A program made the translations under genes and the position numbers. The notes beneath the pieces are model-generated. The model made no database searches and was not told the origin of the DNA. It saw only the letters and a list, made by a program, of their open reading frames with translations. DNA of 64,000 bases from Heptranchias perlo (taxonomy: Eukaryota): contig NC_090345.1 of assembly GCF_035084215.1 (NCBI RefSeq), positions 48,608,001 to 48,672,000 of the forward strand, in the 5' to 3' direction. Below are positions 1 through 64,000 of this stretch, in pieces (positions within the stretch are counted from its first letter, which is position 1; every line of letters begins with the position of its first letter).

Positions 1-3000
1 CACCCATTCACCCATCGATCCAATCCACCCATTCATCTATCGATCCAATCCACCCATTCATCTATCGATCCAATCCACCCATTCACCCATCGATCCAATC
101 CACCCATTCATCTATCGATCCAATCCACCCATTCACCCATCGATCCAATCCACCCATTCACCCATCGATCCAATCCACCCATTCATCTATCGATCCAATC
201 CACCCATTCACCCATCGATCCAATCCACCCATTCATCTATCGATCCAATCCACCCATTCATCTATCGATCCAATCCACCCATTCACCCATCGATCCAATC
301 CACCCATTCACCCATTGATCCAATCCACCCATTCACCCATCGATCCAATCCACCCATTCACCCATCGATCCAATCCACCCATTCACCCATCGATCCAATC
401 CACCCATTCACCCATCGATCCAATCCACCCATTCACCCATCGATCCAATCCACCCATTCACCCATCGATCCAATCCACCCATTCACCCATCGATCCAATC
501 CACCCATTCATCTATCGATCCAATCCACCCATTCATCTATCGATCCAATCCACCCATTCACCCATCGATCCAATCCACCCATTCACCCATCGATCCAATC
601 CACCCATTCATCTATCGATCCAATCCACCCATTCACCCATCGATCCAATCCACCCATTCACCCATCGATCCAATCCACCCATTCATCTATCGATCCAATC
701 CACCCATTCATCTATCGATCCAATCCACCCATTCACCCATCGATCCAATCCACCCATTCATCTATCGATCCAATCCACCCATTCATCCATCGATCCAATC
801 CACCCATTCATCCATCGATCCAATCCACCCATTCACCCATCGATCCAATCCACCCATTCATCCATCGATCCAATCCACCCATTCACCCATCGATCCAATC
901 CACCCATTCACCCATCGATCCAATCCACCCATTCACCCATCGATCCAATCCACCCATTCACCCATCGATCCAATCCACCCATTCACCCATCGATCCAATC
1001 CACCCATTCATCCATCGATCCAATCCACCCATTCACCCATCGATCCAATCCACCCATTCACCCATCGATCCAATCCACCCATTCACCCATCGATCCAATC
1101 CACCCATTCACCCATCGATCCAATCCACCCATTCATCCATCGATCCAATCCACCCATTCACCCATCGATCCAATCCACCCATTCACCCATCGATCCAATC
1201 CACCCATTCACCCATCGATCCAATCCACCCATTCACCCATCGATCCAATCCACCCATTCATCCATCGATCCAATCCACCCATTCATCCATCGATCCAATC
1301 CACCCATTCATCCATCGATCCAATCCACCCATTCACCCATTGATCCAATCCACCCATTCATCCATCGATCCAATCCACCCATTCATCCATCGATCCAATC
1401 CACCCATTCACCCATTGATCCAATCCACCCATTCATCCATCGATCCAATCCACCCATTCATCCATCGATCCAATCCACCCATTCACCCATCGATCCAATC
1501 CACTCATTCACCCATCGATCCAATCCACCCATTCATCTATCGATCCAATCCACCCATTCACCCATCGATCCAATCCACCCATTCATCCATCGATCCAATC
1601 CACCCATTCATCTATCGATCCAATCCACCCATTCACCCATCGATCCAATCCACCCATTCACCCATCGATCCAATCCACCCATTCATCTATCGATCCAATC
1701 CACCCATTCATCTATCGATCCAATCCACCCATTCATCTATCGATCCAATCCACCCATTCACCCATCGATCCAATCCACCCATTCACCCATCGATCCAATC
1801 CACCCATTCATCTATCGATCCAATCCACCCATTCACCCATCGATCCAATCCACCCATTCACCCATCGATCCAATCCACCCATTCACCCATCGATCCAATC
1901 CACCCATTCACCCATCGATCCAATCCACCCATTCACCCATCGATCCAATCCACCCATTCATCCATCGATCCAATCCACCCATTCACCCATCGATCCAATC
2001 CACCCATTCACCCATCGATCCAATCCACCCATTCACCCATCGATCCAATCCACCCATTCACCCATCGATCCAATCCACCCATTCATCCATCGATCCAATC
2101 CACCCATTCATCTATCGATCCAATCCACCCATTCACCCATCGATCCAATCCACCCATTCATCTATCGATCCAATCCACCCATTCATCTATCGATCCAATC
2201 CACCCATTCACCCATTGATCCAATCCACCCATTCACCCATCGATCCAATCCACCCATTCATCTATCGATCCAATCCACCCATTCACCCATTGATCCAATC
2301 CACCCATTCACCCATCGATCCAATCCACCCATTCATCTATCGATCCAATCCACCCATTCACCCATTGATCCAATCCACCCATTCACCCATCGATCCAATC
2401 CACCCATTCACCCATCGATCCAATCCACCCATTCATCCATCGATCCAATCCACCCATTCATCCATCGATCCAATCCACCCATTCATCTATCGATCCAATC
2501 CACCCATTCATCTATCGATCCAATCCACCCATTCATCAATCGATCCAATCCACCCATTCACCCATTGATCCAATCCACCCATTCACCCATTGATCCAATC
2601 CACCCATTCACCCATCGATCCAATCCACCCATTCATCTATCGATCCAATCCACCCATTCACCCATCGATCCAATCCACCCATTCATCCATCGATCCAATC
2701 CACCCATTCACCCATCGATCCAATCCACCCATTCATCTATCGATCCAATCCACCCATTCATCCATCGATCCAATCCACCCATTCACCCATTGATCCAATC
2801 CACCCATTCATCCATCGATCCAATCCACCCATTCACCCATTGATCCAATCCACCCATTCATCCATCGATCCAATCCACCCATTCATCCATCGATCGAATC
2901 CACCCATTCATCTATCGATCCAATCCACCCATTCATCCATCGATCCAATCCACCCATTCACCCATTGATCCAATCCACCCATTCATCCATCGATCCAATC

Positions 3001-6000
3001 CACCCATTCACCCATCGATCCAATCCACCCATTCACCCATCGATCCAATCCACCCATTCACCCATCGATCCAATCCACCCAACATCCATCGATCCAATCC
3101 ACCCATTCATCCATCGATCCAATCCACCCATTCACCCATCGATCCAATCCACCCATTCATCCATCGATCCAATCCACCCATTCACCCATCGATCCAATCC
3201 ACCCATTCATCTATCGATCCAATCCACCCATTCACCCATCGATCCAATCCACCCATTCACCCATCGATCCAATCCACCCATTCACCCATCGATCCAATCC
3301 ACCCATTCACCCATCGATCCAATCCACCCATTCATCCATCGATCCAATCCACCCATTCACCCATCGATCCAATCCACCCATTCACCCATCGATCCAATCC
3401 ACCCATTCACCCATCGATCCAATCCACCCATTCACCCATCGATCCAATCCACCCATTCACCCATCGATCCAATCCACCCATTCACCCATCGATCCAATCC
3501 ACCCATTCATCCATCGATCCAATCCACCCATTCACCCATCGATCCAATCCACCCATTCATCCATCGATCCAATCCACCCATTCACCCATCGATCCAATCC
3601 ACCCATTCACCCATCGATCCAATCCACCCATTCATCCATCGATCCAATCCACCCATTCATCCATCGATCCAATCCACCCATTCACCCATCGATCCAATCC
3701 ACCCATTCATCCATCGATCCAATCCACCCATTCACCCATCGATCCAATCCACCCATTCACCCATCGATCCAATCCGCCCATTCACCCATCGATCCAATCC
3801 ACCCATTCACCCATCGATCCAATCCACCCATTCATCCATCGATCCAATCCACCCATTCACCCATCGATCCAATCCACCCATTCACCCATCGATCCAATCC
3901 GCCCATTCACCCATCGATCCAATCCACCCATTCATCTATCGATCCAATCCACCCATTCATCCATCGATCCAATCCACCCATTCACCCATCGATCCAATCC
4001 ACCCATTCACCCATCGATCCAATCCACCCATTCTTCCATCGATCCAATCCACCCATTCATCCATCGATCCAATCCACCCATTCACCCATCGATCCAATCC
4101 ACCCAACATCCATCGATCCAATCCACCCATTCATCCATCGATCCAATCCACCCATTCACCCATCGATCCAATCCACCCATTCACCCATCGATCCAATCCA
4201 CCCATTCACCCATCGATCCAATCCACCCATTCACCCATCGATCCAATCCACCCATTCACCCATCGATCCAATCCACCCATTCATCCATCGATCCAATCCA
4301 CCCATTCACCCATCGATCCAATCCACCCATTCATCCATCGATCCAATCCACCCATTCATCTATCGATCCAATCCGCCCATTCACCCATCGATCCAATCCA
4401 CCCATTCAGCTATCGATCCAATCCACCCATTCACCCATCGATCCAATCCGCCCATTCACCCATCGATCCAATCCGCCCATTCATCCATCGATCCAATCCA
4501 CCCATTCACCCATCGATCCAATCCACCCATTCACCCATCGATCCAATCCACCCATTCACCCATCGATCCAATCCACCCATTCACCCATCGATCCAATCCA
4601 CCCATTCACCCATCGATCCAATCCACCCATTCACCCATCGATCCAATCCACCCATTCATCCATCGATCCAATCCACCCATTCATCCATCGATCCAATCCA
4701 CCCATTCATCCATCGATCCAATCCACCCATTCACCCATCGATCCAATCCACCCATTCATCTATCGATCCAATCCACCCATTCACCCATCGATCCAATCCA
4801 CCCATTCACCCATCGATCCAATCCACCCATTCACCCATCGATCCAATCCACCCATTCACCCATCGATCCAATCCGCCCATTCATCCATCGATCCAATCCA
4901 CCCATTCATCTATCGATCCAATCCACCCATTCACCCATCGATCCAATCCACCCATTCACCCATCGATCCAATCCACCCATTCACCCATCGATCCAATCCA
5001 CCCATTCATCTATCGATCCAATCCACCCATTCACCCATCGATCCAATCCACCCATTCATCTATCGATCCAATCCACCCATTCACCCATCGATCCAATCCA
5101 CCCATTCATCTATCGATCCAATCCACCCATTCACCCATCGATCCAATCCACCCATTCACCCATCGATCCAATCCACCCAACATCCATCGATCCAATCCAC
5201 CCATTCATCTATCGATCCAATCCACCCATTCACCCATCGATCCAATCCACCCATTCATCTATCGATCCAATCCACCCATTCACCCATCGATCCAATCCAC
5301 CCATTCATCCATCGATCCAATCCACCCATTCATCTATCGATCCAATCCACCCATTCATCTATCGATCCAATCCACCCATTCATCCATCGATCCAATCCAC
5401 CCATTCATCTATCGATCCAATCCACCCATTCATCTATCGATCCAATCCACCCATTCACCCATCGATCCAATCCACCCATTCATCTATCGATCCAATCCAC
5501 CCATTCACCCATCGATCCAATCCACCCATTCATCCATCGATCCAATCCACCCATTCATCCATCGATCCAATCCACCCATTCACCCATCGATCCAATCCAC
5601 CCATTCATCTATCGATCCAATCCACCCATTCACCCATCGATCCAATCCACCCATTCACCCATCGATCCAATCCACCCATTCACCCATCGATCCAATCCAC
5701 CCATTCACCCATCGATCCAATCCACCCATTCACCCATCGATCCAATCCACCCATTCACCCATCGATCCAATCCACCCATTCACCCATCGATCCAATCCAC
5801 CCATTCACCCATCGATCCAATCCACCCATTCATCCATCGATCCAATCCGCCCATTCACCCATCGATCCAATCCGCCCATTCACCCATCGATCCAATCCAC
5901 CCATTCACCCATCGATCCAATCCACCCATTCACCCATCGATCCAATCCACCCATTCATCCATCGATCCAATCCACCCATTCACCCATCGATCCAATCCAC

Positions 6001-8640
6001 CCATTCACCCATCGATCCAATCCACCCATTCACCCATCGATCCAATCCACCCATTCATCTATCGATCCAATCCACCCATTCATCCATCGATCCAATCCAC
6101 CCATTCATCTATCGATCCAATCCACCCATTCATCTATCGATCCAATCCACCCATTCATCTATCGATCCAATCCACCCATTCATCTATCGATCCAATCCAC
6201 CCATTCACCCATCGATCCAATCCACCCATTCACCCATCGATCCAATCCACCCATTCATCTATCGATCCAATCCACCCATTCACCCATCGATCCAATCCAC
6301 CCATTCACCCATCGATCCAATCCACCCATTCATCTATCGATCCAATCCACCCATTCATCCATCGATCCAATCCACCCATTCATCTATCGATCCAATCCAC
6401 CCATTCACCCATCGATCCAATCCACCCATTCATCTATCGATCCAATCCACCCATTCACCCATCGATCCAATCCACCCATTCATCTATCGATCCAATCCAC
6501 CCATTCATCTATCGATCCAATCCACCCATTCACCCATCGATCCAATCCACCCATTCATCCATCGATCCAATCCGCCCATTCACCCATCGATCCAATCCGC
6601 CCATTCACCCATCGATCCAATCCACCCATTCACCCATCGATCCAATCCACCCATTCACCCATCGATCCAATCCACCCATTCACCCATCGATCCAATCCAC
6701 CCATTCACCCATCGATCCAATCCACCCATTCATCCATCGATCCAATCCACCCATTCACCCATCGATCCAATCCACCCATTCATCCATCGATCCAATCCAC
6801 CCATTCACCCATCGATCCAATCCACCCATTCACCCATCGATCCAATCCACCCATTCACCCATCGATCCAATCCACCCATTCACCCATCGATCCAATCCAC
6901 CCATTCACCCATTGATCCAATCCACCCATTCACCCATCGATCCAATCCACCCATTCATCTATCGATCCAATCCACCCATTCATCCATCGATCCAATCCAC
7001 CCATTCACCCATCGATCCAATCCACCCATTCACCCATCGATCCAATCCACCCATTCACCCATCGATCCAATCCACCCATTCACCCATCGATCCAATCCAC
7101 CCATTCACCCATCGATCCAATCCACCCATTCACCCATCGATCCAATCCACCCATTCACCCATCGATCCAATCCACCCATTCACCCATCGATCCAATCCAC
7201 CCATTCACCCATCGATCCAATCCACCCATTCATCTATCGATCCAATCCACCCATTCACCCATCGATCCAATCCACCCATTCATCCATCGATCCAATCCAC
7301 CCATTCATCCATCGATCCAATCCACCCATTCACCCATCGATCCAATCCACCCATTCATCCATCGATCCAATCCACCCATTCATCTATCGATCCAATCCAC
7401 CCATTCATCCATCGATCCATTCCACCCATTCATCTATCGATCCAATCCACCCATTCATCCATCGATCCATTCCACCCATTCATCTATCGATCCAATCCAC
7501 CCATTCACCCATCGATCCATTCCACCCATTCATCTATCGATCCAATCCACCCATTCACCCATCGATCCAATCCACCCATTCATCCATCGATCCATTCCAC
7601 CCATTCATCTATCGATCCAATCCACCCATTCATCTATCGATCCAATCCACCCATTCATCTATCGATCCAATCCACCCATTCACCCATCGATCCAATCCAC
7701 CCATTCACCCATCGATCCAATCCACCCATTCACCCATCAATCCAATCCACCCATTCACCCATCGATCCAATCCACCCATTCACCCATCGATCCAATCCAC
7801 CCATTCACCCATCAATCCAATCCACCCATTCACCCATCGATCCAATCCACCCATTCACCCATCGATCCAATCCACCCATTCACCCATCGATCCATTCCAC
7901 CCATTCATCTATCGATCCAATCCACCCATTCATCCATCGATCCATTCCACCCATTCATCTATCGATCCAATCCACCCATTCATCCATCGATCCATTCCAC
8001 CCATTCATCTATCGATCCAATCCACCCATTCATCCATCGATCCAATCCACCCATTCACCCATCGATCCAATCCACCCATTCATCCATCGATCCAATCCAC
8101 CCATTCACCCATTGATCCAATCCACCCATTCACCCATCGATCCAATCCACCCATTCACCCATCGATCCAATCCACCCATTCACCCATCGATCCAATCCAC
8201 CCATTCACCCATTGATCCAATCCACCCATTCACCCATCGATCCAATCCACCCATTCACCCATCGATCCAATCCACCCATTCATCCATCGATCCAATCCAC
8301 CCATTCACCCATCGATCCAATCCACCCATTCACCCATCGATCCAATCCACCCATTCACCCATCGATCCAATCCACCCATTCATCCATCGATCCAATCCAC
8401 CCATTCACCCATCGATCCAATCCACCCATTCACCCATTGATCCAATCCACCCATTCACCCATCGATCCAATCCACCCATTCACCCATCGATCCAATCCAC
8501 CCATTCACCCATCGATCCAATCCACCCATTCACCCATCGATCCAATCCACCCATTCACCCATCGATCCAATCCACCCATTCACCCATCGATCCAATCCAC
8601 CCATTCACCCATCGATCCAATCCACCCATTCATCTATCGA
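1..8640. repeat. 25-bp tandem satellite (CACCCATTCACCCATCGATCCAATC)n, ~345 copies, runs off the left edge
   Basis: Unit read directly; variants CACCC/CATCC/CATCT, CGAT/TGAT and rare 24-nt units. Accounts for all ORFs from 315 to 9024. Confidence 0.99.
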
Positions 8641-9065
8641 CGCATTCAATCCACCCATCTAAGTCATCCTTCAAATCCATCCAACCAATCCGAGTCATCC
8701 ATCCGTCCAATCATCCAATCCACCTTTCTACTCTTTCCTTCCATCCACCAGTCTAATTCATCTGTCAAATTCTTCCAATCCATCCACCCAATCCATGCAT
8801 ACAAGCTATCCACCCAGCCAATCCATCCATCCATGCCTTCCATCCAATCCATCCATCCCACCCATCCATCTATCCAATTCATCCATCCATCAATCTATTC
8901 ATCAACCCAATCCATCCAGTCTATCCACCCATCCATCCAGTCTACCCACCTTTCTATCGATGGATACATCCAATACATGCATTTATCCATCTATCTATAC
9001 GTTCATCCATCCAATCCAATCTAACCAGTTGTCCATCCACCTACCCCATCCATCTGTGCATCTAT
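8641..9065. repeat. Degenerate (ATCC)n-like simple repeat at the satellite edge
   Basis: Irregular CCAT/ATCC/ATCT tetramers continuous with the array. Confidence 0.85.
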
Positions 9066-9192
9066 CTATTGTTCTTACTTATTTACAGATTCCCAATGAA
9101 GGTTCCCCATGATCCAAGGGCTCGGTTCTTGTTTTTATCAAATTTAAAGCATTTAGATTCAGACATTTATTAAACTCTTTTTACCCCTGCAG

Positions 9193-9243
9193 GATTTTAA
9201 ATATCTGATCGAATCAACTCGCAACAGTCTTGGTCAACAACAG
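9193..9243 (+). CDS. MYPN: Candidate 51-nt phase-0 MYPN exon (DFKYLIESTRNSLGQQQ)
   Basis: Pyrimidine tract CTCTTTTTACCCCTGCAG, 17 open codons, CAG|GTTAAG donor; joins in frame to EYRVSGFEQ. No transcript evidence. Confidence 0.5.
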
Positions 9244-9699
9244 GTTAAGTCCAAAGCCACGTTTTACTATTTCTTCTTTATTTTCAGAACCGTATCTCAT
9301 CATTCTTTTCTACATTACTAGATGTGGTGTTCGGGCACATTGCTGCCAACTGCATGAGGAATCAATGTTGCAGCTCATGGTCATGAAGAGTGAAGCTGTC
9401 TTTTGGAGATGAAATCTTTGGGGAGCCTTCAATCCTGCAATTGCAATGTTGCTTGCCTGAGCCCCCTCAGTGGTCATTAGTCAAATGTTGCATGCTGTCT
9501 TGCTGTTTAATTTCTTTACACCTGCTAAATTTATCTGACTGTCTTCTGATCTGCTTTCTCTTTTCAAAAGAACCTTTTCTTCACATTGGTTCAAAATGCA
9601 CCATGAAAGTTCGATCCTAAAACTAACAACAGAATTCTCTAGTGTAGTAATCCTGTCACTGACTGATAAATTAAACTATACAATATTGTAGTTACCTAT

Positions 9700-10050
9700 C
9701 ATCCCCATCTCAAGCTTCGCTGGTCTACACTGGCTCTCTATTCCCCAATGCATCGATTTCAAAATCCTCATCTTTATTTCCGAATCCCTCCATAGCCCTA
9801 TCCCACCATAACTCCGTGACCTCCTGCACACTTATTTCCCATCCTGGGCCCTTTGTTCCCTATAACTCTGACCTCCTGTGCATTCCCCCCACCCCTTCCT
9901 CCATTGCACCACTCTCTGTAACACTGACCCCAAGCCCCTCCACCTCACTTCCTTTTTCTCCACCTTTAAACACCTTTTCATAACCAACCTATTTGTTCAT
10001 AACTTTGCACACCTCTCCTGCTCTACCACTTATGCTCTGTTCATCATTTT
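9700..10050 (+). mobile_element. Old L2-like LINE 3' fragment
   Basis: Degenerate LHWL...IDFKIL motif typical of the L2 ORF2 end; boundaries approximate. Confidence 0.55.
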
Positions 10051-10426
10051 TCTCCTTTATGAGGTTGCTTGGAGAACTGGAGGACATGGCTTTAAACTTA
10101 ACAAGCACAAGCAAGATTTAAGATTAGATTGTGAGATGAGATGGTTTGGTTTCACAGAGTAGCTTACATGTGAAACAGACAATGAATAACCCCTTCAAAA
10201 TATCTGGCTGGGAACAGGATTGGAAGTTACGGAGATGGGGAAAATGCTGGAAATGCACAGCAGATCTGCATGGAGAAAGACAGATTGTTGTTTAAGTAGG
10301 ACTCGTTATCAGAACTGGAAAGTCACGCAAACACTTTAGAAGGGTTGGAAAAGGAAGAAAAAGAAACAGATATGGGGAAAAGAACAAGCAAAGTTTGAGA
10401 GGCTCAAATATTCCATGGAATATAGT

Positions 10427-11196
10427 GGCCTGGAAATAGCTCATGAAATAACGGCGATGCTAACAGGGCTCACCGTTATTTCAGGGCAAATGGAACAGCA
10501 AGTTCCGGTGAGCGTGCATGCGCAGTCAAACGCAGAAATCTGGAAATTGCTCTACCATTTGCCCTGCTCGTTTGAAAGCTTTGCGTTAAAGAGATGTCAC
10601 CGACTGGAAACAAACTAATCTCTCCATAAAAAAGCACGCTGGTTTTTTTAGGTCTAAACTACCTTTAATGGCATGGTAAGTATTAATGACTGCCAGACAA
10701 CCTCTCTGACACTGAAAATTAACTTTTAAAACTGTGGAGTCTCAATCCTCCCGATATTAGTTGTTGCTGGGGATATCTAAAAAAAAAATTTTAAATTTAA
10801 AATTATTATTTTTTACTTATTCTTTCTGTCCCTTTTGCCTGTCTTTTAGTCTTACCCTCTCTTTATTTCACTTTCTCTAACTAATTTTATAGAGAATTTA
10901 TTGATCTACCTGACACTTCCCGATTCTTAGTCTGCGTGGCTTGTGTGAAAGTGGCTTTCACTTCCTGGTTCTGACTGCGCGGCTTGTCAATGATGCTTCC
11001 AGCTATTGGTTGAGGGGAGAGAGCGATCCTTTCCCCGCGTGCACAGCTCAGAGAAGCCCGGGAAAGACGCCTGCACTTCTTACAGGTCTCCATTAAAGCA
11101 AGTTGGCGCCCAGAAGCCCGCAAAAAGTTTGTGGGTGAGTTAGTTACTTACGAGTGGCGGCAACATCCATTTGCCACTCAGTGCAATTTCCAGGCC
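10427..11196. mobile_element. Non-autonomous DNA transposon (MITE, PIF/Harbinger-like)
   Basis: TIRs GGCCTGGAAAT(A)GC / GC(A)ATTTCCAGGCC; 3-bp direct repeat AGT on both sides (10424-26, 11197-99). Confidence 0.8.
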
Positions 11197-12726
11197 AGTG
11201 GCTCTTGTGCTGCTGCCTTTCGCAGACAAGATTCTCCTGGATTAAATAGTGGAAATGTGGAGACAGAGGCATATTCTGGAATTTTGCTCACTTATCTGTA
11301 TACAGAATTTTCCCTCGGGAGATTAAATGGGTGGGATAGTCTCCAAGATAAGGTGGATTGAGCATGGACTGGAAACAGAGAACCTAATGCTCTTTTCTTG
11401 CTCTGTGCTTTCATATGCCTTTATTCACACTGCTCCTTCCCCCCTCATCAGTCCACGTGGTGATATCAGTGACACTGTGCTGCTTGTGCTTTGTTGTGAG
11501 ATGGGATGGGCAGAGAGTGAACAATAGTTCCACCAGCGTGATCTCCTTACCTGTTTGAAAGTAAAGGTTTGGAGCTGCTGTTTTTATTACAGAAATCCTT
11601 AATGTTTGTTTCAAACAAGAAATACTGCAGCAGGAAAGAAATTACTTCAGGTCAAAAATTTTTAATTTTAAACTGCTATAAATTTGGAAAAAAGTAAATT
11701 TGCATTTATCATGGAAGCTGATTTATAAACTTATTTTAACATTAAATATTTCACTATTAAGATTGAGTAGGCTCATCAAGTGTCTAGAATAGTGTAACCC
11801 AGAAAAGATTGTCCTACACAGAGAAAAGGCACAGTGATATAGTCCTTTACAATAACTATTTTCTAAAATGTTCCTATTCAAACTTTACTTTTTAACTCAA
11901 TTTGACCAAGTTGTCTAACATATACAAACTTTTTTGAAATTCAGACATATGATTTAAAATCTATAGATTTATGGTTTTGGCGATGAAACAATGCAGTCAG
12001 TCAGTTCTAGCCAACAGTTTGTGCTTTGAAAGCATCTGGACAGAGATAATACAATATGCATAGCAGGCTTAAAGCTTTTAACATCTGCAGCTTAATAGGA
12101 GTTTGACTATTTGTTGTTCATTGTTAGTGTCTTAGCTGCTTCTTCATTTGAATCCTTTTATATGTGAAATAAAGAAAAGATACAGCAGCTAACTGAGATC
12201 CTTGGCAAATCTAAACTTATATTTCAGTTTGTCAGTTAATACTAACATTTGATTCCATTTTTATATATAACAAATGTATGCAAAAGCTGCAAGGTACATG
12301 TTCAGTTACCTTAAATATATCAAGAACTGACAGATTGTTTTCATTATTAAGAATACACTGGCCATAAGCAGATTCATTGTCAACCATTGTACACCTGTCT
12401 AGAGTTGCCATGTCTGCCAAAGCAGTTGTATTGTAGCATATAAAAGTTGCTGTTTCTGCTCTACAGCTGTTCTGTGCTCTCTGTTACTCATAGTCCTACC
12501 TTGTACCTTTAAAGTTGTGGTCAGTTTGTTACTGTGTCGGCCTTCTCAGCACTTAGCATGCAATCTTTCTTGCTATGCTGCCTTAGCCACAAATGCTATT
12601 GCTTTTTTCCCAACAGCCTGGATTTTACTACAGTTCTTCAGCTCAAAATTCTGCCTTATTCCTCAATTGCATCCATACAATAAGTGTTTCAGGGTATTAA
12701 TGTGTGTGGGAAATCTCTGTTTCTAG

Positions 12727-12948
12727 GAATACAGGGTGTCCGGCTTTGAACAAAGACTGATGAATGAAATTGAATTTCGCTTGGAGAGAACTCCTGTGGA
12801 CGAATCTGATGACGAAATACAACATGAGGATATTCCTACAGGGAAGTGCATCGCACCAATCTTCGACAAGAAACTCAAACATTTCCGAGTCGTTGAAGGA
12901 TCACCTGTAACAATCAGCTGCAAACTTGTGGGGATACCAGTGCCAAAA
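12727..12948 (+). CDS. MYPN: Myopalladin exon (EYRVSGFEQRLMNEIEFRLERTPVDESDDEIQ...SCKLVGIPVPK), linker and start of Ig3
   Basis: TTCTAG acceptor, GTAAG donor, 222 nt, phase 0/0; peptide closely matches vertebrate MYPN as recalled. Confidence 0.95.
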
Positions 12949-13052
12949 GTAAGCCTTTTACTTTCTGTGATATTTAAACCATCAACACTATTGTTTCCCT
13001 TCAGACCCAGCTCCCACAATGCTTGCTACAGTTAGTCATTATTGTCTAAATA

Positions 13053-16000
13053 TAGAATCATAGAAAGGTTACAGCATGGAAGGAGGCCATTCGGCCCGCC
13101 GAGTCTGTGCCAGCTCTCTGCAAGAACAATCTAGCTAGTCCCATCCCTCCGCCCTTTCCCCATAGCCCTGCAAATTTTTTCCCTTCAAGTATTTATCCAA
13201 TTCCCTTTTGAAAGCCATGATTGAATCTGCCTCCACCACCCTTTCAGGCAACACATTCCAGATCATAGCCACTAGTTACATAAAAAAGTTTTTCCTCATG
13301 TTGCTTTTGGTTCTTTTGCCAATCACCTTAAATCTATGTCCTCTGGTTCTTGACCCTTCCACCAATGGAAACAGTTTCTCTCTATCTACACTGTCTAGAC
13401 CCTTCATGATTTTGAATACCTCGATCAAATCTCCTCGCAACCGTCTCTGTTCCAATGAGAACAACCCCAGCTTCTCCAGTCTATCCACATAACTAAAGTC
13501 CCTCATCCCTGAAATCATTCTAGTAAATCTCTTCTGCACCCTCTCTAAGGCCTTCACATCCTTCCTAAAGTGCGGTGCCCAGAACTGGACACAGTAGTCC
13601 AGTTGTGGTCAAACTAGTGTTTTATAAAGGTTCATCATGATTTTCTTGCTTTTGTACTCTATGCCTCTATTGATAAAGCCCAGGATTCCGTATGCTTTTT
13701 TAATCGCTTTCTCAACCTGCCCTGCCACTTTCAACGATTTGTGCGCATATATCCCCAGATCTCTCTGTTCCTGTACCCCTTTTAGAATTGTACCCTTTAG
13801 TTTATATTGCCTCTCCTCATTCTTCCTACCAAAATGTATCACCTTGCACTTTTCTGCGTTAAATTTCATCTGCCACGTGTCTTGCCCATTCCACCAGCCT
13901 GTCTATGTCCTCTTGAAATCTGTCACTATCCTCCTCACTGTTCACTACACTTCCAAGTTTTGTGTAATCTGCAAATTTTTAAATTGTACAAGTCATTAAT
14001 GTATATCAAAAAAAGCAGTGGTCCTAGTACCAACCCCTGGGGAACAACACTGTATACCTTCCTCCAGTCTGAAAAACAATCGTTCACCACTACTCTCTGT
14101 TTCCTGTCACTTAGCCAATTTCGTATCCATGCTGCCACTGCCCTTTTTATTCCAAGAGGTCCAACTTTGATGACAAGCCTATTATTTGGAACTTTATCAA
14201 ATGCCTGGAAATCCATCTACACCACATCAACTGCATTGCCCTTATCGACCCTCTCTGTTACCTCATCAAAAAACTCAATCAAGTTAGTTAAACATGATTT
14301 GCCTTTAACAAATCCGTGCTGGCTTTCCTTAATTAATCCACACTTATCCAAGTGATTGTTAATTTTGTCCCGGATTATCATTTCTAAAAGTTTCTCCACT
14401 ACTGAGGTTAAACTGTCTAGCCTGTTGTTGCTGGGTTTATCCTTACACCCTTTTTTGAACAAGGGGGTAACATTTGCAATTCTCCAGACCTCTGGTACCG
14501 TATCTAAGGATGATTGGAAGATTATAGCCAGTACCTCCGCAATTTCCATCCTTACTTCCCTCAGCAACCTTGGATGCATCCCATCTGGACCGGGTGATTT
14601 ATCTACTTTGAGTACAGCCAGCCTTTCTAGTACCTCTTTTTCAATCCAGTATCTCAATTACCTCCGCTTTTACTGTGATTTTGGCAGCATCTTCTTCCTT
14701 GGTAAAGACAGATGCAAAGTACTCATTTAGTACCTCAGCCATTCCCCCCAATAAGTAGATCTCCTTTTTGATCCCTAATCGGGACAACCCCTCCTCTTAC
14801 TACCCATTTACTATTTATGTGCCTATAGGAGACTTTTGGATTCCCTTTTATGTTGGCTGCCAGTCTGTTCTCATACTCTCTCTTTGCCCCTTTTATTTCC
14901 TTTTTCACTTCCCCTCTGAACTTTCTATATTCAGCCTGATTCTCCTGACATTTGTCATATGCCCCTTTTTTCTACTTCATCTTATTCTCTGTCTCTTTCG
15001 TTATCCAGGGAGCTCTGGCTTTAGTTGCCCTACCTTTGCCCTCGTGGGAATGTACCTAGACTGTACCCGAATCATCTCCTCCTTAAAGGCCGCCCATTGT
15101 TCGATTACAGTTTTACCTGCCAGTCTATGATTCCAATTTACCCGGGCCAGATCCGTTCTCAACCCACTGAAATTGGCCCTCCTGTAATAAAGTATTTTTA
15201 CTCTAGATTGCTCCCTGTCCTTTTCCATAGCTAATCTAAACCTTCTGATTCTATGATCACTGTTCCCTAAATGTTACCCCTCTGACACTTGCTCCACTTG
15301 GCCCAGCTCATTCCCCAGAACCAGATCCAGCAATGCCTCCTTCCTCGTTGGGCCAGGAACGTACTGGTCAAGAAAGTTCTCCTGAACACACTACAAAAAT
15401 TCCTCTCCCTCTTTGCCCTTTATATTATTATTAAACCGGTCTGTATTAGGATAATTGAAGTCCCCCGTTATCACTACTCTATGGCTTTTGCACCTCTCTG
15501 TAATTTCCCTGCAAATTTGTCCCTCTATCTCCTTCCTACTAGTTGGTGGCCTATAGAATACACCCAGTAGTGTAATGGCACCTCTATTCTTTCTTAACTC
15601 TAACCAAATAGATTCTGTCCTTGACCTCTCCATGACATCCTCTCCCTCCAGCACTGCAATATTCTCCTTAATCAACACTGCCACCCCTTCCCCATCACTC
15701 CTTTCTTCCCTTCCCTATCTTTCCTGAACACATTGTATCCAGGAATATTTAGTACCCAATCCTGCACTTTTTTGAGTCAGGTCTCTGTTATCGTCATTAC
15801 ATCATATTCCCATGTGGCTAATTGCGTCTGCAGCTCACCAACCTTATTTACTATGTTGCGTGCGTTAACAAACATGCACTGTAAACTGATCTTAGACCTT
15901 CTTGTATTCTCTCTTAGTCTGTTCCCATCTAATACCATGCTATGTGCTATCGGTCTCTCACACTCCTTTGTGCACCTTGTTTCTTCTTTCCAGTGGTGCA

Positions 16001-16260
16001 TCCTGGTGCCCATCCCCCTGTCAAATTAATTTAAACCCTCCCCCACAGCAGTAGCGAACCTCCCCGCGAGAACATTGGTCCCAACTCTGTTGAGGTGCAA
16101 CCCGCCCAGCCTGCACTTCCCCCAGAACTGGTCCCAATGCCCCAGGAATCTAAAGCCCTCCTTCCTGCACCATCTCTCCAGCCATGCATTCATCTGCTCT
16201 ATCCTCCTATTTCTATACTGACTAGCGTGTGGCACCGGGAGTAATCCGGAGATTACTACC
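13053..16260 (-). mobile_element. CR1 LINE, degenerate: end of ORF1 (SGNH esterase-like), APE endonuclease and RT
   Basis: ORF fragments GDFNYP, KSPGPDGMHP, SQHGFVKGKSCLTNL, DFQAFDKV, GLHLNRVG; 3' tail reads TAGAATCATAGAA on the + strand. Confidence 0.95.
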
Positions 16261-16351
16261 TTTACATTTATTTTATTTGAATATATACTTGCTGTAATAC
16301 AGCCAAACGCATCCAGTTACAATAACTAGTTCTCATACTTTACAACGCTAG

Positions 16352-16501
16352 GTATACTGGTTTAAAGATGGCAAACAAATTTCCAAGAAGAATGAACATT
16401 TTAAGATGACACGAGAAGGTGATGGTGCATGTTCATTGTACATTGAATCAGTCACTAATGATGATGACGGAAACTACACAGTTATGGCAGCAAACCCCCA
16501 G
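16352..16501 (+). CDS. MYPN: Myopalladin exon (VYWFKDGKQISKKNEHFKMTREGDGACSLYIESVTNDDDGNYTVMAANPQ), Ig3
   Basis: TAG acceptor, GTAAG donor, 150 nt, phase 0/0; Ig I-set W and DxGxY motifs; absent from the ORF track. Confidence 0.95.
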
Positions 16502-18710
16502 GTAAGCACTAAAATCTTCAACTGGAATGTATGATCTCTCAGCTCATCTTCTGTTTGCATTGCGATCTATATCAGTGAAAAAGAAATCTTGCATTGTGCA
16601 TGTTCAAATAGTAAAGTACGGAGTGGTGGAGGTCCTATATTTCTGCTCCTTCATCATCATGTACCCATTGAATGGTTGTACCTCTGAGTCATTTCAAACC
16701 ATGCAACCCATTGTGTTATCAGCTGATCCTGATGTGACTGTAGATAGAGTGCATTTAGGGTATCAGGATGTTTCCATCTTTGTTATTGTTATTTATGTGA
16801 TCAATAGACAGTAAATGCTTTCCAGACCACCCCTTTCAGTGGGATGCTTAGTTTGGTTGCTATTCAGAAAGGTCCTGGAAGCTACACCTTATTACACGCT
16901 GCAACCAATTTGTTTCATGGGTAACTGACAGGTCAATGAAACCCTGTTTGACCTTCAGAACTGTTCCCAAATATGCCCTGGAGTATCATGGAAATATTCC
17001 AACTACTCTAAAGCTGTCCTTTTCGTGTACTTGTCCTGAGGTACTGGGCTGTGAGAAGGTACATTTGTGGCTCCTCTCTTGCTGGGGGAGAGGGTTGGGG
17101 AAAACCTGGATCATTCTCTAAAGAGAGAAGAGGGAGGGACGGTGAACTGCTATCCTGTTCTGATGTGTACTAAATATACAGTTTGTTCTTAACCACACTC
17201 TTACATCTGGAGTTGCTCTGGCAGTAGGTGAAGATTCTGTTACTTGGTACTGTATGTCATGAACAAATAATACCTTGAGGCTTAAATACAATTTCTTTGC
17301 AAAATGTTCATTTCATTTGCTTTCAGTTTTTTTTACTTCATGCATTTTGTTTACTTTATTAGTTTTTTTGTAGTTCCTTTCATTTTCTTTCTGCTTCTGT
17401 TTTTTTTCACTACTGAACCCCTTCTCTCTTTCACTCCTCTCTCACTGTACAGTTTTCCCTCTCTCATTCTTAAAAGATCAAATTTTTACCTATAATTCAT
17501 TGCTGAGGCACAACCCCTCAATAAGGCTTTAAGTCATTCCACTAACTAAGGAGCATGGATAAACCATTTGGACCTCGCACCATTACTAGTACACATGCAG
17601 GCTGACTTTCACTTTTCCTTTTGGTTGCTTGAGTCATTTTCAAAGGGGCTTAAAAGTGTGGGGGGCACTCTTTTCAAAATACTCTCCCATTGTTTTGTGA
17701 AAAAATTCATAGGTATCAAAATAAAATGTATTAAAATGAGCAAATGACATCATGGAGGTCCAGCATAGTTCGGTCACTTTGTGACTCTCCCAGAACCTGT
17801 GCGACCCAGCGCTGCCCCATTGTCTGCAGTCGGGACTGTAACTTTGCAATGGTCTGAGAACCAATCTGGAAATGCCTAACTATGGAGATCACGATATTAG
17901 CTGGAAGTGCCTTAACTTGTGGACAGCGTCACCGTGCCACATTTGTAAGCTGCCAACTTGTTTTTAAGATCATGCACAGATGTTCTGCATAAATGACATG
18001 TCGGTATTTATCAGTGATTCATGTTAAAGGGGAAAACAGACATGGGTAATAAAATCTTAAATGGAGTGTCTTGAACTGAATGGGATTCACTGCTGTTTGG
18101 TTAGGGGTACTTGTAATTGCAATTATAAATTGCAATTATAAACAAGTAAATTGTAATTTTATTTAAGCACTCCCTGGTCTGACAGCCATTCAAGTGCCTG
18201 TTAGTTTATTTTCCTGCCCTGGGCCTATGCACCATCTGGAAGTCTGAGCAAGCAGGATTGACGTGACATTGAGATAGTACTGTCCCTTTTCCTTCACCGT
18301 CCTGGATTGATAATGTAAAAGCCAGTGGTAAGTGATAAAACAGCCCAAGAGACGCATGACATGTGTGCCTAGAATTTCCATGGGGTTTCTCCAGTGGGGG
18401 ATCGGTGGGAACCCTTGAGAAACAGTGTAAATGACTCAGATCGGCCATTTATGTTATTTCTCATGGGATTTTGCCAATGTTACAATGAGAGATCAGGAAA
18501 ACCCTGTGGAAATTCAGGGTCATGCTGCAGTCACATAATGTGAGGGGAAGTGCTGCAGGTAGAACATAGCTACAGGCCATTCTGGGTGAAGTAATCTTCT
18601 GCACTGAATGCTACAGTGTGGGCAGCATATTTGTTTCAATTCATTTTTACTGAAATGATTCTCAGACCAGAGCCTACTGTGAATGTATTAACATGTTCTC
18701 TGTTACACAG

Positions 18711-18793
18711 GGAAGAATCAGTTCCTCTGGTCATCTCATGGTACAGAATACTCCAATACGTGGTCGTATCATACCGTCTGTTCAGAGCCAAAG
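18711..18793 (+). CDS. MYPN: Myopalladin exon (GRISSSGHLMVQNTPIRGRIIPSVQSQR)
   Basis: CAG acceptor, GTAAG donor, 83 nt, phase 0/2, compatible with both neighbours. Confidence 0.93.
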
Positions 18794-19099
18794 GTAAGTT
18801 TGTCTTAGAATCGTATTAGATAGCATGTTGTTTTCCATTCTTTGGGGTTTACATTTCCTTACACATAAAGTAAAAGTCTTTTTGGGTGTCAGTAACTTGT
18901 CAATAATCTACCAACATCTGGATCCAGAATGCTACATGCAATGACAAATTCAGTCAATCTGGACAATGAGCCTCAGTTTTCAACATGGGTTTAATATTGT
19001 GGCAACAGTTTCCTGCTGTATTCACAAAAACATCAATGAAGCTGGATCCAGTTAACTTTACCCACACGTTTGAATATGTAAATACATGTACACATGTTG

Positions 19100-19556
19100 C
19101 AACGTAGGAGCAAGAGTAGGCCATTCAGCCCCTTAAGCCTGATCCGCAATTCAATTAGATTATGGTTGATCTGTATCTTAACTCCATTTACCCACCTTGG
19201 TTCCGTAACCCTTAATACCCTTGCCCAACAAAAATCTATCAATCTCAGTTTTGAAATTTTCAATTGATCCCCAGCCTCAACAGCTTTTTGGGAGAAGAGT
19301 TTTCCAGATTTCCACAACCCTTTGTGTGAAAAAGTGCTTCCTGAAATCACCCCTGAACGGCTTAGCTCTAATTTTAAAGTTTTGCTCCCTTGTTTTGGAT
19401 TCCCCCACCAGAGGAAATAGTTTCTCTCTATCTACCCTGTTAACTCCTTTAATTATCTTAAACACCTCAATTAGATTGTCCCATAATCTTCTATACTCTA
19501 GGGAATACAAGCCTAGTCTATGCAACCTGTCCTCATAATTTAATCCTTTTAGCCCC
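19100..19556 (-). mobile_element. CR1 3' fragment
   Basis: LGLYSLEYRRL...REKLFPLVGESKTR...HFFTQRVV and CR1 3' UTR. Confidence 0.9.
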
Positions 19557-20930
19557 GGGTGTCAGTAACTTGTCAAGGTTACTGTTGGGTTTAAGTTGGC
19601 CTCAAAGCTCACATGAACATGCAATTTGGAAAATTTGGCAAACGGACAAGATAATAGTAACAAGACATTTGGTGATATCATGGCTGCCATCATCCTTTTG
19701 TAGGAGTGGGATGAACAGGAGATTCAAGCATATAAGTGGAGAACTCGAGCCATATCTGAAGGAAAGTCTATTGTCTTACTTAAAAGACCATACCTTGGTC
19801 TAAACAGTGAGGCAGTTTGTAAGGAGGCAATTACAGAAGTTTGTGAAATGATACCTGCTGACCTAGGTTGACTCCCCCCTGACTTGAACTGCTCTGCTTA
19901 TTGTACTAAAGATCATGAACACTTGAATTTTTTTGTTATTGGATCATTCATCGGAACATAGGGACAGGTGAAGGCCATTCAGCCCCTTGAGCCTGTTCTG
20001 CCATTCCATGAGATCATGGCTGATCTTTATCCTAACTCCATTTACTCACCTTGGTTCCATATTCCTTAATACCCTTAGCTAGCAAAAAATCTATCAATCT
20101 CAGATTTACCATTATTAATTGAGCTGGCATCTACTGCTTTTTGTAGGAGTGTTTTCCACACTTCTACCACCCTTTGCGTGAAGAAGTGTTTCCTAACTTC
20201 TCTCCTGAATGGCCTGGCTCTGATTTTAAGGTTATGTCCCCTTGTCCTAGACTCCCCCTCTAGCAGAAAAAGTTTCTCTCTATCTACCCTATCAATTTTT
20301 TCAAAATCCTAAAAACCTCAAATCAAAATCACCCCTTAACCTTCTATATTCCAGGGAATACAAGCCTAGTTTATGTAATCTCTCCTCATAAATTAACCCT
20401 TGGAGCCCTGGTAACATTCTGGTGAATCAGGGTGGCACCCCTTCCAAGGCCAATATATCCTTTCTAAGGTGTGATGTCCAGAACTGTAAACAGTGCTCCC
20501 AATATGGTCTAACCAGGGCTTTGTATAGCTGTAGCAAAACTTCCTCCCCTGTATATTCTCGCCCTCTAGTTATAAAGGCTAACATTCCATTAGCCTTTTT
20601 AATTATTTTTTGTACCTGACCACGACATTTTAGTGATCTGTGCACACGGACTCCTAAATCTCTTTGGACCTCCACCAATCCTAACTTTTCACTATTTAAA
20701 AAATACTCGGACCGATCCTTTTTTGGTCCAAAATGGATAACCTCACATTTACTTGCATTGAAATCCGTCCGCCAGTTTTGCCCACTCACATAATCTATCA
20801 GTGTCTCTTTGTAATTTTATGCTCCCGTCTACACTACTTACTATGCCACCAATCTTTGTGTCATCGGCAAACTTAGATATATAACTCTCTATTGTGTCAT
20901 CTAAGTCATTAATAAATATAGTGAATAGTT

Positions 20931-21712
20931 AGAACATAAGAACATAAGAAATTGGAGCAGGAGTAGGCCAATCGGCCCCTCGAGCCTGCTCCGCCATTCA
21001 ATAAGATCATGGCTGATCTGATCCCAACCACAAATCTAAAGAACACAAGAAGTCGGAGCAGGACCCGGCCACATAGCCCCTGGGACCTCTCCGCCACCCA
21101 CAGGGCATTGACCGATCCGAACTCAGCTTCATGTCCAATTTCCTGCCCGCTCCCCATAACCCCTAATTCCCTTTACTTCTAGGAAACTGTCTATTTCTGT
21201 TTTAAATTTATCTAATGATGTAGCTTCCACAGCTTCCTGGGGCAGCAAATTCCACAGACCTACCACCCTCTGAGTGAAGAAGTTTCTCCTCATCTCAGTT
21301 TTGAAAGAGCAGCCCCTTATTCTAAGATTATGCCCCCTAGTTCTAGTTTCACCCATCTTTGGGAACATCCTTACTGCATCCACCCGATCAAGACCCTTCA
21401 CAATCTTATATGTTTCAATAAGATCGCCTCTCATTCTTCTGAACTCCAATGAGTAGAGTCCCAATCTACTCAACCTCTCCTCATATGTCCGCCCCCTCAT
21501 CCCCGGGATTAACCGAGTGAACCTTCTTTGTACTGCCTCGAGAGCAAGTATGTCTTTTCTTAAGTATGGAGACCAAAACTGTATGCAGTATTCCAGGTGC
21601 GGTCTCACCAATACCTTATATAACTGCAGCAATACCTCCTTGTTTTTATATTCTATCCCCCTAGCAATAAAAGCCAACATTCCGTTGGCTTTCTTGATCA
21701 CCTGCTGCACCT
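20931..21712 (-). mobile_element. Young 5'-truncated CR1 nested in the older CR1
   Basis: Uninterrupted C-terminal ORF2 (21129-21728 in track), AGAACATA tail repeats; host reads GTGAATAGTT...GAGGCCC across it. Confidence 0.9.
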
Positions 21713-23384
21713 GTTGAGGCCCTAGCACAGATCATTGTGGGACACCACATCCCTTCTCTCTATTTTCTACCGCCTAACCAATCCCCTAACCAGATTAATA
21801 ATTTGCCTTCAATTCCATGAGCTTTAATTTTAGCTAACAGTCTCTCATATGGAACTGTATCGAATACCTTCTGAAAGTCCATATAAACTACATCCATAGA
21901 CATTCCTCTATCTACTACTTTAGTTACTTCCTCAAAAAATTCAGTTAGGTTCGTTGGACATGACCTACCCATTACAAGTCCATGTTGGCTCTCTCTAATC
22001 AGCTCAAATTTCTCCAAGTGCTCAGTCACTCTGTCCTTAATTATAGATTCAAATAACTTCCCCACAACAGATCTTAGACTAACAGGTCTATAATTTCTTG
22101 GTTTTTCTCACCTTTCTTAAATAATGGAGTTACATTTGCAATTTTCTAATCTAAAGGGGCAATTCCTGAATCGAGGGAGCTTTGGAAGATTATGGCTAAA
22201 GCATCTGCAATTCCTCATCTCCATCCTTTAAATCTCTGAGGTAGAAACCATCAGGTCCTGGGGATTTGTCAGTCTTTAGTGCCATTATCTTTTCTAATAT
22301 TGTTTTCTTGCTTACATTAACTTTAGTGAGTTCCAGTCCTTGATTCATTATTAGTTTCCCTGGAATGTCAGGTACATTATCCTCTTCCTCTACTGTGAAG
22401 ACCGACACACAGTAATTATTCAACAAGTCTGCCATTTCCTTATTTTCATTTGCAATATTATCTGCATCTGTTTTAAAGGCCCCTTTTCTTCTAATCCAAT
22501 TGTAAAAACTTTTTATGTTAATCGTGATATCCCTCGCAAGTTTCTTTTTGTATTCTCTTTTTGCAGCTCTTACTATTTTTTTTGTCTTCCCTTGCTGTTG
22601 TTTATACCTCTCCCAGTCCCCTGGATCTACACTATTATTTGCACTTTTGTGGGCTCTTTCCTTTAGTTTTATGTTATCTCTCCCCTCTTTTGTCAACCAT
22701 GGCTGTTTTATTTGGTAAGTAGAGCTCTTGTCCCTAAGGGGTATATAGTGGTCCTGTATTAAGCTAAATTCTTTTTTGAATACCTCTCACTGTTCATCTG
22801 TAGTTTTACCCAATAACAAATTGACCAGTTTGCTGTTGTCAGTCTCTGTCTCATCCCGTTAAAGTTAGCCGTACCAAAATCTAGAATCTTAGTACTGTGT
22901 TATGTTTCTCCTTTTCAAACCTAACATTGAATTCGATCATATTATGATCATTGTTAGATAAATGTTCCCTAACTGTTAAGATTATTAACTAAGCCTGGCT
23001 CATTACTCATTACTAAACCTAGTATGGCCTACCCTCTTGTTGGTTCTAGAACATATTGCTCCAGAAAACTACCTTGAATGCATTCAAGAAATTCACTACC
23101 TTTCTGACTTGAGCTACTCTGTTCTCCCCAATCTATATGAAAATTAAAGTCTCCCATTAAAACAACTCTGCTTTTGCTACAAGCTTCTCTAATCTCTGAA
23201 TCAATACATTCTGCCACTTCATTGCTGCTGTCTAGAGGCCTGTAGACAACTCCCTATATAGCTTTAAGTCCTCTCTTATTCCTCAATTCTAACCATAGAG
23301 TCTCCGCTGATTGCTTTCCTGTACCCATATCCTCTCTTACTAATGTTGTGATAGTATCTTTAATCAATAAGGCTACCCCTCCTC

Positions 23385-23920
23385 CTAGAATCATAGAATC
23401 TTACAGCACAGAAATAGGCCATTCGGCCCATCGTGCATGTGCTGGCTTTTTGAAAGAGCTGCCCAATTTAGTCCCACACCCAGCTTTTTCCCCATAACCC
23501 TGCAAATGAGTCCTCTTCAAATACATGTCCAATTGCCTTTTGAACGTTCCTATGGAATCTGCTCCCATTACCCTTTGAGGTAATGCGTTCCAGATCTTAA
23601 CAGCCCTCTGTGAAAAAAAATTCTCCTCATTCTAGTTCTTTTGTCAATTACTTTAAATCTATGACCTCTGGTTACTGACCCACTTGCCAGAGGAAACAGT
23701 TTCTCCATATTTGCTCTATCAAAACCCTCATAATTTTGAATACCTCTATTAAATCTCCCCTTAATCTTCCCTGCTCCAAGGAGAACAATCCCAGCTTCTC
23801 CAATCTCTCCACATAACTGAAGTTCTTCATCCCTGGTATCATCCTGGTAAACCTCCTCTGTACTCTGTCCAAGGCCTTGACATTCTTCCTAAAATGTGGA
23901 GTCCAAAATTGTACACAATT
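23385..23920 (-). mobile_element. Second nested CR1 3' fragment
   Basis: CVQFWTPHFRKNVKALDRVQRRFTRMIPG; TAGAATCATAGAAT tail. Confidence 0.85.
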
Positions 23921-24899
23921 GTCCTCTTCCAGATTCCCTATCCTTTCTGAAGACATTATAACCTGGAATATTTAACTCCCAATCATGACCAGCTTGCAGC
24001 CATGTCTCAGAAATGGCCATCAGGTCATACCTTCTAAGCTGTTTTTGAGCCTCTAATTCATTCATTTTATTTCTTATACTCCATGCATTAGTATATAAAA
24101 CTCTTACTTGGGCAAGAGACCCTAACCTGCCCTTCTGCCCTGATGCTGTCTTTCTCACACAATTTAACTTAATTATCAAGAGGGGGAAGGGTGAATGTCG
24201 TGGGCATGAGCCAAATAACTGTGTCCACTTGGTTTCAACAGCCTGTTCTGGTAGAATTGCAGGCATCTATTTCTATATCATGCAGATAAACTGTTACATA
24301 GATAGCAACAATTGTTTACGGTTAACTGTGTTCCCTACCTTCCTCGAGTCTGATCGACTGCACTCACGTGGAGATAAATACGCCAACAGTCTATCCCCTG
24401 GCTTACCTCAATCGCAGAAGCTTCCATTTGGTCAATGTGCTGAATCTTATATGTGAATGCAAGGCACTCAAAGTCCAAATCTAACTCCTTTATTCACAGT
24501 CATTCATCTCAGGGATCTGAATATGGATGTTTCTTTTCCCCATTGACCTTGCCACAATTATGTAGCTTCTGCCCTTGCTGAATAACAGCAATAACCTTGA
24601 TGAGAAGTAAAAGGTAAACACAGGAACATTGCACCAACAAAGAAAATGGATAGCTAATTAGAATTAGAAGCATAAACCTATAACTCAAGGAAGAAATCAG
24701 ATTGGTAAAAAGATGACCAATAAATAGGAAGTAAACATAGGTAATGCTGAAGATAAATTAAGTTATTAAATCAATTTCACAATGGCCTAACAATTCAAAA
24801 CTAACTTCTTACGACTAAGGTTGCTTTTGTTTGGAAATAGACCACTGTTCTCTCAGTGCATTTATTGAGGCTGACAGCAAATTTCACCACTTGCATTTT

Positions 24900-25315
24900 A
24901 CAACAACAACAGCTTGCATTTACATAGCCCTGTTGTAGGGCTGGAGGAGATTACAGAGATAGAGAAGGGTGAGGCCATGGAGGGATTTGAAAACTAGGAT
25001 GAGAATTTTAGAACCAAGGTGTTACCGGTACGGGAGCCAATGTAGGTCAGCGAGCACAGGAGTGATGGGTGAACGGGGCTTGGGATGAGTTAGGATATGG
25101 ACAGCAGAGTTTTGGATGAGCTCAAGTTTACGGAGGGTGGAAGATGGGAACCTGGCCAGGCGAGCATTGGAATAGTGCAGTCTGGAGGTAACAAAGGCAT
25201 GGATGTGAGTTTCAGCAGCAGATAAACTGAGGCAGGGGCGGAGACGGGTGATGATACGGAGGTGGAAGTAGGCGGTCGTGGTGATGGATCGGATATGTGG
25301 TCGGTAGCTCATCTC
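24900..25315 (-). mobile_element. L2-like LINE 3' fragment
   Basis: AYFHLRII...HAFVTSRLHYSN...PITPVLADLHWLP. Confidence 0.85.
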
Positions 25316-25383
25316 ATAAAGAAATCAAGTGTATAATGTCTAATTGTCTATAGTAATTCAATTTGTGATGTATTGAATGACAG

Positions 25384-25507
25384 GACAAGGTCTCGTGTGT
25401 CAGAAGGCGAAGAACCTGTCCAGGAGCGTTTTTTCTGCCCCCATTTTCTTCAGGCGCCTGGTAACATGATAGCTCACGAAGGACAAATTTGCCGATTGGA
25501 TTGCAAG
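25384..25507 (+). CDS. MYPN: Myopalladin exon (TRSRVSEGEEPVQERFFCPHFLQAPGNMIAHEGQICRLDCK), start of Ig4
   Basis: CAG acceptor, GT donor, 124 nt, phase 2/0. Confidence 0.93.
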
Positions 25508-27094
25508 GTACAAATTACAAATAATAGCTCAGATCATAGTATAAAGTGTGGCAAAATTGAAGCATTTTTGTCAACAATGTGTCGTGGTATTGGTTTCTTT
25601 TCTTTCTCTCAGTACATAAGGGGTTAAAAACCTGGTTAATTCACAAAAAAGTGGCCCAGCTTGTTTTGATGCATAACCAGAGGCTATTGTCAGGTCAGGC
25701 TCCATGGGAGGGGCAAAGCCATTTAATTCAAATACAAACATCTTGTGGGTTTTGTTTGTATGTATGAGTGATTGGCAGCTCTTTTCAAGTTTAAGAGACT
25801 CACATTTAAATTTGCTTTGCCCTGGTCATTTTTTGACACCTGGTTCTCTGCCATCTTATAAAATTCAGGAGTTCGTCTGCGAGTGAAAGATGGATGATCA
25901 TTAAAAAAATCCCATAAAATCAATATTTACATTGCAGTTTAGTGCAGCAGATCTAACCTGACCAACTCGAGGAGTGACAGTTAAGTTTATAACCACTGGG
26001 AAATCTTATCATGTGATGTAAGTAGGAAGCCAAAATAGGGCTTTTCTGTTTGATCCCTGGCACATTACAAATTACCTAGATACTGGGCAGATAAAGGCAT
26101 ACTCTGGGGCCCAGGGAATGAGGGTTCAGCATTGCAGAAGTGGTCTCAGACCCTGAACAGGAGAAAAATATCTCGAGGAAAACATAACAGATGGTATCAA
26201 AGCTCGAATTAGTTGAAAACCATCTGAAATTTTTATCTTAGTTAGAAACTGAGCGTTCGGAATTTCCGATAGAACTGGTACCCATATGATAGTGAGGACA
26301 CTTCCCTGTTGCTTTATGGTGAATTGTAGCAGATATTTGTGGAACACCATCGATTGGTACTGTGAAGAAACCAGTTACTGTGAAACTGCTGAACAGTTTT
26401 CTCACATCACTTTGTGTTAAACAGTCCTTTGCGTGTGTACATGTGAGGTTAGATATTAAGGGATGGTAAATCATAGGCTGCGTGTGCGTGATTCACTGAT
26501 AATATGCTTTTGGATGCGAGGCTATGCATCAGGAGCCTGCAAGCGGAAAATTTACCCTATTAAGTCATCATGCACATCAATGCAATGCTATTATAGAGAG
26601 AAAAAGTAAAAAATTACAAAGGTTAGATGACTGAAATAACAACAGAAAATGCTGGAAATACACAGCATCTAACAAGAGAAAAGATGGTTTCTGGCAAAGG
26701 ATCTGTCCCCAGATCATCCATTCATCTTTTCTCTTTTCAGATTTTATATGGACCTGTTCGATATTTCCAAAAGCTCAAAAACAGGTTCTGCAGTTCATGC
26801 TCCAACTTATTTTGAAATTATTTGGAAAAACAAACTTATAATTATTGTTGTAGCCTAAGGAAAGACATGCTTCAAGTTGCTGCACAGATTACTTGAGAGA
26901 ATCATCCTGGGAGATTCTCCATGGTGGACATACTGATACTGCAGCATGCTGAGAACTGTAGGCCAGATGTAATTGTTACGTATCTTCAGCTGACAGAGTA
27001 ATAGTTCTGGAAAGAATATCAACCCAAATTCTAGGCTTCACGGAGACTGAGGCCTTTGAGTAAAAACATAAATGAAGATAGTCACAGACATAAA

Positions 27095-27671
27095 GGGGGT
27101 GATTTTAGGAGGCAATTGCGGGTGCGTTGGAGGCGGGGGGTCTCTGAAAATCGCATCAGTCCCGTTCGGGTTCGGAAGCTGGCTTCAACCTAATAACTTC
27201 CGAGTTTCCCAGGGACCCACCTGTGTGCGTGCGGGCAACCCAAAAACAGAAGTCCTACCGGCAATTAAAGTCGGCAGGTTGACAGTTAAAGAGCCAAATG
27301 TACCTCATTGAGGTATTTAAGGTACTTTACCTGTGACAGATTCAGTACTTAGAAAGATTTTTAACTTATCTGGGCGGCTTGCCCACCACTTCTGATTCAC
27401 GCCTGGTGAAACCACACGTGAAGAGTAGGATCAGGGAACAAGAAACTAAATAAATTAAATAAAAAACCATGGAAGGAAGTGAAAACACTAAGTGAACCTA
27501 CCTTTGCACCCTGCTCTGATGTCCGATGTCTCCCGCTCCCCACCAAGTCCCCCTCTTCACCCCCCCGATCTTGCTCCGATGTCCCCCTCTTCACCCCCCC
27601 AATCTTGCCCCAATGTCCCCCTCTTCACCCCCCCGATCTTGCCCCGATGTCCCCCTCTTCACCCCCCGATC
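27095..27671. mobile_element. Partial MITE-like element with internal C-rich ~35-bp tandem repeats
   Basis: GGGGTGATTTT-type terminus; CCGATGTCCCC repeats resembling the array at 58483-58950; other end not found. Confidence 0.45.
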
Positions 27672-28245
27672 TTTTTTTTTTATTCGTTCATGGGATGTGG
27701 GTGTCGCTGGCGAGGCCGGCATTTATTGCCCATCCCTAATTGCCCTTGAGAAGGTGGTGGTGAGCCGCCTTCTTGAACCGCTGCAGTCCGTGTGGTGACG
27801 GTTCTCCCACAGTGCTGTTTGGAAGGGAGTTCCAGGATTTTGACCCAGCGACAATGAAGGAACGGCGATATATTTCCAAGTCGGGCTGGTGTGTGACTTG
27901 GAGGGGAACGTGCAGGTGGTGTTGTTCCCATGTGCCTGCTGCTCTTGTCCTTCTAGGTGGTAGAGGTCGTGGGTTTGGGAGGTGCTGTCGAAGAAGCCTT
28001 GGCGAGTTGCTGCAGTGCATCCTGTGGATGGTACACACTGCAGCCACAGTGCGCCGGTGGTGAATGGAGTGAATGTTTAGGGTGGTGGATGGGGTGCCAA
28101 TCAAGCGGGCTGCTTTGTCCTGGATGGTGTCGAGCTTCTTGAGTGTTGTTGGAGCTGCACTCATCCAGGCAAGTGGAGAGTATTCCATCACACTCCTGAC
28201 TTGTGCCTTGTAGATGGTGGAAAGGCTTTGGGGAGTCAGGAGGTG
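27672..28245 (-). mobile_element. 3' fragment of the LINE family seen at 50816-54109
   Basis: Closely similar to 50816-51390 (MEYSPLAWMSAAPTTLKKLD...). Confidence 0.92.
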
Positions 28246-29155
28246 GGGCCTGGAAGGGTAGATGTATCACTGTAGGCTAGAATTCTCCTCACTCTGCTCC
28301 AGATAACAGAAAGGGTGCACTCTTGAGTGTCCCTAAGTATTGGCTCTTGTGCCCAGGCTTTCTGGACTTGGGTTAATGGGGATGACCCTACAAGGAGAGA
28401 GTTTGCATTCGATGCCTATGGAAAATAAAAACTGTATCTGTGTAGATTTCTCAGTAACTTGATTCGGAGACTTGAACATGGTGATGGAGGTCGACACCAG
28501 TCAGATATCTAAATTATTTTTTAAAAACAAGACGAAGGATACCAGTGCTCGGGAATGGAAAAATGTTTCCAGTTTGGTATTCAGTGTCACCATCAAGGTC
28601 AGGTATAGTTAGCCAGATGCAAAGTAAACCTTCCTCTACTCTTATCTAACAATGTTCCTTAATCTGAACATCAGCAAACACCCTACTTCTTCTGTCAAGT
28701 TTCTGATTGCTACATAGTAACATAGTCTCTTGGTAGCCAATTGGTGGTGATTAGTGACAAACTGGAAAGTTTTGTAGTCCTGTACCCAATAGGAACTGGT
28801 TGAACGCATTTCATATCACACCTTTACATTAATAGAATATTGAGACTTCCATTTATTGGTCTGGGCCGGATTTAAACCCTGACGCCAGGAGGATGTTGTA
28901 CTAACTTTCTTTGCCGCCCAATTTGTGATTAACTATTTATTATTTTATTTTTATAAGGTACAGCACAAGATATTTATATTTCTGACATCAGCTGCATTAA
29001 GGCCCTCTTATCTACACAGTGTTGTGACCACATTTTCCCCAAAGATTGTGGAAAGAATTGTAATGTTGAGCACTAGCAGTGCAGAGCCACTCCGGATTTC
29101 TCAGGGCAGATCCCTCCCGAAGGCCATAGCAGAAACTTTGTAGGTCAGGTCAAGT

Positions 29156-29891
29156 TGAGGGCCACAGCATCAGGTGGGTCAGATTGAGGGCCGCAGCATC
29201 ACCTGGGTCAGATTGAGGGTTACAGCATCACGTGGGTCAGATTGAGGGCCACAGCATCAGGTGGGTCAGATTGAGGGCCACAGCATCACGTGGGTCAGAT
29301 TGAGGGTCACAGCATCAGTTGGGTCAGATTGAGGGTCACAGCATCAGGTGGGTCAGATTGAGGGTCACAGCATCACGTGGGTCAGATTGAGGGTCACAGC
29401 ATCAGGTGGGTCAGATTGAGGGTCACAGCATCAGGTGGGTCAGATTGAGGGCCACAGCATCAGGTGGGTCAGATTGAGGGCCACAGCATCAGGTGGGTCA
29501 GATTGAGGGTCACAGCATCAGGTGGGTCAGATTGAGGGTCACAGCATCACGTGGGTCAGATTGAGGGTCACAGCATCAGGTGGGTCAGATTGAGGGTCAC
29601 AGCATCACGTGGGTCAGATTGAGGGTCACAGCATCAGGTGGGTCAGATTGAGGGCCACAGCATCAGGTGGGTCAGATTGAGGGTCACAGCATCAGGTGGG
29701 TCAGATTGAGGGCCACAGCATCAGGTGGGTCAGATTGAGGGCCACAGCATCAGGTGGGTCAGATTGAGGGCCACAGCATCAGGTGGGTCAGATTGAGGGT
29801 CACAGCATCAGGTGGGTCAGATTGAGGGTCACAGCATCACGTGGGTCAGATTGAGGGTCACAGCATCACGTGGGTCAGATTGAGGGCCACA
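29156..29891. repeat. 29-bp minisatellite (CACAGCATCAGGTGGGTCAGATTGAGGGY)n, ~25 copies
   Basis: Unit read directly. Confidence 0.98.
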
Positions 29892-30643
29892 ATTCCTTGC
29901 AATATTTTATAATTTCTAGCCTTCTGTTACTAATGGAGCAATGATTCGAAAATCAAAAAGAATTGCAGAACTGGGTCGATGCAGAAAATACATTAATGTT
30001 TAGGGGACAAGGGATAAATATTTAATACCTTTCACAACATGTTGAAAATAAATTCTATTTTGAAATTCTTTCTTATTAAATCATGTAGAAGTAAATTTTG
30101 TGAGTTAGCATTCCCGGCACACAACTTCGAACAAAAGCAGGACCATCAGGAAATGGGGTGCAGAAGTTGGCATGTCCTGAGTGATCTGCCATCCAACAGT
30201 TACCAGTTGGTAACTGTTTGGTAAACTTTGTGGTTTTTGTTGGTTAAGCTCCAGCAGCATTGCCGTGCACACCTGACGGTGTCCTACCTCTGCCCATTTG
30301 CACCAGAGCTGTCTAGATTTGGGTAAGTGGGATGCGCCCCTACAGAGAAAGTGTGCATTCCATTTGGGAAAACAGAAACCCTACAGATGGATGTAGACTT
30401 CTCAATAGCTTGATTTAGAGACTCTCAAACATAGCAATGGGTTTTGGCGAATCCTATCTGGTGAGTGTGAGCTCCTAATATATATCCCAGGGTTCAGTTG
30501 TGTATTACAAGGATATCTATCTGAAAAGCTTAGCTGTTGTCTGTCAGAAAATAAGAGGCAGGTTTCTCTGTACTTTGTGCAGACACAGCACCTCTACGTT
30601 CAAGAGAATTGCACTGTATTAAACATTTTCCCTTTTTCATCAG

Positions 30644-30851
30644 GTGAGTGGGCTGCCAAATCCTGACCTTATGTGGCTACTGAATGGTAAACCTATCTCG
30701 CCAGATGTTACCCACAAGATGCTGGTGCGTGAAAATGGAATTCACTCCCTCTTAATTGATCCTCTTACAGCAAGAGACGCGGGGATTTACACATGCATTG
30801 CAACAAACAAAGCAGGACAACATTCATTTAGTTTGGAGCTGTCTGTTGTAG
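30644..30851 (+). CDS. MYPN: Myopalladin exon (VSGLPNPDLMWLLNG...DAGIYTCIATNKAGQHSFSLELSVV), Ig4
   Basis: Pyrimidine tract and CAG, GTAAG donor, 208 nt, phase 0/1. Confidence 0.95.
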
Positions 30852-31539
30852 GTAAGGTATTCCTCTTGCATGATGACATAACTCAATCAAAAAGTTATCC
30901 ATTATTCTCGTATAAACCACCTGAACTTGCCAATGAGGCTCCTACCTAGCAATCACTTGATGGTGATAGTGACTTGTATCTGTTATTATTGTCTTATTTA
31001 TATCCGTATCATTACAAATGCTAAAAATATAACATTATGTAGATGTTCAACGGCTGTGCAATGCCAAATTTTTTGAAAAATAATTTTTTGTTACATTTCA
31101 TTTATATTTTAGGATGTTCATGCTACAGGTGTAGCATCAATTCGAAGCAACTTCTCTTTCTACTGATGCTACAGTTATAGTGTAAATATAGCCTGAACCT
31201 GGAGTCGAGGCCTGACCTGATACTGGAGTGAGACTTGACTTCACTTCAGGCTCAGTTTGGGCCTTGGCACCTGAGGGCTAGTTTCCTGATGTTGCACTTG
31301 GGGAGTTGCTGCCCCACTTGAAGTGAGAGAGGCCCATGAAATCAGGAATGTAGGCCCCAACACACTCAGTGCTGAACTCCTGATTACACAGAGAATTTTC
31401 TTTTATGCTTTGGAGGCTGTGCTACAGGCCTCATTAGAGCCACAAAATGAGTTCAGTATTCCATTGATGCACATCTTCTACAGCAGCAATGTGGTTGGCA
31501 GTAGTCACCTCACAGCTGAAAGCACAGTGCTCAGTAAGG

Positions 31540-33090
31540 GCATTCCATTGGGCTTGTTAATGGCTGTCCTGGATTTGGAGGAGGGAGACGACTTGCACCT
31601 CAGGTGTCCATCCACAGGCAGCCCAGAATTTACAGTTCCCGACCCAGGCAGAACTACTTGGCAATGTCTTAAGAAACCTGCAATCACCATCTATGCTTCA
31701 CCGAGTTGTGCCGTCTACTGGAACCTGACCTACAGACTACATCTGGCACATGGACAGCCCTGCCTGTTGTGGTGAAAGTCACCATCACATTGAGCTTTTA
31801 TGGCACTTTCCCCTTGGAGAGGGCCCAGCACTTCTGCCAAGTGGTTGGGATTCCATATGTGCAGGGCCTCATTGATGGCACTAATGGAGCCATCAAGGTG
31901 CCTGACAATAATCACATGGTATAGAGAATTGGACAATATTCCATTCCATCAACATCTGGTTGGTCTCAAGCCATCACAACAGAATAATGTAGGTGACAAT
32001 AAGATACCTGGCGGGTAGATGATGCTTTTCATCCGGTTACAGCTCACAATGCGAGCACTATTTAAACAAGCAAGCAGACTGGACAATTGGCAGCTGGGGA
32101 AACAAGTCATGAACCCCTTGCTGCTCTGACCATTAACACAAGTCATGAACCCCTTGCTGCTCTGACCATTAACACAAGTCATGAACCCCTTGCTGCTCTG
32201 ACCGTTAACACAAGTCATGAACCCCTTGCTGCTCTGACCGTTAACATAAGTCATGAACTCCTTGCTGCTCTGACCGTTAACACAAGTCATGAACCCCTTG
32301 CTGCTCTGACCCTTAACACAAGTCATGAACTCCTTGCTGCTCTGACCGTTAACACAAGTCATGAACCCCTTGCTGCTCTGACCATTAACACAAGTCATGA
32401 ACCCCTTGCTGCTCTGACCATTAACACAAGTCATGAACCCCTTGCTGCTCTGACCATTAACACAAGTCATGAACCCCTTGCTGCTCTGACCGTTAACACA
32501 AGTCATGAACTCCTTGCTGCTCTGACCATTAACACAAGTCATGAACCCCTTGCTGCTCTGACCATTAACACAAGTCATGAACCCCTTGCTGCTCTGACCA
32601 TTAACACAAGTCATAAACCCCTTGCTGCTCTGACCATTAACACAAGTCATGAACCCCTTGCTGCTCTGACCATTAACACAAGTCATAAACCCCTTGCTGC
32701 TCTGACCATTAACACAAGTCATGAACCCCTTGCTGCTCTGACCATTAACATGTCAGGAACCCCCAGACCAAGGCAGAGAGAAAGTGCAATGAAGATCATG
32801 TATCCACCTGAATTCTGCAGGAACATACGATCGAGATGTTGAAGCAGCACTTCCACTATCTGGACAGATCAGCCGGTTATCTACTCTACATTTCCTAGAA
32901 ACATCTGTATCTACTGTGTGCTGCATAATTCTGTCATTCTTAGGGGAGGCCCCATGCAGTCAGAGGGGCTGGAGGTTGGGCCAAGAGCCTTGTCTTGGCT
33001 AGAGGAGGAGGAAGGCTCTCTGGGCGAGACTGGTGCAAGGCCAGGTAGACTGGTTTGTCAAAGACTGATTGACAGTATTTCCTGTTAAAA
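31540..33090 (+). pseudogene. Degraded PIF/Harbinger (HARBI1-like) transposase
   Basis: ALPVVVKVTITLSFY, GIPYVQGLIDGT and a downstream CVLHN-like motif; frameshifted; boundaries approximate. Confidence 0.7.
32102..32750. repeat. 36-bp minisatellite (ACAAGTCATGAACCCCTTGCTGCTCTGACCATTAAC)n, ~18 copies, inside the transposase remnant
   Basis: Unit read directly. Confidence 0.97.
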
Positions 33091-34309
33091 GCAGCACTTG
33101 AGCCACTATATAAACAGTCTTATGGGCCGCACTGTACATGCTGGTCCCCTAGCAGTATGCTGGCCTGAATCTCTCTGCATTTACAGCCTACGTGTTAGCC
33201 CCTAAAACTAACATTCATATGTTCCTTCTTTTCAAAATATCAAACATTCCAAAGAAGGTGCAACCAGTTTCTTTCCTTACCCCCACATGTATGTCCCTCC
33301 ATCAGTGTTTACTCGGTAATAGTGTATGGTGTGTGTTGTCCACTTTCTAATCTTGTGCTTCTTCTTTGTGGCATCTCAGTGGGAGGAGCAAGTAAGGAGG
33401 CAAGCTATTGCACCTCAGTAGAGTCGCTCTGACTCACCTGTGATGAATGCCATGTTTCTGCCAACTTGTGAGATGTCCTGTGCTGGCTGGCTGCTCCTGT
33501 CCTGGACTTGCCTCTTTTGCAGTCATCTGAGTGGCTGGCTGGGAGGAGTGGATTGGTCATCAACCTGAAAGGCCAGGTTCCATTTGTCTCCCCTCCGCCC
33601 TGCTGGCTGGGCCTTGCAGATGACCAGGAATCTTTGTGGCAGTAAACAGCATGGAACCTGCAATCAAAGGTCTTTTCAAGCCAATCCACAGGCTTCTGTA
33701 GATCATAAGTGATTGTCTCCTGTGATTTGGAGCCCTAGTCCTCAATAGAGGCAGACACAGTATTGGTGAGCAACACTGCATCAATGCTTGAATCCTCTGT
33801 CTTCGACGGCTCCCCTGCAGTTTTCCCTAGAGTTACCACTCACTTCCTGGTGCTGTGTTGATTCCTAATACCTTCTTGCATGCTTACACAGATGTCATAG
33901 CAGCACCATTCCATGCAGGGAGCTCTGAAGATTCTCAAAGGACTGCGTGAAGAGCTTCTGCTGATTAATCAGTATATTATGTAGCCCCAGTTAGGTACAA
34001 GTCCATGGGGCCTACGCCAGCTGCCCGTCTGGTTCCATCGCTCCTTTCCTCTCTTTGCTGTTCTTCATCTGCTACCTCCACTCACTCCTCCTCACTGGTG
34101 CTCAGTGCTTCATCAGGCTTCCAGCTCCACGGGGTCAATTTTAACTCTCGTCGCCTTACGAAAACCAGGGTAAGGGTACAATTGCGTGCATTAATGATCA
34201 ATAATGATCACACGATGCTGCAATCCCATCCAGCCCCTGTTCAAAGCACTAAGTAGCCACTTACGACTTTGAAATAGTCCATTTTACAACAGAATGGCTG
34301 TTTGTTGAG

Positions 34310-34500
34310 CAGTTCAATTGTGCAAATGGAGTACAAGAGTCATAGGGAATCCTGTTTCAGTGATTGGGGATTTGAAATTCTGCTCCAAATAGCGACGGAC
34401 CACAGGGATACAATTTATGGGATGGAGGATAGTCCCCACCCCTACCCAGAATCATCTGGTTCTCCAGGCATGAGAAGAAACTGCTGAGTGAGTGAAAAAT
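34310..34500 (+). pseudogene. Possible Myb/SANT-like Harbinger second-ORF remnant
   Basis: ESCFSDWGFEILLQIATDHRDTIY resembles the PRFS-ELE-LL motif of Harbinger Myb-like proteins; weak. Confidence 0.4.
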
Positions 34501-34524
34501 CGTGAATCAATCAATCAAGATCTA

Positions 34525-34708
34525 TGATGTGGAGATGCCGGTGATGGACTGGGGTTGACAATTGTAAACAATTTTACAACACCAAGTTATAGTCCAGCAA
34601 TTTTATTTTAAATTCACAAGCTTTCGGAGGCTATCAGGAAGGAGGAAGCCTCCGAAAGCTTGTGAATTTAAAATAAAATTGCTGGACTATAACTTGGTGT
34701 TGTAAAAT
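34525..34708. mobile_element. Short Penelope-like insertion with inverted termini
   Basis: 62-bp perfect inverted repeat (34571-34632 / 34647-34708); flanking direct repeat CAAGATCTA (34516-24, 34709-17). Family assignment from recalled PLE terminal structure. Confidence 0.7.
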
Positions 34709-34721
34709 CAAGATCTAGGCA

Positions 34722-34870
34722 GATAAGAATATAAGAACATAAGAAATAGGAGCAGGAGTAGGCCAATCGGCCCCTCGAGCCTGCTCCGCCATTCAATAAG
34801 ATCATGGCTGATCTGATCCTAACCTCAAATCTAAATTCATGTCCAATTTCCTGCCCACTCCCTGTAACCC
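34722..34870 (-). mobile_element. CR1 3' tail
   Basis: Same outer 3' UTR as the copy at 20931. Confidence 0.85.
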
Positions 34871-35422
34871 CCGTCCATGATAAGATGGGAGACCTGAAGT
34901 ATTCTACAAAGGCAAGTCATTAGATATGAAAATTCATGACACACAAGATAGCCTTCAACTACATGAATGGTCATTCGCTGCTTGTGGAACCAGAGTTTAA
35001 AAACCCCTTCCCCCATTTGAGGAGGCTACCTTGGAAATCATTACCAGGGCAAGCATAGAGGGAGTAGGAGAGGGAGTGGGGAAGCAGTTCACATGCTGGT
35101 TATAAATCAGCATTCTCATTGCATCATAGGTGCTAAGAACACTGCAAGACTTCGCAAACTGGATTTAAATAGCAATTAATCTGGCATTTAGAAATTAAAC
35201 AACACTAACGCATGAATTCAGCTCCACAATACAGACAAGCCACTTCATGCCAGGAATAAGATAAGGCCAGATAAATTATGTGTCCTACAGCGCTCATACA
35301 ATTACTCAGCCTTAATGGGACTGATTTTCCTTTGTTTTGTGCTCCAGATATGTCTATTTTCTGGGAACAAAGCAGAGGGAAATGGAGGCAGAAACCCATT
35401 ACGCTGAGTCACAGTCTTTTTA

Positions 35423-36270
35423 AGAACATTAGAAATAGGAGCAGGAGTAGGCCATACGGCCCTTCGAGCCTGCTCCGCCATTCAATCAGATCATGACTGA
35501 TCTTCAACCTCAACTCCACTTTCCTACCTGATCCCCATATCCCTTGATTCCCCTTGAGTCCAAAAAATTATCTATCTCAGCCTTCAATATATTCAACGGC
35601 TCAGCATCCACAGCCCTCTGGGGTAGAAAATTCCAAAGATTCACAACCCACTGAGTGAAGAAATGACTCCTCATCTCAGTCGTAAAAGGCCAACCCCTTA
35701 TCCTGCGACCATGCCCTCTAGTTCTAGACTCTCCAGCTAGGGGAAACAACCTCTCAGCCTCTTACCCACATTATACTCCATCTGCCCACTCACTTAATCT
35801 GTCTATATCCCTTTGCAGGCTCTTTGTGTCCTCCTCACAGCTTACTTTCCCACCTAGCTTTGTATCATCAGCAAACTTGGACACATTACTCAGTCCCTTC
35901 ATCTAAGTCATTAATATAGATTGTAAATAGCTGAGGCCCGAGCACTGGTCCTTGCGGCACCCCACTAGTTACAGTCTACCAACCTGAAAATGACCCGTTT
36001 ATCCCTACTCTGTTTTCTGTCCGTTAACCAATCTTCTATCCATGCTAATATATAACCCCAACCCCATGAAACTTTATTTTGCGTAGCAACCTTTTATGTG
36101 GCACCTTATTGAATGCCTTTTGAAAATCCAAATATACTACATCCACTGGTTCCCCTTTATCTACCCTGCTAGTTACACCCTCAAAAAACTCTAATAAATT
36201 TGTCAAACACAATTTCCCTTTCATAAAACCATGTTGACTCTGCCTAGTCATATTCTGATTTTCTAAGTGG
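35423..36270 (-). mobile_element. CR1 fragment with internal deletion
   Basis: SQHGFMKGKLCLTNLLEFF, VYLDFQKAFNKVPH, FPLAGESRTRGH. Confidence 0.88.
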
Positions 36271-36429
36271 CCTTTTGTGCTTGAAGCAAACAGTAGAGTG
36301 TGAAGCTAACGTAAGCCTGCAAATACAGTGCTAATGAGACAGAAATTATATCAAATGCCTCCCACCTCCTTTTCCTGGGTTTCCGCCTGGTGGAGGTGTA
36401 GAGAGGTGAGTCTTTTTATTTTAATAAAA

Positions 36430-36710
36430 CTTAGACTTCAGGGAGATTTAAAATAATGAAGGGCCTAGACTGTGTCCATATGGATAGACTACTTGAATTA
36501 GATAGGTTAGGGAGAATCAGGGGACACCTGTATATGTTACATAAGCCTAGAACTAGGTTAGATGTCAGGAGGTTTTTCTTTTCGCAGAGAGTCTTCGATC
36601 TTTGGAACAAGTTTTTGGCTCGTGCAGTGAATGCCGATTCACTGCTAGTATTCTAAAGGGAGCTGGATAAGTTCCTGGCTGAGGCTGATATCATTGTGTA
36701 CAAAAGGTAG
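36430..36710 (+). mobile_element. Divergent CR1 3' fragment
   Basis: RIRGHLYML...RLDVRRFFFSQRV. Confidence 0.7.
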
Positions 36711-39257
36711 GTGGGATGTTGGGAGATGTCCCTCATGGTTACTGTGATCACTTGGAACTCATTTTGATCGCCTTTGGAGGTTGAAGAGGAATTTCCCAGA
36801 TTTTTTTTCCTCGAAGTGGCCTTGGGTTTTTTAATCTGGTTTATTGCCTCTCCCAGGAGATTACCTGGGTGGGTGGTGAGTGGAGGACATTGGGGATCAT
36901 GACACTCAGCTCCACCATGACCATATTGGACAGGCTCAAGTGTTCAGTTGATCTTTCCTGTTCATCGTTTTTATATGGCAGAAGCACCCAATGTAAGTGG
37001 GCTTCCAAATTGCGAATAGCCCCCTCAGGTTAGAGGATCTTAGACAAGGCTGCTAACAATCTCCTCCTGTCTCCAAAAAGGTAAGTTATATTTTGCAGGT
37101 CTAGCAAGGAGGATCATCGGGACTTGAGGCCTTGTGAATGTCTTTGGTCAGCAGTCAGAAAGCCTTGAAGCCCCCCACCATTACCATTGAGAGGTCTGGA
37201 GCTGTGGTATACTTTCCTGCTTTTGGGTGCAAGCCGCTTCCAAGGGGCACATAAAAACCGGAGAGGGGCCTCGGTAATTACCTGAACCCATAAATAAGAT
37301 TTGTGCTTAGGCAAAGGGGGAAGAAAAATTGGCCACAACATGTGCTAAAAGCAGCACCTATAGTAATGTTTAGGGTCTATCTTCAGACTTTGGGGTAATC
37401 TACCAGCTTACCTCTGTTAGTAGATGAGGCACCACTCCCCCGCCCCCCTTCCTCCCCATTTCAAAGTGGAAAAACTATCCCTTACAAGCAGGCTTCAGAA
37501 GAAAATTGCTTTTCTCAATCCCTTTCACAAATTGGTACATTAGGAATGTAAGAGAACATGTGCTTTCATCTGCTCATACCGTAATAATTTAAATGGCTTT
37601 ATTAGAGTGTGACTCAGTGACTTCCTCTTTGACACTGGATTCCTGCCAATCGATTTAAAAGGTTAATTCATCTGTAATGCACTAAACCTGGATTAGACAC
37701 CCACCTTTTCAGAATTCTAGTAAGTTTTGAGTATAGGTGATATTTTCCATTGAATATGAGTCTTGGTTTGGCCCAGCTCCCTGCTCCATTCTCCATCAGT
37801 TTAATGAAGGCTTTCAGGGGACGTTGAGTATCCCAGGAGATTTGAAGATTTTTTTCTGTTGTGCAATCTGAAATCCTAATACATTTTGATTTTATTAATG
37901 TATTATAAACTATTAATGTATTATAAAATAGCACTATATCTAATGTTTTACATTATATTGTCTTATATTATATAGTGTAATGTCGCTTTATATTAGTTAG
38001 ATACATCCCTCACTCATGAAGACAGGTCCCACAACAAAATTCTTGAGTTTAGAATATTTCTCTGTTGATTAACATGTTGCATTACAATGCAACAAATCCT
38101 TTCCCTCCTAGCTACAGAAAATAGACATAGTCCAACGACTAATTCTATCAGATTCTGCAAATGTAAAAGCTTTTTCCTTGTGTATTCACACATTGAATGT
38201 TCCCAGTTGACTTTTCTGGTATTCTAGTATCCCTTGAAACTATTATTTTATGAAAGGAAAAAAATTCTTGTTAGAATTTATTAAATAGTTAAGACAAGGT
38301 ACTGAACAGATTTAAGGATCTCTGGAATGAAATATTCAGGCAGTAAGTAAATGAAGGTTGTGTGATGATTCCCAAAGTGGTGCTGTGCTGTCTTTCACTA
38401 TCTGATAACAGAATCTGATAACATCATCCACTCTGCACTCGATTACCAGGAGAGCCACATAAAGCAGTCACCTGCACTAATATCAGCAGCAGGGCCTAAA
38501 TCTCGACCTCAGCCTCAACTGATACTTGAATTTGTCTGGGGGTTTGATTGTCAACTTTTGTGTATTCTTCATCAGGCAAGAGAGGAGAGCGCACCTGAAG
38601 AGAGAGTGCATGAGGAGTGAAGATTGCATGAGAGAGGAGTGCAGAGAGAGAGAGAGAATGCACGAGAAGGGAGAGTGCAAAGGGAACAAGAATGCCTGAG
38701 GAGCGGGGAGGGGGGGGGAATTAGAATACATTTTTAAACATAACATGGTCAGAATAAGGACTTCTCTGCCACACATCATGGCTGAAGCAGAATCCACAAA
38801 TTCTTATAGATGGGATTTAGATAATTGCTTGAAAAAGAGAAATATTAAAAGGTTTGGGGAGCAAGCACAAGAGTGGGATTAGTCTAGGTGGATATCTAGA
38901 GGGAAGCATCAGTGCAGTCTTGGTCTGTTTCTGTGCTGTAACATTCTATGATTTTATCTATGACTCTAACAGGTTGCAGGTTCTCCATCTCAGGAGAAGG
39001 CAAGTGGTAGCACAGACCCTTTCCATTAGTTTTCATGTATATTTTTAAAATATGGTCAATTTAAATTTGTTAACACAACTGAAATAATCACGACGTCACT
39101 CTGTGAGAGGAGGAACCACGGCAACAGATACAGTTAGTATCTGTGCAGCAAAAACAGGGAGGTGAAAAATAATATAAAACTCCCAGAAAGGTCACAGCTA
39201 GTGTTCTAAAATACTTGTTTTGTTCTCTGTTTCCATTTGTTTGGTTTGGTTTTGCAG

Positions 39258-39423
39258 CAAAAGAAATTACGAAGGCACCCGTGTTTATCGAGAAATTGCA
39301 GAACACAGGAGTAGCAGAGGGTCACCCAGTCAGAATAGAGTGCAGAGTGATGGGCATGCCTCCTCCCATAATCTTCTGGAAGAAAAATAATGAGACGATC
39401 ACTCCCAACAGGGAAAGAATAAG
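39258..39423 (+). CDS. MYPN: Myopalladin exon (AKEITKAPVFIEKLQNTGVAEGHPVRIECRVMGMPPPIIFWKKNNETITPNRERI), Ig5
   Basis: TTTTGCAG acceptor, GTGGGT donor, 166 nt, phase 1/2. Confidence 0.95.
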
Positions 39424-40489
39424 GTGGGTCCAGACTACAGTGTACAGTATGGCCATAGCTGCTATTAATGTAACAGACAGTTGCTTGGTAAAAATATTAA
39501 GGGTCATTTTCTGACTTTACGCTCCCATGTGGAACCACAACTCCCAGGACTGCATATTGGAAATTTGATTTCATGACTATTTTGGTCGCACCTGCATTTC
39601 TGATAAGCCCAGTGGGTAAGGCTCCCCTTCAACAGCGTGAAGTCAGAATGTTATCCCTATTGTGTTTACCTATAGCACGTTTACACTGCAGGTGCCAGCC
39701 TGAGACTAGTAGCTTCAGTTCAGGGTCCAGGCAAGCAGAACCCTGCTTATTTTGCTTGGCTCCTGTCTGGCTGGAAGTTGAGAGAGAGCTCTCTCCAAAC
39801 AGTTAGAAATTTAAATGATAATAGAGTGCAGAGGGGAGAGTCTCCGCTTTTAAACATCTAAATTTAGGTAGGATGGATTTTATAAGTGTCCAGGAGGTTA
39901 AACAGAGCCCCCGAGCACTTTGGATCCCATGGCTGTACGCTCAATGTGTTGTAAAACCAAAGCTGTGTGAGACTACCCCCTCTAGGACTTTCACTTCACT
40001 GTGCTCCAGAGCCAAGAGGACTAAGCTGACAGTGTAAATACACCTGAAGAGTATAGACTCTGTAAAAATCATTCACAGCTTCACACTGCAGCATCACCAT
40101 GGGTGAGCTGAGCTCATATAATCTCAAACTAAATACCTGAAAAATCTCTTTCTAACTGGAGTAAGTTTGAGGCAGTGCCTTGTGCTGGATATCACTTTGT
40201 TTCAGATTGTTGCATTAGTCAGTTGCAAAGCCTTGGTAAAACTAGTTGCACTGTGATATTAACTTTAAACTCATCTGTCTGCTTTAACTTGGTAGATTTT
40301 TTTTCTAGAATACAATAAACTTAAAGTTACAACACAACTGGAAAGACAATTAAGTTGCCTATATGAGTGATGATTTGTATTGTTTAGCCTGAAGTACATT
40401 GCCAAAGAATAATAGTATGTATCACCAATCAGCCTTCCAGTTTGTTTTTATATGTACCTAACTAAATCTATGACATTTGTGTTACCCAG

Positions 40490-40623
40490 CATGCACCAAG
40501 ATACCACAGGGTACGTCTGTCTCCTGATTCAGCCAACCAAGAAGGAGGATGCTGGTTGGTATACTGTGTCTGCTAAAAATGAAGCAGGAATAGTGTCTTG
40601 TACAGCCAGACTGGATTTATATG
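40490..40623 (+). CDS. MYPN: Myopalladin penultimate exon (SMHQDTTGYVCLLIQPTKKEDAGWYTVSAKNEAGIVSCTARLDLY), Ig5
   Basis: CAG acceptor, GTTAGT donor, 134 nt, phase 2/1; absent from the ORF track. Confidence 0.95.
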
Positions 40624-40814
40624 GTTAGTGAGTATTCACTGCTTAACAATTATTGGGGTAGATTTTCCTTAGCGTCACTGGGCGGAAACAGGGCGGTAGC
40701 TCCCCATAAATGGTGGGGAAACCTTACCGACTGGCTCCCGATCCATCCGACCCCAACTTCGGAAGCACCTACCTCTGGATGGCCAGAACCGGGCAGTAGG
40801 CACTTTTAATATGC

Positions 40815-41200
40815 TTAGGAATAGGAGTTGGCCATTCAGCCCCTCGAGCCTGTTCTGCCATTCAGTGAGATCATTGCTGATCTGTATCTTAATTCCATCT
40901 ACCCGCCTTGGTTCTGTAACCCTTAATACCCTTACCTAACAAAAATCTATCAATCTCACTTTTGAAATTTTCAATTGACCCCCAGCATCCACAGCTTTTT
41001 GGGGGAGAGAGTTCCAGATTTCCACAACCCTTTGTGCTTTCTGACATCACCCTGAACGGCCTAGCTCTAATTTTAAGGTTATGCCCCCTTGTTCTGGACT
41101 CCCCCACCAGAGGAAATAGTTTCTCTCTATCTACCCAATCAAATCCTTTAATCATCTTAAACACCTCAATTAGATCACCCCTTAATTTTCTATACTCAAA
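40815..41200 (-). mobile_element. CR1 3' fragment
   Basis: LRGDLIEVFKMIKGFDWVDREKLFPLVGESRTRGH. Confidence 0.9.
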
Positions 41201-41629
41201 TCGGGGTCCTATGATGTACATACTACTGTCAAGAGAATGAGTGATGGGCCTATTTCCAGAGCACTGCCAGTGCCTTTACCATTCCAAATAACAGGTGTGA
41301 AAATTCACTCAGAATAATGGAGGTAAAGGTGGCATTGCCATATTTTGTAGGTCATTTTTCAATGTTTATTAATGCACTGCACATTTCTATTAAACAAGTC
41401 CTTATCACAACCATGCCCAAAATTTGATACAAGTTGCCACTAGTTGCCTGACTCACCGAAACAGGACAACAGCACAGCATCTGTGGCATGTGGACAAATT
41501 CACACTGATGCTATCAGGGTACTCTTGTTATGATAAGGCTAAGGTATATTGTTGGAGAATAGTGAACAGAGTTTTCTTCTGCTTGATGCTGACATTGTGG
41601 GTGAACACAATGTTAATGCAGTCAAGAAA

Positions 41630-41774
41630 TCAAATTTTTGGGATACATAACTAAGGGTATGTCTTATAAATCTAAGAAGATGATGTTGAAGTTGTAGCTG
41701 GCCTTGGTGAAACTGCATCTGGAGTACTGGGTTTAGTTTTGGCCTCCATATTACAGGAAAGAAGTAGAGTTCAT
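41630..41774 (+). mobile_element. Old CR1 fragment, left part (host of the nested block)
   Basis: ALVKLHLEYWV-FWPPYYRKEVEF; reading continues at 61354. Confidence 0.75.
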
Positions 41775-41779
41775 TATAG

Positions 41780-42502
<723 letters not shown>

Positions 42503-42504
42503 GA

Positions 42505-42512
42505 CCCTCCTC
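42505..42512 (-). promoter_or_regulatory. Polypurine tract
   Basis: GAGGAGGG 2 nt upstream of the LTR TGTA, just after the env stop. Confidence 0.75.
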
Positions 42513-42828
42513 AAGTGGATCTGACTAATCTTTTGACCAATCCACTTCATACACCTTGAGCATTGTCCATGGGTGTTAAGTTTTCTTCGTCATTGGTTCA
42601 TGTTCCTGTGTAGGATGGGTTTGCTGTGACATACGCAAAAAGAATATTTCCTTGCCATGCTTGCAGATTAAACGTCACATTACACATAAGCAGATTATCA
42701 TAGTATACATTGCGTTCATTTTAAAGCCATACTAATCATTCTAACCCATGGGTTTTGTCCAACATTATATACTGTCTCCCACCACTCATGAGCACCCAGC
42801 ATGTTTATCGCTTTTTCTAAGCTCTCAT

Positions 42829-42919
42829 AGAGTCATAGAGTCATACAGCACGGATAGAGGCCCTTCGGCCCATCGTGTCCGCGCCGGCCATCAGCCCTGT
42901 CTACTCTAATCCCATATAA
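42829..42919 (-). mobile_element. ~90-bp CR1 3' end insertion
   Basis: Near-identical to 44647-44736; flanked by TCTCAT (42823-28, 42920-25). Confidence 0.9.
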
Positions 42920-44646
42920 TCTCATTGTCTTGCTGCATTTTTACAAGGCGCTTCTGTGAAGTTTAGTACGTTCTATGATGGATTTAAGACTCAAGGATAA
43001 TTGGATGTCCAAACCAGACCACGGCTTTCAGGGCCTCATGCTGCATTGATATATTAACTTGAATTGTGGTGATATCGTGGGTCACCATGGGTATCAGCAC
43101 GATATGATCTATCTTGGTCAATTCCGTCGGTACGAAACAAAAGGTTGGGGATTCTATGGGGCACACTTGATCGCCGTGCTCATAGGTGAATTTTGTGGTA
43201 GTTACACAATATTCCCCTCGTCCTAGATAAGACATTTTTCACCTGGTGGGCATCCCATGTCTGCAGTTGCACTGTGCACATAGGAGACTGGCCATCTAGG
43301 GTAGACCCACAGGCAGCTATGCCTGGGGTTGTGCTATCACACCTACATATCCAGGATCCTCTTGACCTGGTCCAACAATCCAGGCCAGGGCCTTCCCTGG
43401 AGCTCCCTTTTTCATAACCTGTTTGAGGAATCGTATAAATTCCTTATGCACATCCCCTTCAATAGTGCCGATGGATTCTACTTTAAACACTTCCCATTTT
43501 CCTTTTCTATTAACCATGGAAACCACATAACCACCGATAACAACCCACTCTCTGTTTCATTGTCTGCATCTCGGTTACACGGTCGCCGGGCATAATAATT
43601 CGACCCATATCTCCTAATTTTGTCGGTGCTATTCACATTTTTATGGTGTTTGAACCAATCCTTAAGGGTTTTATTACTTACAAAGTTGGGTACCCTATTA
43701 TTCTCAATATCCTCCAGGCCCTATTGTACTTGATTCGGTAAAAACCCTCCATACATAGCACAGGTAATGGCCTTTGACATGTTCTGATTGTGTAACATGT
43801 TATTATGTTGCTGGGTTATTTCATTAATCTTCCCTCTTAATCATTCCATCCACCATTTCCTTTATGGACTTCCGTCCTTCTTGTTGTTCCAGAATTTCAC
43901 CTCTCTGCCCTTTATTTGTTTTACTCATGTTTCCCTTCATTTGCTGTCTCATAACCTCATTGTGTTCCCACATGTTCTCTACGTCTATCTGGTTCCAGGC
44001 TGCTGTTCCAGCCGTGGCTCTGATCTCTAACCATTCTCCTAATTCTAGCCTCTTTCTACTGTGGGTTCCCGTACCATTGGTTATTGGGGTGGTTGTAACA
44101 TTGTCCCAGACAATATTAATCAAGGGTTCTTGAATGTCCAGGTGCCAAGGCTTATCCAGATCCTGGCCTGTATTTCTCTGGACAAAATCTTTAATCTGTT
44201 GTTCTACCAATGTTTGGTAAAATTCTTTGTGTTTTGGGTCACATAGGTACAATCTCATACCTCACATTATTATACAGTGCCTCGTGGGTGCGAGTTACTC
44301 CCAGACCATTCTTGGAGCCTGGCGTCTGTGGAGGGCACAATATTTTGGTCACCCTCCGTCAAAGGGGCTTTGCTATAAAGATTGCTAGCCCTCCCCGATA
44401 GCCATATTTATAAAAGATGGTGCCACAGCTAAACAGTCCGTTATGTCTTTTATTAAATGCCGGCCGATTTAAATCGTTTTCTCCATTATCCTCTTTTTCA
44501 GGGATGGTTTCCATGGAGTTGGGCACCCTTACCTGTCCCACCTTCTCAATAAGAGGGCCTAGTATGATAGCATGCCCCAAGTCATCCATTTCCTTCTTCC
44601 ACCAGATCAGGGGAAGTTGTTTGGCATTCTGTTCTTTTTTGAACCT

Positions 44647-45886
44647 AGAGTCATAGAGTTATACAGCACGGATAGAGGCCCTTCGGCCCATCGTGTCCGC
44701 GCCGGCCATCAGCCCTGTCTACTCTAATCCCATATTCCAGCATTTGGTCCGTAGCCTTGTATGCTATGGCATTTCAAGTGCTCATCCAAATGCTTCTTGA
44801 ATGTTGTGAGGGTTCCTGCCTCCACAACCCTTTCAGGCAGTGAGTTCCAGACTCCAACCACCCTCTGGGTGAAAAAGTTCTTTCTCAAATCCCCTCTAAA
44901 CCTCCCGCCTTTTACCTTGAATCTATGTCCCCTTGTTATAGAACCCTCAACGAAGGGAAAAAGCTCCTTAGTATCCATCCTATCTGTGCCCCTCATAATT
45001 TTGTACACCTCAATCATGTCCCCCCTCAGCCTCCTCTGCTCCAAGGAAAACAAACCCAATCTTCCCAGTCTCTCTTCATAGCTGAAGCGCTCCAGCCCTG
45101 GTAACATCCTGGTGAATCTCCTCTGCACCCTCTCCAAAGCGATCACATCCTTCCTGTAGTGTGGCGACCAGAACTGCACACAGTACTCCAGCTGTGGCCT
45201 AACCAGTGTTTTATACAGCTCCATCATAACCTCCTTGCTCTTATATTCTATGCCTCGGCTAATAAAGGCAAGTATCCCATATGCCTTCTTTACCACCTTA
45301 TCTACCTGTTCCGCCGCCTTCAGGGATCTGTGAACTTGCACACCAAGATCCCTCTGACCCTCTGTCTTGCCTAGGGTCCTCCCATTCATTGTGTATTCCC
45401 TTGCCTTGTTAGTCCCTCCAAAGTGCATCACCTCGCACTTTTCCGGGTTAAATTCCATTTGCCACTGTTCCGCCCATCTGACCAACCCATCTATATCGTC
45501 CTGCAGACTGAGGCTATCCTCGCTATTTACCACCCTACCAATTTTTGTATCATCAGCGAACTTACTGATCATACCTTTTACATTCATATCCAAGTCATTA
45601 ATGTAGACCACAAACAGCAAGGGACCCAGCACCGATCCCTGTGGTACCCCACTGGCCACAGGCTTCCAGTCACAAAAACAACCTTCGACCATCACCCTCT
45701 GCCTTCTGCCACTAAGCCAGTTTTGTATCCAAAGTGCCAAGGCACCCTGGATTCCATGGGCTCGTACCTTCTTGACCAGTCTCCTGTGGGGGACTTTATC
45801 GAAGGCCTTACTGAAATCCATGTATACCACATCCATTGCGTTACCCTCATCCACACGCCTAGTCACCCCCTCAAAAAATTCAATGT
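44647..45886 (-). mobile_element. Young 5'-truncated CR1 with uninterrupted RT C-terminal half
   Basis: YMDFSKAFDKVPH, SGVPQGSVLGP, KFADDTK; probable TSD AACCT (44642-46, 45887-91). Confidence 0.95.
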
Positions 45887-46209
45887 AACCTGACGCCTGT
45901 TCCTCCGTGATCAAGCCGTAAGGTTCCCAGCCATGTCTTTGTTCTATTCCCTGATATTGCCCACGTCTGCCCTTTATCCTCACTACCTTGGTATGCCTCA
46001 TGCTACATTCTTCACTTTTTACTTGATATCCATTTACATACAATATTAACATACATATTATCATTACAAACAGTAATTTCATTCTTGCTGATGTTTCGTT
46101 TGCCTCAAGTCGACCGAGGACAAAACAAAACACATGGATAATGTCTGCTCTTGGTTAATATCTTATTTTTTTAAAATTCAGTTTAATGTAAATGTCTTCT
46201 ATTTACATA

Positions 46210-48020
46210 TCATAAACGTCTTTGTCTGTGATTCCATGGAGTGTACCTATCAGGTGGACGGACCGGCCTTTGTCTCAGTCGCCTAGGACTGGGGGCTCTC
46301 TGTCTTACCACAGGTGGGTGTAATAGGTCATTCTCCTCGTCCCATAGCATAGGAGGGAGGTGAGTGACCTCTTCCTCCATTGGACTGATTACACCACATA
46401 CACCTCCCTTGTACTCTTTTAGTTGGTTGACATGGAGCCATTTTCCTTTGCCCTTTTTCAGGGTTACTTTGTACACAGATGGACTGGCTTTATCCACAAT
46501 GGGATATGGTCCAGAAAAGTGAGCCACGAATGGCCCTGCTGATGGGTACATTTTTACCATCACTGTCTGTCCCACGTCCCATTCTATTGCTTTGACTTAG
46601 GTGTCAAAATATATTTTGCTGGTCTTTTTAGATTGTCCAATATTGGCGGCTGCAAAGACCATTGTCTGTTGCAGCTGGTCACGTAATTGGTTACCATACT
46701 GCTCCTGAGTCAAGGCTTGATACTGAGGCTCAGACATATCCTGATACATCAAATTTTCATGGGTTCTCATCACTCTCCATCTCATTAACTCATGGGGTGA
46801 AACCTTGATGGTACCCGTGACTCAGTGGATCTCATAGCCATTAATGCCAAGGGCAGCAATTGGTCCCATGTTTTGCGGAATTGTTCAATCAACTTCTTTA
46901 GCATTGTTTTTAATGTTCAGTTCATGCTCTCCACTATGCCTGATGAGGTTGGATTATGTGAAATATGGAATCTTGTTTTGATTCCTAGCAGCTGCATAGC
47001 AGTTTGCATCACCCTCCTCCTAAAATGACTACCTTGGTCCAAGTGTACGCTGGACTTTGGGAGTCCCCATCTGGTGAATATGTGGTTCACCAGTATTTTA
47101 GCTGTGGCCTGTGCTGTTCCATTAGGCTTGGAAATGCTTCTACCCACTTGGAGAATGTGTCTACTACCCACCAATACATACCGATTACCTCGAGAGGAAT
47201 GGGGAAAGGGCCCAATATAATCTATCTGTAGATGTGTCCAAGGGTCGGCTGTCGGCCGAGTGTGGTGTAACAGTGCCTTCTTGGTATTCACATCCGGGTT
47301 GTGTTGTATATAAATTAAACAGTTGTGACAATAATGCTGCACCTGGTTTTTCATTTCTGGCCACCATGTTACTTGCTGGAGCCTTTCTAATGTTCCCTGT
47401 GGACTAGGGTGTCCTGAGTTGGGTGCATCGTGAGCTTGGTAATGAAAAGCATCGTGCTCATTCTGTGGTACCGCCCACTTTTGATCATACAGCAGGATCC
47501 CATCTTTCACCTTTAATTTGAGCTGATTAGCATATTCTCCCCTTGGGCTTTTTTTCTTTTCTAGCATCACCAAGACTGCCTTTATTTCAGGATCCTCTTG
47601 TAATTATTTCAAATCGATTGGGTCAGCCAACTTCTCAGGCTGATTAGTTTCCATCGGGGGAAACATTTCTATCGGATCCCAATTTGTTCCCTCCTCTCCT
47701 CCTTTCTTAGCCAATTCGTCTGCTTTCTGATTTCCCTCCCTAGAGGCTCATTCTTAGTGTGAGCTATGACTCTAGTTGGGAACTCAACTGGATGTGTGAC
47801 CACATACACTACAGCTGCCAACTCAGCTGCTTGCGCAGACATATGTGCAGGCAGTCTAATAGCTAATTCTATTTGTTTGGCCAGGTCATATATTCCACAT
47901 CCTGTCTTCTTTTGTCCGTTCTCTACTGGATCCATCGCCATATATATATTGAGTGTCAGGCAACACTCCTGCTCTTATTGGACCTTTGTGTTGGTTTTGA
48001 TTGGCCACCTTAGACTGATG
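46210..48020 (-). pseudogene. pol: pol remnant: RNase H and integrase (protease and RT not found)
   Basis: IYGDGS, SAQAAELAAV; HDAPNSGH...CHNC zinc finger; WTHLQIDYIGP, DQGSHF, SSGIVE; FSGPYPIV and LHVNQLK (GPY/F module). Confidence 0.9.
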
Positions 48021-48699
48021 TTTTTTGCGTAATACATCAGATTTCCTTCTATCACCGTGGGGAACTATCTACTTTATTAAGAAACCTAAAATTTTTTTAC
48101 ACTTGACCAAAGCAAAGAATTACCATTTTAACCGAAACAAACCCAACAAAATACATCGAGAAAAACATGGGAGAGACTGGCTAGGTTTTCTGTCTTATCT
48201 TCCAAGGTCTGGCTCTCTCTTTTGTGCTAAGCTGGCAGCCCGTCTGACATTAACCCTGTCTATTCTGCATACACATCTACACAGGACAGCTCAATTTGGA
48301 ATTTCCAACTCAAATCCTTCTCTTTGTGTTTTTAAGATGTAACCACATTAAGAAAACTGTTCTATAAATGGTCAAAGTGATTTGAAACAAGCAAAGCAAC
48401 GAACACCCAAGCTAAAGAAAAATTCTCTGGCTTGTAACAGGATAGAGATGGAATCTTCCCTTTTCCCTTTCCTCCTGATTGAAATCCTGTGTTATCCTTT
48501 ATCTCTGAACTCCATTTTCAATCTCCGAGGTTTCCTACTTAACTCAACTTTGAACCAATTTAACATCTCATGGGAAAGACCTTTTGTCAGGCTGGTATTG
48601 ACTCTCCTGATTAAAGGTTTTCTCTGTTGCTGGAAGGATGGGATATAGTGAATGGAAAGGGGGGACTGGGAAACCGCTGCAGGGATCTAGTCTCTTTCT

Positions 48700-49660
48700 C
48701 GATTCACTTTCTAGAACCTCTACAACTGCCTCTCTCACTCCTCCAACTCCCAGACCATCATTACACTGGTCACATTTTCCCTTTTCACTCTCAGCTTTGA
48801 GACGGTCCCTTTCTACAGAACCTTTCTATGCTTCTGAACTAGCTACTGCTGCTCGTTGGTGAACAACCTCATCTCTAAATTGCTGCATTTCCTTCTCGTG
48901 CTTCTATATATAACTTTCTGCTTATTTTTTTTTTTCCTTTAACTCTTCCTTTAACTGAGTGACCTGCTGACTGAGCGTGGAGGCAGCAACTGTAACGGGG
49001 GTCTGTTTTAATGATCCAGGCTCGTCACCTAAAACTGCAATCACGCGTTGCAAGCCTCTTGGCCCTAATTCATGTCGGTTTTGTATCGTTTGTCTAAAGC
49101 TACTCTTTAGGCCATCCCTATTTAATTCCACCTCACCCAGATTATTCTGTAATTCCAGTACATTTCATGCCAATACTTCACATCTTTGACTTCTCTCTAT
49201 CAAGGCCTCCACAATATTGTTTGCCGTAGTTAATGTAAGATGCTCTGACAATTGGCCCTCCTGCTCCTGTTCCTTCTTTGAGACATCTTTCATTAGATCA
49301 CCCACTTTGGCCTCACTCCTCCACACACAGAAATGAGAGACACACCCGAACAGTCACCTCACCGATTCCCTTTTCATTCCTGGGCTGCTATCTTATCGTT
49401 TCTCCCTCCTTCCTTTCAGAATGTCTAACAACCGTCTCACTGCTTTCTTTTTCGTACCAAGGCCACTGTCTTTTTGTTTACTGAAGGCAAGGAGCCATAC
49501 AGCTTTAGCCTTTTAAAAAAATGTTGGCTTCTCTGCTTTTATATGTATCCACGTATCATCTGCTGTCTGCTTCAAAGGGTCTGCCTGATGGTCCTCAACC
49601 AGGGACCATTCCTCACTCTTTGGTAGCTTCTTTGCTATGTATTTTTGAACTGCCATTTCC
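48700..49660 (-). pseudogene. gag: Probable gag remnant
   Basis: Position after the leader; broken frame starting MAVQKYIAKK, coiled-coil-like LSQQVTQLKEELKEKK, partial CDQC; no clear capsid motif recognised. Confidence 0.5.
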
Positions 49661-50051
49661 ATTTTATATTCCACCCCCTTTACCTGTCCTTTAATTGATA
49701 CCTTCTGTTTCTATCTAAACCGTTCCAGTGTAATTTTTGTTACAACCCTCCAACCCCTCTTCCCAGAAAAACGATATTTCTGTCTGGACGCTGGACTAGG
49801 ATTTTTTTATATATACCTTCCACCCGTTCCGAGCTGTTTTCTGTCTAAACGAGGCTCCAGTATATAGTCCATGTGCTTCTGCCCAAAAAGCCCTGTTTTC
49901 TGTCTAAGCGTTGGACAGTGTTCTTTCTTTACCCTGCCTGTTATACCCTCCTATGCCTCTCTGGACATTGGGAAGGAGGGTATAACAGAGCCTCTGCTCT
50001 GTGGGATAATTTCACGTGAACTTGTACACTTTCTTTGTTGAACGATGTCAG

Positions 50052-50069
50052 GTCCCTGTTCTGGTGTTA
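50052..50069 (-). promoter_or_regulatory. Degenerate primer-binding site, tRNA-Lys(UUU) type
   Basis: TAACACCAGAACAGGGAC versus TGGCGCCCGAACAGGGAC (14/18), 2 nt after the LTR terminal CA. Confidence 0.8.
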
Positions 50070-50815
50070 CTTGTAACAAAATGATTTACTTCCCAGTGAT
50101 TCGTGAACCTGGACAATCGTTCAGACAAAGAAATACACCCTGATGTGGTAATTTCGATAATCAAAGTGATTATTTCATGATTTAAAAAGGGCGTATAAGT
50201 ATGATGCAACTCAATCAATATGTGCCTTACTCTACTCGATTCCTACGAGCAGGCATAAAGCAAAAGAAGCAAGTAACACATACAACCTTCATAAAGCATC
50301 AAGGCAGCCTTCCAGGTCTCGCATTAAGGTGTCGATTGCTGCGGTGATTGCTGCGTCGATTGCTGCGTCGATTGCTGCATCGATTGCTGCGTCGATTGCT
50401 GCGGTGATTGCTGCGTCGATTGCTGCATCGATTGCTGCGTCGATTGCTGCATCGATTGCTGCGTCGATTGCTGCATCGATTGCTGCGGTGATTGCTGCAT
50501 CGATTGCTGCATCGATTGCTGTGGTGATTGCTGCATCGATTGCTGCGGTGATTGCTGCATCGATTGCTGCAGTGATTGCTGCGTCGATTGCTGCATCAAT
50601 TGCTGCGGTGATTGCTGCGTCGATTGCTGCGGTGATTGCTGCGTCGATTGCTGCGGTGATTGCTGCGTCGATTGCTGCATCGATTGCTGCGGTGATTGCT
50701 GCGTCGATTGCTGCGGTGATTGCTGCGTCGATTGCTGCATCGATTGCTGCGGTGATTGCTGCGTCGATTGCTGCATCGATTGCTGCGGTGATTGCTGCGG
50801 TGATAGCAGCGGTGA

Positions 50816-53800
50816 TTTTTTAAAAATTCATCCATGGGATGTGGGCGTCGCTGGCAAGGCCAGCATTTATTGCCCATCCCTAATTGCCCTCGAGAAGGTG
50901 GTGGTGAGCCGCCTTCTTGAACCGCTGCAGTCCGTGTGGTGAAGGTTCTCCCACAGTGCTGTTAGGAAGGGAGTTCCAGGATTTTGACCCAGTGACGATG
51001 AAGGAACGGTGATATATTTCCAAGTCGGGATGGTGTGTGACTTGGAGGGGAACGTGCAGGTGGTGTTGTTCCCATGTGCCTGCTGCTCTTGTCCTTCTAG
51101 TTGATAGAGGTTATGGGTTTGGGAGGTGCTGTCGAAGAAGCCTTGGCGAGTTGCTGCAGTGCATCCTGTGGATGGTACACACTGCAGCCACTGTGCGCCG
51201 GTGGTGAAGGGAGTGAATGTTTAGGGTGGTGGATGAGGTGCCAATCAAGCGGTCTGCTTTATCTTGGATGGTGTCGAGCTTCTTGAGTGTTGTTGGAGCT
51301 GCACTCATCCAGGCAAGTGGAGAGTATTCCATCACACTCCTGACTAGTGCCTTGTAGATGGTGGAAAGGCTTTGGGGAGTCAGGAGGTGAGTTACTCGCC
51401 ACAGAATACCCAGCCTCTGACCTGCTCTCGTAGCCACAGTATTTATATGGCTGGTCCAGTTAAGTTTCTGGTCAATGGTGACCACCAGGATGTTGATGGT
51501 GGGGGATTCGGCGATGGTAATGCCGTTGAATGTCAAGGGGAGGTGGTTAGACTCTCTCTTGTTGGAGATGATCATTGCCTGGCACTTATCTGGCGCGAAT
51601 GTTACGTGCCATTTATGAGCCCAAGCCTGGATGTTGTCCAGGTCTTGCTGCATGCGGACACAGACTGCTTCATTATTTGAGGGGTTGCGAATGGAACTGA
51701 ACACTGTGCAATCAACAGCGAACATCCCCATTTCTGACCTTATGATGGAGGAAAGGTCATTGATGAAGCAGCTGAAGATGGTTGGGCCTAGGACACTGCC
51801 CTGAGGAACTCCTGCAGCAATGCCCTGGGGCTGAGATGATTGGCCTCCAACAACCACTAACATCTTCCTTTGTGCTAGGTATGACTCCAGCCACTGGAGA
51901 GTTTTCCCCCTGATTCCCATTGACTTCAATTTTACTAGGGCTCCTTGGTGCCACATTCGGTCAAATGCTGCCTTGATGTCAAGGGCAGTCACTCTCACCT
52001 CACCTCTGGAATTCAGCTCTTTTGTCCATGTTTGGACCAAGGCTGTAATGAGGTCTGGAGCCGAGTGGTCCTGGTGGAACCCAAACTGAGCATCGGTGAG
52101 CAGGTTATTGGTGAGTAAGTGCCGCTTGATAGCACTGTCGACGACACCTTCCATCACTTTGCTGATGATTGAGAGTAGACTGATGGGATGGTAATTGGCC
52201 GGATTGGATTTGTCCTGCTTTTTGTGGACAGGACATACCTGGGCAATTTTCCACATTGTCGGGTAGATGCCAGTGTTGTAGCTGTACTGGAACAGCTTGG
52301 TTAGAGGCGCCGCTCGTTCTGGAGCACAAATCTTCAGCATTACAGCCGGGATGTTGTCGGGGCCCATAGCCTTTGCTGTATCCAGTGCACTCAGCCGTTT
52401 CTTGATATCACGTGGAGTGAATCGAATTGGCCGATGACTGGCTTCCGTGATGGTGGGGATATCGGGAGGAGGCCGCGATGGATTATCCACTCGGCACTTC
52501 TGGCTGAAGATGGTTGCAAACGCTTCAGCCTTGTCTTTTGCACTCACGTGCTGGACTCCGCCATCATTGAGGATGGGGATGTTTACAGAGCCTCCTCCTC
52601 CCGTTAGTTGTTTAATTGTCCACCACCATTCACGACTGGATGTGGCAGGACTGCAGAGCTTTGATCTGATCTGTTGGTTGTTGAATCGCTTAGCTCTGTC
52701 TATAGCATGTTGCTTCCGCTGTTTAGCATGCATGTAGTCCTGAGTTGTAGCTTCATCAGTTTGGCACCTCATTTTTAGGTACGCCTGGTGCTGCTCCTGG
52801 CATGCTCTTCTACACTCCTCATTGAACCAGGGTTGATCCCCTGGCTTGTTGGTAATGGTAGAGTGAGGAATATGCCGGGCCATGAGGTTACAGATTGTGC
52901 TGGAATACAATTCTGCTGCTGCTGATGGCCCACAGCACCTCATTGATGCCCAGTTTTGAGCTGCTAGATCTGTTCTGAGTTTATCCCATTTAGCACGGTG
53001 GTAGTGCCATACAACACATTGGATGGTGTCCTCAGTGTGAAGACGGGACTTCATCTCCACAAGGACTGTGCGGTGGTCACTCCTACCAATACTGTCATGG
53101 AAAGATGCATTTGCGACAGGTAGATTGGTGAGGACGAGGTCAAGTAAGTTTTTCCCTTGTGTTGGTTCGCTCACCACCTGCCGCAGGCCCAGTCTGGCAG
53201 CTATGTCCTTCAGGACTCGGCCAGCTCGGTCAGTAGTGGTGCTACCAAGCCACTCTTGGTGATGGACATTGAAGTCCCCCACCCAGAGTAGATTCTGTGC
53301 CCTTGCTACCTTCAGTGCTTCCTCCAAGTGGTGCTCAACATGGAGGAGGACTGATTCATCAGCTGAGGGAGGACGTTAGGTGGTAATCAGCAGGAGGTTT
53401 CCTTGCCCATGTTTGACCTGATGCCAGGAGATTTCATGGGGTCCAGAGTCAATGTTGAGGACTCCCAGGACCACTCCCTCCTGACTGTATATCACTGTAC
53501 CGCCACCTCTGGTCGCTCTGTCCTGCCGGTGGGACAGGACATACCCAGGGATGGTAATGGAAGATTCTGGGACGTTGGCTGAAAGGTATGATTCTGTGAG
53601 TATGGCTATGTCAGGCTGTTGCTTGACTAGTCTGTGAGACAGCTCTCCCAATTTCGGCACAAGTCCCCAGATGTTAGTGAGGAGGACTTTGCAGGGTCGA
53701 GTGGGCTTGGTTTGCCGTTGTCGTGTCCGGTGCCTAGTGGTCCGATGCCGGGTGGTCCGTCCGGTTTTATTCTTATTGTGACTTTTCGTGACGAGATTTT

Positions 53801-54109
53801 ACAACTGAGTGGCTTGCTAGGCCATTTCAGAGGGCAATTAAGAATCAACCACATTGCTGTGGGTTTGGAGTCACATATACGCCAGACCGGGTAAGGACGG
53901 CAGGTTTCCTTCCCTAAAGGACATTAGTGAACCAGATGGGTTTTTACGACAATCCGGTAGTTTCATGGCCACCGTTACTGATACTAGTATTTTAATTCTA
54001 GATTTTTTATTTAATTAATTGAATTTAAATTCGCCAGCTGCCATGGCGGGATTTGAACTCATGACTCTGGATTTTAGTCCAGGAACATAACCACTATGCT
54101 ACCGTACCC
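50816..54109 (-). mobile_element. Apparently full-length 3.3-kb LINE (APE + RT, CR1/L2-group) with tRNA-derived head; inactive copy
   Basis: ILTESYL, VGDFNVHH, LDLVLTN, ALDIKAAFD, GVPQGSVLGP; stops at 53376 (YRPP to *RPP) and 51111; catalytic FADD reads FAVD. Confidence 0.93.
54035..54109 (-). promoter_or_regulatory. tRNA-like Pol III promoter head of the LINE
   Basis: A box TAGCATAGTGG (54091-54101) and B box GTTCAAATCC (54049-54058). Confidence 0.8.
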
Positions 54110-55905
54110 TGGGATTGCTGCGGCGATTGCTGCGTCGATTGCTGCGGCGATTGCTGCGTCGATTGCTGCGTCGATTGCTGCGGCGATTGCTGCCTCGATT
54201 GCTGCGGTGATTGCTGCGTCGATTGCTGCCTCGATTGCTGCGGTGATTGCTGCGGTAATTGCTGCGGTGATTGCTGCCTCGATTGCTGCGGTGATTGCTG
54301 CATCGATTGCTGCCTCGATTGCTGCAGTGATTGCTGCGGTGATTGCTGCGGTGATTGCTGCATCGATTGCTGCGGTGATTGCTGCGTCGATTGCTGCGTC
54401 GATTGCTGCGGTGATTGCTGCCTCGATTGCTGCGGTGATTGCTGCCTCGATTTCTGCGTCGATTGCTGCAGTGATTGCTGCCTCGATTGCTGCATCGATT
54501 GCTGCGTCGATTGCTGCGGTGATTGCTGCCTCGATTGCTGCGGTGATTGCTGCCTCGATTGCTGCGTCGATTGCTGCGGTGATTGCTGCGTCGATTGCTG
54601 CGTCGATTGCTGCGTTGATTGCTGCGGTAATTGCTGCGTCGATTGCTGCGTCGATTGCTGCGGTGATTGCTGCGTCGATTGCTGCGTCGATTGCTGCGTC
54701 GTTTGCTGCGGTGATTGCTGCCTCGATTGCTGCGGTGATTGCTGCCTCGATTGCTGCGGTGATTGCTGCCTCGATTGCTGCGGTGATTGCTGCGGTGATT
54801 GCTGCGTCGATTGCGGCGGTGATTGCTGCGGTGATTGCTGCGTCGATTGCTGCGTCGATTGCTGCGTCGTTTGCTGCGGTGATTGCTGCCTCGATTGCTG
54901 CGTCGATTGCTGCGGTGATTGCTGCCTCGATTGCTGCGGTGATTGCTGCGTCGATTGCTGCGTCGATGGCTGCGTCGATTGCTGCGGTGATTGCTGCGTC
55001 GATTGCTGCGTCGATTGCTGCGTCGTTTGCTGCGGTGATTGCTGCCTCGATTGCTGCGTCGATTGCTGCGGTGATTGCTGCCTCGATTGCTGCGTCGATT
55101 GCTGCGGTGATTGCTGCGTCGATTGCTGCGTCGATTGCTGCGTCGATGGCTGCGTCGATTGCTGCGTCGATTGCTGCGTCGATTGCTGCGTCGATTGCTG
55201 CGGTGATTGCTGCGTCGATTGCTGCGGTGATTGCTGCGTCGTTTGCAGCGGTGATTGCTGCGGTGATTGCTGCGTCGATTGCTGCGGTGATTGCTGCGGT
55301 GATTGCTGCGTCGATTGCTGCGGTGATTGCTGCGTCGTTTGCAGCGGTGATTGCTGCGGTGATTGCTGCGTCGATTGCTGCGGTGATTGCTGCGTCGATT
55401 GCTGCGTCGATAGCTGCGTCGATAGCTGCGTCGATTGCTGCGGTGATTGCTGCGTCGATTGCTGCGGTGATCGCTGCGTCGATTGCTGCGGTGATTGCTG
55501 CGTCGATTGCTGCGGTGATTGCTGCGTCGATTGCTGCGGTGATTGCTGCTTCGATTGCTGCCTCGATTGCTGCGTCGATTGCTTCGTCGAATGAAGTGTC
55601 GAGTTTCATTATCTGCTCATCAAGGTTTGTCTTCTCATCAAAGTTCTTTGTCTTCTCATTGAGGTTTTTCTCTTCGTCAAAGTTCAGAAGCAAAGTATTG
55701 AAGTGCTCATTGATGGAGGAGCTCACACCGCAGTAATTGTTCAACTGTTCCTCCTGCAACTGTTGATTGTTGAAACTGTTACAATGTCCTATCTTTATAT
55801 GATTCTGAGCGAATAGGGTGTGATCCAAGTTACGAGCAGTGCCATCTTGGCCACTCACCCATCGTTGTATTAATGATTGATGGTTGGTTGGACCACTCGA
55901 GAATC

Positions 55906-58037
55906 GTGTGAATCCACTGTATCAACTTCTCCCTGTGAATCCACTGTATCTACTTCTCCCTGTGAATCCACTGTATCTACTTCTCTGTGTGAATCCACTG
56001 TATCTACTTCTCCCTGTGAATCCACTGTATCTACTTCTCCCTTATGAATCCACTGTATCTACTTCTCCCTGTGAATCCACTGTATCTACTTCTCTGTGTG
56101 AATCCACTGTATCCACTTCTCCCTGTGAACCCACTGTATCTTCTCCCTGTGAATCCACTGTATCTTCTTCTCCCTGTGAATCCACTGTATCTACTTCTCC
56201 CTGTAAATCCACTGTATCTACTTCTCCCTGTGAATCCACTGTATCTTCTTCTCCCTGTGAATCCACTGTATCTACTTCTCCCTGTGAATCCACTGTATCT
56301 ACTTCTCTGTGTGAATCCACTGTATCTACTTCTCCCTGTGAATCCACTGTATCTACTTCTCCCTTATGAATCCACTGTATCTACTTCTCCCTTATGAATC
56401 CACTGTATCTACTTCTCCCTGTGAATCCACTGTATCTACTTCTCCCTGTGAATCCACTGTATCTACTTCTCCCTGTGAATCCACTGTATCTACTTCTCCC
56501 TGTGAATCCACTGTATCTACTTCTCCCTGTGAATCCACTGTATCTACTTCTCCCTGTGAATCCACTGTATCTACTTCTCCCTGTGAATCCACTGTATCTA
56601 CTTCTCCCTGTGAATCCACTGTATCTACTTCTCCCTGTGAATCCACTGTATCTACTTCTCCCTGTGAATCCACTGTATCTACTTCTCTGTGTGAATCCAC
56701 TGTATCAACTTCTCCCTGTGAATCCACTGTATCTACTTCTCTGTGTGAATCCACTGTATCTACTTCTCCCTGTGAATCCACTGTATCAACTTCTCCCTGT
56801 GAATCCTCTGTATCTACTTCTCCCTGTGAATCCACTGTATCTACTTCTCTGTGTGAATCCACTGTATCTACTTCTCCCTGTGAATCCACTGTATCTACTT
56901 CTCCCTGTGAATCCACTGTATCTACTTCTCTGTGTGAATCCACTGTATCCACTTCTCCCTGTGAACCCACTGTATCTTCTCCCTGTGAATCCACTGTATC
57001 TTCTTCTCCCTGTGAATCCACTGTATCTACTTCTCCCTGTGAATCCACTGTATCTTCTTCTCCCTGTGAATCCACTGTATCTACTTCTCCCTGTGAATCC
57101 ACTGTATCTACTTCTCCCTGTGAATCCACTGTATCTACTTCTCTGTGTGAATCCACTGTATCAACTTCTCCCTGTGAATCCACTGTATCTACTTCTCCCT
57201 GTGAATCCACTGTATCTACTTCTCCGTGTGAATCCACTGTATCTACTTCTCTGTGTGAATCCACTGTATCTACTTCTCTGTGTGAATCCACTGTATCTAC
57301 TTCTCCCTGTGAATCCACTGTATCTTCTTCTCCGTGTGAATCCACTGTATCTACTTCTCCCTGTGAATCCACTGTATCTTCTTCTCCCTGTGAATCCACT
57401 GTATCTACTTCTCCCTGTGAATCCACTGTATCTTCTCTGTGTGAATCCACTGTATCTACTTCTCCCTGTGAATCCACTGTATCTTCTTCTCCGTGTGAAT
57501 CCACTGTATCTACTTCTCCCTGTGAATCCACTGTATCTACTTCTCCCTGTGAATCCACTGTATCTACTTCTCCCTGTGAATCCACTGTATCTACTTCTCC
57601 CTGTGAATCCACTGTATCTTCTTCTCCCTGTGAATCCACTGTATCAACTTCTCCCTGTGAATCCACTGTATCTACTTCTCCCTGTGAATCCACTGTATCT
57701 TCTTCTCCCTGTGAATCCACTGTATCTTCTTCTCCCTGTGAATCCACTGTATCTTCTTCTCCCTGTGAATCCACTGTATCTACTTCTCCCTGTGAATCCA
57801 CTGTATCTACTTCTCCCTGTGAATCCACTGTATCTACTTCTCCCTGTGAATCCACTGTATCTTCTTCTCCCTGTGAATCCACTGTATCTACTTCTCCCTG
57901 TGAATCCACTGTATCTACTTCTCCCTGTGAATCCACTGTATCTACTTCTCCCTGTGAATCCACTGTATCTACTTCTCCGTGTGAATCCACTGTATCGACT
58001 TCTCCCTGTGAATCCACTGTATCTACTTCTCCCTGTG
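55906..58037. repeat. 27-bp minisatellite (GTGAATCCACTGTATCTACTTCTCCCT)n, ~79 copies, inside the 5' LTR
   Basis: Unit read directly; single copy in the 3' LTR at ~42473-42499. Confidence 0.98.
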
Positions 58038-58439
58038 AGTCCAGGTGCATTTTAAGGAGCTGTTTTGTTTTGAGAACGGACGTTATTAGAGCCTTCTCGA
58101 AGCTTCCCTACAGCTGTCGTCTTATCAGTTGTTTGTCCTTTGCAATTGTTGTATGACCTGAAGACCAGTTTAAACTCTCTCGAAGCTTCTCGAAGTTGAT
58201 TACATCTTCTGTCTTTCATGCTTATCAGTTGTTATTGAAAACCGCAGCTTCTGGAAGTTTTGTACTTTGCTGCTTTCGCAGTTTTAAACTGATGTCCAAA
58301 TGTCCAGTTTTGAACTGCATGCACTTTGCAGGTTTGAATTTATACTGTCCAAATTTCCAAATGTTCCAGGGGCAAGTTAACCCTTGCTTTCACACGTACT
58401 GTCCAAGTGAATGTCCAAAGCCTTAAAGGGACTCATTAA

Positions 58440-59283
58440 ACCTGATTCGTCAGGTAGGTTTTAAGTTCAAAAGAGTAAAATGGGATCTCCAACTCCCCGA
58501 TGTCCCCTCTCCGATCTCCAACTCCCCGATGTCCCCTCTCCGATCTCCAACTCCCCGATGTCCCCTCTCCGATCTCCAACTCCCCGATGTCCTCTCTCCG
58601 ATCTCCAACTCCCCGATGTCCCCTCTCCGATCTCCAACTTCCCGATGTCCTCTCTCCGATCTCCAACTCCCCGATGTCCCCTCTCCGATCTCCAACTCCC
58701 CGATGTCCCCTCTCCGATCTCCAACTCCCCGATGTCCTCTCAACGATCTCCAACTCCCCGATGTCCCCTCTCCGATCTCCAACTCCCCGATGTCCTCTCT
58801 CCGATCTCCAACTCCCCGATGTCCCCTCTCCGATCTCCAACTTCCCGATGTCCTCTCTCCGATCTCCAACTCCCCGATGTCCCCTCTCCGATCTCCAACT
58901 CCCCAATGTTCCCTCTCCAATCTCCAACTCTCGATGTCCAACTCCCCCATTGTTGAGCCCCTGATGACCCCCCCCATAATCGCCAACCCCCCCCCTCGAT
59001 GTTGTCCACATCCCCCCACCTCACCCCCCTCCAATTTTTCTCAAGCCCCGTGAGCTCTCTCTCTCTTTCTCCCACCCCCCTCTCTGATTTGCAGTTCCTT
59101 TCACTGCTGACTGACAGCCAACCTGTCAATCTGGCAGCCGAGCGTGGGAAACCCAGAAGCCACATTAAGGGCCTCCAATTAAGTCGCAATCGCGTGGAAT
59201 GAGGTAAGAATTTTTTCCCCGGGTTTCCCGTGTGCCCATTCCCCACCCCCCCCCCACACCCGCTGAGATCCCACTGCCATGCC
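58440..59283. mobile_element. Partial MITE-like element containing a 29-bp array (CTCCAACTCCCCGATGTCCCCTCTCCGAT)n, ~16 copies at 58483-58950
   Basis: Array read directly; resemblance to 27095-27671; element identity inferred. Confidence 0.6.
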
Positions 59284-61333
59284 CCTGAAGTCTTGAAGGT
59301 TTTTATGGAGAATATCGTTAGGGACTCCATTATCTACACTGAACATACCAAACGCAAGACAGTCACTGAACGTGCCAAACGCAAGACGGTCACTGAACGT
59401 GCCAAACGCAAGACGGTCACTGAACGTGCCAAACGCAAGACGGTCACTGAACATGCCAAACACAAGATGGTCACTGAACGTGCCAAATGCAAGACGGTCA
59501 CTGAACGTGCCAAACACAAGACAGTCACTGAACGTGCCAAATGCAAGACGGTCACTGAACGTGCCAAACACAAGACAGTCACTGAACGTGCCAAATGCAA
59601 GACGGTCACTGAACGTGCCAAACACAAGACGGTCACTGAACGTGCCAAACACAAGACGGTCACTGAACATGCCAAACACAAGATGGTCACTGAACGTGCC
59701 AAATGCAAGACGGTCACTGAACGTGCCAAACACAAGACAGTCACTGAACGTGCCAAACACAAGACGGTCACTGAACATGCCAAACACAAGATGGTCACTG
59801 AACGTGCCAAACACAAGACGGTCACTGAACATGCCAAACACAAGATGGTCACTGAACGTGCCAAATGCAAGATGGTCACTGAACGTGCCAAACACAAGAC
59901 AGTCACTGAACGTGCCAAACACAAGATGGTCACTGAACGTGCCAAACACAAGACGGTCACTGAACATGCCAAACACAAGACCGTCACTGAATATGCCAAA
60001 CACAAGACAGTCACTGAATATGCCAAACGCAAGACATCACTGAACGTGCCAAACGCAAGACAGTCACTGAATATGCCAAACACAAGATAGTCACTGAACA
60101 TGCCAAACGCAAGACATCACTGAACGTGCCAAACGCAAGACAGTCACTGAATATGCCAAACACAAGATAGTCACTGAATATGCCAAATGCAAGACAGTCA
60201 CTGAACATGCCAAACGCAAGACATCACTGAACGTGCCAAAAGCAAGACAGTCACTGAATATGCCAAACGCAAGACAGTCACTGAACATGCCAAACGCAAG
60301 ACATCACTGAACGTGCCAAACGCAAGACAGTCACTGAATATGCCAAATGCAAGACAGTCACTGAACATGCCAAACACAAGATGGTCACTGAACATGCCAA
60401 ACACAAGATGGTCACTGAACGTGCCAAATGCAAGACGGTCACTGAACGTGCCAAACACAAGACGGTCACTGAACGTGCCAAACACAAGACGGTCACTGAA
60501 CGTGCCAAACACAAGACGGTCACTGAACGTGCCAAATGCAAGACGGTCACTGAACGTGCCAAACACAAGACGGTCACTGAACGTGCCAAATGCAAGACAG
60601 TCACTGAACGTGCCAAACACAAGATGGTCACTGAACGTGCCAAACACAAGACGGTCACTGAACATGCCAAACACAAGATGGTCACTGAACATGCCAAACA
60701 CAAGATGGTCACTGAACGTGCCAAATGCAAGACGGTCACTGAACATGCCAAACACAAGACGGTCACTGAACGTGCCAAATGCAAGACGGTCACTGAACAT
60801 GCCAAATGCAAGACAGTCACTGAACGTGCCAAACACAAGACAGTCACTGAACGTGCCAAATGCAAGACAGTCACTGAACGTGCCAAACACAAGATGGTCA
60901 CTGAACGTGCCAAACACAAGACGGTCACTGAACATGCCAAACACAAGATGGTCACTGAACGTGCCAAATGCAAGACGGTCACTGAACATGCCAAACACAA
61001 GACAGTCACTGAACGTGCCAAACACAAGATGGTCACTGAACGTGCCAAACACAAGACGGTCACTGAACATGCCAAACACAAGACCGTCACTGAATATGCC
61101 AAACACAAGACAGTCACTGAATATGCCAAACGCAAGACAGTCACTGAACATGCCAAACGCAAGACATCACTGAACGTGCCAAACGCAAGACAGTCACTGA
61201 ATATGCCAAACACAAGATAGTCACTGAATATGCCAAACGCAAGACAGTCACTGAACATGCCAAATGTAAGACAGTCACTGCCATGGATGTCCTGAAATGG
61301 CAGAGGCGAATCCCCTATAGGTTCGATGGTTGG
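59284..61333 (+). pseudogene. H4: Histone H4 retrocopy, C-terminal part, with internal tandem expansion
   Basis: [26 protein letters not shown]...(array)...[21 protein letters not shown] versus H4 [46 protein letters not shown]. Confidence 0.92.
59337..61280. repeat. 27-bp minisatellite (CACTGAACRTGCCAAAYRCAAGAYRGT)n, ~72 copies, derived from H4 codons TEHAKRKTV
   Basis: Unit read directly; flanked on both sides by H4 coding sequence. Confidence 0.97.
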
Positions 61334-61340
61334 AAAAGAC

Positions 61341-61760
61341 AAGTAGAGTTCATGGAGGGAGACCGGAGGAGAGCTGCAAGGCCTTCATGAGGGGCTGAGT
61401 TATAGGAAATATAATTCATTCTGGGGTTTTACCCTCATGAGAAGCGGAAGATCAGGGGGAACTTGAGAGATAAAACTTTCAGAGATACAGAGAAGCTAGA
61501 TCAGTGAGAGTTCCTCTGTCAGGCACGTGATTCACCCATTAGGAAACACGGGGATAGTTAAAGGTGTCAAAGGAAAATAGGAAATTCAAGCAACTTTTTC
61601 TCAGTAAGAGGGTGATAGAATTGTGAAACAGATTACCAGTCGAAGTGGTAGAACAGAAAACCATGCCAGGTTTAAAAAAGGACAGGATAAATTCCAGTTA
61701 AGAAAGGGGATACAGGGATACTAGTTCGAGAATCACAGTAAGGAACCTGATGGGATGTTT
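61341..61760 (+). mobile_element. Old CR1 fragment, right part
   Basis: Continues the fragment ending at 41774 (VEFMEGDRRRAAR...GLSY, later FFSVRG-like); starts with the second copy of the 13-bp repeat. Confidence 0.75.
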
Positions 61761-61899
61761 GGAAGCTGCCTTTTCCATCCAAAAATTGTCCGTTTCGGTC
61801 CGTTTTTTGGAGTAAAATGGGGCTATGTGGCTTACTGCCACAATCCCACTCCAAAAAACGCATACCAGAATTCTCCTTATAAAATCCACCAGTCACCAT

Positions 61900-62720
61900 T
61901 AGGAAGGTGATACCATGTTCAAGGACTTTGGAGAGGAAAGGGTGGTTAGCGATGGGGCAGTAATTTGCAAGGAAAGAGGAGCTAAGGGTGGGTTTTTTTT
62001 GAGGAGGGGGGTGATGACGGTAGATTTGAAGGGGAGGGGGACAGTACTTGAGGAGAGGGAACCGTTTACCATATCAGCTAACATGGGGGCCAGGAAGGGA
62101 AGTTGGGTGGTCAGCAGTTTGGTAGAAATAGGGTTGAGGGAGCAGGAGGCGGGTCTCATGGTCAAGATGAGCTCGGAGAGGGCATGAGGTGAGATAGGAG
62201 GGAAACTAGAGAAAGATGTGAGACCAGGGTTAGGACGGGGGGAACCGTAGGGGAAGTTTGGCTTGATGGGCTAGGGGAAGGGAGGGAAGCAGCAGAGGCA
62301 GCTGAACGGATGGTCTCAATCTTAGTGACAATGAAGTCCGTGAGCTCCTCGCATTTGTTGTTGGAGGTGGAGGGGGCAGGGGAGAGGTGTTTAAGGAGAT
62401 GGTTTGTAGTGGAGAAGAGAAGCCAGGGGTTATCTTTCTATTCCAGGGTGATCCTGTAGTAGTGAGAAGTTTTTGCAGAGGAAGCAGGGCCAAATAGTGC
62501 TTGATGTGATCCAACCAAATGGGGGCTGTACCAAGGGGAATGACCAGGGTGGGAGAGAGTAAGGGGTTTACTGAGGACAAGAGCATCAAAGGTGGAGGTG
62601 AGGGTGTGGTGGAGCACATCGGTAGCTGCAGAAGTATCATGGCGAATGGACAGCCAAAGGCTAGACAGTTGGGAGTTTGTAGGGGCCGTTGTAAGTGACT
62701 TGGGGAGGAGTTTTTTCCAG
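61900..62720 (-). mobile_element. L2-like LINE ORF2 fragment
   Basis: SCSLNPISTKLL...VPLPFKSTVITPLLKK. Confidence 0.8.
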
Positions 62721-62799
62721 GGGCAGATGCAGAAGGTACAAGATACATGATGTTAACTTGCAGGATTTTATACCTGTGGTCACGTTCTAGCTGCATGTT

Positions 62800-63400
62800 T
62801 AGGGAACGTTATCCCTTTCTGTTGGTGTAAGCGACTGCATTTGCTGCTGGCAATTTAATGACCATGAGTGCAGTGCACAGCCCCTTGTACCCTTGGGAAA
62901 CCTAACACTCTGAAAAAGCCCAATGCCCTCATCTTGAGACGCTGTAGCTATGGAAAATGAAATGAACTGGCCACCTCTAGTCAATAGTGCATTGGTCACC
63001 TACTTGATGCAATGGTGGATGGCTGACTGTAGTATATTACACAGACCCCTGCACCGGACTGGAAGGATCCCGATGCATAAAATGTCAGCACAGTGGGACC
63101 TTTAACTCTGCAGACAGAGTGGTGGCATTCCTTCTCCTCATGAAGGAATGCCAAAAAGAGTGGAATATCCAGAGGTAGTGTCATACGCTCTGGCTCTCCG
63201 AGGGGTAGTCTCCTTTAAGCCTCCCACCCTGAATTCACAGCTTCAGACCACAGTAATATTGAGCCTTAAAAACAGCAATACAATATCTGATGAGACAAAT
63301 CCTCTCCTTACAATAAATCAAAATCTCACCTCACTGAAACAGACGTTTAAATTTGGCGCCTTCCAACATCTATTTAAAGTTATACCCCAAGAGCAGCGCC
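62800..63400 (-). pseudogene. Second degraded Harbinger transposase fragment
   Basis: LTFYASGSFQ, TNALLTRGGQFISF, FPK motifs. Confidence 0.7.
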
Positions 63401-64000
63401 CAGCTGTTCCACTCTAATGGGCCCTGCAATCGGTGTATAAAGAGGCGAGATAACGAAAAATGTCGTGGATGTCATCACACTGTCATTCTGCCCTCATTTG
63501 TATCTCCGTTTCCAGCGGGCCTCGGCAGTGCTGTTCCCAGGGGTTGGCTGGAGACTCAGCACAGAGTTATCTTAAGCCACTTACTATTCACACTCACCAT
63601 TTGTGTATTCATTTTGGGAGACTGGAATATCCAAGCCTAAATATTTTTATGTTGGGACGAGATTTTGCAATACCTTAGACTCTCTGGAACCTCGTTTCAA
63701 ATCCAGCCAATAGGATATGAAAGCCTCCTCCATCTGTTGACTGTAAGGATCCTAAGTAAAATGTGTTGGTCAGTCTTAATCCACTTTCTAATGTGAATGA
63801 GCCCTGACACTAGATTTACACTAAAACTTCACCATCCGTGAAAAGCAAAACTGGTTCACACCGACTCTACAGCTGTACTATAAATGCAACCTCACCATGC
63901 CATGCTTGACCTGGGAGTGTCCGATGCTGACATCTGATGCCAGAAATAAAAAACATTTCCATTCCTCCACTGTTTGTGGGATCTTGGTGGGCACAAAATT

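Follow-up and report, generated by a model that had tools for sequence, protein, structure and literature searches.

According to the model of Haber and Louis (1998), as described in PMC3389668, minisatellites are born between direct repeats of 5–10 bp, and Wei et al. (PMC13167724) report that microhomology-mediated tandem duplication is frequent and for the most part neutral. Ahmed and Liang (2012; PMC3389668) give transposons as the source of 7,276 of 31,472 human arrays. For RNAs that are not polyadenylated, Noll et al. (2015; PMC5322556) report 51 tailless histone retropseudogenes in human, using as criteria 3ʹ truncation, the absence of oligo(A), at most 15 nt from the element end to the target-site duplication, a TT/AAAA target, and mobilisation by a relaxed L1. 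In that survey, tailless 5S and U2 copies were confined, among the vertebrates screened, to therians and an anole, and the retroposition route for non-polyadenylated RNA is reported in it for therian mammals and a lizard only. A 2026 preprint (10.64898/2026.06.26.734816) counts 14,081 retrocopies in cartilaginous fishes, so retrocopies as such are common in these animals. No histone-derived minisatellite was found in the literature searched, which comprised titles and the openings of abstracts and was thin on subscription journals, nor in the passages of PMC7754599 and PMC4935994 that contain the word "histone". Comparable cases may be present in the supplementary tables that accompany the 2026 preprint and the survey by Noll et al. 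(2015).

Herein, we analysed a 64,000-nucleotide window of the Heptranchias perlo genome (NC_090345.1, 48,608,001–48,672,000), in which, as we judge with good confidence, a neutral 27-bp minisatellite was born within a dead histone H4 retrocopy by known processes acting in dead DNA. As in the model of Haber and Louis, a segment once present as a single copy, with a short direct repeat at its ends, appears to have been duplicated and expanded in neutral, non-coding sequence. In contrast to other births between direct repeats, the seed consists of nine codons of a near-invariant protein, so that the ancestral amino acid is known at each position. The locus also resembles transposon-derived minisatellites, in that the array would have arisen on the spot from a sequence that was retroposed and non-functional and whose flanks stay in register, whereas the donor here is a retrocopy of a host gene and not a transposon. 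The array and its flanks, all on the + strand, are as follows.

59281..59337, + strand: H4 codons 55–73, degraded, with 9 of 19 codons changed, each by one base from the H4 residue
59337..61280, + strand: 27-bp minisatellite of 72 units plus a terminal CACTG, the unit corresponding to H4 codons 74–82
61277..61333, + strand: H4 codons 83–87 and 91–103, with codons 88–90 deleted and TGG at the stop position (61331–61333)

TRF gave a period of 27 and 72.2 copies for 59337–61280, and cutting the array at CACTG yielded 72 units (67 of 27 bp and five of 26 bp) of 22 types, which bears out the copy number of about 72 in an earlier, sequence-only reading of this DNA. The units are arranged head to tail and lie within the 10–100 bp size range of minisatellites, so the array qualifies as one. 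When the 64-kb window was searched with a degenerate unit pattern, all 72 matches fell inside the array, and none was obtained in 100 shuffles. The array length represents one allele, all seven listed sequencing runs coming from one sample.

On the sequence evidence, the H4 ancestry of the unit, as first proposed, is certain. Both flanks of the array are in H4 register, with codons 55–73 on the left and 83–103 on the right; positions 59290–59370 matched H4 residues 58–84 with an E value of 3e-9 (against PDB), and the right end of the array matched residues 74–103 with a 3-residue gap and an E value of about 0.01. In a codon-by-codon comparison, with the H4 protein returned by the protein search as reference, 16 of the 38 flank codons were changed, and the 9-bp deletion and the loss of the stop likewise depict the decay of a pseudogene. 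The earlier statement that the unit is exactly TEHAKRKTV applies to the inferred seed, and not to the present units, as TEHAKRKTV is encoded by none of the 72 and the commonest translation is TERAKHKTV (17 of 72).

CACTG is present at both ends of the seed (TAC|ACT|G and GTC|ACT|G), each copy being part of its own H4 codons. This microhomology, which the sequence-only reading had noted, does bound the seed and fits the known model; taken alone it carries little weight, since a stretch of 310 bp of window DNA outside the arrays contains a mean of 7.2 repeats of 5 bp at a spacing of 20–40 bp (2000 samples), and pairs of this type are so common by chance that the microhomology permits the model without proving it. 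A 10-mer, CACTGCCATG, occurs both at 59273–59282, where the H4 similarity resumes, and at 61276–61285, at the right end of the array; we regard this pair as chance or repair microhomology.

Variation between the units is concentrated, with three dinucleotides holding 126 of the 128 differences from the consensus among the 67 full-length units. At unit positions 17–18 (Arg79), the 72 units have CG in 16, CA in 39, TG in 16, and AG in one, and these positions behave as a decaying CpG. The states CG, CA, and TG also occur at positions 24–25. The counts at positions 8–9 are CG 41, CA 20, TA 11, and TG 0 of 72; as H4 requires His here, the CpG was gained from the His codon CAT and then spread to the majority, and is no decaying CpG. 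The A-to-G change creating this CpG is carried by 41 of the 72 units, and the ancestral CpG of Arg79 is kept in 16. The sequence-only reading had placed the variation mainly at CpG/TpG positions, a description that the gained CpG at positions 8–9 corrects. Two of the three variable sites alter only amino acids that are conserved in H4.

No 26-bp unit precedes unit 26 (60012), which is itself 26 bp long, and all five 26-bp units shift the frame; therefore the initial 25 units keep the H4 frame, as had been noticed. The GACCGT variant is restricted to units 24 and 65, which lie 1103 bp apart, and units 18–25 differ from units 59–66 at only two positions at the same offset of 41 units (1103 bp). 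When the unit order was shuffled, none of 300 trials equalled this two-difference match (the best had four differences), a test that is overstated, as shuffling also erases local clustering. At both block sites, the rarest variant is followed by 26-bp units. The simple reading of the 1.1-kb block similarity, as against joined haplotypes, is block duplication, in agreement with the earlier proposal.

A 234-base contig identical to the window spans the dispersed repeat to the left, the H4 piece, and the first units in both DNA runs examined (of four), so the left junction is present in the reads. The contigs also carry the tandem joint of units. These bridging contigs back the assembly only, both DNA runs being from one sample.

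What the sequence-only reading missed is the 5ʹ half of H4 at 41801 and a target-site duplication, the latter indicating the route by which H4 arrived. The 5ʹ half lies 17.4 kb upstream of the array part on the same strand, and the whole H4 copy is spread over 19.6 kb. The features of this insertion and its surroundings are as follows.

40489..40622, + strand: last host exon seen, of a palladin/myopalladin-family gene, ending in a splice donor
41497..41774, + strand: upstream half of an old LINE fragment (the insertion target), whose alignment to other LINE copies of the window scored higher than 100 shuffles
41762..41774, + strand: left copy of the target-site duplication, AAGTAGAGTTCAT; 41758–41774 with a 2-base indel
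41775..41800, + strand: 26-nt leader between the left duplication copy and the H4 ATG
41801..41878, + strand: H4 codons 1–26, 24 of 26 identical, E value 4e-16
up to 41888, + strand: 10 bases after H4 codon 26, by eye resembling codons 27–31 with small deletions
41889..42502, − strand: first LTR of a provirus-like element (614 bp, 7-bp inverted ends TGTAGGG...CCCTACA), interrupting the H4 copy
50072..58043, − strand: second LTR, enlarged by a 12-bp array that itself contains a LINE, and by a 27-bp array at the outer end
58954..59281, no strand assigned: member of a dispersed repeat family, ending where the H4 similarity resumes
61341..61353, + strand: right copy of the target-site duplication, AAGTAGAGTTCAT, 7 nt past the H4 stop position; 61335–61353 when extended
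61341..61721, + strand: downstream half of the LINE fragment, resuming 1–2 bases past the end of the left half on two of three reference copies

The 13-mer is the longest sequence common to the 100 bases before the ATG and the 100 bases after the stop position. It occurs exactly twice in the 64-kb window, and only 20 of 20,000 random pairs of 100-base windows shared 13 bases or more. The duplication measures 13 bp exactly and 17 bp with a 2-base indel, which is inside the 8–35 nt range for retrocopies. On two reference copies, the halves of the target LINE, a putative CR1-type element for which the searches revealed a reverse-transcriptase frame, join at 1018/1020 and 1094/1097; on the third, they fail to meet (658 vs 734). 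The insert starts 26 nt upstream of the ATG and extends no more than 7 nt past the stop, with neither an A-tail nor a stem-loop, and we infer that the leader is the 5ʹ UTR of the source mRNA. Replication-dependent H4 genes have no introns, and intron loss is therefore no usable criterion for an H4 retrocopy. A histone stem-loop gave no Rfam match in the window and no motif match near 61333; neither the intact 103-codon frame nor the stem-loop of a functional H4 gene is found in the copy. Compared with histone H4 (PDB 1eqz chain D and others), residues 1–26, 55–87, and 91–103 are recognisable, and unlike an H4 gene, the copy is split, deleted, frameshifted, and without a stop. No other histone gene was detected in the window with an H3 query.

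The structure observed is that of a tailless H4 retrocopy, the RNA route being our interpretation of it. Like the histone copies of Noll et al. (2015), it would derive from a histone mRNA, is 3ʹ-truncated, lacks oligo(A), and has a target-site duplication, with a gap here of at most 7 nt. Those copies are 5ʹ-truncated and ascribed to the therian L1, whereas the copy in H. perlo keeps its ATG and leader, is split by 17.4 kb of later insertions, and has no TT/AAAA target. The insertion-site context is AG/AAGT (GG/AAAG when extended), and as the L1 target is absent, the copy works like this class but stays outside it. No L1 was identified in the window, and four other LINE insertions in the window had no clear long duplication. 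Whether a cartilaginous-fish LINE enzyme retroposes non-polyadenylated histone mRNA via internal priming seems to us evenly balanced. A chimera of the H4 piece with a LINE tail was considered and rejected, since the LINE continues upstream of the H4 5ʹ half.

The nesting of the later insertions was directly visible. The first LTR is paralogous to 50072–55883 (219 of 254 and 275 of 292 positions identical), and an integrase frame between the LTRs (46917–47603) has foamy-virus integrases as its best solved relatives. The halves of the LTR pair diverge unequally, with 86% and 94% identity. LINE insertions break up the LTR element (41889–58043), whose far outer end is unrecognisable and whose right junction was not found. 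The frame of one LINE (51114–53375) has a shark gene model as its closest named relative, 77% identical over one third of its length. LINE sequences at 50818–54112 and 27674–28245 belong to one young family (96% over 564 bp), and each lies inside a tandem array or borders one. The dispersed repeat is represented by about 1030–1060 contigs per DNA run, most of them 80–95% alike, one piece aligning to 58954–59281. Six-frame scoring of the window for codons 27–57 gave no convincing match, and codons 32–54 were not found.

Other origins of the H4 sequence have to be weighed against an RNA intermediate and a single insertion. Arrival as DNA, either as an orphan copy from a histone cluster or as a patch at a double-strand break, would leave the later history unchanged. 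The missing A-tail and TT/AAAA target would suit it, as would the fact that no LINE is assigned as mobiliser; however, the ends of the insert look mRNA-like, without promoter or downstream gene DNA, and the length of the duplication is that expected of a retrocopy, so we consider this origin unlikely. The two H4 pieces have decayed unequally: of the 26 codons of the 5ʹ piece, 2 were changed, whereas in the 3ʹ flanks 16 of the 38 were (Fisher p 0.004, or 0.011 when one terminal unit is included). This counts against one insertion, from which such a difference would not be predicted. Together with the missing codons 32–54 and the LTR right junction that was not found, this is what might be expected if the two pieces were unrelated copies of different age, the 13-mer being coincidental or due to LINE similarity. 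Yet the H4 parts are complementary, co-oriented, and in order, the 13-mer is confined to these two sites in the window, and the LINE halves rejoin within 1–2 bases on two of three references, which makes unrelated copies very unlikely; the unequal decay could result from local rate differences or from conversion of the 5ʹ piece. A high-copy repeat adjoins the H4 piece on the left, and the piece could accordingly be cargo of that dispersed family, or the unit a multi-locus satellite, with this site as one among many. We hold this to be fainter still, as the target-site duplication anchors the H4 piece here and the longest family piece among those listed stops at 59281, where H4 starts. Summed contig depth in two of the four DNA runs was about 9–21 over 59281–59328 and about 990–1200 at the array edge, against up to about 16,900 for the dispersed repeat. 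These depths fit a single H4 piece with an array about 100 units long, while being no measure of copy number; contigs resembling human DNA were excluded from them, which may conceal genuine H4 genes and copies close to H4.

The most remote of the readings considered is that the array has been recruited, either to encode a basic repeat protein of 261 codons derived from H4, or to control the host muscle gene as an element of variable length. An open frame of 261 codons, rich in lysine and arginine, does start from an ATG at 59305, the array lies on the sense strand of the host gene, and contigs of two runs guessed to be RNA (of three) carry array units. Against this, some units shift the frame, conserved positions are altered, and no promoter was seen. 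The array-unit contigs are uninformative on expression, because a 72-fold repeat passes the abundance filter (from intronic pre-mRNA or stray DNA) where unique flanks fail; none of the contigs in these two runs covers 59233–59312. Protein searches spoke in the same direction: a HMMER search of 1.84 billion representatives returned 474 matches, and in the 150 of them that were listed the nine-residue motif never stands next to a second copy of itself. The translated H4 piece with 25 units had no match at E 0.001 among 8000 candidates, a 41-residue translated piece had no match in the protein search, and the unit-junction pattern had none in metagenome contigs, a collection unlikely to contain this animal. 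Three H4-like database entries (P0009, P0011, and P0014) have internal partial duplications of 27–53 residues, which may be real or artefacts of annotation. If recruitment were true, the broken-up histone retrocopy would have given rise to a novel genetic element, transcribed in the sense direction within a muscle-gene intron.

Returning to the preferred reading, a neutral minisatellite in a dead retrocopy, we propose the following history. An old, presumably CR1-type LINE fragment would have lain in the probable last intron of the palladin/myopalladin-family gene. A LINE enzyme would then have reverse-transcribed H4 mRNA into this fragment, priming near the stop codon and leaving a 13–17 bp target-site duplication around an insert that starts 26 nt before the ATG and has neither stem-loop nor A-tail. 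Later, the provirus-like LTR element may have inserted after about codon 31, followed by LINEs and the dispersed repeat, with codons 32–54 lost and the halves left 17.4 kb apart; the nesting is observed, and the order is in part our reconstruction. Codons 74–82 could next have been duplicated between the two CACTG copies (Tyr-Thr-Glu and Val-Thr-Ala) by slippage or unequal exchange. The resulting dimer would have grown, through slippage, unequal exchange, or conversion, as units were copied locally and a block of about 41 units was duplicated at least once. Meanwhile, transitions switched three dinucleotides back and forth, a pattern that is itself seen in the units. The array would have neither product nor function and would be a record of local repeat making, as would the two LTR arrays nearby. 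The nesting, the duplication, the register, the decay, and the block structure on which this account draws were observed directly.

The setting of the retrocopy is a gene of the palladin/myopalladin family, of which six Ig-domain exons lie at 12727–40622 on the + strand, the same as the H4 copy. A splice donor closes the last exon seen. No final exon was found downstream of it, four C-terminal motifs giving no matches beyond 40500 within the window; the retrocopy is therefore probably in the last intron. Nine long tandem arrays occupy 16.7 of the 64 kb. The 12-bp arrays at 50331–50817 and 54113–55590 and the 27-bp array at 55907–58043 are all in the second LTR, and the first LTR keeps their seeds at 42143–42502, where the 12-mer is present in about three degenerate copies and the 27-mer once. 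The members of an LTR pair are identical at integration, and both second-LTR arrays therefore arose afterwards. As unexpanded seeds are visible in the other LTR, arrays here grow from any sequence present. With a seed that was already a pseudogene, nine long arrays in the window, and the seeds of two neighbours in view, the view of the sequence-only reading that the H4 array is unusual finds no support as regards its kind.

The mechanism is ordinary, with no new one involved, and it is the record that is unusually complete. The origins of long-minisatellite units are usually unrecoverable, whereas three arrays within 11 kb here have known seeds; the H4 protein fixes the ancestral state of one, and the LTR twin dates the births of the other two to after integration. 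The locus is thus a clean test case for unit birth and for the spread of variants, and it adds a tailless histone retrocopy in H. perlo. Annotators should be warned that such H4 pieces yield false histone gene models.

Further repeats were seen elsewhere in the window. A 25-bp array of at least 346 copies at 1–8640, upstream of the first host exon seen, runs past the window start, has a strong C-over-G skew, and fades into ATCC repeats. A coding origin was tried for the 36-bp array at 32102 and rejected, with no Pfam matches in four flanking frames. A stretch of 138 bp at 34571–34708 is self-complementary, with 91% identity to its own reverse complement. The C-rich arrays at 27547–27673 (34-bp units) and 58484–58939 (29-bp units) have a common core, CCCCGATGTCCCC, which suggests repeated births from one dispersed element family.
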